A stretch of 63,926 nucleotides of DNA, counting the filler, from Hausera hauseri (lineage: Eukaryota): NCBI GenBank assembly GCA_046269625.1. It is 12 parts of 12 records of this genome, joined end to end, with 100 filler letters (N's around TTAATTAATTAA, not from the genome) between each part and the next. Parts side by side here need not be neighbours in the genome. Positions count along the whole stretch, not along the records: positions 24,324 to 29,606 come from JBJURY010290725.1; positions 29,707 to 33,907 come from JBJURY010704438.1; 10 more parts are not named here. One strand, written 5' to 3'. A model generated the notes under the pieces. That model was not told where the DNA came from. It did no database searches and was given only the letters and a program-made list of their open reading frames with translations. Shown one piece after another: positions 1-63,926 of this stretch (positions within the stretch are counted from its first letter, which is position 1; every line of letters starts with the position of its first letter). The position numbers and the translations under genes were made by a program.

Positions 1-149
1 TGCGTGTGTGTGATATAAAGCGATGTACTTTAAAATACATCCACAAAATCGAAAAAATAATCGATATTTTTCTAATGCTTTTGTCTAAAACCGCATAAAA
101 GTTTATGTTTTTCTTGCGTCTTATAAATATTGTGTGTGACAAGGTTGAT

Positions 150-1039
150 ATCATATTGCTTACACTTACCTTTTTCTTGCGTCTAATATACTTCTTTATG
201 TGTGTGTGTGTGTGTGTGTGAAAAATCGATTTTTACCTCAAATATTTGTCTAAAACCGCATAAAAGTTCATGTGTTAAAAGTTCACATGTACGTAGAAAA
301 TTCGCTTTCCTCTTCTGTGCGTTGATGGAGATGCTTAAAAACTTTGCGACACACATCCATAATCAGCAAACGATGACCGATCGATCGAACCCGGTCATGT
401 TAAATTTCGAAGAAAAAAATTTTCCGTTTCCAACGGGCATACTCTTTGCCGATTTTTGATGTTTCTCTTCGCACTTCCGTTCCGAATCGGGGTTTTTCCA
501 TTCGGACACCGTTATCGCATAGCTCGCGTCTTGGACTTTTGTTCCATATGCTACTCGACACGGGCCGCCTTCATCAGGGCACACACATGAACATCTGTGA
601 CGTCATCGGTGCATCGTGTACCTTTCTTTCCGGTTCCGTTCGCCTACCCGCCGTTCAAATGTTACGGTACCGGTGCCGGCTCACCCATCACGTTTTCCCG
701 TTCGCCATAAACCATATGCCAGTTCTAGATCACTTTTCTGCCCTCGCCCCGTGCTTCTGCGCAGTACCTGATCGACTTCGTTCCTTCACCATTCGATGCG
801 TCTTCCGTGTCCCATAATTTCTGTAACACACATGACCGTGCACCTCTTCCTTCTAACATCCGCTTTTTCGTGCACGTCTCCTGCTTCCGGGGTGCACCGT
901 GCACCTGTGCACGTGTATTGTTTTGAAATCTCCGTGCCAGAATCTGCTCAGCCGGTGCCTGTGTGCGCATCAAGGACGCTTCGTATTGGCTGCATGGGGG
1001 GCGAGTGGGGGTGATCCAGAATCGGCCTTTTATACTACT
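150..1039 (-). repeat. Polinton-type terminal inverted repeat, copy 1 (terminus at 1039)
   Basis: The reverse complement begins AGTAGTATAAAAGG at 1039 and is collinear with 26296..27190 for about 890 nt. A 5'-AG terminus with a short tandem repeat (AGTAGT) is the established Polinton end signature. Bases 1-150 contain a partial duplicate of the inner sub-repeat (tttgtctaaaaccgcataaaag at ~80 and ~246). Confidence 0.75.
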
Positions 1040-1517
1040 CACATTGTGAGAGGTTTTGATTCTGCCACTCATGCCTGACGGTTTGCTGCTATGGCATGAT
1101 TTTCGCCAAATGAGTCGTTTTCGTGTCTGTGCTGTAATTCAGAGCCGTTTCAATGAGTGCTTTGATACTGCATAGACTGGTGTTGCCTTCGATTTTGACA
1201 CTGTTCAGAGTCAGTGAAGTCTCCTGGAACAGTGTGAGGAAAAGGTAATTGGTCGGAGTGACAGTGTCTGTTGTTGCGAGAACCGTTGCCGAATCTTTTT
1301 TAACAATGACTTTTGCATAGAGTAGTGTATCGTTCAAATCCAGGTATTCATTATCCGATGCCATAATGTTGAACTGAATATCAATGTTATCGTCCGTTGA
1401 AATAAAATCAACGGGGTAGATTTCCTCAAATGCCGCATTGTCAATAACAACTTGTGGCACCACTTTGTCAAATATACACAATTCAGATTTTGCTGATGCC
1501 GTTTGTCTGTCTGTCAA
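1040..1517 (-). pseudogene. Polinton/adintovirus major capsid (hexon-like) protein, N-terminal part, interrupted by the TIR
   Basis: AKSELCIF..VPQVVI...FEEIYPV..IQFNI...EYLDLNDTLLY..K and NYLFLTLF is the typical Polinton MCP N-terminus. A frameshifted continuation (RQA*VAESKPLTM) runs up to 1040. Confidence 0.8.
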
Positions 1518-1860
1518 TCAATCGAAACTCCTACGACGACGACGTTTGTTTATAGTTGATGAGGTCGATGATGCTCTACGGCGTTTTCTCAAGCCATTGC
1601 CAGCGAATTGTTTTTTGAATGATTTAACGACTCCCGATGCAGCGCCTTTTATTTCGAATAAGGCGTATTCCTTCAGTGATGGTAAAATCGATTTGTTTTT
1701 ATATAGTACGACCTGTGCTGTTTTTGCTGCCACGGCCCCAATACGTTTCAACAATGAAATGCTAAACGTGCCAATGTACGCAACCATCCAGAGACATACT
1801 GTTTACCAACGAAATACGACAGTTTACCGCCCTGTTGGGCTTTACTGTAAATGGAAGCGA
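1518..1860 (-). pseudogene. Basic core protein (pVII/pX-like) of the Polinton
   Basis: An upstream frame reads QQGGKLSYFVGKQYVSGWLRTLARLAF and frameshifts into ORF 1518..1787, which ends in an Arg-rich tail. It lies between penton and hexon. Confidence 0.6.
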
Positions 1861-1868
1861 TTTTAGAA

Positions 1869-2937
1869 TCAATCATACTGTTGTTGGATTCGACGGAAAT
1901 AAAGAGTTAGACTGGCTGTGGTACCGTAAGGAAATTCAATAAGGTAGCCCGCGTCACATCGGATATTCATTTCAACATTGTTTATAGATGTGGATGCCAC
2001 GGGTAGGTACATTGGATTATCGAGCTTGACAGTGACATTGTCGCCGGCAATACACTTGCTGGTTTGCGGATAAAGTTCTCGGAGTAGTGGTACATGTACT
2101 CCATCGACCAAAATCGGTTCGGTGACGTTCATGTAAATGTATATTTTATTTAGTCCCGTTTTCAGTTCGGGTTTGAGTGTTGCAACATGCGCCACCGCCG
2201 CCTCAAACCGTTGTTTTTTAAAACCCAATACCATGGCCAAAGCTTTGTCCAATGAAATGTCGACAATATCCTTAGCCAGTTCAAATTTAATATACCCATT
2301 TGCATCTGACTCGAAAACTTTAAATATCGCCTTGTATTTTTGATTTGACGAAAAGTGTTGACAGAGACGTGCTACAGATTCGCAATAAACATTGTCTCCA
2401 ATCGATACGTATGACGTTAACACCCTTTTTGTTGCATAGGTAAATTTCGCCGTTGTTTGGTAATATATGGGACTTAATCGCGGACCAACTACATATTCAC
2501 TTTTAATGTTTACCTTTGTACTCTGTATGTTTGAATCCAAATTTCTGCGCCATCTCAGAGGACTCAAATGTAACGGTAAATTCAAAATCTGCCATAAAAT
2601 ATAAGTTTCGATCTATAATAAAAACACCGATCTTGCCGTGTAAACTGTAATTTGCTTCGGTCGTGCAAATGGCCGATTCTCCAACTGATATTTTATTGTC
2701 AGTAAGTGTCAGAGGACAAGAATGTGTTTTGGTTTCAGCAACAGTCTTGTTGTACGTTATTTTCATACTACCTTTCAGTGTCACCGGTGCGTAGGGAAAG
2801 TTAAACTCCGTCATTGCAACCTCCCATTTTCCAGATAAATCCAAAGGATTGTTCCAATCTACAACGTATACACTGGCGGAATTGTTTGGATGAGTCGTTG
2901 GACAAATGTTGCTCGTCAACATTATGTAAATACTCAT
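1869..2937 (-). pseudogene. Minor capsid (penton-like) protein 1, one frameshift near 2530-2580
   Basis: N-terminus IYIMLTSN..HPNNSASVY....PLDLSGKWEVAMTEF; C-terminus IYIYMNVTEPILVDGVHVPLLR...PMYLPV...INNVEMNIR.DAG..I.F..G...LTLYFRR. Confidence 0.8.
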
Positions 2938-3072
2938 TCTGATTTAGCGGATAGACCAGGGGGCGGGGATTTTCCAAACCTACCCAAGCTGGGCGACGAT
3001 GTGGACGGCGTGGAGGCGACCGCGGTCTACAGTCATGATGTTGATGATGATGGTGATGACGCAGTTTGTTTA

Positions 3073-4137
3073 TTATCGACGACGTCGAAAATGTAACGTC
3101 AAATGTGTCGTTCACCCAAACAGAAATTTAATGGGTTCCAAAAATTCATCAAGCATATACACGGGAATACTGTGCACAATATTGTGAGACAATGATAAGT
3201 ACGTGGGTCTGAGCATATTAATGCAAACAGTTTTACCCGATGTTTTACACGTGTCAGAATCTCGTTCGACAGAAGCCAGTAGTCGTTTACGTTTTCCACC
3301 TACGAGTACGGATTCGGTTAAGTCCATTAAAATGTTGATTCTATGAAATGCTACATATAGTTGCAGTTTGTATTTGGTAAGAATAGATTGTTCAACAATG
3401 GTTTGATAGAATTAACGTTTTGCAAAACCGTGATTCCGAGCCAATAATTCATCAAAGGCAAAATATGTTACATTGTCATGTAGTGTAAGCAAAATGTGAC
3501 CATCTGCTTTTATTTCACATGTCTTTACAGCCAATGTAGCTGTTTTCTTGACGTATTCACACAATTCCAGTTCCGTTTCCATTAATAAATTGTGTGGTAT
3601 AATATAGGAGCGGAAGACTGCTTCTGACATAGTCCACTTTACAATAATATCAAATTCCGCATCGGATGAAAGGTCCAATTTTTCACCAATTATAACATGT
3701 CCACCTAACCGTAGACCTTTTGAGTGTGCATTGACTGATTAAAAACCCAATGCCTGAGCATCAGCTATAGATTTAAAATGCATTTCAATTGGATTTCGAT
3801 GTAATAGTTTCATACTGTAGTTTGAAAAATAAGAATAAACCGGTAAATATTGTCTCAAATAATTGCGAAGTGTATATCGGTTATTGTGTCGGATTGTCCG
3901 CAAACGACTTGAAATGTGGTACGTTTCTTATCGGGTAAAATAAATACCACTGTTCTGACGTATTGTCATTGGTGAAAATTTAAATGTGAATACCGTCAAA
4001 GCCACTTCCCAGGCTCCCTGGCGTAAATCGACCGATTGGTCCAAGTGCATGGTAAAGTGTGCAGCGGTATTGTCATTGTCGTCATGTTGTGATAATGATT
4101 TGTTACTATCAACTAACAAGTAAATGCTGCTGCTCAT
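3073..4137 (-). pseudogene. Minor capsid (penton-like) protein 2, several disruptions
   Basis: N-terminus IYLLVDSN....NTAAHF..HLDQSVDL.QGAWEVAL; C-terminus DLTESVLVGGKRKRLL...PTYLSL...IPVYMLDEFLEPIKF..G*TTHLTLHFRRR. The two-block pattern matches penton 1. Confidence 0.7.
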
Positions 4138-4189
4138 TGAATGTGTGATGCAAAAATCCAACTCGGTGCAGTGTATCCGTGCCACTTAT

Positions 4190-5123
4190 GAGATATTGTT
4201 TATTCAAACCTTTGCCACGTGAACGTACCTGCAGTTCCTGTCCGTAGAATTTACCGCGTATTTCCTCACCGTTTTCATCCTCTAAAACGTACATGACAGG
4301 TGTTTGTTTTGTGTTAATTGCCACAATGCGGAAAACCTCGTCGCTTCAGTTCTGGTTGAAATTCTTAATGAATGGCGTCGTACTTATTTTCGAAATACGT
4401 ATGTAGGCACCGATTTTATATTTTGGGCGATTAATTGCCTGTCCTTGTGTTCGGTTTTGATAATGCCACATGTCCAAATTATCGATTACGTCAACCGGGC
4501 GCATTCCGTTGATTCCACGATGTGTCGAATAATTGTATGCATGAATAATATCCGGCAGTACATCTGCTCAACGTTTGTTGCCTTGTTTCGTAAAGAATTT
4601 GTTTAGGTGACCGCGCAATATTCGATTAAATCATTCAACGAGTGCAACCTTGTATTGGGAAAACACGGAGTAGCGGTTTACGCCAAACCGTATCAAGACC
4701 GCTGCAACGTGGGCGTTGTAGAATTCCTTACCCAAATCCGTTTGTACATGCTTCGGCTATTGTTGTTGTTGTTTTATCAGTGTCTGAACAGCGTCGTCAA
4801 TTTCTTTACCGGATTTAGATTTCACGGCAATTGCACGTGCAAAACGACTAAACACACCAACGCATATTAGCACATACCGATACCCATCGTTTATTCTAGC
4901 GTACGGAATCATTTCCATTAGATCCATTTGCCATACGTTATTTATACCGCAGCACGATATGCACGAGTTCGAAACCGCCTTCTTATCGGTTTGTTTAGGC
5001 TGTATGCTAATTGTTTTCCGAGCCAACGCTGGGTCTGTTGCCGAGTTTTTTTACAGTTTTTGCCAGTTTGTCGACGCCAGTATACCCTACGGGATGATAT
5101 GGATCGAACCACACGTTGCCCAT
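4190..5123 (-). pseudogene. Polinton retroviral-like (DDE) integrase
   Basis: WFDPYHPVGYTG, VWQMDLMEM...YRYVLICV.VFSRF, VQTDLGKEFYN, VE*FNR.LR and the C-terminal YVLEDENGEEIRGKFYGQELQ, spread over several frames. Confidence 0.85.
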
Positions 5124-5266
5124 CGTTGTCGTCGATGGTGCCGGTTTTGCTTGCGTTACAACAATTTGAACAAAACGTAAATGAAAGATACTGTAAACTG
5201 GGACAGAAGAATGAAAACCATGCACCCATATCGCAAATCACCATATACTTACCGCCATTGTTTATA

Positions 5267-5590
5267 CTAAACTGTTCCCCCAATGAGTCCACCCAGTAAT
5301 GACGTGACAATCGGTAGAATTGCACCAATGAATCCTCCGTCTTGCTGGTACATGATATCTCGTTTCAGTCGTTTACTACGAGCTTTGGAAAGGCCAATGA
5401 GTCGTTTTCTATACTTTAGTAAATTCCGCTTTCCACTACCAATGTCAACGTGGCCCACAACGATATTGTACAAAATTTTCATCAAATCGCCTACTACAAA
5501 TTGCTGAAATGATCGTAGCATTTTTCGCTTATGTCTCGTAGGTGCCTTGAGCAAAGCAATAAAGTACGGCTGACTACGTTTGAATCGCAT
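5267..5590 (-). CDS. Small basic virion core protein with a GGF cleavage-like motif and hydrophobic C-terminus
   Basis: Intact 107-aa ORF, K/R-rich, ending QQDGGFIGAILPIVTSLLGGLIGG. This is the pattern of the small ORF next to the ATPase in adintovirus-like elements. Confidence 0.65.
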   Translation of the reverse strand: MRFKRSQPYFIALLKAPTRHKRKMLRSFQQFVVGDLMKILYNIVVGHVDIGSGKRNLLKYRKRLIGLSKARSKRLKRDIMYQQDGGFIGAILPIVTSLLGGLIGGTV

Positions 5591-5734
5591 TTGCGTCTAG
5601 TTGCTGCTGCTGTTGTTTGAAGCACAGAATTGATTAATCGCTTGACTGTAGCGGTTCATTTAAATATACGTTTCTTGCCGGACACCCGCTTGGCAGGTTT
5701 ACGTTTAACAATTGTTTTCCAAAAATTCTTCGTT

Positions 5735-6398
5735 TTATCACTATCGTGTCGTCGTCGATTTTCGAATGTGTTTATAGACACATACGCCTTTCTGATTGAA
5801 AATGTCCGTTCGTACATGCATGTCATCGGTATACTGTTGTATAAAGTCAATGAGCAAGTATCCGTGTGGCTCGGTGGTAGCTTTATGATATGCATCTATC
5901 AAGTAGGCTCGGTTGTAAGGAAATTTTTGTCGTGCAACATAATCAATCGCGGGGATTTTTGAACAACACCAAATAGTGTACGTTTAGATTTTTTGTTCGA
6001 TGCTGTCCGACTTGATGGAACATGTTTAGCGTAATAAAAATAACTGTCACACCACGGTGCCGTGCAATCTTTGTGAACAGGTTGTTGAAGTCCGATTGTT
6101 TCGTGGCTTCCTGAAATATATCGTCAATGACAATAATGTCACCGTTGAGTAATCCCTCTGACCAGTTTTCATCAAACCCATCAATTACCGTTATCGTCGA
6201 TGATTTCAATTTACAAAATTCCCGTTGTGTCAAACCGGACTCACCATCATCACCAACAACTTGATGCCAGTATATGTGATTGTACCGCGGTAAATGGAAC
6301 AGGTCAAGGTAATTCTGCAATAGTTTACACACAAAGTGTGTTTTTCCACTTCCACTGGGGCCTACAATCTGGAAAATTGCATCATTCTGCAGCTTCAT
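5735..6398 (-). pseudogene. A32/FtsK-like packaging ATPase
   Basis: Walker A GPSGSGKT, Walker B IIVIDD, LFTKIARHRGVTVIFIT.N.F and YLVLFKNPRD. A frameshift near 5945 leads into AY..AT.EPHGYLLID. Confidence 0.9.
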
Positions 6399-6481
6399 CT
6401 AAATAATACAACCTTTCCTCACATGATTTGTTTATAATCATGTTACATATAAATAGCTATAGTATAAACACTGTTTCCATA

Positions 6482-6942
6482 ATGTTAGCTAATATCAACT
6501 ATCGCGGACGTGATACCGAGTGTATTAATACACTACCATTTAATCAATGGAAGCCGAGGCAGTATGTCTTCAAGTGTACACCGGATTTTACGTGTATCAT
6601 ATTTCAATCGGGCAAGTGTCGAATAATGGGTTGTCGCAAACCAATCACAATTAACAACAGTAAACTACTGCCATTCGGAATTGTCATTGACCAAATTTAA
6701 TCAATAACGGTAACGACTCAGTTTGACTGCCATCAATCAATCTGTACAAATTAGCAATGGCCACTGAATGTACGTATGAACCCGAACTGTATCCTGCACT
6801 GCGATTGATATTGTTTTGCCCACTTTGTTTCAATGTGTTTAGCAGTGAAAAAATTGTTGTACTCGGTATTCGGACAGTGGACCATGAACCGATTATTAAA
6901 TAAATTAAAAAGCATATAAACAGTTTTAGTGAATCAAAATAA
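6482..6942 (+). pseudogene. TBP-like gene, copy 1 (premature stop at 6698, frameshift near 6725)
   Basis: Repeat 1 is TCIIFQSGKCRIMGCRK. After the disruptions the sequence reads LPSINLYKLA...CTYEPELYPALRL....LCFNVFSSEKIVVLG, matching the TBP motif YEPELFPGL..R......LIF.SGK.V.TG. Confidence 0.8.
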
Positions 6943-6959
6943 TGTACGATATTATTCCA

Positions 6960-8335
6960 GCAGTAATGACTGTCGATCCCAATAATATAGTCGATGTAGA
7001 TAAAATGACTGATACGATGTTGAAGGTAATTGCTAACAAAGTAACAGCAGAAAGGATGAATGAAATTTTACAACAATTGTTCTTACTAGCCCAAGATACT
7101 AGTCCTGTAAAAAAATAGCCAGGACAGTTTTAGCCAAAGCTACTGAAGATGAGAAAGGAAGAAATGAAACTATCAGGATAACGGTAAGAGAAGGAAACCA
7201 AGATATGAGGGTCATCAGGATGAACGAAACAGATGACATACAAACTCTACGAGACAAGATAGAGGAGTTGAAACCATTTTACCAATGAAGTCCTTATGGA
7301 TTAAATTATTATGGAAGGACATTATATAATTATGATAGGTTATTGAGAATTGGATGTAGAAGTGAGAACTAGAATCCGATAACTATAACCGAAATACATC
7401 CAGAGGCGAGAGCACGGGCAACAGTGGATAATGTCTTAAGGGAAATAGAACCACAGGGAGTAGAAGAAAACCCCGCAGGCGATACGCAAGACGTCACAGT
7501 TCAGACAGAAGCTAACGGAAGAGGTAGGCCAAAAGGAACGAAGATAAGTGACATTCGCAATAAGAAAGAAAAACGAAGAAATAGTAAGACGCTTATTGTT
7601 AGCAGGAACAAATGGTACTCTCGAATCGGTGGATATAGACCCATTACTAAGAACTCTACTGGCTAAGTTACATATGTCATTTGCCTCATTTGATATGCAG
7701 GTAATAATCCCAAACGAATTATTCACAATATTACGTAATATTATGCTACAAATAAGTTGACAGTTCTATGAGAATTTAGATGAAGAACGGATTAATGAAT
7801 TGCATCAATTAAATATCTTAGAAAAATGTTCGCAACCGGAATCGCGGGAGAGAAAGCTCAAACGGCTATATCCTATCTCCTCTATAAAATAATAGTAATT
7901 AATCACCAGACTCAAAATCTAGAAGAAATTGATCGAAATATAAAGACACCCGTAAAGATTTTGAAAGAAACGTTAGGAAATTGGGTTCAATGTAGAGGTG
8001 AATGGCTGACCAGCCTAATGAAATATATAGTGAGGTCATGGGAACGAGAAAGATTAATAGATACGTCAATGGCGACGCAACCAAACACCTCTAGACCAGG
8101 TATAACAGGTACGTCAATAATGGAGATTCTTCAAATTCTCCTAATAACGTAATTATTAATGCCAAAAGCCTTGGGTATAGTAGCTTATGATTGCTCTAAA
8201 CCTAGTAAAGGACAAAAGTATTCTCTAGTTGATTTAAACAAGTGTTCAGAAGACGACCCGGAACAGCTAACAACGACAAGTGGTCTTACCTACTGGGTAT
8301 ATCAAGAATCGGAATTCATAAAAGCGAAAATTAGA
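6960..8335 (+). mobile_element. Fragment of an env-bearing retroelement-like polyprotein (Ubl domain, AT-hook, internal signal peptide, glycoprotein N-terminus)
   Basis: Ubl-like pattern at 7170-7395, GRGRPKG near 7520, then hydrophobic ILQILLIT*LLMPKALG followed by IVAYDCSKP...YSLVDL.KC. Homologous to 43160..44290. Confidence 0.6.
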
Positions 8336-8435
8336 NNNNNNNNNNNNNNNNNNNNNNNNNNNNNNNNNNNNNNNNNNNNTTAATTAATTAANNNNNNNNN
8401 NNNNNNNNNNNNNNNNNNNNNNNNNNNNNNNNNNN
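8336..8435. other. Artificial contig spacer N44-TTAATTAATTAA-N44. Others start at 14429, 19629, 24224, 29607, 33908, 38795, 44291, 48350, 53064 and 59788
   Basis: Same 100-nt construct each time; TTAATTAATTAA gives stops in all six frames. Confidence 0.98.
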
Positions 8436-8660
8436 TTAAATTGACTAATGCATTTAATCAAATTTACATCTATTCAAGTATAGTTGAGCCGATAATGGTC
8501 GGCTCAGATCGATTTCCTCTGTTAAGATGTGTTTGGATAGATGGCTCAAAATTTAAGTATGCTGATCCAGTATATATTGTTCCGACCAATCTAATGTATT
8601 TGCCTTTTTCATTAACAAGCATAAGCAAAATAGAAGTTAATATTCGTGATGATAGTTGTA
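8436..8660 (+). pseudogene. C-terminal fragment of another Polinton penton-like gene
   Basis: NQIYIYSSIVEPIMVGSDRFPLLRCV....MYLP....ISKIEVNIRDD aligns with the C-terminus of 1869..2585. Confidence 0.8.
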
Positions 8661-9854
8661 TACACCAAACTAGTTAACTGACGAAAGAGATGGGGAGTTG
8701 AGATAGTGGACGGTGGTGTATTGCAATATGGATGACGGATTCAATAGACTTATAAAATATACGTCGCCAGCACATATGTATTGTTTGTGATTACCAAATT
8801 GAAAAATACGTGAAGATAAATTGTAGTGGCAATTCTTATGATGATACAAATTTTTCTCTATGTAAATAGTATATAAAGTTTGTATATGAAATTATACATG
8901 AATATTGTTTCAGTTTTTACTACGAATTGAATTGTAAATGTAAATACTAAATACAATTAGATATCAAGTTTTTCAAATCGATTTGTGTTTTAAAAATAAG
9001 AAGTCATATATGTTGGTAAAAGAAAGAAAATTGAAGAAAATGATTAAAGAAGATGAAATAATAAAGAAAAAAAAAAGAAAACTTCTGAGCAAACATGATT
9101 TGGCATCTCAGGGAGAACATCTATCAAACAAGATTATCAAAATTCATGGATAAAATATATGTATATCCGATATTATACTCAATTCAAACTCAGTGAAGAA
9201 CGAAAGTTCGTGTTAAGAAAACTGATGTGCAAATGATGAATTTGATCACAAAAATGCCGAAGTTACACAACTCAATGGAATATTTTAACTGTATTGAGAT
9301 TACAATTATGCTGATTAAAAACTATTTCAAACGATTATTAAACATTGCGGAATATATCTGTATATAATGTTTTTCTGTTGAAAGTCTGATGTATAGTATT
9401 GAAAAAATGGTTACTGATTGGGAACCACTGAAAAATAAAAAATTAAATAACGATTCTGACGGAATTTGCTCCAAAGACAAAATTGTCGCGGCTTTCAGTG
9501 AGTGGAGGAATTGGAAAAAGCAATTGAATTGTGTTTTTGACGTCTATGCTCTAACCACATTCCCAAAGGTTAAAAGCCAAATATTGTTGTCAGAAAAATA
9601 TAACGGAGTATGTCAAACCCTGTGAATGGATATTTAAATTAGTTATGCGAGTATATGTCGAACAATATCTCTGTTTAAACAAATGGGATTACCATCTACT
9701 GTGGAATTTTCCTTGTTATTCTGCACATATTGAAAGATTAAAAAAGATAAATCTCATTGAATTACAAGGATTGAACAAAATATCAGAACAATATCTGGAA
9801 GAGAAGAAATTTCTGGATGTATTATATGTATTATGTACATTATATGATATATTT

Positions 9855-10117
9855 ATCAATGCGGTAGATAGATTTCTGGATCAATCAACCGCTGTTATTT
9901 TACATTCATTCGAGACATCATTGAACATCGTAGGATACTTCAAAACGATGTACATGCTCGATCCACCCTCAGAACGACCGATTGTTAAAAAGGAATTTGG
10001 TCCGTACTATGAAAATAGTTACATATGCTCTATGAAGAGGTTGATAATTGTAAAATCGTCTATGATAGACAAACTGAATTGTTGGAACCAAATATTGCTC
10101 CTGGAATGCCATCCAAT
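9855..10117 (+). pseudogene. Probable axonemal dynein heavy chain N-terminal fragment
   Basis: FK.MYML....ERPIV...F..YY, then a frameshift into LHMLYEEVDNCKIVYDRQ.......PGMP, resembling the DHC_N1 region of beta-type dyneins. Confidence 0.5.
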
Positions 10118-11101
10118 ATGATTAAGTTAAGAATATCATCTCTGGAAACGACAATTGTTAATCATGGAAAACAAAAATTCCATAACGTTGAAAATGCAGT
10201 AAATGAAGTTCGAAATGGATCTACAATTCATATTGGAAGATTTGGGTTGTGTGGAATACCTGAAAATTTAATTGCTGCTATTGTTAAAACTGGGGTCAAA
10301 GATTTGACGATTGTTGGAAATAATTGTGGTACCAAGGATTTTGGAATTGGACTTTTGATAAAAAATAAACAGGTAAAACCTATCACTGCATCATTTATTG
10401 GAGAGAATCCAGAAACAATTTGACAGTTTCTGAATGGAGACATTGAAATTGAATTTTGTCCCCAAGGTACAATTGCGGAACGAATTAGAGCTGGAGGTTC
10501 GGGCATTCCCGCCTTCTACACTCCAACGAGTATAAGTTCTCTGATTGAAAGCGAAGGCTCGCCAATTAAATACTCAAATGACGGAGTACTCCTTCTATCT
10601 AGAAAACCAAAAGAAACACGGGATTTTAATGGTGTAAGGTATTTATTGGAATCAGCACTTGTTGGTGACTATTCTTTCATAAAGGTATGGAAGGCCAATA
10701 AAATTGGCAATTTGATATTTCCAAAAACGGCTAGAAACTTCAATCATCCCATGTGTAAAGCAAGTAAAAGGACTATACCTGAAGTGGAAGAGGTTGTTGA
10801 AGTTGGCGAATTTAATCCAGATCAAGTTAATATGTCTCGAATTTTTGTTGATCGGATAATTATAGGCAAAAAATTTGAAAAGCGTATTTCACGTAAAGTG
10901 ATAAAGGAGAAATTCAAATCAAAAACGGTAGAAACAAATGAAAAGAAAATACACAAAAAATTGATAGCAGAGAAAATAATCAGACGAGCAGCCGTTGAAT
11001 TGAAAGAAGGGATGTATTTAAATGTGGGAATTGGAATACCAATATTACTACCAATTTACATTCCAAAAGGTATGAACGTTACTTGGCACAGTGAGAATGG
11101 T
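10118..11101 (+). pseudogene. OXCT1: Succinyl-CoA:3-oxoacid CoA transferase, N-terminal part, intronless, one in-frame stop
   Basis: FGLCGIPENLI, PQGTIAERIRAGGSGIPAFYTPT, KTARNFNHPMCKA and NVGIGIP. It ends exactly after the catalytic SENG motif. Confidence 0.92.
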
Positions 11102-11745
11102 CGCGTGCTAGATTCTGAACGATTTTGTGAAAACGTGAAAAAAGTTTATGGAGAAATCAATTTTCCTGGTGATGATAGAACTAATCAAATATATATGTTC
11201 AGTGCTATTTTTCCCACAGCAATTCAAGATTTAGCAAGGAATTTGTTGAAAAGCTATTTAATTTTCGCCGTTTGTATTATCGAGTTTGCTAACAGTGATG
11301 TTAAACAAGAAGTGATCTGTGTGAAGCCGAAAGAGAAATTGAATGTAGCATTAGAATATGTTAAAACGATTCCCGATCAGAAAATGTTGGTGTTTGTTGA
11401 AAGTAAAAGAATATTTGACTTTTTGGATATAAAATTGGGTTACCTGGGTTGTATGGTAACAACAATCCACGGTGATTGTGATCAACTGCAGAGAGAATCA
11501 GCATTGAATGACTTTAAAAGTGACAGAGTTACATATATGGTTACAACGAACGTTGCCGATATTTCTAAAGTTGATGTCGTTGTCAACGCTAACATGACCC
11601 AAGAAGATGATACATACGTTCATAGTCAGTCGAACTGGTCGATGTAGAAATATTGGATGGGCTGTCAGCTTCTTTGATAATACAAAGGGCATCAGTTTTG
11701 CTTCTGGTTTAATCGGTAGATTAGAAGAAGTTAATCAAGAGGTCG
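11102..11745 (+). pseudogene. vasa: Vasa/DDX4-like DEAD-box helicase C-terminal fragment
   Basis: MFSA.FP..IQ.LA, LVFVESKR, TIHGD..Q.QRE.AL.DFK and TYVH/RTGRC.N.G.A.SFFD. The ARGL of motif V is deleted, and there is an internal frameshift near 11625. Confidence 0.85.
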
Positions 11746-12089
11746 TCATTGTGCCATTAACTGAAGTAACTATTGAAAATCCGATAGCGGCTGAAAATAT
11801 ATTAAACCGCGGTTTAAAGAATCGTCATATTGGAACTACGGTAATGAATAGAGAAAGCTCTCGAAGTCATACAGTCTTTACAATTTCACTGGAAACACGT
11901 CATAAAGACGGAAATGTTGATAATATCATGAGGAGTCATTTACATTTGGTGCATTTGGCTGGTAGCGAAAAACAAAAGGATGCAAAAACCGAAGGGCTAC
12001 GTCTAAAAGAAGCTATAAATGTTGACAAATCTCTATATGTATTAGGACGAGTTATCAGTGCCCATGTTGAACTGACTAAAGGAAAACAC
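11746..12089 (+). pseudogene. Kinesin motor fragment (KIF15/kinesin-12-like), switch I and II only
   Basis: MNRESSRSHTVFTI and LVHLAGSEKQKD.KTEGLRLKEA.N.DKSL..LG.VI. There is no P-loop. Confidence 0.9.
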
Positions 12090-12632
12090 GAAGCTCTGCG
12101 GCACAATCGTCTAAAACTTGTTCAAATATCGACGAATTACAATTACATAAAGACGAAATCAAAAATGGTGGAATACCCATTGATTGCCAAGGCAGTAGCA
12201 GTATTTGACGTACAGATTGAACCAGCCATTAAAAGTCAAACGTGGGGAGATGATATAGCAGTATTTTTAGACGAAAGTTTGAAAACCATCTATGAATTGA
12301 AAAGACGTTTATTTATGACCCAAGATAATTTCGAAGTGATCAAAGATTTGTTGAGTCAGTGGAAAGGTATGCCTCTGTATATAAGAAAAGATCGAAAGAA
12401 TGATACAACATTAAACCTGGATGATAGACAGAATTCAAAACATAATCGGTACAATCAGAATTCAGCAGTTGGTGTGAAAATCCAGCCATTAGCACAAGGT
12501 AGTTGTCAACCTTTCGAAGTTAATGAAGACTCAACAGACGATTGGTCGAACTATATCGACTTCATGGAGGGCAATATTACTAATGGATTCCTCACCACAA
12601 TAAAGTGTAATTTACTATATGTAGTCAAGCAA
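12090..12632 (+). pseudogene. Axonemal beta-type dynein heavy chain (DNAH9/11/17-like) N-terminal fragment
   Basis: YN......VEYPLI, W..MPLY.RKD.K...LNL..R......RY......G.KI and W..YIDF....I.NGF...I.C.L.Y. Confidence 0.8.
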
Positions 12633-13290
12633 ATCAAAAATGAAAGTAAAAGTCATAAAATATTTAGTAAAGGAATTGATTTTGTTGCAAAATCTCGGGA
12701 AGAAGGTGATAATTCGTTGCCTCCGAGATCGGATAAAAGTAAATTAGCGGGACCACCAATTGCCAAATATAAAAAATTTGCTCCAAAGGTGTCGATAAGG
12801 ATTAATTCTAAATTTGCTAGCTTTGAAAATATTAGAAATATCGATTATAATCCACTTTCTGATCGTAGTTTCACGAGCTCTCAGGCTATTCGTGATACGG
12901 CCTATATGAAGTGGTATCTAAATAAATTGAAAGAAAACAAATTCAATATATTGAATTTACAAAAACGAATCAATTCTGAGGAAAATGAGAAGACAAAGCA
13001 ATCAAAAATAGAAGATAATAAAGTTGTTTATGAAACTTGGTCCAAAAACAAACGAAAGTACTTTTTAGATTTAAAGAAAAAGAGATCTGGGAACCAACAA
13101 CCCACTGATAACAAAAAAAATAAATCTACTGCACTTGCCTTTAAAATCTGGAAGAAAAGAAAGATGAGTATTTGAAGGAACAAATGAAAAAGGATATGGA
13201 AAGTAAAAAGGAAAAGGAAAAGAGTAAAAATTTTGCTAGAAAAGTGAAACAGCAGCGGTCGAAAGAGGGTGTCGCTGAATGGGAAAAAAG
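12633..13290 (+). pseudogene. MAP9-like K/E-rich coiled-coil fragment
   Basis: Repeated AY..WY..K / VYETW.K.K / AF..WKK.K / EWEK motifs in a charged coiled coil. Confidence 0.45.
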
Positions 13291-14528
13291 TCTCAGAGTA
13301 CTTTGGGATAATATCTGTGGTAATGAGGAGATTATGTCAACGTTGAAGCAGATGTATCACGACCGGTTAGATAATATTAGTGGTGCTGGTAATAAAGCAG
13401 TGACAAATCGGCGGAAAAAAGGTGCTAGTGAAGTGAAAAGGTCGGATTATCAAGATAAGTTTCCGATGGAACCTATTGGGAAACATTCCACAATGCAACC
13501 GATAACAACGAAAAGCTTATCTTTATGCACTTCACCAAAGAGTGATAACCATATCGGTTTGTATTCCATACGAAGAAACAAACATACTGAAAGAAAATTC
13601 AGTTGTAGTACTGATAAAACAGCAGACGAAACAAGAAACTGGACGATCTTGAAGAACTTCTTTCTTTATAAAGACGTAAAAGAAAAAGGTAGTTGGCAGA
13701 ACATGCTTGAAACTTACCTTCTAAATTCCGAACTATCGGTTGAAATGAATTTGGGAATGTTAACGGCTCTCTTCAGAGCCACAATTATTGATTACGACGG
13801 GGTTCCGGATCCCCTTAAAAAATCCGAAAAAATCGAACTTTTTCTGGAAATTCGATATTCAAACAGGAATTATCAGAAAAAAATCAGAATCTACTATCCT
13901 GGACGAACGAGAACCCAGACCAATAACAAAAAATGCTTGCGTTTAATTCTATTCGCGCTAATTCAGGCTGTGTCAAAAGTAATGAAATCATGACCAGGAC
14001 TACGAAAGATCAGGTTAAAGGAAAGAATGAGCCAATAAACAAAAAAGGTCAGTTTTTCTGCATTTCTGTATATACTATCGCTGGCCGTCTGCGCTCCCCG
14101 CCTTAAGTTCCCTTTTGATAATTACTGCGTTAAAACTTATTGGGGAAAATTACATAACTTTTATATTACTGTTCTATGCCATACTAAAATAAATGTAAAA
14201 ATAAGCTTATTCTCCCTTTAGAAATCGTCTCCGAAAGTAATTGTACAAAGCATTAGATTTAAGGTCTTCACGGACGCCTTATCGTACTTATATCGCGCCA
14301 GACCTATAATAATATTGCAACAGATAGTTGGAAAAATTAAATACAAAAAAGTAACCAACTATCTGTTGGAAGGTGTCATCCGTTAAATAAATACTATATA
14401 ATTAAAAGATTATTGAACCTCCATGTAGNNNNNNNNNNNNNNNNNNNNNNNNNNNNNNNNNNNNNNNNNNNNTTAATTAATTAANNNNNNNNNNNNNNNN
14501 NNNNNNNNNNNNNNNNNNNNNNNNNNNN

Positions 14529-15150
14529 AAAATTTAAACAAAGTGGGTTGGAATAGTGACTCCACGACCATATCACTTTTTTCACAGCAAAAATTTAAGG
14601 AAAAATGGGTGGGAATAATAAAACTCACTCTGCTCCAAAAATGCTTTGTTCAGTGTCAAAATCTCCCACCCATCAGATTACACCAAAATTAAGTTAGGTG
14701 GGAATAGTGAAACCACGACCAGATCACTCTGTTCAGATCCCAATTTAAAATTAAAGGGGCTGGGATTAGTGACGCCACGAGGAGATCAGGAAATTCTCTT
14801 TTTGTGTCAATATCTCCGACCAATCAGATTACACCAAAATTAAGTTGGGTGGAAATAGTGAAACCATGATCAGATCACTTTGTTCACAACCAAAATTTGA
14901 ACAAAAATGGGGTGGGAATAGTGAAACCACGACAAGATCACTTTGTGCACAACCAAAATTTAAACAAAGATTGGTGGGAATAGTGAAACAACTATCATAT
15001 CACTGTGTTTACAGCCAAAATTTAAACAAAAATGGGTAGGAGTAGTGAAATTCACTCTGCTTCAAAAAATGCTTTTTTCAGTGTCTAAATCTCTGACCAA
15101 TCAGGTTACACCAAAATTAAGTGGGGGTCGCCATATTGAAACCACGATCA
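14529..15150 (+). repeat. ~63-bp minisatellite
   Basis: gggtgggaatagtgaaaccacgacc-agatcactttgttcac recurs at about 14847, 14910, 14973 and 15036, with earlier degenerate copies. Confidence 0.85.
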
Positions 15151-15544
15151 CGCCAGTAGAAAATTAACACATTTTGTGCTGTAGAACAACAAGGGAAAGT
15201 CCTATGAGGTTGATTTGTACACTATTTGACACAGCATTAAATTCTGAACAACCTGGCACTTTCAAAAATTATTTTGGCACTAAGAAAAAGAAATTTCTCG
15301 TGTAGAACTAAAAAACTATGCAAATTTTGCATATTTTTGTGCTATAGCACAACAGCGAAAAGTCACATGAAGTTGACTCCTACACCATTCGACGCAGAAT
15401 TAAATTCTGAGCAAGATAGAGCTTTCAAAAAAAATTTAGCTACCAAGAAAAAAAAATTTTCACGATAACATAAAAAATTTTCCCACGGTCCAAAAATTTT
15501 CCCACGCTCAATGCTTTCTTTCCCTAGGGGGGGTCTGATCCAGT

Positions 15545-18500
15545 GCACTTCTTTCCTACTACTCTACTCCCACTTTCTTTTCCGGTTCAACATTCTTCAT
15601 CTAAAATAAGACCTTTATACACTGCCTCTGGCCAATCTCTCCATATTGCCGGAACTTGCAAATTATCTTTCACTTTATTAAACTTTTTCTCTTCATTTCA
15701 TTGGAGGTTTACAGTCGTTAACGTCCAAACGGCAATACTTGGCTCAGATTTCCTTTCGCACGATAATTTTCTAGTCGATTGTAACCGACGCTGCCTGAAA
15801 GCGAATACACCTGTAACACGTAGCACAGATATAGACAGCATCTCAACGACACCATAGTCAATAGTATGTAAGCGATCTATTTTAAAACAATCAGTACTTC
15901 GTTCTAATTTCAATAACTATCATGTTTTACACCGTAAGTTTCAAATAAATAATGTTGACAGCCAATCACAATTCAATGTCGCAACCGACGATCTGGTATT
16001 TTCTGTAAAATCATTGAACAATAACACCCACTCAAACACGATTCCGGACCCGACCATCCTACTACAAACTCCACTTGATTCCTCATCAACAACCAATAAC
16101 CATACACCAAGTACTGATAGCAACCTCGGTTCATCGTCTGTTACAACATTCCAGCAACTACCCACAAGCTTACGGCAATTCGTACATACTTCTTGTCCTC
16201 GTATACTCCAGAAAGATAGGAATTTCACCCCAGTAAACAATATTTACCACCATATAATTACAAGACATCAAAGGCCAATTAGACAAAAGGTTCGTCCATT
16301 GAGGCGGCGACGCAGACAGGCAGTAGAAGCTGAATTTATGAAACTAGAATAATCAGGTATCGTCCGCAGATCTAAATCACCATGGTCTTCGCCCCTCCAC
16401 GTTGTACAAAAAAAACGGATCCTTCGGACCATGCGACGATTATCGCCAACTTAACACTTTAACCACAATGGACGCATATCCACTACCATTAATCAAAGAT
16501 ATATTACATCGGCTTAATACTACTCCAGTTTATTCGACAATCGATTTAGCCAAAACTTACCACCAAATTCCGATCGCACCGGAAGACATCGAGAAAGCTG
16601 CAGTTACCACACCTTTCGGTCTTTATGAGTATTTGTATATGCCTTTCGGTCTCCGGAATGTCGCGAAAACTTTTCAATGACACATCTATTCAATACCTTC
16701 AGATTTCACCTTCGCGCATCCATATATCGACGATATCTTGGTTGTCTCATCATCAGTTAAACAACACGATAAACATCTATGATCCATTTTCCAACGCCTT
16801 AACCAGTTTAATTTACAGATTAATTTTGCGAAATGCAATTTCGTTCAAAAACGCGTTAATTTCCTCGGATATATTATCCCACCAGACGGTCATTCGCCTC
16901 AACCTGATCGAGTTGAGACTCTTAAAAATGTCCAACTACCTAGAACAACCACAGACATGCGCAGTTTCCTTGGTACCTTGCATTTTGTCCACAAATATAT
17001 GCCGTATTGTTCAGAACTCACGGCACCTTTTGCACACTTAAGTGAAGGAAAGAAACATCAGAAAATCATGTGGACATCACAACTGGTTAATGATTTCTAC
17101 AAGTTACGTGAAGGACTAAAAACTGTGGAAATACTTGCATTTTCTAAACCTGACGCTAATTTAATTTTAACTACAGATGCATCAAACATCGCAGTAGGTG
17201 CTGTACTACATCAGCTATACAAAGAAGAAAATCAACCGCTAGAATTTTTTTCCCAAAAATTAACGCCACCAGAAACCAGATATTCAACTTTCGATCGGGA
17301 ACTGGTAGCAATAGTCCTCGCTTTAAGACATTTTTCGCATTTACTTACATCACACCATTTTGTTGTACAGACTGACCATAAGCTGTTGATTAATATAATG
17401 GCAATAAAACACCCTTCAACTCGATAAGAACGGCAAATTTCATATTTGTCTACATTCAACTTTGACATCAAACATATCGAGGGTGTTGACAATCTACTTA
17501 CCGATTTGCTATCCAGATCAGTCGGTTCAATTAATTTCTTGCCAATCTTCACTCAGACAAAGCTCCAAGAAAATCAGCCATCTCAAGATATTCTCAAATC
17601 GTTCACATCACACTAGATAATCGACGGCGTGGCCATAGATACCTCCAAGCTAGGACAATCTAAGATAATTCTTGCTCCATCTTTACACAAACAGGCATTT
17701 CATAGTGTGCATTCGTTACATCATTCTGGTGCCAAAGCAACTTTCCGCTTATTTCAACGACAAGTACTTTGGTCAACCATGCGTTCAGATGTGCAAGCAT
17801 GGGTTAAAGAATGCGTGCCTTGTCAGATATATAAAACAATAAAACATCTAAAACCTCCATTATACCACTTTCCATGCACATCACGCTTTGAAACCGTACA
17901 TATTGATATCGTCGGTCCTCTCCAAATAGACAACGGCTACCAATTTATTCTGACCATGATGGATAACGCCTCACGATGGCCGGAAGCTATTCCACTGCGG
18001 AACACAAACACTGACACAATAGCCGATACCTTCACCGTACGTAGATTAGTAGATTCGGATCCTCTCGTTACATTATCTCGGATCAAGGCTCTCAATTCGA
18101 ATAAAATCTGTTCAAATCTCTAGTCAACCGATTAATTATAAGTCATATTCATACTACACCCTATCATCCCCAATCAAATGGCCTGCTCGAACGTTTCCAC
18201 CGAACCTTAAAAACATCACTTCGAATCTTTGCGCAGTCAAGCACCAAGTGGATTACATTTCTACCGTTCGTCCTGCTTGGCTGGCGGAACACCCCGTCCA
18301 CTTCCACAAGATGTTCACCAACGGAAGCATTATTCGGAACTCCTGTACGGTCATTGTTCGAATTAACCGCTTTAGAGGAGATTCCTACAGACGAGAGGAT
18401 ACGAGCAGCACAGGATCATTTTGTTACAATCAGCAAAGATTCGTTTTGCAGGCTCTTACACAATGACAAATCTTACATATCTGAAGACTTATACTCAGTA

Positions 18501-19230
18501 AAGTTTGTATGGCTAAAAAACCAAACACCTTGCAGTTTCCAGCCACAGTACTTAGGACCATATAAATTAATACAACTACATTCACATGATGCTGTTATTC
18601 CCAAAAGACGGAAAAGAAGTTGCAGTACATATCATTAACTTAAAACCCGCTTTTTACGTCGATGATTCCTCACCAACGGAAGCATCAACCTCATTCCTCA
18701 CATCTTTAACTACCTCTACCTCGACTTCGATTCCCCAGTCCACCACACATTATTCCGCTGCTACCGTCCCTGTGCCTACATTGTCACCTACCAATTTCAT
18801 TCCTGCCTCCATCTCGACATCTCCATCTACCTCTACTTTGTCACTTTTTCTGATCCGCACTCAACCGTTATACCTTCGCCTCTTTCTACACCACCTCTCA
18901 ATGCGTCACCTGCTCAAACTACCGCAGAAACGGGTATAATATACCTACCGTTCTTTTTCCTCGACCTTTTTTATCACCTTCCCCAGTAATAACAGCCAAT
19001 CACACTGACATTAAAATCTTTTTTGATAAACCCTACCAGCGGCCAGACACTATAGCGAAGGTACGTGTCAAATCCGTTACATTTAGTAACTATAGCAGAG
19101 AATTAAACAATAAAGGAGTATAACGCCTCGTACGCACGAAAACTTATTAGGCAAAGTTTGTTTGTCCTCAGAACTTTCTTTCAGTATTTTCTTTCAAGTT
19201 CTCAACTCACCTACGGGGAGGTGGGGAGGT
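15545..19230 (+). mobile_element. Decayed Ty3/Gypsy LTR retrotransposon (protease, RT, RNase H, integrase) ending in a polypurine tract
   Basis: ILGSDFL, SPWSSPLH, DYRQLN, YHQIP, MPFGL.N, YIDD, TTDASN, TDHK, HIDIVGPL and GLLERFHRTLK. The PPT ggggaggtggggagg (19215-19229) is followed by TGTAGT at 19233, the likely 3' LTR start. Confidence 0.93.
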
Positions 19231-19728
19231 ATTGTAGTGCCTATTAGAGTTTTAGGTTGTTCGAAGTCGGTCATATACTTGCGTTAGATTTATTCTTAAC
19301 TCATTAGATTTACTAGGATCGACTCCTAGAAATTCTTTTTTGAAAAATTCACATCAAGTTTTTGCTTTGACTTTCCATGTAAGTACAAGGACAACGAGGG
19401 AATTTGGGTCTAATTGAAGGTCAATGACGAGGAATTCTTCCATTCCAACTGCGGAAATTCTCTGATTTTGTTGAATTTTTATACAGGCTAAAGAGCTTAT
19501 ATATGTTTTTTACATCTAGACCATTTGACATGTGTACATTGCATGACTATGGCCAACGGTTGTTGAATTTGAGTTTCGTATGGCGGCTGACTGATAAAGG
19601 AAGAACGTATCTAATGCGTTATCAAAATNNNNNNNNNNNNNNNNNNNNNNNNNNNNNNNNNNNNNNNNNNNNTTAATTAATTAANNNNNNNNNNNNNNNN
19701 NNNNNNNNNNNNNNNNNNNNNNNNNNNN

Positions 19729-20945
19729 GTCAGTTATTCCTTTTATTAAGTTTGTTCCCGTTAACTTGGTGGGCGATGTAATTATACCACAGTTTGGTAA
19801 ACTTACCCAATCGGTTTCGCTACGTCTAAACATTGATTGTCCTAGACTGGACTTACAATCATTCAGAATCGTTGGTTGGATGGAGTTTGCCAGTAATACT
19901 CTAGTATTGGCGTTATAATTCTAGGAATGTCTTGATATATTACTGGAAGTTCTTGTATGCATCTCTTCTCAGTAGGACTCCTCCGGTCACTCAACCAACA
20001 ACGCCTTCTCATCGGAATTATTGGTGATGCTAGCTCGGGATTGGCATATATCAAAGAGAGTTTGTTCTCATGACTTCTAAGTCTAATTTGTAGTCATTCG
20101 TTATCATTTTGTGGTATAGATTAGATATTCCGGCCTGTATCGGAAATTAATATGGTAGGTGTAGGCTGTTCCTCTACATCTTCTCGCGTTTTCGAGTTAG
20201 TATCCGTATTACTTACGTATCGCTTCCCTGTCGTTTCATTAAACTTAAGTTCTTTAATTTTAATCAAATTACAATCGGTCTTGGTTGGAGGTTCCCCAGT
20301 TACTAATGAACTTCTAAAAGCACAAGTGCCGTCTTGAATATGGCACTTTTGGATTTCTGTGTAGAGCTTAGTAACGCTATGAAACATCACTTTTTGTGTA
20401 CGCATCTCGGTTTCGTAGAAATCCACAACCACTATGTTTGGTTCTAATCCTTTTCCAGTATCGTATTCTGCACCGTTATAGTGTCCGGCATGCATATCTA
20501 ATCTTGCTGTTGCTACTTTTTATGCTCGAATTATTTTTCCTTGCTGCATTTCTAGTTTCATGTCGTCCCATTTCAGCCTGCCCGTCTCTCTAGCTTCCTT
20601 ACAATGCTAGAGATAATTCAATGCGATAATTCATGCGATCATAAATGGATGAGATTTTCACCCTAACAGGATTTTCATGTAAAATTTTAACGGAATTAGT
20701 GGGGTCGTAAGGCTTGATTAAAGATGAATGTCCGTGTATTAGTCTACAATGGATGATACTGCGAGATCGTCACAACATGAATTCTATCCCGTCTAATGAG
20801 ATTAACTCTCATTGCTGATACAGTACGTATCTTTTCTCTTTTGTTTCTAATTTATGTGGTCTCGCATCTTCGCACATTTCTAAATCCATGAATGAATATT
20901 TTTGGCCAAGTTAGAATTTGTCGCAGTCATATATTGTAGCTGCTC
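19729..20945 (-). pseudogene. Chuvirus-type envelope glycoprotein remnant
   Basis: A hydrophobic leader precedes IYDC....GQKYS..DLEMC, followed by C...DGTC......VT.E.P...DC and RCIQELPV.Y...RII. This Cys pattern resembles chuvirus-like glycoproteins as recalled. Confidence 0.65.
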
Positions 20946-23900
20946 CCATTTGTCTTATTAACGTCATCACGGTCAAGAAATTAATTAGCCAGTTTGATTC
21001 GTTTCCCCGATTATTCCCGGTTAAATTTCGTAACATGTCTTCGAATCTACTATTACTATTGCTAAAGGAGGCTTTATTCTGATGTTCTTCTTCTTTTTCG
21101 AATAACTTGGACCAAATTACATCTCGAGGTAATTTCCTGGCAGCCTTTTGTGCTAGACTAGTGGCTCTGTTAAATTCGCTTTCTCGGGATGAATTTGTTT
21201 TAATGGACAAATATAGTAATACTTTTCTTAACTCTTCTATGATGTTCTCTACCATATTTTTCTCCATCATTATTTCATCGCATAAGGTGCTTTTCGATAA
21301 TTCACAGCGGAAATTCCTGATTATTTTGGCTGAATTCTATATATATATTTCTCTTTTTCATCTAATATATCGCTACAGAGACTAGGGTGGTTTACTATGC
21401 GTATCAAATTTTTCATGAGTTCATTCAGCTTTTCATTTTCCGCGCTGAAGGTTGGTATGAACATTTGCCTTAATTCTCTAATTATGTCTCCATTATAATA
21501 AATTTCTTTTCGTATTTTCCGCGGTCTACCGACAGGACGCTTCTGTTTTGCTATAACTGATGCCGTCTCGCTGTTTGGTACTAAATTCTTATCATATTGT
21601 TCTTTGTCTTCGTCCGTTTGCAAGTATTCAAAGTACATTGTTGCATCTCGAACTCCCACGATTCGTCCTACACACTGATCCGTTTTAGCCTTCCTTGTGG
21701 CCTCTTCATTTGTTTCCTCCGTAGCGACCGTTACTACTATTCTATTTGTTTCACCTGAGATAATTCCGACATCTAGTAATTGCTTCAGTTCGTCTAATAT
21801 TCTACCTCTAAAGTAAAGTCTATAATTGAGTTCGTTTGCGCAACCATTACTTATTAGCAACTGTATCACGTCTAATACGAAAGAATGCGTAGTGAACTCC
21901 CTCTTTTTCTCATCCATCCAATCCGACGACATCTTTACTTTAATCGGCTCTTTGGTTTTAGTCCTTAAAATTTTGGCATATTCATTTATTAAAAGTTTTG
22001 GTGCGGCACTATAAATTGTACCTTCGCTAGATAATTTAGTCAGGGTAGGAACTAACTGTCTTAACTGATTTTAGGTAAGGTTTACATTAATTAACTTAAT
22101 TAAATATTTTTCAGTTTGCGTTGAATCCAGAAGCATCCCCACACTGAATCTCCAATCCGGTGAACATGTCTCCGTTTCCTACAAATGTACAGGAGTTTTC
22201 GGATTTCATGAAACCATTGCATTTAATATGTATCCCATTCTGGATTATTTTCATTGTCTGTCGGTCTGTAATAAACTGTCGGCATGTCTACTGGTCGAGC
22301 CGCATTTGCATCCCATGTTGATTCTAATTGTTTCTTTACTGTAAGCTCACTTTCGGGAAATTCTTTTATACGGCTTTATACTAGTTTTCTCAGTCTTATT
22401 ATTACTCTTGACCATTCATTACAATGATTAGCGATTTCTGGTTTTCCAGTATTGCTTTATCTAGCATTTTGTACGCGTCTTCCAATTCGTCATCCGGGCC
22501 TTTGATAAAACCAATGATCTGGTTGGCGTAGTTGAAGTCATCTTTATTCTCATCAAATTCAAGAGTACAGGGCTTAATTACATTCTGTGTTTCCTCATTA
22601 TTCATATGCATAATTCTATTCCTCAAACTGTAAATTCGCGACCTTTTTCATTTTCAATCTTAATACAATTTTCCAGACTTGTATATTGCTTTGATGATGT
22701 GGAAGCACTTTTTATCATCTCCATTAAAGGTGAGATATCTACTGAGTCTATGCCCAATATTTCTAGATCAGTTTCATTTCGTTCCTTGATCGGTTTTTCT
22801 TTGATTCGCTCGACCATTTTGAATCTAATTCCACTCATGATGCGCTTTAAATTACGATTTACTCTTTTCAGTTTAGGATTGATTTCTAATGTAGTCAGTA
22901 ATGTCCGGGATTATCTATTTTTACTTCGACATTCTACGCATATTTGGCCCATGTCTCTGGAAGTTTCATTCCTCTTTTTGCCCATGTTTTTAACTCGCAT
23001 TTCCATTTTGCTAACGTTTCTGGTGACACCTCTTTAGGTTGCTCTAAGTCTATTGCTTCGCTAAGTTTTCCTTCACTATATAATTTCATTTTTGTATAAT
23101 CTTTCTACAAACTGTTGTTCCTTGCCAAAAATGTCTATTTGTTCACTCATTTCCTTAAGCTTCTCTAGATTCGGTTGCAACACTTTCGGGCCAAAGCAAT
23201 TTATTCTCATTCTCTTTGATTCATCGGCATTTTTCCACGAACGCCTAATTTTCCACTGTTCATGATCAAACCTCTCGCTTTGTCCTGTCTCTTCGTCACT
23301 AGTAGGTAATGGACATATATCATTTATTTCATTTACGGATATTGTCAATTCTTCTATTCCAACAGGCGTAGATAAATTAATTCCCGGGGTATTCAAACTG
23401 AACTCTACATCACTTTCTAAAGCGATTTCAATTTCTTTCGCTCTGTCTAACCTTTCCTTGATCATCGAAGATCATGAACGATCTTTACATTTGCGCTTTA
23501 ATGATGGGCTACAGCCTCTATTCTTTGTAATTTTAAGTATTAGCGGTTCCATAAATTCTTTTTCTTCATCAACTTTTATAGTTTTGTTTACTTTTTTTAC
23601 CATATATTCCGGTTCTATGGCTAAGTCTACTTCATTTGAAGTTTTTGGTTCTTACGATTCCTCTGGCTCTTTATAATCACAGGAACATTCTTTCTTCGTG
23701 CCATATCGGTAAGACTAGGTGGAGCTATAGAACGTTCATATTCAGATTCTGGCTCGCGAAAGCCATGATATACTTCTAGTAATCGTAATTTGTGGCCATA
23801 CTCATTCCTGGCCATTAAGATTTTGGGGTCACTGGTATTGAGCTGGGCCTTTAAAAAACGTCGTAAATCATGTATCTCAATAATCATACCCGTGTCCTTA

Positions 23901-24223
23901 CGGAAACCGTAGATTGCTTCTAAATTTTCATTCCTAATTACATTAGTTTTGCTAAGCTCAACAAACGAAACGCTTCGTGGGTTTGGACAGGACCTTGCTA
24001 CATGTCCTTCTTGTCCACATGTGTAACAAATTTAATTACCATTTTTGCCCACTCTTTTTCGAGCGTCTTCATTTACTGGAGATTTTGATCTACTCGAATT
24101 TCTACTATAATTCTGATTCGATGAAGCATGTCTAGTATCTTCATTCTGACGATTATCATAACTTCGATTATCATTATACCGGCTTCCACTATCTGTACTA
24201 TAGTTTGGTTTGCTAGATGAGCT
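20911..24223 (-). mobile_element. Retroelement-like polyprotein: Gag CCHC knuckle, unknown region, Ubl domain, AT-hook, then env
   Basis: CYTCGQEGHVARSC near 23986-24029, YRLYFRGRILDELKQLLDVGI.SGE (Ubl) and KRPVGRPRK, all on the minus strand. Confidence 0.65.
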
Positions 24224-26295
24224 NNNNNNNNNNNNNNNNNNNNNNNNNNNNNNNNNNNNNNNNNNNNTTAATTAATTAANNNNNNNNNNNNNNNNNNNNN
24301 NNNNNNNNNNNNNNNNNNNNNNNATTGTAAAACTGAATTATTCATTAGAAATTTATTATAAAAGTTGGTATAACAATTATCTCCTTCACTCATTAAATGA
24401 TTCTTCATTTCATCCTTTTTTGAATTTCCTGATTTTTTGCTCATTGTCTGTCTAATATCACTGCATAGTGTTTAATACATTTTCAAACTTATTTTTATTC
24501 CACTTATACACTGAAAAAGAATAAATCTAGTAGTAATATCACGCAGAATTCCAAAACAGTTTAATGGGACAGAAAATATGAAACTTAGAACGTAATAAAC
24601 TTATCACAAACGTAAATGCATATCAGGGTGTATGTCCCAAAAATTTGAATTATTTAATCAATAATCTTTGTTTGTATAATGCCTATCAGAATTACTCAAC
24701 AGTTATAAACCTCCAGTTTAAATTATCAATCAATACAGATGGATCAGAAAGAATGTAGTTAAAGCAGTATGATTAAATTAAATATACAATTGTACAATTC
24801 AACTTCTATCCTTTTTATTTCATCTCCAATTTACAAATTGAAGCTATATTCACAATGTCCAATAAAAACAAGTTTAATGCTGAATGTTCGTTCGAAATTA
24901 TAAAATGCCTTCTAGATATCTATTAAGTCTATTTTATGACAAACTTTATTTCAATAATAATTTTCCCTCGATACAGTAACTGGTTATTAAAAATTGATAT
25001 TCGAGATTTTAATCTGGTACAACGTACTTTGTCTTCATTAACGACCATACATACATTAATGGAATTTCAATTGAGAACGTAAGCAAAGTAGATTTTAATG
25101 ACAAGACTGCCATTTAATTTAATAATGGCATGTTTCGAATTTGGATCGATAATTCAGTGATTTCATAAATTCTGAATTGCCGTATGCAGTAGTCAGTATA
25201 TAATTTTGATATTAGCTAAGACGTATATTAGTGGCTGTGAATTGAAGTTTTTATGTTCTTACTACGGGTTAAGCCGTGGATTTTATTTTATTCAAAAATT
25301 GAATACAATAACAGATATGTGAAGGTAGACGTTGAGATTTATCTTGCGCTGTTTTAAAGCATTTAATTAAGCACTGAACTGATTGTTTCGTTAAGAAAAA
25401 TTGTTGAGAATTCGCGATTACTGTGATGTTAATCATTAGTATTTGTTGATAAAAGGGCATAAGTCTAGACTAGTTGCACTAGTCTGACTTTCATTTTTGT
25501 TAACTGCGCGCGCGGCGAAATTAAAATTAGCATAAATTTTTCATTCGCGCCGGCGCTAATTTTGATGTTAGATAGGACAGTATAAATATCAATGCAAAAC
25601 TAGATGAAAGAGCAGATAATTTCTATAATAGAAATTCGCGGAAATTTATTTGTTAATAAGAAATTGTTGGAAAAATTTCTATAACAGAAATTTACTGGAA
25701 AAAACTTTAATTGTTAAGTAAGTATTAACAAGCTACATTTTTGTTGTATTTATGTTTTATTCCTATATTGTAGTTTTTATTTGATATTTAAATTAAATCT
25801 TAATAATTCAGTTGTTATTTTATTCTAAAAAATAAAACATTGAAGCACAACCTGCAGAGAGGTTGTAGCTAATTAAACACTTTTTACTTCCTTCAACAAA
25901 GTATTACAGCATTATATACAATTAATTGAAATATATTGGAACCCTCAGATTTGAGTTTTATAAGATATTTTCAGCAAAAAGAGATCTTATAAGAAACAAT
26001 ATATTCATTGAAGTGAATGTGTTGGCGATTATAAGTAATAAATTTTATTTCAGCAAGTGTGAAAATTTCAGCAACTGTAATTTCAATTATTAAATGATTT
26101 ATTGGATATTATGTTTTGTATGCTACTAAAGAACATAGTTCATGATATATTTTATTTATTTGCGCGCATAACAAGATTAATTATCAATATAGATAATCAA
26201 ATTGTAGCAAAAACTAACGATTGTGACAATTACAAAAATTCAAGTTGGACATAAGGATTTTTCCATAAAATTAATTAAAATACCAATGCCACTAA

Positions 26296-27190
26296 AGTAG
26301 TATAAAAATGCCGGTTCTGGCTCACCCCCCCCAAGCAGCCAATCCAAAGCGTGCTTGAGGCGCACACCCGCACGGACGGACAGATTCGACGACGTAGATT
26401 TCAAAAAACACACCATACACGGTGCATGGTGCACCCCGGAAGCAGGAAAAGTGCACGGAAAAAGCGAATATAAGAAGGAAGTGGTGCACGGTCATGTGTG
26501 GCACATAGAAATGATGGGACAGCAATGGCGCATCAAAAGCAGAAGGACCGAAGTCGATGGAATGTCGGGCGGAAGCAAGCGGCTCGGGCAAAAAGTGAGC
26601 CAGAACCGGCATATGGTTTATGGGGAACTGGAAAACGATGAAGGCGAGCGGGCAGCGGTCCTACGGCAATTGGGCAGCGACTAGTCGAACCGTACCGGAG
26701 CGGAAGGTGCACGATGCACCGATGACGTCACAGGCGCCCGTGTGTGTGTGCACTGATAACGGCGGCCGGTGTCGAGTCGCATATGGAACAAAAGCCCAAG
26801 GCGCGGGCTATCGCATGGCGGTGTCCGAATGGAAATCGGCCCATCCGGAACGGAAATGAGAAGAGAAACATCGAAAATCGGCAAAGGGTATACCCTATGG
26901 AAACGGAAAAAATTTTTGCCTCGAAATTCAACATAACCGGGTTCAATCGATCGGTCATCGGTTACTGATTATGGATATATGTATTGCAAAGTTTTTACGC
27001 ATCTCCATCAACGTACAGAAGAGGAAAAACGAATTTTCTACGTACATGTGAACTTTGAACACGTGAACTTTTATGCGGTTTTAGACAAATATTTGCGGTA
27101 AAAATCGATTTTTGTGCGTCACACACATACGCATAAAAATATATATAAGGCACAAGAAAAAGTAAATGAGAGCAATAATATGATTTCAAC
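26296..27190 (+). repeat. Polinton-type terminal inverted repeat, copy 2
   Basis: Starts AGTAGTATAAAAATG at an abrupt switch from AT-rich to GC-rich sequence. Collinear with the reverse complement of 150..1039 and with 33615..33907. Confidence 0.8.
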
Positions 27191-27605
27191 AATAAATTAT
27201 CGTGGTTATATACGTGGAAAAGTTGAACATTTACAATTCAATCAATGGAAACCGCAACAATGTGTACTAAGATTGGACAAATATACTTTGATTATTTTCA
27301 AAAATGGTAAATGTAGAGTAATGGGTTGTAAGCAACCAATAGATGAAAGGGAAATATGTATTACCAAGTATAAAATTGTAGTCATCATTGAAAGAATTCA
27401 ATCAATAACGGTTACATGTAAGTTGGGTTTACCATCAATAAATTTATATAAATTGGCAGGAAAAATGGATTGCATATATGAACCAGAATTATTCCCTGCT
27501 TTACGAATAAATATGTACAGACCGTTGTGTGTAAATGTATTTTCCAATGGAAACATAGTCATTCTCGGATCACCGGAAAGGCAGCGACCAATAGGAGTGA
27601 AATAA
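27180..27605 (+). CDS. TBP-like protein, copy 2 (141 aa, open, final helix apparently replaced)
   Basis: Two TBP repeats: TLIIFKNGKCRVMGCK and IQSITVT..L....INLYKLA....CIYEPELFPALR......CVNVFSNGNIVILG. Confidence 0.85.
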   Translation: MISTINYRGYIRGKVEHLQFNQWKPQQCVLRLDKYTLIIFKNGKCRVMGCKQPIDEREICITKYKIVVIIERIQSITVTCKLGLPSINLYKLAGKMDCIYEPELFPALRINMYRPLCVNVFSNGNIVILGSPERQRPIGVK

Positions 27606-27675
27606 GTAGAAGTGAGAGAGAGAGAGAAAATGAATTATAAATGCATTGATTTTCTAAGTTAAAATCATTTTTAGA

Positions 27676-29138
27676 ATGACCGATTTAGATTGTAACAGTA
27701 GTGACGATAACGAACCGATTGGAGGAGTGAATACTGAATCAATAAATGAACAAATGCAAAGCCACAACTATTGCATAGCAATAGGGCGCAATTATTTTGA
27801 GAACAACAAAGACGAATTTATGAAATATTTCGAGAAACAAGTAATTTATATTTATAATTGTTTATTATTAATTTTATTAAATAGGTTACTTATGTATGTG
27901 GCCAACTTGAAATAAGTTAAAACGGATGGGAACATTATCAGCTATACATAAACTTTAAAAATGCCAAGAAAGTATCAGCAGTAAAGAATAAATTTCGTTG
28001 CAAATTTCCGCGAATAATTTTTGCGAAGAAAGTGGAAAGTGCCATGCAGTATGTCATGGACCCCAAAAAAAGAATCGAAAATACGACCTTCAAATGGCCA
28101 GATAATGGTGAAGGCAAGAGAATAACTAAATATTATTCCAATGACGTAAACGAAGATGGCAGCATTAACAAAAACAAAATTGGAGATTATTCACATGACG
28201 CAAAGAAGGAAAGGATATTGATAGATGCTTTATCGCAATCTAGCTTTGACGAGTGCATTTCACACATTGAAAGTGAAATGCCACTTGAATTTTGTTATCA
28301 TCAAAAACAGTTCGAAAGTTATGCAAGTAAGAAATACATTAAAGAGGATGACAAATTCTTTAGATTTAATTGGAGATATCCGTTAATAAATTTACAGAAC
28401 AAAATGAAAAACGTTGCTTTGATTGGACCACCTGGAATTGGCAAAACTGAATATGCCAGAGCTCATTTTGAGCATCCCCTAATGGTCAATAGTAGACAAA
28501 ATTGGGGAAGATACAAACATGGCTACCACGATGGCATTATTCTCGATGATGTACCCCTGGCAAACTTCGATCCACTAACGGTCAGAGGTATACTTGACTA
28601 CATGCATGACTATACTATCGATATCAAATATGGTCATAGCTTCATACCGCATAATGTTAAAAAAATTATTTGTAACACAGATCTAAAAACGCTATTCCCA
28701 ATCAAATCTACCGAAAACGAAATAGAAGCAATAATGCGACGTCTCGATATATACGAATTCAAAGAGACGATATTCGTAACAACAAAATATCCAACATTAC
28801 AATTGGCTTTACCTAAGCCAACGTTAGATTACAATGGAGTCAAAGTACGAAGTTCAGAGTGGTTGAAAAATACGGTTACAAAATGTAAACAACCGGTTTC
28901 CGATAATAAACTTGTTCAAAGTACGTCGAATGAAGTTAATCAAATAAACGAAATGAAAGATACATTGAATAAATTGATGATTCAAATGAAATGTAGGAAA
29001 CGAAAATGTAATGATGATGAAACTCTATCTACAACTACAACTACGAAACATTCGAAACGTGACAGTGATTGTGATGACGTTGATATTGACAAAGTTTTTA
29101 TCAGTAGTGATGATTCAAATGATAATAAATGTAATTGA
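27676..29138 (+). pseudogene. rep: CRESS-DNA-virus-like Rep (HUH endonuclease + SF3 helicase), two exons (27676..27840, 27885..29138), single stop at 27918
   Basis: After removing a 44-nt GT..AG intron: motif I-like NYCIAI, motif II GQLE...G.EHYQLYINF, motif III-like QYVMDPKK, Walker A GPPGIGKT, Walker B IILDD, motif C IICN and Arg finger AIMRRL. AATAAA follows the stop. Confidence 0.88.
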
Positions 29139-31654
29139 AAAATAAAAATAAATCTCAGAAATCGACACCGTTCTTCTTCCCTCCATAAAACTTCAAATGT
29201 CACAACCGTATCTTATTTCTGCATTGTTTTTGTGTTGACTGCTGTCTCTGTCTTCCCCATTTGTCCCATGAGACCCTGCAGAGGTCAAAGTTCACAAAAG
29301 TCTTGAAGTCAGTAAATCAAGAGAAGCCCGGGGTGATGTGAAGAAAGGTGAGTCAGATGTCCAGCATGAAATCTCCAGGTAAACTACACCTGTACAGGCC
29401 AGCAGGTGATCTACAGCCACATAACATGTTAACTACAAGTTTATTACGTGTCAACTACACATTTATAACATGTTAACTACCCGTTAAGATGTTACAGGTT
29501 TTACAGTGGTGACCTCATATTAGCATAGCTTTTCAGGTTTAAAACGTGCTCACTACAGTTCTACAATGTGTTAACTACATATTTATAATGTGTGTTAAAG
29601 GCATAANNNNNNNNNNNNNNNNNNNNNNNNNNNNNNNNNNNNNNNNNNNNTTAATTAATTAANNNNNNNNNNNNNNNNNNNNNNNNNNNNNNNNNNNNNN
29701 NNNNNNCACCTTCTGATAGGTTTGTTTGCTCGTTCTAGTCCATCACATCTCGAACACCACACCACACTGGAGCTCACAGATAAGCAATAAATTGATTTAA
29801 AGATAAAAGACGTTCATCGTCATATTCCAGTACTAATTCCGCCATTAATGAATATATGGCCTTACTGTTCCATCTTGCAGAAGAAGCATTTATATGCTTG
29901 CGTGGAATGTTTATGTATATCTTTTCTCCGGTCTTTTTCAATTTTCTTACAGCCTTAGTAAGTTCTAGTAGGTAACGATAATCATCACTGCTTGGAAGAT
30001 CCTGAAAATTAACTGGTAATCTTTCTGTTTCATAATATTTATTTCTGTAATGGCTCTATTTTTCTTGAAAAATTGTAAAAAAAAATTATAAGAAATATGT
30101 GGACTCGTTGTTTCTGATTTCCCCAACAAATGCTGAATTTCAAATCGTGCTTTAGAATCAGATATAGTATATGCAATCTACACTGTTCATAAGTAATATA
30201 TGGAAACCGTTTTGTTATTATTGTTAATACTCTGTTTTTTGAACCAGTATGTGTAGGTTCCGTGTCAGAAACAATTTTATCGATGTCACATTTGCTAGTA
30301 ACTGATAGCAGAAATTCAACAATAGTTGTTCAAATTCCACTAGTTTGTTATGTACTCAAACGGTACCATCTCTCGTTTCTGACCATAAATATTTTTATGT
30401 TGCTTCATGTCAAAGTACAAATTGTGGTTACCAACATATAGTGAGATCACCAGAAACGTGCTCAAGTGCTTTTCGCGAAGCTCGTTATAAGGTACCCCTG
30501 GATGGTGTTATAGTAATACTGCAGTAGGGGAAGTGTTAGCGACACCGTACTTCTCTGATGGGTCAGTTGACCAGTGAGCACTCCACCGCACTTCTCTGAT
30601 TTGCTATTTATAGCATTTTGAAAATTTTCTCACGACCTCCTCCCCTCTCCGCGGGAACAAACTGTGGATATCGGACCGACTCAGATTGGTAAAGCTTGAC
30701 GAGCTGAGCAAAAGTTAATAGCCGTGCGGCTTACAGAAATGTAAGGCAGAGGCGCTATAAGAGGAAAAAGCAAAGCAGGAAATGCTCTACGTGTAACGCA
30801 AAACATGTTGCTAGCACTGAGAAAATGTGCACAAAGGGTAAATCGATGTTGGCGAATCCAATGGACACGGTTCCAACTCAATCAAACCATGGGAACATGG
30901 GGAAAAATCAATGGTAAAATTTTAAATGGGGGAAAATTCCCCTTACACAAGTCAAACGGCGGTGGAAATGGGTTGAGCATGTAGCCCATCAAATGTTGAG
31001 CATTTTATATTATAGTCGCCATACGATCAGACGAAAGGATCCAGGTGAAAATGGCAACCGAACGAACAAACGAATTGAAAGAACGCATCAAAAAATTCTG
31101 TCATAGTAGAGAAGAAGAGCGATGTGGACAAACCTGGGGGCAGGTCCACCCACGAACCGATTGACTAATCAGAACCGGCTCGCATCCTGATTGGTCAATT
31201 CAACAACGGCGAGTTCAGTGGTGCGGTCGCATTTTGCGTCTCGAAAAAGACAAAGCCGGGAAATGCAAAAGAAAAAAGCCAACTTTTTCCAGAAGCAAAA
31301 TTTGAGCATGGATGGATAGGAGAAAGTGTACAGTAGAGTATGGGGGTTCGAATGATGTAGGAAACATGGGGTTTGCATGTCTAGGAAAAGCTGAAAAGTC
31401 GGTGAAAGAGAATAAGAAGAAGAAAATGTGGAGTTGTTGGAAACGCAAGTGAATCCATTGATGTTGGCGCCGGTAAATGATCAAATCATCGACAACGGCG
31501 AGTTCAGTGGTGCGGTCGGTTTTGCGTGTCGCGTCGCAGAAGACAAAGCCGGGATACGACGAGTTGACACGTGCAATGGTGAGGCGTGACGTGAAACAAG
31601 TGTGCGTTACCCGCCAGACATGCCTGCATACAAAACGAAATAATGAGTTGTGAC

Positions 31655-31885
31655 GTATTCGGACTCAGCGGAATGAGTTGGGTGGAAAAAAATTTTTTTT
31701 GACTGACCCAGTTCCGGATAACTGCATATTCGGACTCAGAGGAATGAGTTGGGTCGAAAAAAATTCTTGGACTGACCCAGTTCTGGACAACCACATTTTC
31801 CCACCTATCTGACTATAATAAACTTTTCAAAAAATTTTTGTGACCCAGTTTTCGGACAACCACATTTCCCCACCTATCTGACTAT
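31655..31885 (+). repeat. Short array related to the 68-bp minisatellite at 39088
   Basis: ttcggactcag.ggaatgagttgggt.gaaaaaa...gactgacccagtt occurs twice, followed by a duplicated ggacaaccacattt.cccacctatctgactataa. Confidence 0.7.
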
Positions 31886-32039
31886 AACAAACTTTTGAAG
31901 TCGTATATTTCAAAATCACAAAAGTCTATCTGTCCAAAACAGAATACGTTTTTAGTCACATTTGTTACAAGATTGTTTGTAATGTAAGCCACAATAAGCA
32001 ATAATGTCCACACAATACTGTCAGTGGATGTTGATGGTA

Positions 32040-32678
32040 CTCCACATTTTGTCAGAAGGTCCCTGGGAGAAAAACTAATCACTGTCAACATGGTTCAAAC
32101 AGTTAAATACCCATTAAAACTTATGATTTAGGGCTGCAACGTTATTAGGGATAGAATAGTTCTGCAAGCTGAAGACTGGTTTGCTAATAGTGGTCCGTTG
32201 TATCTACAACAAGATGGTGCACCATGCCATGTATCAAAGGTTTCCATAAAGTTATTTCGGGATTTATCAAATGGCTCAGTTCCTCACCCGATATAACACC
32301 GATCGAAAATGTATAGGCCGTATTGAAAAGCAAAGTTGCTCAAACGAAACCCTCTACTAAGCAACAACTGATGGCTGACACTACAGAAGTTTGGAATCAT
32401 AATGCCTCTACCAAAGATCGGTGCAAAAACTTGTGGATGGAATGCCTGATCAAATTGAGCAACTTAAGATCAACCAAAGTGGTCATACCAAGTATTAGGG
32501 TAACCGACTCTCATTACATCACTTAAATAAAAACAATTTGTTAAAATGTAATAGCTTGAATTGCAAATAATGATAAATCATTTTGAATAAATTAGTTTAG
32601 TCTTTAATTCAAAAAATCTTGTTTCAAGTACTTTTTTGTTAAAATGGTTGTGGCTCAGTTATCTTTTCTAGTACTGTA
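32040..32678 (+). mobile_element. Tc1/mariner transposase remnant with 3' terminus
   Basis: LQQDGAPCH and SPDITPIENV*AVLKSKV. The end ...tagtACTG-TA at 32673-32678 fits a CAGT-starting TIR plus TA target. Confidence 0.75.
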
Positions 32679-33614
32679 CTGGGTAATATAAACCAATATT
32701 TTAAATACACCTAAAGTTATGTTCTCAATTACACTAAGTGGAAAAAGTCAAACATAATTTTAATTAGTTCGGCGACCGATATTTACGTAACCAATACAAA
32801 TAATTAAATAGTATGTTGTAATAAATCGATATATTGCACAAGCTTTATTTTAATGCCACATAATTTCGACAATAAAATCCATAATTTTTACAATTCTATC
32901 ATCTTTATGTAATTCAGTTTCAAATTAAAAATCCAAATTCATTTATACAATTCGGTACTTTAAGTTCATCTTTACAGTACAAAGTTTAAATTTATTTAAT
33001 GTAATGTCTCAGAGTTTATCAGCATGCAATTGACTTGTCAATTTTCGAACCATTTGTGCAATGCAGTAGTAATTAACACATTAATCGCCATGTGAATAAA
33101 TATAAAAAAATATCTACACACAAAAAGTTATCAAAAATTGGTGAATGTAGTACATTCTCAGAACACAACAACAATAAAAATATCTGGCCACAAGAGTCGG
33201 TTGTTTCTCTAATTTGGCGACCAATGTGTTAATAATAAAAATTTTGTCATGAATTTTCTTATACAAATATTTGCACATTGTAATAACAAGAGGTCAAATA
33301 ACAAACAGAAACCACTGAGAATCATATAAAGTCAGTCGTATGAACACCTGAACAAAGCCATTGCCCATAAAAATATTTTTATTTAGAAATATTCACAAAG
33401 AACACTTTCATATAATGCAACAGAATTTACTGTAAATCTGGGTTTTCTTTTATGACAATTAGTGAGAGACGTGAAAAATATAATTGTGCTTAAAAGTATG
33501 AAAAGTTTTGCCAAAGAAACCAAAATAATGCAATTGGATAATTTTAATTATGATAGCTTTTCGCATTTTTACAAATCTTCTCCACTAGGTTTAGAAATTT
33601 TGAACTACAGGGTG

Positions 33615-33907
33615 AGTAGTATAGAAATGCGGTATCTGCATCATCCCCCCACCCCAATGCAACTAATACGAAGCGTGCTTAATGCGCAGACAGGCAACGG
33701 GTTTGTCAATTCGGCGACGGAGATTTCAAAAATCACATGGGGGAAAGGTACATGGTGCACCCCGGAAGCTGATGAGGTGCACAAAGAAAAAGCGAATGTT
33801 AGAAGGAAATGATGGATGGTGACGTGTGACGCATAGAAATGATGGGACACGGATGACGCATCAAATGCCGAAGGAACGAAGTCGATCGGATGGAGCGCAG
33901 TGGCACG
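33615..33907 (+). repeat. Polinton-type terminal inverted repeat, copy 3 (cut by the contig end)
   Basis: AGTAGTATAGAAATG...aatacgaagcgtgctt...ggtgcaccccggaagc, collinear with 26296 onward. Confidence 0.8.
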
Positions 33908-34031
33908 NNNNNNNNNNNNNNNNNNNNNNNNNNNNNNNNNNNNNNNNNNNNTTAATTAATTAANNNNNNNNNNNNNNNNNNNNNNNNNNNNNNNNNNNNN
34001 NNNNNNNACAAGTGTCCCAAAAGCAAATCAG

Positions 34032-37000
34032 ATGTGCGGTTCCTATGCTTATTGCACATCCAAAGCACATAATCCGCAACAGTGCCATGAAACGATGCAT
34101 CGGTATTATGGATACAAATCCAAAAAAATCCAATATTATATATGTCCAGGATGCGAAACTGTATGCGGTGCAGATTACATACAGTTCTGTTATGATCACA
34201 AACATGATTTGAGTCACTTTGCATCAAAATCAAAGAACGCCATCTATAATGAGCAACATAATATTCACGCATCTGCTTCGCAGTATGATGCTTCGCAGTG
34301 TTCTGCCTCGCATTATGCTGCTGAATCTGGTGCAGCATCTGCGAAGCATATTAGAGAATTGAAACGCGCAGCCGCATCATGCGCAGCAGCATCAGGCGCA
34401 GCAGCGTCAGGCACGACTACATCAGGAGTTGTGGCTCCAACAAAAAGTCAAAGACAAAGGTCAGTTAATGCTGCAGAATTAAAGAGAAAAGTACGCAAAT
34501 ACGTCATTGATGCAGCTGGTCAAACAACCATCAAGGATTTTCTGGAGTACAAAGAGGAATAAACAATAGTGATTTGCCAGGAAAACATAGCTGAGCTCAA
34601 AGCCCTTAAGGTCAATATGAAACTGGAGGTCTCATACATCAATGTTGATGGCTAACAATCCAATAGGGCCTTCAACACCAAAAAATAGGCCATTTTAGAA
34701 GCCACCAATATAGTAGAACTACTTCATAAAGAGCATGCGAAGCTGATCCGCGAAGTCGGAGAGAGCCAGGATAAGAAAAGCGGATGGACCCTGGCATCTA
34801 TCGGGAGATTTCTTGTGTATGTTCAAAAGTACTGTCCAATGCGGGGCAGTTCATATATTCAGCTTCCGAAATGAATCGCTAATAGAAAAGCATGCATGAA
34901 TGTCATTAATGATGACAAGTGTTTCATATATGCCATTTTGTGTAAACTCGTACGGGATCAAAAACATGCAGCAGATTGAATTTGGCTATATAATAATCTG
35001 AAACACAACTATGACTTCCAATATATTAAGTTCCCGCCATCCATAGATGAAGTAAAGAAGTTCAGTCAAATCAACAATATATCCATCAGCATCATTAGAT
35101 TGGATGATGAGGACAAACTCTATCCCCTGCAGATATGCGATACTGAATTGGCAAATCATAGGGACATGTTCCTACTAGATGATGGTGAAATGATGCATTT
35201 CTCCTGGAAAAAGAACTTCGAACATCTAGTCAGATCCCAAATAACGAAACATACGGAAAGTATCGAAATATGTAAAATATGCTTGTCCCATTTCAGTGGT
35301 TATACTGCAGTGGACAAGCTTTCACAGAACAAGGTGTACTGCAACAACAATTACTGTATCAGTCCAGAATTTCCACAGGAGGACTACATTGAATTCAAGA
35401 AGTTCGAGAAGAAGCACAAGGTCCCAATAGTTATCTATTGCGACTTTGAAGCAATCCTGCGTCCAGTTCACAGTTCTCAACAGAGCAGCACAACTGCATA
35501 CCAATATCATGAAGTCTCATCGTATTGCATGTATGCCAAAAGACTGGACAGTGAACCATATTGATGTAGAGGTCCATATGCAGCATCCCATTTCATAAAA
35601 CGACTCGAAGACATGGCTCATAAGCTTAAAAACATGCTGCAGCAGTATAAGGATAATATAAGCATGTCGTGGAAACAAGAAGAAAAATAGCGCAACGCAA
35701 CAGAATGTTACTTGTGCGACAAGTTCTTCACCAAGGAAAATTGGAAAGTCAAGAATTACTGCCATTTTACAGGCTAATATCGGGGTGCAGCATGCAACAA
35801 CTGCAATATTTACTGCAAAACATGCACATATGTGCCTGTAGTGTTCCATAATCTCCGTGGCTATGATTCCCATTTCATTGTTCGGGAACTGGGCAGTACT
35901 AATAAAACATTGAGGTGATCCATAATAGTGAGGAAAAATACATCATAGACAGTTTCCGTTTTATGTCGTCTTTACTGGATAGTTTTGTGAAGGACCTCCA
36001 TGCAGAAGAACTCAAGGAGGCGAAGCGGTTCTTTCCCACTGCATTTGACCTAGTCAACAGGAAAGGCGTGTTTCCCTATGGCTATATAACTTCATGGGAA
36101 ACACTGGATGAAACCTCACCGCCGGCCAAGAAGGACTTTTGCAATATACTCTCTGATTGCGATATCAGTGATGCTGACTACATGCATGCTCAGAACGTCT
36201 TGCATGCATTCCAATGCCGAACAATAGGGGAATGCATTGATATTTACTTCAAGACGGACGTGCTGCTGCTGACAAATGTCTTTGAGAGTTTCAGGGATGT
36301 TACAATGAAGAGCCATGGATTGGATCCGGCTTATTTCTTTACAGCTCCAGGGATGAGTTGGGAAGCAATGCTGCGCTATAATGGTATTAGGCTGCAGATC
36401 ATTAAGGATTATGATATGATCCTCATGCTTGAGAGAGACATTAGAGGCGGAATATGCCAGGACATTCATCGGTATAGCGAGGCCAATAACAAGTCTATGG
36501 TCGAATACGACTCAACAAAGGAATTCTCATATATATCATACCTGGATGCCAACAACTTGTATGGATTGGCAATGGGCGCCCCATTGCCATATGATAACTT
36601 CAAATTGGTCGCGAATCCTGAAAACATGCCTATACTAGACCTAGATCCCACTAGAGATACGGGGTACATACTGGAGGTAGATATGGAAAATCCGGCTTCT
36701 ATCCACACAAGGCTTTTCCTTCCGGAGAGCAAATCTCCGCTCCATGGAAAGCATAGAAAGCTGCTCTGTCATGTGGGTAATAGGGATAGATTTTTAGTCC
36801 ACTACATCAATCTCCAGCAGGCAGTTAGACATATACTTCGTATTACTAAGATCCATAGAGCCCTGCAGTTCAGCGAGTCCATGTGGCTGCATTCATACAT
36901 AGATCTCAATACGAAGCTGCGGACTAATGCCAAGAACGACTTTAAGAAAGATTTATTCAAACTATATAACAACAGCGTTTCTTGCAAGACCATGGAGAAT

Positions 37001-37722
37001 ATCCGCAACAGAATTTACATCGAACTGGTATCTGAGTGGAAGCGGGCAAAAAACTTATTGCCAAGCCTAACTTCCATAGCAGCACCGTACATGCTGAGAA
37101 CTTGGTCAGCACCCATATGCTGAATACAGCATTGCTATTCAACAAGCCCATGTACGTGGGTATGGAAATATTGGATCTATCAAAGACCTTGATGTACAGA
37201 TTCCATTATGATGTCATGGTCCCCAAGTTGAAGTCCATGCACCTGATGTATATGGATACTGATAGTTTCATCTACGAGATCCATACAGAGGACATTTATG
37301 AAGACTTTGCCCAATTGGCTCAACACATGCATACCTCGGACTATCCGAAGGATCATTCCAACTAATCAACTGCCAACAAAAAGATCCTTGGGAAATTTAA
37401 AGACGAGGTGAATCGGGCAATAATATCGAGATTTGTAGCTCTCGGATCTAAAATATATGTTCTAGATGCATGTAATCATATCAAAAAGAGAGCCAAGGGC
37501 GTTCAAAGGGCTACATTGACCAAGAAGATCAGTTTTTAGGACTACGTGAGAGTTCTGAGGGAGCAGACTCACATCATATCGCAAATGAGAAGGATCCCAT
37601 CTAGGGATCATAACATCCAAACAATAACACTGCTTAAGAAAAGCCTAGATAGAATAGATGACAAGAGGTAGATCCTGAGAGATGGAATTTATACACTACC
37701 TCACGGACATGTGGCATTGTAA
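34032..37722 (+). pseudogene. polB: Protein-primed family B DNA polymerase (Polinton/adintovirus type)
   Basis: SGWTL, GSSYI.LP, Exo motifs IYCDFE, FHNL.GYDSHF and DVLLL..VFE.FR, an inserted Cys/His module (CYLC...CHFTG.YRGAACNNCN), RKGVFPY, Pol A YLDANNLYG.AM, Pol B KL.NNS...KTMEN and Pol C YMDTDSF. Many stops and frameshifts. Confidence 0.93.
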
Positions 37723-37859
37723 ATATTGTTATTCATTGTTATTCTTTGTTTANNNNNNNNNNAAGTAACTACTATGTAGGTAAAGACCAAATAATTTCAT
37801 AACAAATTTATTTCATAACAACATAACTTTGATATAACGCTAAACACTTTTTATAGTGT

Positions 37860-38794
37860 GTGTGCTTGTATGTATGTACTTGTGTGAGTGAAATATGATT
37901 AACTTGAGAAATGAATGATTAAGATATAAGGTGTGTAATTGTGTGCATGTGCTAGCCCTTGTCTGTATATGTAAAGTGCAACTAACCTGAGAAAAGGTAT
38001 ATCCCAGATATATGACTCTATGCTTGTGCGTGTACTTTTATGTGCATGTAAAATGTAAGTGACCTAAGAAATGAATGATTAAGATATATGGTGTGTATGT
38101 GCATATATGTGCTTGTAAAATGTAAGTAATCTGAGAAAATGAATAGCTCAGATATATGTATGTGTGTTTGCCTATGTGGGTGTATGTAAAATGCAATTAG
38201 TTTGGGGAAATTTATAGCTCAGATATACGTCGTGTATGTGTGTGCATGTGTTTGTGCGGGTATAATAAAGTAACCTGGGAAATGAATTGGCTATGATATA
38301 TGTGTGTATGTGCACGCGAAAGTGTGTGTGTGAGTAAAATACAATTAATATTGGTAATATTTAGCTAATGTGAGTAATATGAGTAATACAATTAATATGG
38401 GTAATACAAGTAATATGGGTAATACGGGTAATGTTTAGCTAGTGTGCGTATTGTGGGTGATACATACAGAGCTGCTGTGTGTTACTTCATTTTACTTGCG
38501 CTCGTACATACATACATATAATCGCCAATTCATTTCTCAGGTAACTTCATTATACCCGCACACACATGCACACAAACACGCACTCATACAGGCATATATG
38601 GCATATCCAATTCATTTTCCAAGTTACCTCATTATCCCTGCGCAAACGCATGCACACATACACGAAGTATATCTGAGCTGTACATTTTCTCAAGTTACTT
38701 ACATTTTGCATGCAAAGACAAATACAAGCACAGGTATACAGACATATAACTGAGATATACCTTTTCTCAGGTCACTTACATTTTACAAGCACAG
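37860..38794. repeat. Fold-back array: degenerate ~60-70 bp TG-rich tandem repeats followed by the same repeats inverted
   Basis: agctcagatatacgtcgtgtatgtgtg (~38216) matches the reverse complement cacacatacacgaagtatatctgagct (~38653). The spacer 38340-38480 has gtaat micro-repeats. Confidence 0.75.
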
Positions 38795-39087
38795 NNNNNN
38801 NNNNNNNNNNNNNNNNNNNNNNNNNNNNNNNNNNNNNNTTAATTAATTAANNNNNNNNNNNNNNNNNNNNNNNNNNNNNNNNNNNNNNNNNNNNAAAAAA
38901 TTATTATTCATTTTCAATACCCACTGTTCGTGTATTTATTATTGTTAAGATGAAGATCACGTTAAATTCAATATTTTCTGATCATGTATACGTGGTCGCA
39001 AAGTGGTCAAATTTGTTAAAAAATATATATACAAATGACTAAAATTGAGGACAAATTACCAAGTTCTCATAATTGAGTACTATTACT

Positions 39088-40060
39088 ACTCACAAGGAGA
39101 ATGAGTTGAGTCTGAAAAAAGTTTTGGACTGACATTTTCAGACACCTGCATAATCAGACTCACCGTAATTAGTGGAGTCAGAAAAAATTTTAGACCTACC
39201 CAGTTTCGGATATGTGCATAGTCGGACTCAACGCAATAAGTTGAGTCGGAAAAAATGTAGTCTGACCCATTTCGAGACACCAGCATAATCGGACGCATCG
39301 TAACGATTTGAGGTGGAAAAATTTTAGTGGCCCAGTTTTGCAAACCTGCATATTCGGACTCACCGTAATGAGGTGCGTTTGAAAAAGTTTTGCAATGACA
39401 CAGTTTCAGATACCTTCATAATCGGACCTATTGTAATGAGTAGAGCCAGAAAATATTTTAGACCGACCCAGTTTCGGATACATGCATATTCGGACTCACC
39501 GTAATGAGGTGCGTCCGAAAAAGTTTTGCAATGACCCAGTTTCAGACACATGCATAATCGGACTTACCGTAGTGAGTGGAATCAGAAAATATTTTAGACC
39601 GACCCAGTTTCGGAAACCTGCATATTCGGGCTCAACGCAATGAGTTGAGTCGGAAAACATTTTAGAGTGACCCAATTTCGGAAGCCCGTATATTCGGACT
39701 CACCGTAATGAGATGAGTCCGAAAGAGTTTGGCAATGACTCAGTTTCAGACACCTACATAATCGGACTCATCGTAATGAATGGAGTAAGAAAAAAGTTTA
39801 GTGACCCAGTTTCGGAAACCTGCATAGTCGGACTCAACACAATGAATTGAGTCGGAAAAAATTTTTCAATGAGCCAATTTTAGACACCAGCATAATCGGA
39901 CTTATCGTAGTGATCTGAGTCGGAAGGAATTTTAGTTACCCATTTTCGGAAACCTGCATATTCGGACTCACCATAATGAGATGAGTCCGAAAGAGTTTTG
40001 CAATGACCCAGTTTTTGACGCCTGCGTAATGGGACTTACCATAATGAGTGGAGTCAGAAT
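39088..40060 (+). repeat. 66-68 bp minisatellite, about 14 units
   Basis: The gcata(a/t)tcggactca anchor recurs at 39148, 39216, 39283, 39348, 39416, 39484, 39552, 39620, 39688, 39756, 39822, 39890, 39956 and 40024. Confidence 0.93.
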
Positions 40061-40074
40061 GAGTGGACAGCTAC

Positions 40075-41573
40075 ACCCTTATTTACTAAAGTCATCACTA
40101 GTGATTGCTTTCTTGCTATCTGGTCGATGTTGCATTGGGTTGATGAACAGGATCGAGATCTTGAAAAATCAGGTATGATCTACAAAAGGCGACCAATCTT
40201 CAATCAGGTCATTGTAAACTTTCAAGAATTCTGCATGCCTGACTGCGAGCTGCCACTTCATGGAGGAATGATTCCCACCAAGAAATCGCTTAGTATCAAA
40301 CAATACATCATGGACAATCCAATCAAATGGGGACTTAAGACGTTTCTTTTGTGTGAAAGCAAAACAGGCTACATTGTAAATGCGGAAGTCTACACTGGTA
40401 AAGTACCAACAGACCAACATGCAGAACTTGGTGTTACAGGAAATTTGGTTTCCCGCCTATTACAACCGTTTGAGGGCCGACATCACTGTGTCTTCACAGA
40501 CCGCTTGTACACTTCAGTGAACGTTGCTGAACATCTCCAACAATAGAACACCTACATGTGCGGAACGGTCTTGACAAATAGAAAACGGTTTCCAAAAGTT
40601 CTCATCGCCAAACAGAAGATGCAACGTGGATCACACCGAGTTGTACAACGGTAAAGCTAAAACTCTTATGGTGCGACAAACGGCCGATCTACTTTCTCTT
40701 AACAAAGTACATATCAGATCCCGACACAACAGTGTTGCGTTATGATGCCAAGTAGCACAAACGTATACCAGTTGACTATCCAGCGGTGGTGAAGGCATAC
40801 AATCATTTCATGGTTGGGACTGACGAAAATGACCAAATGACGAAATTACAAAAATGTATACGTCATTAAAAATGGCCCCGTCGTCTCCTGGTAAAATTTA
40901 TTGTTTGGAGTGCCTGTAATGCGTACATTGTACAGAACAATTACCAGCCACATGTTGTACCAGGTAAACAAATCCACATCTTCAAAATGTTTGTTGATGA
41001 ACTTTGTCATGACCTTGTTGAACAATTGGTTGGCAGATGTCGCAGTGCCAGAAGTGAAGCAACTTGACTCTCCCTCGCCACTCCCCATCTGCTGGAACAT
41101 ATTCCCAGCAGCTCAAGAAACTGTCATTGTGTCATCTGCTCTGAAAAATACAATAGAGCAAAAAGAAGCAATCCAGAACTGACTGATAAACACCTACCGA
41201 AACGTCGAAAAACTGTTTACATGTGCAAAGATTGCGAAGTGTGTCTATGCATTGAAACTGGTGATGATAATTGTTTTGCTGACTACCACAGTAAGGTAGA
41301 GTATTGGCGCTAATAGTACATCTTTTCTTGAAGAATGTTACTGTACATGTAATCTTGAAAAACTTGCTTGTTATTGCCAAAATGGTATTTTCTTGCGCAA
41401 TACATGTAATGTTTTTGTGCTTTGTAACTATTGTAAATAAGTGTTTCTGTTACTTTTCTTTCACAATATCGTACCAGCATCCATTCTACATGTATTTTGA
41501 TGCAATTTGATTCATTAAAAAATTCTTGGATTATAGGGGTTTTTGGTCAGGAATTTTGAGTCCAAAGGTTTAA
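40075..41573 (+). mobile_element. piggyBac (PGBD-like) transposase pseudogene with 3' end
   Basis: KQYI..NPIKWGLK.F.LCE..TGY....EVYTGK, FTDRLYTS, YN.FM.GTD.NDQ and a C-terminal Cys-rich domain (C.IC...CKDC.V.LC.....CF.DYH). Candidate end aaaggt-TTAA at 41570-41573. Confidence 0.9.
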
Positions 41574-41599
41574 AATACATTTGTGATTGTTGTTCATAG

Positions 41600-43100
41600 T
41601 TGAAGGAATACCGACTTTATCGAAACTTTTGTCAATAGTTGACGAGACGTTTAACATATTTCCAGAGGAGTGCAATGCATTCCTCGTTAGATTGTCTCAG
41701 ACATTTGGTTGCATTTGCGATCGGGTTCCTGTGCAGCAGACAGCCGTATTTACAATCAACCAACAGATCGTGTGCGGCCAGGAAATCTGAGCCGATTTTG
41801 GGTGAGTTTATGTTAGCGATAAAGGACTTCCAAACTTGTCCGGTAAGTGATTGAAGGTAAAAGTTAGTTCTGTGGTGCCAACAATGCGCAAAGGCTGCCC
41901 ACTGGATGTGAAGAGTCGAAGCCAAGAACATTTGTTGGATGTTGGAGCGAAAGATAGCGGTAGAAGGGAAAAGGCGGCTCCGGAGTCAATGAGAAAGTCT
42001 ATATTTGATGAATTGTCAGAGAAGATTGCAGCTTTCAACAGAAAGATTGCAGAGGTAGTATAAAGACGGCCAGAAAAATGCAATGTTTTGCCTATACATG
42101 AATGTGCCGTGGAATATGGTGGCGTTGTTAGTTTTTTTTTGAAGGATTTGGAGAAAAAGAAGGGTAGGAAAAAGGAAGAGATTTATTTTTGTAATATTTG
42201 CAACCAGGCACACATGGTCTGGCCTGTGACTGGTACTTATTGTGGTAGATGTAAATAGAGTTATCCACAGCGTATCGTTCGCTGTAGAATCGGCAGCCCA
42301 AGAAACAGTGTCTTGCATCCTTTCGAAACTTCGTATTATAGAAGCAAGCCATGCCTTCGCCAGGTGAAATGGATCGCGTAGTGTCTTGAAGTGCTTCGCC
42401 GAGGCCCATTAAGATTGTTCAGTTGGGTGGTAATGGCCGAAATTGACTGCTGTAATGTGTCAAATTGTTGTTGCATCATTTGCAATTGTTGAGTGAAGAA
42501 TGTTATCTATAGCTGGCGCATGTGTGGTTGCAGCCGCAGTTGGGAGAGAATTATTTGTATGGAGGATTTCAAAGGACTTATCAGTCATTATGGCCAGTTA
42601 TTCAATAGCAGTAGACTCGTCGATGACAGTAAGCAAGGCTCAAATTGAAATGGGCAAAGACGACAAGAAATAATGGCGAATTAAGTCTGCGTTATTCGTA
42701 GGCGTTACGCCTAAGGTGCTAAGCTGCAAAATGGCCATTTGGAGAAAATAGGATGGCTTTTGGTTTCCTCTCGCATGGTCGTTGAAGTATTTTTGTATAA
42801 TTTTGTCTATTGAAAGATCCGTAACATGGAGTACAGCCTCACAGTGTTTCGTAAGGTGTCGAGGATTGGAGCAATTCGGAGATGTTACTGATCTGCTTCT
42901 TGACGTTAGCAGGCAGAAGAATTAAAAGACTGTTGGCTCGCACGAAAGCGTCAGTGATGTTGTTAGATTTTAGCCACTGTTGGTCAAATTAGAGCCATGG
43001 TTCACTGGAATTGTTTTTGTCAAGAAAAAAATCCACACAAGATAGATTCAGCGAAGCTCGTGGTTGTTGAGAGTTTGGTACGCGATAGATATTGCATGTA
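41600..43100 (-). mobile_element. Gypsy gag-protease remnant (CHCC-type gag)
   Basis: FLIDSGAAFSLLP, IGSDFL..HDLLVDC and a duplicated CFY..KF.K.A..C..GC.F motif. Homologous to 57150..59020. Confidence 0.85.
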
Positions 43101-43159
43101 ACGAATTCGATACATTTTAATTTCCGGCAAAATGCCGATTTGGTCGCGCGGCAACACAT

Positions 43160-44290
43160 CAGGAGGGCATCACATTGTTCATTCTTTTTCGGCCGTTTTT
43201 CCTATCGACTTATTCAATTTTCCTTTCTTTAATAATGTAAGATGGCATCGATTCGAAGATACTTTCCAAGTCATTTTAGATTTTCCAGTATCGTATTTCC
43301 CGTTGTCATATTTACATTAACTCATAGTTGTCATGCGTTTAGTTTGCGAGTCGAATAATCCTTCATATTTCTTTAATTGAACTTGATAATCTTCGATGGC
43401 GGCTGTTCTTGGAGCGATTGTGCCTCCAACATCGTAGTTCACTCCTTTGCAAGTACCTTCCATTCTATCTATTCTTCCAGCTTTGAAGATCCGAATATAT
43501 TTTATTTTGCTTCGTACTGCCGGTATCTGTGGGTTTGTATCGTTCTGACTCCGATTTTAAACGCATATTGGCATTCTGCTTGTTATATTTTTATCGGTTG
43601 GAAAGTGTTGTTGGTTCAAGAATAGCGGTTTCACGAGTAATACGCACAATTGAATAAGAAGAATGATTTCTTTACGTAACATTCTTTAATTTTAACCTTG
43701 ATGAATTCCGATTCCTGGTAGACCCAATAACTGACCGTTAGTTGTTAGCTGTTCTGGGTTAGCTTCAGGGCATTTTTTTAGATCCACCAAGGAGTACGTT
43801 TGTCCTTCTTTAGGCTTCGAACAATCATAAGCCACAATGCCCATGGCCTTAGGCATGCAGATGGATGCTATCAATAACAATTGTAGTAACTCCATAACTG
43901 ACATTCCACCTAAGCCCTGTTTTATAACACTAGGTTGTATTGTGGTTGCTCTTTCGTATGGTCCTCCTTTTGGTTTTATTCTACCATTTATTAAACTTGG
44001 TACCCATCCTCCTCTGCATTGCACCCAGTTTTCTAAAGTATTGCATAAAATTTTAACCGTTACTTTATATTCCTTTCAATTTCCTCAAGATTTTGCGTCT
44101 GATAATTGATAACTATTACTTTGTACAATAAATAGGCAAGAGTTGTTACAACTTTTCTCTAGTGATCCCTGTCGCGAATATCTTTTCCAGTATATCTTGT
44201 TCATGTAGTTCGTTAATTCTTTCTTCATTGATATTCTCGTAAAATTGTCTACTAATTCTTAGCATGCCGTTACACATCGTCTGGAACTTG
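43160..44290 (-). mobile_element. Second copy of the env-bearing polyprotein fragment
   Basis: QCRGGW...MELLQLLLIASICMPKAMGIVAYDCSKP..GQ.YSLVDL.KC.E..PEQLTT closely parallels 7980-8335. Confidence 0.7.
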
Positions 44291-47200
44291 NNNNNNNNNN
44301 NNNNNNNNNNNNNNNNNNNNNNNNNNNNNNNNNNTTAATTAATTAANNNNNNNNNNNNNNNNNNNNNNNNNNNNNNNNNNNNNNNNNNNNGTAATTGATT
44401 TGTTGCATTTCTTTGTTTATTTTTAATTCATTTCAGATTTCCAATCAGGTAGTTCAGATTTCAATCAGGTAATCAAGTGTTATTTGTTTTATTTATTTGT
44501 TTTTAATTTAGTTGAATCGATCAGTTGATTTAATTTTTATTAATTTTTGTAAATTTTTTGGTAAATATTTTGGATTCTTTTTAATATTTATTTAGCTTTT
44601 ATATCATATCTTTAACACAGATTTACCCAAATTTATTTTCAGATTGACTATGTCAACATCAACGTATGTCGTTAATTTGGAACGGGTGTATTTTGTGCTT
44701 TTAATTAAATCAATATAGATAAGTTTTGATTGACTTAAATCATATAATGGACAGTGAGATAAATACTTGTAAATAACTGTGGTGTTATGGTTACAATTTT
44801 GATATTGAAATAAGTAAAACACAGTAGACAACGGGTACCACTAACATTATTGGAAAATGGCAATTGATTGCAGCATTGTCAAATAACCATGCAAATACCA
44901 TGTTTCTATTATTGATACATATACATACCCAAGGTTTAGACATTAATTCTAAAAATATTGTGACACATCCTGCAAAACAGGATGTCAGAAAACTAATAAA
45001 TACGAACGTACTGAAAAAAACCAGAATTCTAAATAACGAAAATGATATACAACAATTTGTTAATCATGAATGCCGTAATATTATTCAAAATGGCTGATTC
45101 TGAATTCCTGAATCATCAATATAAGGCATATATCCATAATTGTGCCGACAGAATGTTCGTTTGGTGGCGTCCATTGGAGTCTAAATTGCTGACGGGATAC
45201 GTTGCAAATTTGATCTACAAAACCGAAATTCAACGATCCGTGAGACTAGACAAAACAAGGTACACCATCAACGGCACTTCATTAAGTCGATATATGGTGA
45301 AACATGGAGGAGTGCAATGGGATGCTATGGAATTGTCACAGATCAATCAATTACAAGAAATATCTTTTGTTGCTTTATTGAAAAATGGCAGCAGAACGAT
45401 GACAAAATCATATAACGGTAGAAATGAAATTTTTGACATTTTTCACATCGTTATTAGCAACAACATGGCAATCCATTAAAATGACAATTATCAATGATAC
45501 ACTATTTAGTACAGTCTGTAATGAATTTGATAGGAAACACGTTGATGGTATACGGTCACTGAACTGGAATAACTGTAAGGTATGTTCATAATACAACGCA
45601 TTATGGTTTACATATTTATTAGACTAAGTTGTGGCCGCAACGCACTGAAAATTCCATAAGTCATGTTAATACGTCCTGCTTTTTGGCGGTGATTGTAAAA
45701 GGGCCTATTGGATATTACCCATTTCTGGCTAAATTGTCTTCCAGTGGGTTTTGGGATATTTTGATTATTGATATGGAATTATTGATTTTACAGATATTTC
45801 AAATCATGGGTTTGTATTGATGACAATTAACAGTACCTTAGGCATGAAATAATGGATTGACTGTGTGTGTGTATTAACATTTAAAATGTAGTATTCATAA
45901 TTGAAGGCAACCAATGAAAAATTGACATTTCACGTGTTGACAAATGTCCCATAAAGTTGCATTCGTGAGAACAGAGTAATTTAGAAATAGAAATCAGTCA
46001 AATAATATTTAAATATAAATCTATGAATCTTACTGAATTTTCGATCATGATGATTATTTACTAATTGTTTATCGAGTCACACAACGATCATGGAAGTTGC
46101 TGCGAGTTATGATTATTTATCTAACCGAACTTCGTAAGATACAATCGACGAAGTCGAAAGTATATTAAATATTCGAATCCATAAATTGTTTAATTTTACG
46201 ACCATTTCGTTTTCAGGTCGTTACTCGATTATATCGAATGTAAAGATTTCATTCAAGTCAATGATGGAACTACAGATTTCATGGAAAATAAATGACGAGA
46301 AATGTAGTCGTATCCATGTTGGTATTGCCATAGAAGATCTTAATGATGTCCATTGGAAGAGGTGTGGAGTTGCAGTGGCGTGTAATGGGGTACCCGCATT
46401 TCGTAATGGATTTTTGCATACATCAAAATGCCACCATTTACCAACGGTACTCCAGCAGCAAAGCCATTCTGTTGTGTTCCCTGTTGTTGTACGACCTCTG
46501 CGGAAATATCGAGTATCTCTATGGATACCACATGGCGAGTTTTATGTCCGGATTCATTCCGAATATTTTCTGTCCGGACGTAAATATATTTCATTTCCTT
46601 TAATGACTCATGATTTGGCATAGACTATTTTGAAGACTGTGTGGAGCAGCACAGTTGGTTTAATATTTTGTCATATACCGGAATAAGATCGGCTGTCCCA
46701 ATAAATAAATATTTGAGAAGTTGCCAGTCAACATTGCCAAATATTCGTCGTAATATCTGTCAGAATCGTGGATTTCTTTCACAGAAAGACTGCCCTACAG
46801 TACGGGATTATGAACAATGCAGCATTCCATCTTGTTCAAAACTAATAGCAAGAAGTGCCGAGTATATTCGTGAATGAAATTATGCAACACTCGTGAGTAC
46901 TGGTTAGCACCTAATATCCCATGGCATAATTAGAAAGAAAATATAACATGTATCTTTTTTAAACCAGTTCACCAAAAATTGATCACAGTCTCTCATCTAT
47001 TATTTAAATTCGTTTAAAAATCCACATTAAAACAACTGTTCATCCAATCGACTGGTACTTTCCTTCCATACACACGCAAACTTCGATATAATAACTATGT
47101 TGTACTAATAGGAAAGAAAATTAATCCTCAATTGGCACTTCTGTATTTCTCTAATCGAAAATACACACAATCACAATATTCATACATCAAAAAATATTCT

Positions 47201-49196
47201 CCATCAACTATTCGAAATTGTGATTGCCAAGGTTTATCCGATAATTATTAAGAACGAACAAATCAATTTGGTGAATAAGAGTGTTCCATAATAATGACCA
47301 TTAGTTCATATTTCATGTAACATATTTCATATTGCGTAGATCGGCGAGTTTTACAAATTCTCCATCATAATCTATCACAATCCAATTTGTTACTGAAATG
47401 GACAAGCAATGGTACAACTGGAGTTATTTTCCTGAAGTACCATGGCAACCATTGTGAAGATTATCAATTATTTCTCCATCCAACATTACATCCAGTAGTT
47501 CGAATAATGATTTTGCCGAACTTTATACTCATTTAGTATATGTTATCAACGACGATCAGCAGCTTCTATTACTCTTGTTTAAGAGGAACAATTATTCGTA
47601 AAATGATGACCGAAACAACAGTAACGGATATTTTATCGGGTACCGAATACTTAGTTTATGTCATCCCCATCATGTCTGATGATACAGTTGGAGAAATCTA
47701 CGCCATGTTAATTAAAACAACAACAACATCGAGACTAACAGAAAAAATTGTTGGAAAATTTAATGTTTTCGAAAGATCAGAATTCGTCAACTTCTCTCAA
47801 TTAAAATGTAATTTCTAATTGATCTAATAATTTCTTTAGGGGTTGTTTACAAAGTTTTGTATGATTTTGTATTCTCGTATATAAATAGATAGAAGGGAAG
47901 ACATTGCCCCAACCCGCCCTACGGAAGTAAAGAAACGAAGTGGTTTGAGGATGAGTCATAGGGGTGGAAAAATGCTACACACGCACAGTTAATAGGGCTA
48001 AGATGGGTGGTGTATGTGTGTATGAGAAGCAAGTGTACTGCATGATTTTATGTAGGTATGAAAATTAGAATTTTGAGATACAATATTTTTTTAAATTTTC
48101 ATTTCAATATTGGTTGAGAGAATAAGAAATTCACTGTGCATTGAATGAAGTGCAAAACTTGTTTACTACAACATATGATTCAGCATATGTTGCACCAGAG
48201 ATATTGTTGGAAGTGATACGAAACAGATTGATTAATGTCAGTCCCATGATCGGTAAAATAATCAGAATGACAGAAGAATTGCAAAACAATCAGAAGGAAC
48301 TGAACAATGCAATTAATGACTTTACTAAATATGGTCAATGATTGTTGTANNNNNNNNNNNNNNNNNNNNNNNNNNNNNNNNNNNNNNNNNNNNTTAATTA
48401 ATTAANNNNNNNNNNNNNNNNNNNNNNNNNNNNNNNNNNNNNNNNNNNNTATGTGCGTGAGTGTGTGTGGAGGGGCAGTGTTAAAAAAATACCTTTACCT
48501 AATAAGGTTCAAAAAAGTTTCCAAATGATGTGTTTTTGATAAATGTATTGTATTTATCTGCTTATTTCTTCATTTGTCTTCTGGCATTTTCTTTCACAGT
48601 GCATCAGCTTTTATCTTTAGACGCCATCTGAAGGAAGATCAGACATTTGCTTGTTCAAATAGATCTGCTTTCTCACTTAATTCCCAGTTGGTTTCTCTCC
48701 ACATGGGTCTTTCTGCTATCCCCTACCTGCCTTCTTGTCTCCCCCTTTGTCTTTTTTGTCAGACATTCCTCTGAACACCGAGCTTTATCTGGGATCACTG
48801 AACATTTGTTTTTAAACTGCGCTGCGACTCGGCTGAAGCCTTGTCTTTGAGTTAGCAGCCCTGAAAGTTCAGGAACTTCACAAATACTCAATAATTTTAG
48901 AAAGCTGCTTGCTTATATATTAATACAACTGCGTACGTGACTGATTTATTCTTGGAATTATAATCAGTTTTAACTGAATTTTTCGGCATTTTCTGATTTA
49001 AAATTCGATATAAATTCAACGCTTTCTTCAAAAATTCTAAAAAATATACCAAATTATTGCTAAATTACTTCTTTAATTTTGTACAAATTCCTAAGTTTGT
49101 ACAATAATGGAAAATATCATAAAATAATAAATATTTACAATATGCTGCATATAATACTATTTGCAATTTTAGACGTCTTTTCAATATTGGACATCT

Positions 49197-49723
49197 TTAC
49201 GACATTTTTCCTCCCTGAGCGGCATCCTCAGATGTGCCCATTGCGTCAGGAGAGGTACCGCGATGACGGGGTTGTCGTAACATTTTCATACTTCTCCTTA
49301 GACTGGGTCCGGAGCTGGTACTTGGTTGGTTTTCTCTGGGGCTTGTTTCGAGTTCATAACTGTGATAGGGCTTTATTCTAACTATTCTAGTATAGCTACC
49401 GTTTGAGTAATATTTCAAGTCGGCAGCCTCGGCTCTGCACACAGGACAGGTGGTTTTTCCGTTATCCAACGTTTATTTTTCTAAGCAGTTTCTCAATATT
49501 TGTTCCGGCAATCGGGGTTATTTAGCACTACGTATCCCTGTTTCATATTTTCCTCGCATACTGGGCATTCATTTTCCTCCTTTTCCAAATTTTCGTCGTC
49601 TAAGTCAACTCTTAACATGATTTCTATGGGTTCTATTATTAACCCGTCTTTGTCCTGGTATAAATAATCAAAGATTCTCTTCTGCTTCGGATTTATGGAA
49701 CTCTTCTTGGGATCACATCCCAC
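49197..49723 (-). pseudogene. RING-finger protein remnant
   Basis: ECPVCEE.....VVL..PDC.NKY, then a frameshift into GKTTCPVCR. Confidence 0.7.
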
Positions 49724-50232
49724 GGGTATTAAAGTCCAATCGCTGATAGTGTCTCGATCTAAATCGGGAACTTCACCAGTCGATCAGTATTTTTGATATT
49801 GCTTCTTTAATAACAGCTTAATTGACTTATTAACGGGAACTAAAAGTTTACCATTTCGTCTGGACTGGAAAATCGGGGCAACGTATTTTCCGATCTTCGG
49901 ATTCTCCCAGACATTAGTGTTCTCGTATACTTGTCTGGTGGGCATTGATTTGACGAAAAACATCGCCTCTTTAATCCTTTGTTTACTATAGTACTGGGTC
50001 GCAATTAACATTCTAGGATAATCTTCCGTAGTGGCATAATATATCTTTTTCGTAGAGTTCTTCTTCCGTAATGCATTTATTTCTGTTTTTTGTTTCTTCT
50101 GTTTACTTGGGTTTCTCGTAGATTTCTCAACATGGGACTGTATAGTTAATTTTGATGGTTCTTCGGCTTGTATTCTTGGTTTGTCTGTTCGCTTTGGTTT
50201 TGGATTCCTATCGTCTGATTTGCGTCCTTCTT

Positions 50233-51216
50233 TTAGTCCCTTTTTTCTTCTTTAGTTCTTTTCTTGAATAAATAATTGAAGAAGGAGGTTTTTCTTTTAG
50301 CTGTCTTTCCAGTCTCGATTTCTGAAATTCTATCTTTTTCTTCTAAATATTTCCGAGGAATTTCGGGTACCTTGAATGGATTTTCATTGGTTGTGATGTC
50401 ATAACTTGTACTGGGTTTCTCGTTGGTTTGCCATTTGTCTTCTGTTTTTTCTGTTTTCAATCCCTGGATGATTATTTGGTAGTTCCATTTCGGCGTAATC
50501 TCGACATTTCTTGGTGGTGAGTAAAAACGGAAGTGTTTTCTGTATCGTGTGCTGATTCCTTCAAGCTTGGGAAAATTCCGTAGGTTCTGTCCGGGGTTAT
50601 TGGGAATCCATTCACGTTCCCACTTTAATCCCGCATTTCTATTTGTTAGGTATTTGGATCGTTGACTAGCGGTCAATAGTCGGCTTATCTTTATATTTCC
50701 TCCAGTAATGGCCTCTATCATTAGCTTAAATCGACCTTTAACGGTCGGTGGTAGATGACCCTTCTTCTCTTTGACTTTGATTTCCATTTGTCCCATAACA
50801 GTCGGGTGGGTTTCTATCTCTCTCACTGCGGCTATGTGCGTTACCGGTATGGTTAATTTTTTTATTATCCTCTCTATTTGATAACCCACTAAGACGTATC
50901 CGTAGAGGCATGGTACTACTTCTTGTTGCACTAACTTGGAATCTTTTCCGTGATTTAATTGCTCTCTTTTAATCCCGGTAACTTCCGCATAAGTTTCTAG
51001 TACTTTCTTTCTCGGGTTAATGATTTTCGAATAGACTTCGGTCCCGTTTTCTTCTCGGATGGATATTTCGATTGGAATATAGTTTCCTTCTTCTCCTTCT
51101 CCATAGTTCATTGCGGCGATCCTGATATTCCTGTCATCGGTTACCAATCTAAACGAATGTAGATGTACGTCCTGTTCTTCTTCAGTGGGCCTTTGCCTAA
51201 ACTCTAAGGACGGCAA
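50233..51216 (-). CDS. REX4/ISG20-like DEDDh exonuclease-fold protein, catalytic residues degenerate
   Basis: ISI...NG..VYSKIINP..KV..TY.EVTGI..EQL..G.....VQQEV...L.G.VLVGY.I follows the REX4 consensus. The Exo I DxE motif reads AMNYGE. Confidence 0.7.
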   Translation of the reverse strand: MPSLEFRQRPTEEEQDVHLHSFRLVTDDRNIRIAAMNYGEGEEGNYIPIEISIREENGTEVYSKIINPRKKVLETYAEVTGIKREQLNHGKDSKLVQQEVVPCLYGYVLVGYQIERIIKKLTIPVTHIAAVREIETHPTVMGQMEIKVKEKKGHLPPTVKGRFKLMIEAITGGNIKISRLLTASQRSKYLTNRNAGLKWEREWIPNNPGQNLRNFPKLEGISTRYRKHFRFYSPPRNVEITPKWNYQIIIQGLKTEKTEDKWQTNEKPSTSYDITTNENPFKVPEIPRKYLEEKDRISEIETGKTAKRKTSFFNYLFKKRTKEEKRD

Positions 51217-51452
51217 TCAGATGGGTATTGTTTCCGCTTCCGTTATTTCGACCATTATTTTCGCAGATAAGGCGGCTACACGAAATTCCAGCTCGTAGTT
51301 ATGGAAATTCCGACTGTCGAATACAAACGTGCTAAACCTCTCTACCTTCCTTGGAAAGAGTCCCATTTTTGGTCTTTTAGCCGATAATAAATTTCCCCGT
51401 AGGCCAAATGTACATATATCTTCTGTTCCTTATTCATTTGGTACTGGGTGAT

Positions 51453-52115
51453 CTATTGAAAAGGGTATGCTCTGGAGTTTTTATCCTCTCTCCAGGCATA
51501 TAAATATATAGCTCTGGCCTCTTCGGACGTTCCTTTCAAACCGTTTGGTATCTCGCCAACTTTTCCGTATTGAACGAAGTTTTTTCCTTGTAACTCTGTA
51601 TTGATTTGCCGATAGATGGCCTTTGAATTCGGAATCCGTACGGTTACATATTGCTGCAAGAATTTGTCGATACTAAGTCGACTCGTAGCTTCCTCGATGT
51701 CGATTCTAAGTCGGCTCAGGTTCATCTGGTTCTGATTACTTACCAATCTGAAAATGAGAATATAAAGGTTAATTTTAAAACAAAGGATGGTCTTAAACCA
51801 AAACCAATTCTTTGTTTGATGACAGAATAACCTGAGCTCTAGTTGACAGGTTATTTTATCATAAGGGTCTAAAGGGTCCTCCAGTTCCCTTAGTTCCCAT
51901 TCTGAATTTTTATGACGCTTAGAATAGCAGTTTTTGGCAACTAGTCGAAAAATCGCAATTAATATAATTAGAATAAACGTTGACAGTACAAAAATGGATA
52001 CGATCGATAAGGTGGTTAATCTTCTTGGTGCCTGTGTGGTAACTGGAGTTGTTACTTCATCGTCAATATTTTCATTTGTATGCGATTCGGCACGAATTTC
52101 GTCTAAGGTGCGCAA
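51453..52115 (-). CDS. Putative single-pass membrane protein segment of the same element
   Basis: A Thr-rich stalk, a TM helix (LSIVSIFVLSTFILIILIAIFRLV) and a basic stop-transfer. Upstream 52140-53063 is a decayed Cys-rich, Thr-rich region on the same strand. Confidence 0.5.
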   Translation of the reverse strand: MRTLDEIRAESHTNENIDDEVTTPVTTQAPRRLTTLSIVSIFVLSTFILIILIAIFRLVAKNCYSKRHKNSEWELRELEDPLDPYDKITCQLELRLFCHQTKNWFWFKTILCFKINLYILIFRLVSNQNQMNLSRLRIDIEEATSRLSIDKFLQQYVTVRIPNSKAIYRQINTELQGKNFVQYGKVGEIPNGLKGTSEEARAIYLYAWREDKNSRAYPFQ

Positions 52116-53163
52116 TGTAATCGTTTGGTTTTGTTAATCCTCTGCATATATTTGTACTATATAATCAGATTGCGGTTTTAACAGACTGCACTCGGTCTGA
52201 CAAGTGTTTTTAAATAGCGTCACGATTTGATTATTATTTGTTGTTCGACAACTTATGTATATATTGTAGCTTTGTTTTTCCTCCACAAAGAACAAAATTT
52301 TAGATCGATGCGCCTAATATTTAATAGGTACACTTCCTAATTTTCTTTCAGGCACGCTGCTCGACGTAGCGGGTCTCGTAGTGGTACTGACTCGAGTCGT
52401 CTGCCTTTTGGTGGTTGTTTGTATTGGAATCCTCTATTTTCTATTCTTTGGATAGTAAGTCCGCAAATTTTTGCTCGGTTTATTCGGTCTTACTTCATAT
52501 AAGTCAAATTTTATTTTGAATTTTTGGTTTACTGGTAGCTTACAGCATGGGCGTTGCATACCGGCATGAACAAAACAGTAATTTATTCTCGAGGTTTTCC
52601 CGTTCATTGCCTCAAAAAATACTGATTTCTTGGTTCACAGTTAATCCCATTCGAGTATCTATTTGAATACATTGTTTTTCCTTATTGATTGTGATCCCTT
52701 TAAGGTTTTCATCTAATATTCGTATATTTGGATCGGTACTTCAAATTACTTCATCCGTTTTAGCTTGACTTGTTTCGTTTTGACTCGGCGTAACTATGTT
52801 GAGCTTGGTAGGTATGCGGGTTTGAATGCCATGTATATTATAATAATTCATTGCAGTTCATATGTATACGTTCGTCCAAAATTTAACATACAACACCTTC
52901 TCTTTGTTCCATATGGAAATTTGCACATCTTTACAGCAGCATTACTTAGGTCTATGAATACTATTTGAAGTTTTGCATGGCTTCTAACAGGGTCATCTCT
53001 CTTAAACCAAACGCACGGTTTTTCCCCATACGCGCCATAGGCTTTTATTGATTTTAAATTTTGNNNNNNNNNNNNNNNNNNNNNNNNNNNNNNNNNNNNN
53101 NNNNNNNTTAATTAATTAANNNNNNNNNNNNNNNNNNNNNNNNNNNNNNNNNNNNNNNNNNNN

Positions 53164-54548
53164 CATGAATTAGGGTATTGTATTACCCGAAAGGAGCTCC
53201 TGGCAATATATTACTTTTGCCAACATTTCAAACACTACCTGTACGGCAGACGATTTACACTCCGAACCGACCACAAGGCCATTACCTTTATGCTGACAAT
53301 AAAGAAGGCAATTACACCACAATTTCAGATGTGGATTAACTTTCTGAGCAGTCTGGATATCAAGATGGAGTATAGAAAAGGCCTGCTCTGCGGAAATGCT
53401 GACGCAATGTCACGAAATGAATGTAGAGAATGCGCCCAATGCAAGCTGACTCACGAGGATGCCAAAAAAGAAAATAAAAACAAAGCTTCTATCTGTACTC
53501 TCAAATTCAGACGACTTCATCTGGCAAACGAACGATGACGAAGCCACTGCCGATGGCAGCGATACAAACTACAAAATCAAGGACAACCGGGTCCTCACAT
53601 TCGAAGGTAAAATATGGATACCCAACAGGTGAAGAGAAAAGTTCATCGAAGAGATAAACAAGTCGTTGTGCCACGCGGGGAACATGAAGACGTACCAATA
53701 CCTGAAAAACACTTTTGATATGGATAATTTCGCCACAAGGTGCAAGGCAATGATACAAAGATGTAAGAGCTGTCAGACAATGAAAACGTTAACCACAAGA
53801 ACGAAGGCACCGACCATCGTACATAAAACAGAAGGCATATTTGAAGAAATATTAATGGACTTTTGTGGGCCGTTCGACCCACCAGTCAGGAATCAGAGAT
53901 ATATACTAGCGATCGTAGACCATTTCAGCAAATACGTATTACTGACAACAGGATGGAGCCACAACGTTAGAAGTACTAGAAAAGAAATGGATCATGAAAT
54001 TCGGTGCTCCCCGAATACTATGCCTTGATCGCGGGAAGACATTTACTTTAGAAAGCATGAAAACGTTTGCCAAGAGAAACAACATGACGCTCCAGTTTTC
54101 AATTCCTTACCATCACTCAGTAAATGGAATGATCGAAAGAGAGTTCAAAACGATAAGGGAATATATCGGTGCTACGCTGGCAGATGGCCGGAAAAGCAAC
54201 TGGGTTCTTCTAGTCTCTGACGAAGAATTCGTGCTAAACTCTACTGAACAAAACACAGCTGGGGTGAGCCCAGCAGAAGTTGTATTTGGCAGGAAGATAT
54301 GTGAAGAATGGTATGTGCCCCCACCAACATCACGTCGAGACTGTTGGGAAAAAGTCACTGAACGTCAAAATGCCAAGATATACGCCAACAAGAACACCAT
54401 AGTGCGCGAATTCAATATCGGAGACTGGGTACTAGTAAAGAAAGAAAATAGGAAAAAGAATGAAGCAAAATACGAAGGACCAATGAAAATAATAGAGAAA
54501 CGCCACGACAGAAGCTATACGTTGGAAAGAGATAATGGTACGACGTGA
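53164..54548 (+). mobile_element. Gypsy RNase H-integrase fragment, different family
   Basis: YCITRKELLAIYYF..HF.HYLYGRRF.LRTDHKAI, NADAMSR, H....C.SC, MDFCGP, VDHFSKY, DRG..F, NGMIER and YEGP. Confidence 0.9.
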
Positions 54549-54549
54549 G

Positions 54550-57500
54550 GAGGTGGTGGAAGGCTTGAAAGTGCAAAATCGTATGGGAAGAAAGAGGGTG
54601 AAGTGTGAGAAGAAATTGAAGTGGAAGTTGTACGGGAAAATGTAGGCAAAAGTGGATTAAGAAACTGAGCAGAGATGGAAGGTGGATTGGTAGATTGCTG
54701 CGCGTCGTGTAAAGATGTTGGTAGAGAAATGGTTTTGATGGAAGACGTATCGTCCATGCAAAAGGCCGGTTACTTCTTTGCTGTCTTTGCTAATGATGAT
54801 GTTGTGGGAGTGCAAGCGAATTACTTTGTAAGGGCCGACATACCGAGGTTAAAAGCCACACGGCGTATGATTCTTTAGCCATACGAACTTGGCAGTATAT
54901 AAATCGTCGGGTATGTAGGGTTTGTTTGCGTGTAACAATCTCCAAAAAATGAGTTTTCGCTGATCTCAACGAAGTGTCTCTGTACCGCTTGTATGGTTTC
55001 GTCTGTAGGAGTATTGTTCGGCTAAGTTAGTTCGAATAATGATTTAATAGAAGTGTCAAATAATGCTTCTGCAGGTAAACAGCTTGTAGAAGTTGAAGGT
55101 GTGTTCCTCCAACCAAGAAGAACTCACGGAAGGAGTGTGGTCCAACTGCGATTGGACTCAGCAAGAATTTTGAGAGACGTTTTCATTGTGCGGTAAAAGC
55201 GTTCGAGAAGACCGTTCGATTAGGGATGATATAGTGATGTGTGAATGTGGTTTATTCCCAATCGATTGACAAGAGCTTTAAACAGGTTGGATTCGAACTG
55301 TGGACCTTGGTCCGAAATGATGTGGCGAGATGACTCAAACCTGCTGATCCAAGTGCGGATGAAAGCGTCTGCGATGGTTTCTGTGTTGGTGCTTCGAAGC
55401 GGGACAGCTTTCGACCATCGCGAGGAACTGTCCATCATTGTAAGGATGAACTAATGACCGTTGTCTAAGGGTAATTGGCATACGAGGTCAATGTGTACAG
55501 ATTTGAAACGAGACGTGCAGGGAAATGATATAGTGGTGGCTTTAGATGCTTAGTAACTTTGTATTTTTCGCATGCCACACACTGCCTAACCCATGCCTGC
55601 ACGTCAGAGCGCATCGACGGCCATACTACTTGGCGTTGTACGTGGCGAAAAGTGGCCTTGGCACCAGGATGCTGCAACGAATGTACGCTGTAAAACGCTT
55701 CCTTTTAAAGCGACTCAAAAAGAAAGATTTTGGGATTATTAGGTTTGGAGGTGTCAAAGGCCACGCCATCGATAGTTTTGCAAGACTTAAAAGATTTCAG
55801 GACGTCAGGAGGTGGCTGGTTTTGCCGAAGTTTGAACTGAGGAAAAATTGGAGTAAAATCAATCGAGCTTACCGATCTCGACAAAAAGTTGGCTACTTAA
55901 TTGTCGACTCCGTTTAAATGCTCAATTTGAAAACTAAATGTTGACAAATATGATATTTGCATCTCCTGACGTGTAGAAGGCGATTTGATGGTGCGAATTT
56001 GGAGCAATAACTTGTAGTCCGTTTGTATTGTGAAAGTTCGTGCAGTTACCAAATGTTTGAAATGTTTTAGGGCAAGGCCCATTGTAAGCAATTCTCGGTC
56101 AAAGGTGGAATATCTTTGCTCTTGTGCTGTGAATTTTTGAGAAAAGGATTGCAGTGGCTTATGGGATCCATTTTTAACTTGATGGAGGACAGCACCTGCA
56201 GCTGTTGTGGATGCGTCGATGGTTAAAAAACGTTCTGCATGGGGGTCTGGATACGCCAGGATTTCCACAGTTTTCAAATTGTCTTTGATGCGATCGAAAG
56301 CATTGACTAGATCGGCGGTCCATTGAATAGGCTGCTTCTTCTTGCCAGAGCTTAGTGATGCAAATGGAGCGATTAGAGTGGAGCAATGTGGAACGTGTTT
56401 ATGAATAAAGTGCAAGGTTCCAAGGAAAGAACGCATTTCTGTTGATGTACGTGGAAGCTGTATGTTTTTGAGCTGTGTGATCGCTCTGGCTGAAGTGAAT
56501 GTCCAGAGAAGCTAATAACATGACCTAGGAAGTTGACCTTACCTTGAAAAAAGAGCATTTGGAGAAATTAATTTGCAAATTGTTTTGGTGGAAGAGCTGG
56601 AATATTAAACGTAAGTGCTCGGAGTGTTGTTTCGAGGAAGATGATGCAATAAGGACATCATCGATATGAGGATAAGCAAAGTCTAAACCGGAGATAACTG
56701 TATCAATATACCTTTGGAAGGTCTGGGAAGCGCTACGGGGTCCAAAAGGCATAAAAGAGTATTCGAAAAGGCCGAAAGGAGTAATGACAGCCATTTTGGG
56801 AATGTCTGCTTGGGCCACCGGAATTTTGCTTTGTGCAAATCAGTGCAGGAAAAAATGGTCCAAACATTGAGCCTGTGAAGGATATCGTTGATTAATGGTA
56901 GAGGGTCGGCACCCATTGTTGTTATAATGTTGAGTTGGCGGTAATCACCGCATGGGTAAAAGGTACCATCTTTTTTGGAACCACATGTAGTGGTGAAGAC
57001 CAAGGGGATTTGGAGCTTCTGATTATTATTGATTTTTCCATTTCGAGAAACTCAGCCTCCACTGCCTGTCTGCGGCGAGGCGATAGCGGGCGGACCTTTA
57101 GACGTATTGGTCTTTGATGTGCTGTTACTATGTGATTGAAAATGGATTGAGGTTATACGAATGATTTGTCCTTTTGCAACAGACGCGTGCAGGAGGACGA
57201 AATGTATTGATGTAAATTAGAAGGCAACGATGACAAATTATCCGATGATGTCGATGCATCGTGACTGGATGCAGTTGAGGTATGCGCTGTAGACAAAGTG
57301 TTGCGACTAGGTGGTATTTGGTGCAGGATATTCATGTTGAAGATGGTGTTGGCAGCTGTACTATCAATATTATGTGCCACGCAGTTGGCAATATCGTATT
57401 TGTTGCCGTAATAAAAAATTCTGTATAATGAATGATTATAAAAATAATTTAGATCGGAAGTCGTTTTTTTTAGTATTGATTTGCTGGAAGCGATCGCCCG

Positions 57501-59020
57501 GATGATCACCGAAATACCGCTAATTTGATTAAAATTATTTCTGCTCTTTAAGGAACATCGTTTGCAGTATACAAGTAAACTGTAGTGGGACAGAAAGACT
57601 GAACCCAATATAGGAGTGCGTACATTGGCTACTGTAAATTTCTAAGTAAATGTGTTTCGGAAATTTGGAAGTGTAAAAGTTAATTTAGTAACACCAAAAT
57701 TTCGTATAGGTTCACCGGACACAGTGAACAGTTGCTTTTTTGAAGTGAAAATGTTTTGGATGTGCTGTGTTGGTGGTAGTAAAGATGTTGCTGCGCCAGT
57801 ATCTATGAGAAAATTAATGTTTTGTTTTGTTGGAGTGAAAACTGCTGCTTCCAACGTGAATACAGCAAAAGAAATGTGTCGGCTATCTTTTTGTAGGTTG
57901 TTGCCTTTGCTAGAACTTGCCGTGTGTCCTAGCGGCGAAATCAGTTTTTTGTAGCTGGTAAGTTTGGCCTGCTATTTGGTGTGGGTTTAATAGTGTTGAT
58001 TTTATTGTGCCTGTTGTAGTTACAGCCAGGTAGGCATTTATGTGCTTTTGTTCTAAATTTTGCGTGATAGATGCAAACGATGTTGCTTGTATTAAAATCG
58101 GGGAGTAAAATTTACAGCCGAAGCAGCATTTCTGAGCATTGTTACCAAATTTGTTGTGGTAGTAGCAAATGGACGACCGCGCGGGCCAAGGCGACCGTCT
58201 TTGTCGTTGATGAAATACATTAGGAGAAGCATCCCTAGAAAAACCTCGTCGAGGTAGCGTTAACTCATTTAATTTCTCGTTTATGTTATTAATTGTTTTT
58301 TTGCAAAATTTCGTTGTCTGTGCATAATTGCTCAATTTTTTGATGCAGCATTGCATTTTGTTGTTGGTGGTTGTTGTTCATTCCGCCGAGACAGTTAGTG
58401 CTGTGTGTGAGTGCAGCACTTCATAGACTTTTTCCGCCAATTCGGCTAACTTTTCCACTGCCATGGAGTTTTCTACCACAGTGAGCAAAGCTCTTATTTG
58501 AAGGGGCAATGTGTTTAAAAAGTAACGACGAAGAAGTTCTGGATTATGCTCATATGTTACGCCAAGGGTATTGAGGTGAGACAAACATTTGCGCAAGAAT
58601 TCAGAAGGCTTCTGAAGGTCCATGGCGTTGTCATTGACAAACCTTTGAATGATGGAATCGATTGACGGCTCAGTAAGCTTAAGTATGGCATTATAAAGTT
58701 GAGCATATGGATCGGTGTGGTGAAGGATGTCGATGATGTTTGTAATTTTGGTTTTGATAGAAACAGGTAAATGAAAAAACAGGCTGTTGGCTTTGGATAA
58801 GGGGTTGATGACATTTTGTGATTGGAGCCAGAATTGGTGCCGTTTTAGCCATGTTTGGGTAGAATTTTGGCCATCGATGAAATATTCTGTGCAGGGTGAA
58901 TAAGTAGAAAGTGTGTTCTGTGTCGAAGTGTTTGAAACAGTTTGTTTAGGTATGTAAGCGATAAAGATAGGTAATTTGGTGGATTTGTCCGTGGTATCGA
59001 TGGTGGGTGACGAATACATG
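54550..59020 (-). mobile_element. Decayed Gypsy gag-pol (CsRn1-like CHCC gag), same family as 15545..19230
   Basis: gag CYYHNKFGNNAQKC..GC, FLIDTGAA, PCGDYRQLN, MPFG, HIDD, MRSFLGTLHF, RYSTFDRELL, SDQGPQFES and NGLLERF. Confidence 0.93.
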
Positions 59021-61253
59021 CAACCACGGATGCAGAAGTGTATGTGAAGGCAGATGTAAGATGAAGAAGATTTCAGGGTTCCAACGAGAGGTACCGTGCA
59101 GCCGTGGTGTGTGAGGTAAAAGTCAGTTGTGCGAAGAAAAGTGGAGATAACGTTGTTGATGGCAGCAGTGCTTAAGTGTGTAACTGCATTTGTGCAAATG
59201 TGTTTGTTATTTAGAAATAATAAAAGGATGTACAGGGAAATCGTGTGGCCGGGGGCGTGTAGTGGGGCGGCAGAGAACGGTGCCGTCTGACCCAGTGATA
59301 TAGGGTGGGTGGCCGGGGCTTCAACCTCGCCGTGACGGGCCGCAAAGTGCGGGGTAGCGGAGTTTCATGCCTGCAGCCCATTTTTGAAAATCGGTCTACT
59401 GATTTTTTCCGTGAGTTTTATTGGGATTTGGCCGGTCTCCCATGGACTAACCAAAATCAAATTGCCACCGTATAAAGTGAAATACAAGAGGTTGTCCCAT
59501 GTTGCGTTGTTAATACTTGTAGATTTAACAGTAACGTTTTGAATGGTAACAAGATTGTGTTTGACCAATTCATCAAGTTGTTTAAGCAAAGGATTACATT
59601 CCGGTTTCGGTTCGACGCCTAAATTATAATTGGCCGCCGAAACATTTAGAAATTGCAAGAAATACGTATTAACTAAATTCCTGAAAAAACTACATAAGTT
59701 CGACAGAATTACCAAAGCATATTCATTCGGTGACGATTTAATACAATTTGGCAAATCAGCCAGTGGTGATCCAACGGAACTATCGGTNNNNNNNNNNNNN
59801 NNNNNNNNNNNNNNNNNNNNNNNNNNNNNNNTTAATTAATTAANNNNNNNNNNNNNNNNNNNNNNNNNNNNNNNNNNNNNNNNNNNNATAAACATTCAGC
59901 ATAAACTTGCAATAGAAAACTTCGATACGCGAAAAGCTACTTAAAGCGAAATTGAAATTTATACAGTATACGAGCCAACAACTAACTCAATTGTTGAAAG
60001 AAGGTTATAAAACAGCTACATAAATGGCAGAAAGAAATACTAATGATGAAGGAGCTTCTACAGAAATTGTTGGTAATAATTACATTTATTTGTCTGCTGC
60101 CAAATTTTTATTATTGATGTTGTATGTTTTGTCATGAAATAAATTTTATTAAAAAAATTAATCATATAGAAAGATGCATTGTTATCAAATGCAGATTGAA
60201 TTGACTTACAGGAAATGTCCGAGCAGAAGATTTTTAATTAGTACCGAGGTTACGCTCATTGACAAAAGAAAGAGAGTTGATCAATGCGACAACGTATATA
60301 ATTTCAGAGGAGAAAATAACAAATCTGATATCTTCGTGAACTTTGCATTTTTGTGATAACATACGTAGGCCGGATCAATATTAATGTGTTGCCACGTATG
60401 AGCGGTTACAGGGACCGAATGATTGATTGTGTGATTTACTTATTGGACAGAGATATCATTCGTATGTGATTTTTAGATGGATTGATGATGGCATATACAA
60501 AAGGGGACGTAGTGAAATACATGCGAATCGTTAGTAATATTATCAGATATAATGTAATCGATTAAATCGTTGATCAATAACGTGTTCATAACCTTGTGTG
60601 AAAGTATTTGGAAGAAAGATGGAAATGTATTATCATGTTCTTTTGTTGTGTTATTGCGTATTTTATATTTGATAATTGAAATTTCATGATAAAGCGGGTT
60701 TACGTGATAAGGATAATTAGTGTTTAAATTAATAGTGTAGTGAATGATAGTGAAATATTGTTAAGAAAACATCATTCAAAATCGTTATAAATGTGAAATT
60801 ATCTTGAATATTCTAGAAAAGGATGAAGGGATTGTAATGAAAATAACTAATTAAATATTAGAAGTATATATATAATTGTTGTTAAAGGATGGCAGAAAGG
60901 GAGTATTTAAAAATTATTTCATTATATAGAAATGGATATACCAGTTATGACATACAGCAGTTCATGAAATATGAAGAATAATTGACATATGGGAGAATTT
61001 GGATCAATAGCATTGCCGGTAGTTAAGAGCGATTAATTCATATGAATATTGAAACTAAGTATTGACTGGTATGGAACAAAGTTACAGGTATAATTTACTA
61101 ATCTAATGGAATCCAATCAGTGTATGTCAAAGGTAAACATAGTAGGGTTAAGAATATGCTAGAGAAAGTAATTACTTTATGTAGAAGTAGATTGTTGGAT
61201 GAAAGACATGTCAATTTGACTTTAGCACAGTAAGATATTGAGATATTGGTGAA

Positions 61254-61475
61254 TGTTGGCGCTGGATCTTATAACAGGTCAGACCACCATTAGAACTTAC
61301 AGCTTCAGATTATCAAACCTTCAGATAGCTTAAATATTTATATGTTGTATGCATACCCCATTAAAATACCAAACAGTGATCAAAAAGGAGGAGATAAGGA
61401 ATATATATTCTCTTCATTGTCTCGTGTTATTTTTAGTTTATTGTTTTGTCGCTATTACATGGTGGGCCAGAGGTA
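61254..61475 (+). promoter_or_regulatory. Possible 5' LTR end and primer-binding site of the downstream Gypsy element
   Basis: A TGT...ACA-bounded segment is followed immediately by TGGTGGGCCAGAG at 61460, upstream of gag. No partner LTR is in the window. Confidence 0.4.
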
Positions 61476-62099
61476 AGGCCTATTTTAAGGCTGCGATCTC
61501 TAAAACGGTGGCAGCGAATACCGCACACACTTCCCTTTCATACAGAACTGTACATACTTTTTCGGGCATTTCGATAAACTCAGCCGTTGAAAACCATCCG
61601 GCTCAAACACCGCACACACCAGGTGACAGCAGTCAGGCTAAAATTCAGAATAATGCCGCCGAAAACAATCCGGCTACACTCATTCACATCACCAAACGTG
61701 ATCACACAACACCCGCTGACAGTATCTTCAGCGCGGCTATCATTCAGGCAATCACAATGAATGGTACTGAACAAAAGTCGAAGCTTGAATATCCAAGCCA
61801 GGTTTCACGCGCCAACAAAGGCGAATCGGCACGCAGTTCCGATGACACAACAAAACCGCAAGTGATGCCATTTTTCATACGCGGATTATGCAATACGAAA
61901 GCATATCGTTTCTTGACACGTCTGTTAAGGCAGTGCTACAACAGCTCGCCATTTCATTTCCGGATCACAATTTTTCACACAACACAAAAATTTTGCGTCC
62001 ATGGGATAGTCCAATTTCGGATCATTTCTCTACAAAAAACGCGACACTGCTTGCTACTGCCAGGCTAAAAGGAGGCGTCGAAACTCACACGTCCGACAA

Positions 62100-63926
62100 A
62101 AAAGCCGAAACTCATCATCAGCACCGGCCAAACCTCCAAAATTAGCATGCCCAACCTTCTTCATAGGTTTAAACGGAACTCCACTGAAGTGGTTCCATGT
62201 GTTTGAAACATGGACTACTCAATGCAGCATCGCCGGCCAACTAAACAAGGCCTTAACACTTATACAATACCTGCAGCCAACAACGCTCTCAGCAATAACA
62301 GATACGTTACTGTCAGATGAAAAGCCGTTTGACAAAATCAAAGCAGCCATATGTAAAGCATATCTGCCATCCCAACAGGACCTGTTCAACCTGGCTTTCA
62401 CTAAGCGACAGGCAGGAAATATGAAATCTCCTGCTCTACATCAAAAGTTACGCTCAGACTTGAGCAATGCTGAGCTGGACCTCCACAGCAACTAGCGCAT
62501 ACTACGGTGCTACTTCCTGAGTAGTTTGCCAAACCAAATTCAAGCGGCAATTGTGCTATTAATGCCCGATACCACTTTTGGACGATATGGCATCAGAAGT
62601 CGATAAAATACATGAGTGCACTAAAGGCATCCACTCCGTCACGGTGACCCAGCAAAATCAGCTGGACACCATTATTGCCCCAATGCAGGCACTTTTAACG
62701 CACAAGAATTTTCCAGCCAGGGACAAATCGTCATCTGGGCTCCAGTTCCCCAAGAGAAAGAAAAGCAAATTTTCCAAAATTTGCCATTTTCAAACACGAT
62801 TAGGCGAATCCGCCTATAAATGCTACCATGGTTGTCAATTAGACAAGCCATCCGCAAATATAAAAATGCAAGACATTTGCATTTATTACAATCATTTTGG
62901 TCCAGATGCAAAATTCTGTCGACCCGGCTGAAAATTTCACAAGCCATCAAAAAACTAAATTGGCCCAGAGGACCAACGGTACGTCGACTGGAAACCCAAT
63001 CACAACAACTGCCGTGCACAGATAGCGAACGCATTGTCGATGCTATTTTCACCCTCGAGGCGGAGCCACTACATTCTGACATCTCAAAATAACTCGATTT
63101 TCTAATCGACACTGGTGCAGCTCTATCGCTGATACCTAGCACATACGCTAGACATACGCTGGTCTCGCATGCATCGCTCAAAGCTGTCAATAGCACGTGC
63201 ATAGCAACCACAAATACACTGTACCTACAATTTCTCCTACAAGGCCGACCATACACTTGGTCATTTATATTGGTCGATATCATGCAACCCATCTTTGGTT
63301 CTGACTTCCTAGACCATTACGATCTAACAGCTGATTGCCGAAATCAACAACTCACCAGCGTGAACAATCCATTACCTCCACCCGCATTCACACTAACCAT
63401 AAACGCTAACACGGGCATCAAAGTCACAAATCCCATCGACATCGCACCATTGCTGCAAGCGCAATACCCTAACTTGTTGAAACGCTCAGCACAACCAACA
63501 CAGAAAGAGGTAAAAACATCACACTTTCTCGTCCCATCATGTGACCGACCGATTCGGCAACCCCGGAGGGAGCTTGACCCTGTCAAGAAAGCAGCCGCAG
63601 AAGCCTAATTACGACACCTCGAAGAAACAGGCATCATACGCCGCTTTACCTCACCGTGGGCATCACCATTGCACATGGTTCCAAAAAGGACGGATCATAC
63701 CGGCCTTGTGGTGACTATAGAATGTTGAATAACGTCACCATCCACGACTTACATTCAACACCGGTGGTAGCAGATATATTGCATCGTTTACATGGTGCCG
63801 CGTATTCAGCACAATCGATCTGGAAAGGGCATACCACCAGATCCCAGTGGCTACCGAAGACATCCCAAAAACGGCCGTAATAACGCCTTTTGGTTTGTTC
63901 GAGTACCTACGCATGCCTTTTGGCTT
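62100..63926 (+). mobile_element. Gypsy gag-protease-RT (CHCC-type), truncated by the window end
   Basis: Duplicated CH/Y..FG..A.KC..GC motif, FLIDTGAALSLIP, IFGSDFL, SPWASPLH, RPCGDYR.LN, YHQIP and [14 protein letters not shown]. Confidence 0.92.

Follow-up and report, generated by a model that had tools for sequence, protein, structure and literature searches.

What is a TBP-like gene doing beside the packaging ATPase gene of a Polinton? How Polintons switch on their capsid and packaging genes bears on whether these elements have a real viral phase. An earlier note on this DNA had proposed that the product of the gene, which we call mini-TBP, could be either a late-gene transcription factor or an antagonist of host transcription, acting at the bidirectional promoter that separates the two genes.

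The window, by which we mean the whole stretch of Hausera hauseri DNA that was analysed (63,926 nucleotides, filler included), consists of unplaced contigs of about 4-6 kb with N44-TTAATTAATTAA-N44 linkers at 11 places; genes separated by a linker are thus not real neighbours. The gene in question (copy 1) lies on the first contig, 1-8335, which carries the following features.

144..1039, minus strand: probable Polinton terminal repeat inside the capsid gene, with a sharp AGTAGT start; 80% identical to 26296-27190
1040..1505, minus strand: putative major capsid gene, N-terminal part, interrupted by the repeat; 46% to L018
1521..1873, minus strand: small gene; its 3' end contains the ATAAAC box belonging to the gene that follows
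1890..4143, minus strand: two tandem penton-like (minor capsid) genes, broken; tblastn 26-37% to a 14-locus cluster
4187..5117, minus strand: rve integrase, broken; Pfam rve 5e-6; 52% to the L062 integrase
5270..5593, minus strand: small basic virion-type gene; 50% to a cluster present in 21 loci
5741..6398, minus strand: A32/FtsK-type packaging ATPase, broken near 5946-5950; Pfam Pox_A32 3e-5
6399..6481, no strand: spacer of 83 bp between the ATPase and mini-TBP starts
6430..6436, minus strand: TATAAAC box, 37 bp before the ATPase ATG
6448..6455, plus strand: canonical TATA box TATAAATA, 34 bp before the mini-TBP ATG
6463..6469, plus strand: second TATAAAC, 19 bp before the mini-TBP ATG, which is unusual
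6482..6942, plus strand: mini-TBP pseudogene (copy 1); Pfam TBP 6e-6 on the C-half

It can be seen that the A32-type ATPase and the rve integrase, both recognised by Pfam, are on the same decayed element as copy 1, and judged by this gene content copy 1 belongs to a decayed Polinton/adintovirus module. Gene types of this kind also suggest an animal host (PMC8502044). The ATPase pieces are 68% and 52% identical to the L014 ATPase. Three of the other labels are our assumptions from adintovirus naming: we take 1890..4143 to be penton-like (minor capsid), 1521..1873 to be pVI/pX-like, and 5270..5593, which is without a database match, to be 'cupiennin-like'. A Pfam scan of the penton-like genes gave no informative match, and homologues of the putative major capsid gene gave weak Pfam matches only (Capsid_N 0.057, DJR-like 0.0026; 2/9 homologues scanned). 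Neither end of the copy 1 element was seen in the window, and the repeat within the putative capsid gene suggests that one Polinton has inserted into another. The head-to-head arrangement described in the earlier note, with starts about 80 bp apart, was confirmed (ATGs at 6482 on the plus and 6398 on the minus strand, 83 bp apart). Further along the same contig, 7743-8333 is related to 43687-44265 (68% identical), and the latter matches a Monjiviricetes fusion protein (6e-5); this likeness suggests an envelope-bearing retroelement to the right of copy 1. At 9555-13990 (plus strand) there are long open frames with CoA-transferase, helicase C-terminal and kinesin pieces in series, as if gene fragments had been captured or fused.

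Copy 1 is a pseudogene, a point that the earlier note does not make, being disabled by stops at 6698-6700 and 6901-6903 and by a frame change near 6727-6733. Its C-half matches Pfam TBP at 6e-6 (26.4 bits; curated cut-off 22.9) and its N-half at 0.011; against the intact relative P0003 the identity is 79% for one of its pieces and 69% for the other, and copy 1 departs from several sites that are otherwise nearly invariant. The features elsewhere in the window that bear on the two copies are as follows.

26296..27190, plus strand: probable Polinton terminal repeat, immediately before copy 2; starts AGTAGT, with a TATA-like box at 27142
27180..27605, plus strand: mini-TBP copy 2, open frame; Pfam TBP 9e-17, 61 bits (cut-off 22.9)
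about 33615-33907, plus strand: third copy of the ~900-bp repeat, with a sharp AGTAGT start
34671-37710, plus strand: protein-primed PolB, broken, on a separate contig from copy 1

Copy 2 is 77% identical to the relative P0001 and its predicted model has a pLDDT of 91.8; its homology stops at 27569, ahead of the last helix, and both window copies are thus damaged. The copies have no blastn match to each other at E 1e-6, yet they are alike as proteins. All five motifs that the earlier note had listed as shared are indeed in both (6494-6800 and 27192-27500). Part of the LPSINLYKLA match is probably accidental, because in copy 1 its start coincides with the frame change and differs from the closest intact relatives, and FNQWKP.Q is a trait of a subclade, absent as a family-wide motif. 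The same note had placed the two copies in different Polinton contexts, which holds for copy 1, lying as it does among Polinton genes; other Polinton genes were sought on the contig of copy 2 and none was found there. For copy 2 the Polinton context comes from the adjoining ~900-bp repeat starting AGTAGT, which two public runs cover deeply together with the TBP gene, as a single block. AGTAGT is the commonest Maverick end motif (PMC8097293); the window holds three single AGTAGT ends, and neither paired ends nor a 6-bp target duplication was seen on these short contigs. Given the repeat end and the joint read cover, we dropped the idea that copy 2 lies outside any Polinton. Beside copy 2, at 27921-29135 (plus strand), an open frame of 405 aa has the look of a rolling-circle Rep, with a Pfam Gemini_AL1_M match at 1e-3 and weak matches to circovirus Rep; it has low read cover, falls outside the deeply covered block and is probably an endogenous ssDNA-virus gene.

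Relatives were collected by means of copy 2 (140 of 141 candidates), with identities of 33-77% among the 120 matches listed. The residue alignment used 107 of these 120, 13 mostly partial ones being excluded, and the median length of the aligned sequences is 154 aa. A profile search at the level of 50%-identity representatives gave at least 150 matches, 136 of them new and nearly all with the family signature; Asn stands at the L205 site in 122 of the 126 new members that have a residue there. As judged from sequence, well over 100 clusters at 50% identity have a common mini-TBP signature. The TBP fold supposed in the earlier note is borne out by the Pfam TBP match above cut-off and by a predicted two-lobed saddle: the model of the intact relative P0005 (pLDDT 97.1) aligns with human TBP at Z 13.9 and rmsd 2.5 A over 146 of 149 residues, at a sequence identity of 20-21%.

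A further reading is that mini-TBP was captured from host TBP recently and evolves neutrally, and it could appeal to the damage in both window copies and to a tree whose comparison rows were 5 cellular TBPs and 16 relatives of a large-virus TBP, with no animal TBP or TRF2. However, in that tree (80 rows, of which two fungal outgroup rows are truncated at 134 aa) the 59 family rows are set apart by a branch with 100/100 support, at a distance of about 2.5 changes per site from the TBPs sampled. The median dN/dS of mini-TBP is 0.18 (range 0.05-0.33) for 19 disjoint pairs that were preselected at >=60% identity, which favours low values; 0/80 pairs were at 1 or more, and the element ATPase gave 0.09 (18 pairs). 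We conclude that intact relatives are under purifying selection, and are not drifting neutrally. The shared signature of so many clusters also argues against a retrocopy, and both 'recent' and 'neutral' are refuted by the low identity to human TBP, the separate branch and the dN/dS, so that we give this explanation virtually no credence. The claim of the earlier note that this is an element-borne family, not a host retrocopy, was upheld on the same grounds together with the Polinton linkage described below. The sampled rows show a separate clade and point to no donor; archaeal TBPs stand first in one profile search and TBPL1 ninth in the atlas, and neither fixes the origin. Viral contigs yielded one unrelated large-virus TBP (L081) and two distant ATPases.

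Linkage was scored on the best 80 of 165 metagenome matches. A hallmark Polinton gene (ATPase, integrase, capsid-type, adenain, PolB or PLA2) was found in 41/80 mini-TBP loci, and in 20/22 of those of 4 kb or more, in agreement with the proposed co-occurrence. PolB was beside the TBP gene in 8/80 related loci; that of the window sits on a different contig. TBP and ATPase identities co-vary across 23 loci (rho 0.6; 0/2000 permutations), the related loci not being mutually independent. Mini-TBP is carried by elements of the PLA2 type and of the pVI type alike, and in the TBP tree a 99/93 branch separates the two types. Where both genes were present (29 loci) the order was tandem, TBP then ATPase, in 26; it was divergent with genes between in 2, and in 1 the ATPase was far upstream. 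As the head-to-head layout is not conserved, we conclude that the bidirectional promoter of the copy 1 locus is incidental, and the special role assigned to 6399-6481 in the earlier note is not supported. The layout does occur beyond copy 1, since a contig of run X3 spans the spacer and one of run X4 joins the same two starts. Four runs gave similar cover across the integrase, ATPase and TBP genes and a steep drop after about 7020, depth here being no copy number.

Some neighbours recur in these loci. L036:667-1236 and clusters c2, c16, c19 and c20 are frequent beside the TBP gene and mostly lack the late box described below; c16 matches giant-virus clusters with DUF5871 or DUF2738 in 10-17% of members (atlas 0.92-0.95), and proteins with this likeness may, we presume, be ssDNA-binding proteins. 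Cluster c4 (e.g. L043:5843-6352) is a conserved gene of ~165 aa in 21/80 loci, often just before TBP; it has a DxE motif like that of a DEDD nuclease (by eye; no Pfam match) and a late box before 12/20 members.

Promoters were compared from -70 to -15, taking the first Met as the gene start, between 135 de-duplicated ATPase, virion, protease, integrase and c4 genes and 53 TBP genes. It can be seen that ATAAAC precedes 83/135 of the late-type genes (dinucleotide shuffles: mean 7.1, max 12), including 21/28 related ATPase genes (shuffle mean 1.5), and just 3/53 TBP genes (shuffle mean 1.6). An ordinary TATA box was found before 23/53 TBP genes (shuffle mean 2.9), and was also somewhat enriched before late genes (16/135; shuffle mean 6.1, max 12); CCAAT showed weak enrichment before TBP genes (12/53 against 6.2 expected). 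ATAAAC also came top of an open ranking of 6-mers (68/99). The boxes peak at -50 to -30, with 0 reversed, and 49/70 begin with T, giving TATAAAC, one base off consensus TATA. TATAAAC precedes 0/53 related TBP genes. The decayed element itself has 8 sense and 3 antisense copies of ATAAAC between 1041 and 6480. The gene upstream of the capsid gene codes 10/10 of its Ile-Asn pairs as ATA AAC, against 23/260 elsewhere, and we conclude that the box is kept at the DNA level within the overlapping coding region. Three Polinton contigs were picked by their ATPase: L084 has the TBP gene and four boxes, and L085 and L086 have neither, so that the control for co-occurrence of box and TBP consists of two incomplete contigs. 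All three lie inside bacterial metagenome-assembled genomes and are probably binning contaminants.

The other side of such a pairing is the protein, for which yeast residue numbers were assigned from the 1ngm alignment and structural register. Three of the four DNA-wedging Phe residues are kept (F116, F190 and F207, each 107/107) and the fourth, F99, is Pro in 106/107; of the central Asn pair N69 is kept in 105/107 and N159 is Ser in 106/107. Further substitutions are V71N (104/107), V122R (105/107), T124M, I194R and L205N (each 107/107), and V161 to Thr or Ser (106/107). The lost wedging Phe and central Asn could weaken DNA binding. The glutamates of the YEPE motif are preserved (E186 in 104/107, E188 in 107/107), a pair which we take to be human E284/E286. 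With the exception of I194, the changed sites are DNA-contact positions in Table 1 of PMC12529657, and TFIIB binding has been assigned to two C-lobe glutamates (PMC7221094). An N-lobe patch on helix H2 is the binding site of TFIIA, TAF1, Mot1 and Brf1 (PMC7221094), and helices H1/H2 of the N-lobe are missing in both predicted models (copy 2 and P0005). The median linker is 22 residues in the window's clade, 29 in distant members and 34 in cellular TBP; because distant members keep longer linkers, the helix loss is specific to the clade, while the altered DNA face extends across the family. A predicted complex with archaeal TFB scored 0.53 against 0.00 for the best control (runs agreeing in >=98% of contacts; partner pLDDT 88), where complex scores of 0.60 or under are a mark reached by 18/157 solved complexes and by both passing mismatches. 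As TBP-TFB is an already solved pair, the model shows likeness only, and it lends weak support to such a complex.

Compared with cellular TBP/TRF and archaeal TBP (PF00352), mini-TBP has the same predicted two-lobed saddle and keeps F116, F190, F207, N69 and the YEPE stirrup glutamates. It differs in being about 150 aa long, 19-26% identical and encoded by a mobile element, in the change of F99 to Pro and the invariant polar or charged changes of the DNA face, and, in the window's clade, in the apparent lack of N-lobe helices. KSHV ORF24 is a proven late-gene TBP mimic with polar residues at V122, T124, V161 and L205 (PMC12529657, Table 1), and the beta/gamma-herpesvirus vTBPs to which it belongs use host Pol II and a late variant TATA box, as proposed here for mini-TBP. 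ORF24, however, is a multidomain protein of 752 aa; it makes direct contact with Pol II, retains all four Phe residues and is predicted not to bind TFIIB (PMC12529657), whereas mini-TBP is a stand-alone domain with the TFIIB stirrup kept. A search for longer, ORF24-like forms of the family gave 8 matches, of which seven are named as cellular proteins and one has no name; this counts weakly against such forms. The TBPs of Nucleocytoviricota, including poxvirus VITF-3, are virus-encoded TBP folds that have lost the N-lobe regulatory signature, as in the window's clade, but they have diverged at TFIIB-binding positions and mostly occur with a viral TFIIB (PMC7221094, PMC12917281); known viral TBPs have been described as diverged at both the TFIIB and regulator surfaces (PMC7221094). 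Mini-TBP instead keeps the glutamates. VITF-3 works with a viral polymerase, whereas no TFIIB or polymerase Pfam match was present among the 82 ORFs scanned (of 728 called) from mini-TBP loci.

With adintoviruses, Polintons and Mavericks the elements themselves have in common an ATPase, an rve integrase, adenain, PLA2X-type and small basic virion genes, pPolB in some loci, and probable AGTAGT ends (PMC8502044, PMC8097293). That TBP lies outside the canonical Polinton gene set, as had been stated, holds in the literature found, except that a TBP-like gene is labelled in the Fig. 5 legend of Starrett et al. (2021, PMC8502044) for MELD viruses with adintovirus-like PolB. In the open literature searched, this paper (preprint 10.1101/697771) was the only one to link TBP to these elements. 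The text of PMC8502044 and PMC8097293 does not describe a TBP family or a promoter box, though figures and genome maps may show more; the supplement text of Starrett et al. has no TBP, TATA or TFIIB, and TBP is not mentioned in the text seen of 10.1101/2022.05.25.493380. Viral TBPs as such are already known, and the mini-TBP family adds one that keeps the TFIIB-binding glutamates and goes with a putative late box.

We think it moderately probable that intact mini-TBP is the late-gene promoter factor of Polinton/adintovirus elements, borrowing TFIIB and host Pol II. The first of the two roles offered in the earlier note has thus gained a matching box, although the role itself is one that we infer. 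Under this proposal host TBP would transcribe the mini-TBP gene early, via its ordinary TATA box; mini-TBP would then bind the YATAAACA box ahead of the packaging, capsid and integrase genes, and its C-lobe stirrup would recruit TFIIB and thereby host RNA polymerase II, which is named as the partner because a polymerase gene was not encountered. In the window's clade, TFIIA, TAF1 and Mot1 would have lost their docking surface along with the N-lobe helices, and mini-TBP would in this way be freed from host control. The wider proposition is that the element runs a two-step transcription programme in which a small two-lobed viral TBP and the YATAAACA box form an orthogonal pair that predates the split of the two adintovirus virion modules. 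We regard this as evenly balanced; on such a reading mini-TBP would rank among the smallest natural two-lobed TBPs.

A potential explanation for the box that would not need to invoke recognition by mini-TBP is that host TBP/TFIID or another host factor, such as a forkhead protein, reads it, with mini-TBP being a general booster or a stand-in when host TBP is scarce. ATAAACA resembles, as we understand it, a forkhead site, and most of the boxes are a single base from consensus TATA. The late box has the form YATAAACA, and we take the C(-25) TATA variant to be TATAAACG. According to its title, PDB entry 1qn3 holds wild-type TBP bound to the C(-25) variant, so that with this assignment host TBP can bind the late box, at least in the crystal. 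However, the box is strictly oriented, the classic forkhead GTAAACA precedes 1/135 genes, the two TBP-less (and incomplete) Polinton contigs lack the box, and the DNA face of mini-TBP is altered at invariant positions; we regard reading by a host factor as rather unlikely. We consider it distinctly unlikely that mini-TBP is the host-transcription antagonist suggested as the second role, that is, a decoy that holds TFIIB or blocks host TATA boxes without productive initiation. Such a decoy would fit the retained TFIIB glutamate pair, the loss of the N-lobe regulatory surface in the window's clade and the early-type promoter of the gene, but it explains an element-specific box less well, an integrating element itself relies on host Pol II, and the invariant DNA-face residues indicate a specific target. 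It might also be that mini-TBP binds element DNA for a non-transcriptional job, for example to bend the genome when it is packaged or replicated, acting with the ATPase, which it directly precedes in 26/29 loci and with which it co-diverges. For such a job the TFIIB glutamates would be needless, in many loci mini-TBP follows the capsid-protease block or lies at the end of the element, and the box stands at TATA distance from start codons, so that we hold this to be very unlikely.

Copy 1 itself is dead, and the value of the locus lies in the mini-TBP family to which it leads. This family would be a natural minimal TBP in which the TFIIB contact has been kept, the regulator surface dropped and the DNA face changed, the opposite pattern to that of giant-virus TBPs, which diverged at the TFIIB contact. 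An element-coded TBP with a matching box would be a concrete switch for capsid and packaging genes and would provide a sequence mark for late genes. If the proposed role is true, integrating animal DNA viruses that have no RNA polymerase would direct their own transcription in two steps.

What the first reader, a model, noticed from the sequence alone, without database searches (positions are those of the whole stretch)
9645..13993. Train of intronless host gene fragments fused in frame into one ancestral ORF of more than 4 kb
Seen: dynein, OXCT1, vasa, kinesin, dynein, MAP9-like and unknown pieces of 0.25-1 kb, all sense and intron-free. The five junctions between recognisable pieces (~10118, 11101, 11745, 12090, 12632) all keep frame. 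The stop (10421) and frameshifts (~10015, ~11625, ~13160) lie inside homology blocks and look like later decay. Five in-frame joins by chance is (1/3)^5, under 1%, before counting strand. No piece is a complete enzyme, and the donors are plausibly germline or sperm transcripts. Inference: serial mRNA capture by template switching into a retroelement polyprotein under selection for an open frame, or splicing of captured exons followed by retroposition. It could also be a source of small RNAs against host genes.
Basis: partly seen in the sequence, partly recalled or inferred. Interest (0 to 1): 0.82.

Follow-up and report, generated by a model that had tools for sequence, protein, structure and literature searches.

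The report
Mosaic reading frame of host-gene fragments
A 4.6 kb broken reading frame in an unidentified AT-rich animal genome is stitched, without introns and in frame, from pieces of at least four or five unrelated host genes, and it seems to have stayed open far longer than a dead pseudogene should.

Summary
The core observation holds. On the + strand a chain of open frames (9368-13990) has 1 stop in about 1,540 codons, against 9% stops off-frame. It has four frameshifts.

Four blocks are firmly identified:
- OXCT1, from its start codon to the catalytic SENG motif
- a vasa/DDX4-type helicase C-terminal half
- a kinesin-12-like motor fragment
- an outer-arm dynein beta heavy-chain tail fragment

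All junctions between identified blocks keep the parents' native frame, with no intron, poly(A) or filler.

A second copy, 88% identical, spans the kinesin/dynein junction, so this is a small family and not an assembly chimera.

New points:
- OXCT1 and kinesin blocks lost 12-22% of residues invariant in real orthologues. Neutral decay to that degree predicts about 13 stops; one is seen.
- The tail of the frame (13751 onward) runs into a high-copy repeat with a histone-type stem-loop.
- No retroelement protein, LTR or TIR lies in the 6 kb piece.

Best reading: an RNA-mediated, template-switch mosaic retrogene family, once kept open by selection, now decaying. The carrier, expression and organism are unresolved.

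The parts
8438..8656 (+). Left flank, not part of the mosaic. It is the C-terminal end of an ORF from a hyper-abundant repeat, cut by the contig start and broken off at 8656.
   Evidence: Summed contig depth is about 1e6 against 7-12 for single-copy sequence. 32 contigs continue differently after 8656. An Atlas feature hit to a Sputnik/Polinton minor-capsid cluster is only a lead. No word-search, viral-contig or Pfam relative.
8657..9367 (+). AT-rich upstream stretch, moderately repeated. It holds broken open frames that may be a more decayed 5' extension of the chain.
   Evidence: Frame 2 has only 2 stops (9194, 9365) between 9089 and 9622. Further open runs lie at 8756-8947 (f2) and 8944-9150 (f1). 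A Vps5/BAR hit is weak and below cut-off, E 8e-4, in a K-rich stretch. Depth falls from about 90-350 to about 18-40 near 9050.
9368..10117 (+). Frame 2 passes to frame 0 at about 9555-9622, then back to frame 2 at about 10019-10118.
   Evidence: Open frames. No Pfam, PDB or Atlas relative. Diverged copies (88%) cover 9177-9572 and 9844-10111. Codon-position periodicity is weak.
10118..11104 (+). OXCT1 (succinyl-CoA:3-ketoacid CoA-transferase) fragment. It runs from a likely native start codon, through the whole N-terminal domain and linker, to the catalytic SENG motif. An in-block TGA lies at 10421-10423.
   Evidence: Pfam CoA_trans E 2.8e-21 and 6e-40. PDB 3dlx residues 87-309, E 6e-72. tblastn orthologue residues 27-337, 52-54% identity, one frame. 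The end at SENG and the N-terminus are shown. 59 of 72 invariant columns are kept.
11105..11745 (+). vasa/DDX4-DDX3-type DEAD-box helicase fragment, from about motif II/III to near the C-terminus. A 2-nt loss at about 11622 shifts frame 2 to frame 0. Motif V (ARGLD) is deleted in frame and SAT has become SAI.
   Evidence: Helicase_C E 3.2e-12. Bombyx vasa residues 237-388, E 5e-24; Drosophila vasa residues 220-387. The continuation VSRTGRCRNIGWAVSFFD in frame 0 is. Another contig carries a net +2 nt at 11596-11633 (table 4).
11706..12119 (+). Kinesin-12 (KIF15)-like motor-domain fragment. Switch I is intact; switch II DLAGSE has become HLAGSE. Its 5' limit overlaps the vasa tail by up to about 40 nt of ambiguous assignment.
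   Evidence: Pfam Kinesin E 1.3e-28, profile positions 155-272 of 327. KIF15 residues 169-306, E 6e-28. tblastn 11724-12122. 14 of 18 invariant columns are kept.
12120..12632 (+). Axonemal outer-arm beta-type dynein heavy-chain tail fragment (DNAH9/17 residues about 733-913).
   Evidence: PDB DNAH9 E 3.7e-19, DNAH17 E 1.4e-17, Chlamydomonas/Tetrahymena beta heavy chain E 1e-7 to 1e-4. End of Pfam DHC_N1, E 4e-4. An 88%-identical 567-nt contig spans 11755-12321, which includes the kinesin/dynein junction (record 6).
12633..13300 (+). Lysine-rich stretch with repeated W..K motifs. A frameshift (frame 0 to frame 2) lies at about 13160 in an A-rich run.
   Evidence: Pfam CCDC34 E 0.047, 13.9 bits against a cut-off of 35. 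No PDB hit. Translation.
13301..13750 (+). Unidentified open stretch. It resembles one SH2 domain only faintly.
   Evidence: 0 hits at E <= 0.001 among 1.84 billion representatives. One PDB SH2 hit, E 0.012-0.024. The single-sequence fold was useless, pLDDT 39.5. Run X2 holds 84-85% identical contigs at 13414-13737.
13751..14428 (+). Right-hand repeat. A roughly 77-nt unit of about 300 copies holds a histone-type 3' stem-loop (13760-13804). Repeat segments of rising copy number follow. The chain's frame runs on into it and stops at TGA 13991-13993.
   Evidence: Rfam RF00032: 30.3 bits, gathering score 34, E 1e-5. Many contigs begin at 13751. Joints run from 13823/13827 to 14041-14288. Depth goes 1261, 111, 308, 823. 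Codon-position composition is flat.

Best explanation
This is one decayed member of a small family (roughly 2-8 copies) of a mosaic, retro-derived reading frame.

Fragments of at least four or five unrelated host mRNAs were copied head to tail into one DNA:
- OXCT1, from its start codon to the catalytic SENG motif
- a vasa/DDX4-type helicase C-terminal half
- a kinesin-12-like motor piece
- an outer-arm dynein beta heavy-chain tail piece
- probably a CCDC34-like coiled coil
- two or three unidentified stretches

The most likely route is a reverse transcriptase jumping from template to template in germ cells (inferred). The joins kept each parent's native frame. The fused frame was then kept free of stops, by selection on its translation, while the residues each parent enzyme needs drifted (inferred from the counts). 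The family duplicated. This copy has since picked up one stop, four frameshifts and a repeat at its 3' end.

Shown: the pieces, their frames, the absence of introns, poly(A) or filler at the joins, the second copy, and the excess of lost invariant residues over stops. Inferred: the RNA route, template switching and selection.
For: - Pieces and frames.
- One stop in 1,540 chain codons against 9.1% off-frame.
- At least three firm junctions, four with the CCDC34-like block, are in the native frame. Chance is (1/3)^3 to (1/3)^4, that is 3.7% to 1.2%.
- Each block aligns without interruption over 130-310 residues, stretches that are split by many introns in orthologues of most animals (background knowledge). 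No A-tract or filler lies at any junction.
- OXCT1 ends exactly at SENG. The next residues, VL, occur at that spot both in OXCT1 (SENG-VLG) and in DEAD-box helicases (VLDEAD), a possible microhomology.
- An 88%-identical contig spans the kinesin/dynein junction. A second run holds parts at 84-100% identity.
- The frameshift at about 11622 is private to this copy (table 4).
- OXCT1 keeps 82% of invariant columns where real orthologues keep >=95%. Its identity to orthologues is 52% where they share a median of 67%. The lost sites are scattered. Its tree branch is 3.03 against a median of 0.3.
- Kinesin keeps 78-88% of invariant columns.
- Neutral divergence of that size (d about 0.086) predicts about 13 stops. 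No simulated replicate (0 of 400) gave one stop or fewer. One stop fits d <= 0.01-0.02.
- The mechanism has precedent: LTR-mediated retroposition with multi-parent chimeras (PMC5131818) and maize Bs1, with three parents, transcribed and translated (PMC13317346).
Against: - No reverse transcriptase, gag, LTR pair, target-site duplication or convincing poly(A) tail lies in the 6 kb. AATAAA plus A6 at 14034-14046 is not significant: there are 12 AATAAA and 18 A-runs in the piece.
Intron loss, exon boundaries and nucleotide microhomology are therefore untested.
- The selection argument assumes the parents were ordinary orthologues and not divergent paralogues.
- Sequences of the other copies were not available, so no dN/dS could be computed. 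Copy depth is uneven (about 1x over OXCT1, 6-8x over vasa and kinesin), and paralogues may contribute to it.
- The other copies do not restore the shift at about 13160.
- No RNA evidence.
- Ascertainment: the window was picked because it looked in frame.
Confidence: 0.52

Rival explanations
1. Neutral chimeric processed pseudogene. One template-switch accident happened to join the pieces in frame. It never had a function, and the frame is open only because it is young.
For: Catalytic residues are lost in three blocks: HLAGSE, SAI, the deleted ARGLD. There is one stop and four frameshifts. No domain set is complete. The scan selected this window for being in frame.
Against: 18-22% of invariant residues are lost, and the losses are scattered. 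That needs about 9% neutral divergence, which predicts about 13 stops, not 1. Unidentified stretches of about 180 codons with flat composition are also stop-free; chance is about 1e-7 at an 8% stop frequency. Chance of three to four native-frame joins is 1-4%.
Confidence: 0.2
2. DNA-level capture. The fragments were picked up by a DNA transposon (Pack-TIR, Helitron or Maverick/Polinton cargo), or by replicative template switching or end joining, from intron-poor genes or from older retrocopies.
For: Both flanks are high-copy repeats. The right one has a fixed terminus at 13751 joined in other contigs to variable inner points, as in internal-deletion derivatives. The left one may be Polinton-like. 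No retroelement hallmark was found. Pack-TIRs exist in animals (PMC8277862).
Against: No terminal inverted repeats lie between the flanks. The left repeat is about 1e5-fold more abundant than the mosaic and is simply broken off at 8656. Pack-type captures are short (median 224 bp, PMC8277862) and genomic, so introns would be expected. Here about 2.5 kb from four genes is uninterrupted coding sequence, all in sense.
Confidence: 0.15
3. The fragments sit inside a retroelement polyprotein, where an open frame is enforced because downstream pol must be translated or because of cis-preference.
For: It would explain frame keeping without protein function. LTR elements with captured in-frame host pieces are known: Bs1 (PMC13317346) and the cases in PMC5131818.
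Against: No gag, protease, RT, RNase H or integrase signal lies in any frame of 8436-14428. The chain starts after an AT-rich stop-laden stretch. It ends at 13991 inside a repeat with no coding signal.
Confidence: 0.1
4. Assembly or library chimera.
For: The piece is a short contig bounded by repeats. The best-holding run may be the sample the assembly came from.
Against: Independent short-read contigs match the piece exactly across 10020-10872. A diverged copy (88%) spans the kinesin/dynein join. A second study holds near-identical and diverged parts. Artefactual joins would not keep frame or show shared decay.
Confidence: 0.03

Closest known systems
LTR-mediated retroposition with multi-parent chimeric retrocopies (Tan et al. 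2016, PMC5131818)
   Same: Partial, intron-free, sense mRNA fragments are joined internally. More than two template switches are possible. The products are often in frame with the parents. They can be amplified further.
   Different: That paper's example chimera combines two parents and lies between discontinuous LTR-retrotransposon parts, with 6-bp microsimilarities. Here there are at least four or five parents, no retroelement sequence is seen in 6 kb, and microsimilarity is untestable.
Maize Bs1 retroelement gene (Elrouby and Bureau; summarised in PMC13317346 and PMC5131818)
   Same: It is a hybrid reading frame built from fragments of several host genes, none complete. It is transcribed and translated and linked to reproductive tissue.
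   Different: Bs1 has three parents, one of them out of frame, and sits inside a recognisable LTR element in a plant. Here there are more parents, all identified ones are in frame, the host is an animal and the carrier is unknown.
LINE-type template-switch chimeras (for example U6-L1 and mRNA-L1; PMC4476161)
   Same: Serial template jumps by a reverse transcriptase give head-to-tail sense chimeras without introns.
   Different: Those are usually two-part, end in a LINE/SINE or mRNA 3' end with poly(A), and are flanked by target-site duplications. No clear poly(A) or duplication is seen here, and the chain has seven or more parts.
Pack-TIR, Pack-MULE and Helitron gene-fragment capture (PMC8277862)
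   Same: Trains of host gene fragments that may form chimeric frames and multiply.
   Different: Those captures are DNA-level, retain introns and are bounded by TIRs or Helitron ends. None of this is seen here.

Membership tests
Chimeric retrocopy by RT template switching (LTR-mediated type) | Sense, intron-free fragments of host mRNAs | tested here: met
   Each identified block aligns without interruption in one frame over 130-310 residues, apart from point disruptions. Parent intron positions in this genome could not be checked.
Chimeric retrocopy by RT template switching (LTR-mediated type) | Flanked by parts of an LTR retrotransposon whose inner region was replaced | tested here: inconclusive
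   No LTR pair and no gag or pol signal lies in 8436-14428. The contig ends in repeats on both sides, so the true element ends may lie outside it.
Chimeric retrocopy by RT template switching (LTR-mediated type) | Microsimilarity at switch points | not testable with these tools
The only hint is a shared 'VL' at the OXCT1/vasa join.
LINE-mediated processed (chimeric) pseudogene | 3' poly(A) tail and target-site duplications | tested here: inconclusive
   AATAAA plus A6 lies at 14034-14046, where copy number steps up. Such motifs are common in this AT-rich piece: 12 AATAAA and 18 A-runs. No direct repeats flank the unit.
Pack-TIR / Pack-MULE / Helitron capture | Terminal inverted repeats or Helitron ends around genomic, intron-bearing fragments | tested here: not met
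   No inverted repeat lies between the flanks. The blocks are uninterrupted coding sequence.
Functional OXCT1, DEAD-box helicase, kinesin or dynein gene | Complete domain set with catalytic motifs kept | tested here: not met
   OXCT1 stops at SENG and lacks the C-terminal domain. It has an in-block stop and keeps 82% of invariant sites. The helicase lacks motif I/II and motif V. In the kinesin, switch II D has become H. The dynein piece is about 170 residues of a roughly 4,500-residue chain.
Histone 3' UTR stem-loop (Rfam RF00032) | Score at or above Rfam's gathering threshold; 6-bp stem GGCUCU/AGAGCC, 4-nt loop, ACCA-type 3' flank | tested here: inconclusive
   30.3 bits against 34, E 1e-5. 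The stem is perfect, the loop is CUUC and the flank is ACAA. No histone coding sequence lies upstream.

The most novel reading that the evidence does not exclude
A family of 'gene-fragment trains': long frames assembled from many germline mRNA pieces and kept open by selection, without regard to the parents' enzymatic residues. Two readings fit. It could be a translated new protein family born in one burst of RNA-level exon shuffling. It could be a non-autonomous retroelement whose spread demands an uninterrupted frame, so that only in-frame captures survive.
Probability: 0.2. Interest if true: 0.85.

Novelty: new variant of a known kind. Interest (0 to 1): 0.62.

Why it matters
Chimeric retrocopies with two parents, and Bs1 with three, are the textbook cases of RNA-mediated exon shuffling. 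A frame built from at least four or five, perhaps seven or more, unrelated genes would be the most complex example so far. This one has every identified join in frame, and there are signs that the frame outlived the parents' catalytic residues.

It would offer a direct test of two questions. Can multi-template reverse transcription create translated new genes in animals in a single step? What kind of selection keeps a frame open without conserving its sequence?

If it proves to be a neutral accident, it is still a clean natural record of serial template switching among germline transcripts.

Tried and rejected
TRIED, LED NOWHERE
- First 'dynein' piece (9368-10118): Pfam at E up to 10, PDB phmmer at E up to 10 and the ESM Atlas found nothing. 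TCR and racemase hits at E 0.25-1.5 are noise.
- Last piece (13145-13990): the exhaustive HMMER search of 1.84 billion representatives gave 0 hits. The SH2 lead rests on one PDB chain. The AlphaFold single-sequence model had pLDDT 39.5, so no fold search was run.
- Chimeric relatives: the word search with the 522-aa frame found only kinesins at <=44% identity. Metagenome and viral contig scans found nothing.
- Organism: OXCT1 orthologues peak at 55% identity (spiders, hemipterans, a nematode, molluscs), and the tree does not place the fragment. The left-flank ORF gave no word-search or viral hits. The organism stays unknown. Run names were coded.
- Repeats and RNA genes: no tRNA; no Rfam family other than the histone stem-loop. 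No LTR, TIR or meaningful tandem repeats.

REJECTED
- Small introns as the cause of the frameshifts. The alignments run straight across the stop and the shifts, with bases missing and none extra.
- Serial insertion of separate polyadenylated retrocopies. There are no A-tracts at the junctions.

Full report
SCOPE. Only 8436-14428 of the window is genome. Everything below refers to that piece.

1. THE OBSERVATION

The + strand carries a chain of overlapping open frames:
- frame 2, 9368-9622
- frame 0, 9555-10118
- frame 2, 10019-10420
- a TGA at 10421
- frame 2, 10424-11644
- frame 0, 11598-13172
- frame 2, 13145-13990

Along the chain there is 1 stop in about 1,540 codons. The two other frames carry 280 stops in 3,077 codons (9.1%), and the reverse strand 4-6%. 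This is one former reading frame of about 4.6 kb, broken by one stop and four frameshifts. Frame 2 upstream has only two further stops back to 9089, and open runs reach 8756. The frame may once have started nearer the repeat breakpoint at 8656.

2. WHAT THE PIECES ARE

Firmly identified blocks:
- OXCT1. Pfam CoA_trans E 2.8e-21 and 6e-40. Human and pig SCOT E 6e-72. Orthologue residues 27-337 of about 511 map to 10157-11101 in one frame at 52-54% identity. The ATG at 10118 followed by a short leader fits the gene's own start. The block ends exactly at the catalytic SENG motif.
- A vasa/DDX4-DDX3-type helicase. Helicase_C E 3e-12. Bombyx vasa E 5e-24, residues 237-388. The block continues in frame 0 as VSRTGRCRNIGWAVSFFD, so the shift at about 11622 lies inside motif VI.
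- A kinesin motor fragment closest to KIF15. E 6e-28, residues 169-306.
- An outer-arm beta-type axonemal dynein heavy-chain tail fragment. DNAH9 residues 744-909, E 4e-19.

Weak or unidentified stretches:
- 12633-13300 is lysine-rich with repeated W..K motifs. It gives only a sub-threshold CCDC34 match, E 0.047.
- The last stretch has no relative at all among 1.84 billion representatives and only a faint SH2 resemblance.

3. THE JUNCTIONS

- OXCT1 to helicase: both sides in frame 2, at 11101-11110.
- Helicase to kinesin: both in frame 0, within 11706-11745.
- Kinesin to dynein: both in frame 0, within 12092-12130.
- The dynein block ends at 12632 and the frame simply runs on.

With three firm joins, chance is 3.7%. 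With the CCDC34-like block it is 1.2%. Common orientation adds nothing if the route is cDNA synthesis. No junction has an A-tract, filler or intron-like insert. This argues against stacked insertions of separate polyadenylated retrocopies. At the OXCT1/helicase join the residues VL belong to both parents' conserved sequence (SENG-VLG and VLDEAD). That is a possible microhomology, and it cannot be tested without the parents' DNA.

4. REAL DNA, AND A FAMILY

One run (X1) holds 87% of the sampled words. A second run (X2), from another study and labelled as another organism, holds parts. Laying their contigs gave:
- exact contigs over 9692-9968, 10020-10872 and 12607-13089;
- diverged contigs (about 88%) over 9177-9572, 9844-10111 and 12199-12484;
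- a 567-nt contig at 88% identity over 11755-12321, so a second, diverged copy shares the kinesin/dynein junction;
- in X2, contigs at 99-100% identity over 10483-10783 and at 84-88% elsewhere.

Summed depth suggests about one copy over most of OXCT1 and the CCDC34-like part, and 6-8 copies over helicase plus kinesin. Either the copies differ in make-up or paralogues add depth there.

One contig has a net +2 nt at 11596-11633, exactly what is needed to undo this copy's shift. That frameshift is therefore private and late. At about 13160 the other copies differ by -7 nt, which does not restore the frame, so that site is unresolved. An assembly chimera is effectively excluded.

5. WAS THE FRAME KEPT OPEN BY SELECTION?

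- The OXCT1 block is 49-55% identical to 23 orthologues from many phyla. Those orthologues share a median of 67% with one another over the same columns.
- It keeps 59 of 72 columns that are invariant in all of them (82%). Every real orthologue keeps at least 95% in a leave-one-out test.
- The lost sites are scattered, not clustered as compensated frameshifts would be.
- In a maximum-likelihood tree its end branch is 3.03 against a median of 0.3, and its position is unresolved.
- The kinesin block keeps 14 of 18 universally invariant columns (78%). If the stretch at the junction is set aside, 14 of 16 remain, about 88% (my recount from the list). Real kinesins keep at least 90%.
- The helicase has lost motif V in frame, and SAT has become SAI.

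The drop in overall identity matches the drop at invariant sites. Amino-acid change has therefore been blind to the parents' functions. If that much change (about 18%, or about 8.6% per nucleotide) had happened without any selection, simulation on the chain's own codons predicts about 13 new stops (2.5% quantile 7). No replicate (0 of 400) gave one stop or fewer. One stop fits a divergence of 1-2% at most.

The unidentified stretches, whose codon positions look nearly flat, are also stop-free over about 180 codons each. The simplest reading is that the fused frame was protected from stops for most of its history and was released only recently.

Three caveats apply. The parents might be divergent paralogues. 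No second full copy was available for dN/dS. The window was chosen for looking in frame.

6. THE SURROUNDINGS

- Left flank. 8438-8656 is the end of an ORF of a repeat with summed depth near one million. It breaks off sharply at 8656, where 32 other contigs continue differently. The Atlas points weakly to Polinton/Sputnik minor-capsid-like clusters. Nothing else matched.
- Right flank. Many contigs start matching at 13751. That unit (to about 13827, roughly 300 copies) holds a near-canonical histone 3' stem-loop, AACGGCTCTCTTCAGAGCCACAA. Rfam gives 30.3 bits against a gathering score of 34, E 1e-5. No histone coding sequence lies upstream. Other contigs join 13823/13827 to 14041-14288. Depth then rises 111, 308, 823 towards the contig end.
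- This pattern fits either the 3' flank of tandem histone repeats or the terminus of a mobile element with internal-deletion or truncated derivatives.
- No reverse transcriptase, gag, integrase, transposase, LTR pair, TIR or tRNA was found anywhere in the piece. AATAAA plus A6 at 14034-14046 coincides with a step in copy number, but such motifs are common here.

7. MECHANISM

Most likely (about 0.5) is a cDNA made by a reverse transcriptase that switched among several germline mRNAs. This is the process documented for LTR elements in animals, with microsimilarity at switch points and multi-parent products (PMC5131818), and for LINEs (PMC4476161). Read in the direction of cDNA synthesis, the enzyme would have entered OXCT1 mRNA at the SENG codons. 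It would then have run to that mRNA's 5' end before jumping again, which fits the block starting at its own ATG. Integration, selection on an open frame, a few duplications and recent decay would follow.

Rivals:
- a never-selected accident (0.2);
- DNA-level capture by a transposon or by repair (0.15);
- an artefact (0.03).

8. COMPARISON AND NOVELTY

The kind is known: chimeric retrocopies and Bs1 (PMC13317346). The differences here are:
- the number of parents, at least four or five identified and up to seven or more segments;
- native frame at every identifiable join;
- the evidence that the frame outlasted the parents' functional residues;
- the lack, so far, of any recognisable carrier.

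I rate it a new variant of a known kind. The donors are plausible germline or sperm transcripts from general knowledge: axonemal dynein, vasa, a CCDC34-like protein, and OXCT, which has testis forms in mammals. Expression and small RNAs are untested, because no RNA run holds the sequence.

Noticed in passing
window 8438-8656: A hyper-abundant repeat: summed contig depth is about 1e6 in run X1 and about 1.7e4 in X2, against 7-12 for single-copy sequence. It encodes the C-terminal end of an ORF (...IEVNIRDD). It is cut at 8656, where other copies continue GKPIESSFGK. The Atlas hints at a Polinton/Sputnik minor-capsid-like protein.
   Followed up: partly
window 13751-13827 (stem-loop 13760-13804): A near-canonical histone 3' stem-loop (GGCTCT CTTC AGAGCC, 30.3 bits, just under Rfam's threshold). 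It sits inside a unit of about 300 copies, is followed by a GGGGTTCCGGATCCCC palindrome, and has no histone coding sequence upstream. It could be a histone-repeat flank or a mobile-element terminus; this is unresolved.
   Followed up: partly
window 13823-14428: Other contigs join 13823/13827 directly to 14041, 14109, 14115 or 14288. Copy number rises towards the contig end (111, 308, 823). This is the pattern of internal-deletion or 5'-truncated derivatives of a repeat.
   Followed up: no
window 8436-14428: Strong strand asymmetry: 18 runs of six or more A and none of six or more T. AT skew is positive across the mosaic and its left flank.
   Followed up: no
window 8944-9150: A lysine-rich open stretch with a weak, sub-threshold Vps5/BAR-domain match (E 8e-4). 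It could be a further captured fragment or a composition artefact.
   Followed up: partly
window 10483-10783: A second run, from another study and labelled as another organism, holds this part at 99-100% identity but holds other parts only at 84-88%. The explanation could be a very close relative, the same species under another label, or carry-over.
   Followed up: no
window 14315-14371: An inverted repeat with 17-nt arms (94% complementary) and a 23-nt spacer, inside the right-hand repeat.
   Followed up: no

Follow-up and report, generated by a model that had tools for sequence, protein, structure and literature searches.

A truncated TBP-like gene at a Polinton-type end abuts a stop-containing, PEVE-related Rep in a contig of Hausera hauseri

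Background

Polintons (Mavericks, adintoviruses) characteristically end in (AGT)2 or (AG)3 (PMC8097293, excerpt) and carry terminal repeats in the range 100-1500 bp (10.1101/2023.08.22.554363, excerpt). The label 'TBP' stands in figure legends for MELD viruses in the excerpted text of Starrett et al. (PMC8502044 and its preprint), so a TBP in the Polinton-type virus class is not wholly new; no paper came to light on a TBP family of animal Polintons or on the ATAAAC box referred to below, and a TBP of animal adintoviruses may appear in the figures and supplements of that study. HUH Reps are found in eukaryotic genomes in several settings. Replitrons have no helicase and short direct terminal repeats, while Helitrons combine a Y2 Rep with an SF1B helicase (PMC10288648, excerpt). 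Endogenous Rep sequences also lie within host genes or transposons, and an integrated relative of PEVE, named PIVE, has been mentioned (PMC3198968). PEVE itself, from a planarian, is linear with terminal inverted repeats, and is the closest named relative of the Rep considered here.

The window analysed is a 63,926-nucleotide stretch made up of 12 parts of the Hausera hauseri assembly GCA_046269625.1. An original prediction, made from the sequence alone, proposed that one of its contigs records a lineage joining Polinton ends, a TBP and a rolling-circle initiator.

The terminal repeat and the mini-TBP gene

The repeat, a TBP-like ORF and the Rep lie in that order on one strand of a single contig (24324-29606, with N spacers on both sides), as had been described. 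The focal terminal repeat (26296..27179, plus strand) starts AGTAGTAT at 26296, and one contig of run X4 starts exactly there. With its (AGT)2 start at a multicopy terminus and its length of about 890 nt, it matches Polinton/Maverick ends in both motif and size. Within the window it has two further copies, and the flanks of all three are mutually unrelated. The second (144..1039, minus strand, starting at 1039) is inserted at a Polinton capsid-candidate gene and is 80% identical over 911 nt; the similarity continues to 27190 and thus stops a few codons into the TBP start. The third (33615..33907, plus strand) is 76% identical over 279 nt, up to the contig end that cuts it. Nested insertions are common in the window, the copy at 1039 inside another Polinton being one example. 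No contig holds both ends of an element, and neither an inverted arrangement nor a target duplication is visible in these contigs.

The TBP-like ORF (27180..27605, plus strand) opens at an ATG at the inner edge of the repeat, 38 nt after a TATA-like box (27142..27149, plus strand) that is its predicted promoter. It matches the Pfam TBP profile in two stretches (E 9e-17); its model (pLDDT 89.6) is predicted to have the two-repeat saddle fold of PF00352, and its top Foldseek matches are TBPs. The likeness to cellular TBP (TM about 0.65-0.7, 22-27% identity) extends to a YEPELFP loop and three of four intercalating phenylalanine positions. In contrast with cellular TBP, this mini-TBP is intron-less, is carried by a mobile element and has about 150 aa against a 180-aa core, the first repeat being shortened. 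The focal copy is shorter still: homology stops at G130 (27569), after 130 codons, and 11 unrelated codons and a stop follow, whereas 28 of 29 aligned homologues go on for another 19-41 residues. The terminal helix is thus missing, as had been suspected.

The closest relative, P0003, is 77% identical, and one member of its cluster lies on a 14-kb contig. A survey of 80 loci holding TBP relatives, with A32 ATPase, integrase, capsid candidate and pPolB as markers, places these relatives in Polinton-type loci. At least one marker is present in 36 of the 80, in 26/36 of those of at least 3 kb, in 13/15 of at least 5 kb and in 5/5 of at least 10 kb, which upholds the idea of a Polinton-type element with a basal transcription factor of its own. 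The A32 ATPase (29/80) is the most frequent neighbour, followed by integrase of the rve type (17/80), capsid candidates (11/80; about 420 aa, and matching nothing in Pfam or PDB) and pPolB (8/80). The focal contig itself breaks after the TBP and shows neither pPolB, rve integrase and the other core genes nor the second end of its element. The focal element departs from described Polintons in having a TBP-like gene that begins at the repeat's inner edge. No nucleotide match to the focal repeat turned up in the loci retrieved, none of 135 candidate TBP relatives in viral contigs was confirmed, and no TFIIB Pfam match was found among the scanned neighbour proteins (104 + 30). A family of supposed proteases beside the TBP proved not to be protease-like and was removed from the counts.

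The Rep unit and its relatives

The low-copy Rep unit starts at a junction at 27570 and its leading stretch (27570..27675, plus strand) contains a CCAAT at 27588, a (GA)n run and a TATA-like box at 27636. A predicted first exon of 55 codons (27676..27840, plus strand), covering the motif I region, is modestly supported: it adds 7 bits to the Rep profile score and scores nothing alone. After a predicted 44-nt GT-AG intron in phase 0 (27841..27884, plus strand; 93% AT) comes exon 2 (27885..29138, plus strand), with HUH motifs II and III, the oligomerisation region, an SF3 helicase and a low-confidence tail. The helicase retains Walker A and B, motif C and the arginine finger; exon 2 is interrupted by a single in-frame stop (27918-27920). 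Immediately after the Rep stop come two AATAAA poly(A) signals (29141..29152, plus strand), and the gene has predicted promoter boxes and poly(A) signals of its own. A TBP-Rep fusion by splicing was considered and discarded, inspection by eye having yielded no in-frame pair of donor and acceptor.

In its domains (Y1 HUH with a HUQ-type motif II, plus SF3) the protein resembles Reps from CRESS-DNA viruses. Its best PDB matches by sequence and by fold are PCV2 Rep (7lar, 8xms), and its first Atlas match is a Cressdnaviricota cluster at 0.97. The locus differs from those viruses in not being circular, and neither a nonanucleotide origin in a hairpin nor a capsid ORF was found in the contig, in which the 3' end of the Rep unit is not seen. 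A 35-row maximum-likelihood tree, which contains no labelled CRESS family references and names no family, separates the focal Rep, PEVE and 19 further Reps (chosen as the best matches of the focal one) from 14 Reps of circular contigs with support of 100/99. The focal Rep forms a long branch that groups on the PEVE side at a position that the tree does not fix, and its identity to PEVE Rep is 28% over 289 aa. The suggested link with PEVE is in this way sustained, as a distant one. L081 (PEVE) likewise seems to contain a short GT-AG intron in phase 0 that separates motifs I and II, but about five codons away from the focal one. The focal Rep differs from PEVE in its in-frame stop, and Rep is the only thing that the two elements have in common: neither a PEVE-type inverted repeat nor the other L081 ORFs have a match within the window, where the unit offers only 105 nt ahead of the Rep and no visible right end. 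Alone, the Rep matched nothing in the word-indexed protein set or the viral contigs; alignment A3 gave one match in the protein set, plasmids gave none, and the search of prokaryote genomes gave one 976-nt contig. The Rep shows that PEVE has many distant kin, one of them endogenous in an animal-like genome.

The junction at 27570

In X1, the best run, summed depth is 46,473-144,869 over the repeat, 64,587-73,672 over the TBP, 4-24 over the Rep and 3-5 over the unique left flank. From about 65,000 before the junction it drops to what unique DNA shows, three to four orders of magnitude lower; this quantity, summed contig depth, is not the same as copy number, and X1 may be the source sample. The step recurs in X2 (627-912 against 0-3), one of the runs (X2-X4) that hold small shares; a depth of 60 in X3 at 27687-28040 was excluded, since it stems from short stretches that match the AT-rich intron and are loose at either end. 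The depth step and the truncation of the TBP fall on the same base. The junction of repeat and TBP is bridged, with at least 31 letters on each side, by contigs in X2 (1), X3 (2) and X4 (1). Two X2 contigs depart from the window sequence at 27570 and continue with other letters, and none of the 32 pieces listed bridges that point.

The right-hand side is less clear. The contig end (29242..29606) has zero X1 depth in bins from 29280 and is matched by a 1,568-nt X2 contig whose first 786 letters were not placed on the stretch. These last ~365 nt are possibly foreign DNA joined by the assembler, and the 3' end of the Rep unit is therefore out of sight. CpG depletion did not help to recognize a foreign right end, many 450-nt windows elsewhere being equally low. 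Downstream of the Rep the lost TBP tail is not picked up again in the window, and so no right-hand side of the 'insertion' is visible.

In our reading, the locus is where one member of a high-copy Polinton/Maverick family ends, and a low-copy Rep cassette, PEVE-related and bearing a stop, has interrupted its mini-TBP at codon 130, most likely as a secondary insertion that leaves both genes dead (probability about 0.68). The original prediction had allowed for a secondary insertion, and had named as a refutation of its chimera a junction confined to this locus or lacking read support while other repeat-TBP copies continue without a Rep; the data largely bear that refutation out. Its chimeric virus is not supported, and a repeat that holds a dead Rep is common genomic debris. 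A lineage uniting Polinton ends, TBP and Rep would be in keeping with the shared strand and contig and with the promoter boxes of each gene. dsDNA viruses have captured Reps before, HHV-6 U94 being an example, and recombination between two elements bounded by terminal inverted repeats, as PEVE is, is conceivable. Such a lineage, surviving as a minor one, is nevertheless the least probable of the readings: the TBP is truncated exactly where the Rep unit begins, the Rep has a stop, there is the depth step described above, X2 contigs leave the sequence at that base, and a Rep was found in 0 of the 80 TBP-bearing loci (six weak Rep-profile matches were A32 ATPases).

A low-coverage short-read assembler may instead have joined the high-copy repeat-TBP path at 27570 to a Rep sequence that is real but lies elsewhere. 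In favour of misassembly of the focal contig, the junction is bridged by no contig among those listed, and the far end, missing from X1 and present in X2, looks foreign; the contigs are also short (4-8 kb), with a unique depth of about 5. We nonetheless regard it as unlikely. Bridges were sought only among the matches listed, and a missing bridge is not an absence. X1 also contains sequence nearly identical to the left flank (25959-26323, 0 differences) as well as to the Rep (27782-29124, 0-1 differences), which places the two in the same sample at similar depth, and nesting of the kind seen at 1039 is widespread in the window. We give little credence to the idea that the Rep unit is a rolling-circle transposon whose HUH+SF3 protein is of CRESS type and which inserted in the manner of a Helitron, between a host A and a TC start. 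The junction does read A/TC (the slash marking the joint), Helitrons inserting between AT or TT (PMC10288648, excerpt); the depth of the helicase core (19-24) exceeds that of unique DNA, hinting at a few related copies; and the intron of the gene is short and AT-rich. Chance alone would produce a match of two bases, however, and apart from the TC start nothing fits: there is no CTRR/T end, no TBP tail resumed downstream, no right-end hairpin (z +1.39; left end z -2.15), no origin nonanucleotide in a hairpin and no high copy number. The SF3 helicase itself speaks against both Helitrons, whose transposases use SF1B, and Replitrons, which have none (same excerpt).

As to how the preferred secondary insertion came about, the Rep cassette, with its CCAAT and TATA boxes, spliced ORF and poly(A) signals, would derive from a linear Rep element bounded by inverted repeats that found its way into the germ line, end-joining or nicking by the Rep being the probable route. 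That it should have struck a Polinton would be no surprise, since Polinton copies make up much of the genome. A bolder version would make PEVE one named member of a large, undescribed clade of linear HUH+SF3 Rep elements, found in invertebrates and possessing introns, that are satellites of Polintons, as AAV is of adenovirus, and integrate into them; the locus would then be a fossil of hyperparasitism on a Polinton with the early-to-late switch outlined next. We consider this quite improbable.

A candidate late-gene switch

Polintons have, to our knowledge, no RNA polymerase. Among the surveyed loci, which are not independent of each other, an ATAAAC box precedes 22 of 22 ATPase genes, 12 of 14 integrase genes and 4 of 4 capsid-candidate genes, but only 6 of 68 TBP genes and none of four pPolB genes. 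This distribution suggests an element-encoded late-gene switch in the background Polinton family. From its conserved residues and the ATAAAC pattern, mini-TBP may be expected to bind TATA-like DNA and TFIIB. In intact members it would be made first, from a TATA promoter of the usual kind at the repeat's inner edge. It would then bind the ATAAAC box and recruit host TFIIB and RNA polymerase II through the conserved acidic loop of its second repeat, and the packaging, capsid and integrase genes would thereby be switched on. Taken as a whole, we hold such an early-to-late switch to be on balance probable. A conserved mini-TBP borne by the element, together with a box that stands ahead of the genes for packaging, integrase and capsid candidates but mostly not ahead of those for TBP or pPolB, offers a testable means of timing virion genes and a route to asking whether these Polintons make particles.

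The window holds a further TBP-like gene, a broken one from another subfamily (6482..6930, plus strand), which keeps the terminal helix region. It belongs to a decayed Polinton on contig 1, and an A32 packaging ATPase (5946-6398, minus strand) faces it head-to-head.

The repeat-TBP unit and its Polinton relatives

The terminal repeat that begins AGTAGTAT at 26296 recurs twice in the window, at 1039 on the minus strand (80% identity over 911 nt) and at 33615 (76% identity over 279 nt), and the flanks of the three copies are mutually unrelated. It is a putative terminal repeat known from single ends, no contig showing two ends of one element. One contig of sequencing run X4 has its first base at exactly 26296, the pattern expected where many flanks meet at one terminus. 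(AGT)2 is the most frequent end motif of vertebrate Mavericks, according to PMC8097293. The TBP-like ORF starts at 27180, behind a TATA-like box at 27142, and its assignment agrees between Pfam (E 9e-17), PDB profile search and fold comparison.

Relatives of this mini-TBP number 89 among 94 candidates and are mostly 145-170 aa long. Their loci, the best 80 of 129 from metagenome contigs, were searched with profiles seeded with Pfam-labelled ORFs (ATPase, integrase, pPolB) or, for the capsid candidate, which has no Pfam or PDB match, on size, position and mutual similarity. An A32 ATPase was found in 29 of these 80 loci, an integrase in 17, a capsid candidate in 11 and pPolB in 8; 36 have at least one of the four, a share that reaches 26/36 in loci of at least 3 kb, 13/15 at 5 kb or more and 5/5 at 10 kb or more. 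Contigs from X2, X3 and X4 (records 12, 22, 23 and 32) span the repeat-TBP junction. Repeat and TBP thus form one unit, part of Polintons, and the proposal of a Polinton-like element with its own TBP is supported.

In many loci, as many as 24 of the 80 when the profile is loose, the mini-TBP lies next to a conserved ORF of ~170 aa (L010:2883-3404, L030:1795-2316, L032:3336-3857, L035:5843-6352). This ORF has an N-terminal D-x-E motif, a C-terminal Cys/His cluster and no Pfam match, and is a candidate partner in a transcription module.

The Rep gene

Rep is predicted in two exons, 27676-27840 and 27885-29138, the second with one in-frame stop (27918-27920). The 44-nt GT-AG intron predicted between them (93% AT) is likely rather than certain, since exon 1 raises the Rep profile score by only 7 bits. 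Rep appears as a self-contained cassette: a CCAAT at 27588 and a TATA-like box at 27636 precede it, and AATAAA signals follow it at 29141 and 29147. Helicase motifs are invariant or almost so across 61 aligned sequences, and the top PDB match by sequence and by fold is PCV2 Rep. Repeat, TBP-like ORF and HUH/SF3 Rep are therefore all present as originally described.

Searching 1.84 billion representatives yields 832 Rep relatives at E ≤0.001, none exceeding ~34% identity over long stretches; the ten best that were looked up are all unnamed proteins. Of 32 viral loci with Rep, 28 are circular assemblies, ending in direct terminal repeats, and three lack terminal repeats; one, the planarian PEVE record L081, has inverted repeats (243 nt) and is also the best of the 32. 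A maximum-likelihood tree of 35 of 88 rows (the focal Rep, 19 top unnamed hits, L081 and 14 circular-contig Reps) sets the focal Rep and PEVE opposite all 14 circular-contig Reps at 100/99. FastTree, run on all 88 rows, recovers the same grouping (92), which here takes in a few proteins from the circular side; the focal branch is long, and both trees place it on the PEVE side only as a group. Like the focal gene, PEVE appears to have a short intron that separates motifs I and II of Rep, ~5 codons from the focal position. This apparent GT-AG intron (L081:4028-4083, 56 nt) lies upstream of the start of the 272-aa database protein. The other genes of L081 and its inverted repeat have no match in the window. 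PIVE is an integrated relative of PEVE, and endogenous Rep sequences within host genes and transposons have been described (both in PMC3198968).

The junction at 27570

The focal TBP follows its family up to G130 (27569) and then ends in 11 residues unrelated to it; of 29 aligned homologues, 28 run 19-41 residues beyond that position. The suspected loss of the focal TBP's end is borne out. In run X1, which may be the source sample, summed contig depth (not a measure of copy number) is 64,587-73,672 on TBP versus 4-24 on Rep, dropping at 27570, and 3-5 on the unique left flank. In X2 it is 627-912 versus 0-3 across the junction, and two X2 contigs diverge from the window sequence at 27570. From a step this large it follows that nearly all repeat-TBP copies continue without Rep, the outcome that the original prediction had itself set against a chimeric lineage. 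In the best 80 of 129 TBP loci, the Rep profile turned up no Rep, and its six weak matches are A32 ATPases. Rep lies outside the repeat-TBP unit.

We favor, at a probability of roughly two in three, the view that a PEVE-like Rep cassette was inserted secondarily in a single Polinton copy. That the assembly falsely joined repeat-TBP to Rep is unlikely, though none of the 32 contig pieces listed bridges 27570, and the last ~365 nt of the focal contig have zero X1 depth yet match an X2 contig, so that false joins may be present. A tail profile that detects the tail of the window's second TBP (E 2e-4) does not find the missing focal tail resuming downstream of Rep. For these reasons the TBP-Rep junction is best called putative. 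A CpG test of the contig's far end for foreign DNA does not discriminate, many other 450-nt windows having equally low CpG.

Rep is neither a Replitron, since these have no helicase, nor a Helitron, whose helicase is SF1B (PMC10288648); its delivery by rolling-circle transposition is quite improbable. Least probable, by a little, is the original reading of Polinton ends, TBP and Rep as a real virus or transposon lineage, against which stand the 80 loci devoid of Rep, the TBP cut at the junction and the depth step.

The ATAAAC box

ATAAAC was counted in the 100 nt upstream of predicted starts, after removal of duplicates and of ORFs whose start was unclear or whose upstream DNA was too short. 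It precedes 22/22 ATPases (shuffled mean 1.3), 12/14 integrases (1.2) and 4/4 capsid candidates (0.5), but only 6/68 TBPs (4.3) and 0/4 pPolBs, in loci that are interrelated and in several cases from like samples, so that counts are not independent. The ATPase of window contig 1 also has the box; the focal TBP and Rep have ordinary TATA-like boxes in its place.

In cellular TBP, a second-repeat loop of the YEPELFP type contacts TFIIB. The second repeat of mini-TBP keeps this YEPELFP loop, with two invariant glutamates. The TBP gene would probably be expressed early by the host transcription machinery; its product would then read the ATAAAC box and, so bound, switch on virion and integration genes, a scheme drawn from sequence. 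A TBP label appears in figure legends for MELD viruses (PMC8502044; 10.1101/697771, Starrett et al.). In the text of open-access papers, neither a Polinton-Rep chimera nor an ATAAAC box came up as a subject. The finding owes its weight mainly to the link with PEVE and to the family that combines mini-TBP with ATAAAC.

Other contents of the window

Twelve short contigs with N spacers between them make up the window, and the unit described above lies on the contig at 24324-29606. The other contigs carry decayed Polinton genes, LTR-element pieces and a DDE transposase, and are thus repeat-rich eukaryotic DNA, probably that of an invertebrate. Contig 1 (1089-6930) holds a decayed Polinton interior whose capsid candidate, integrase and A32 ATPase are on the minus strand; the plus strand carries the second TBP-like gene, which is of another subfamily, broken, and head-to-head with the ATPase. 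The focal family's repeat at 1039 sits at the capsid-candidate gene, and ATAAAC occurs nine times on the contig's minus strand, upstream of the ATPase among other places. Contig 7 has a broken Polinton-type protein-primed DNA polymerase B (34980-37536) without link to the focal element. On one strand of contig 2 (9555-13993), intron-less cellular gene fragments follow one another, in part within a single open frame. Among them are a CoA transferase, a helicase C-terminal domain and a kinesin motor, and the series resembles retrocopies joined end to end or fragments of captured mRNA. Two related fragments, 7799-8335 and 43692-44075, weakly match Monjiviricetes fusion glycoproteins (E 1e-3 and 6e-5, below the cut-off) and are possibly LTR-element envelope genes. 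A very deep repeat end occupies 24324-24436 (X1 summed depth 195,232), and three runs show loose ends at 24436; a 68-nt tandem-like repeat family (39100-40070 and 31619-31830) adjoins a piggyBac-type DDE transposase fragment.
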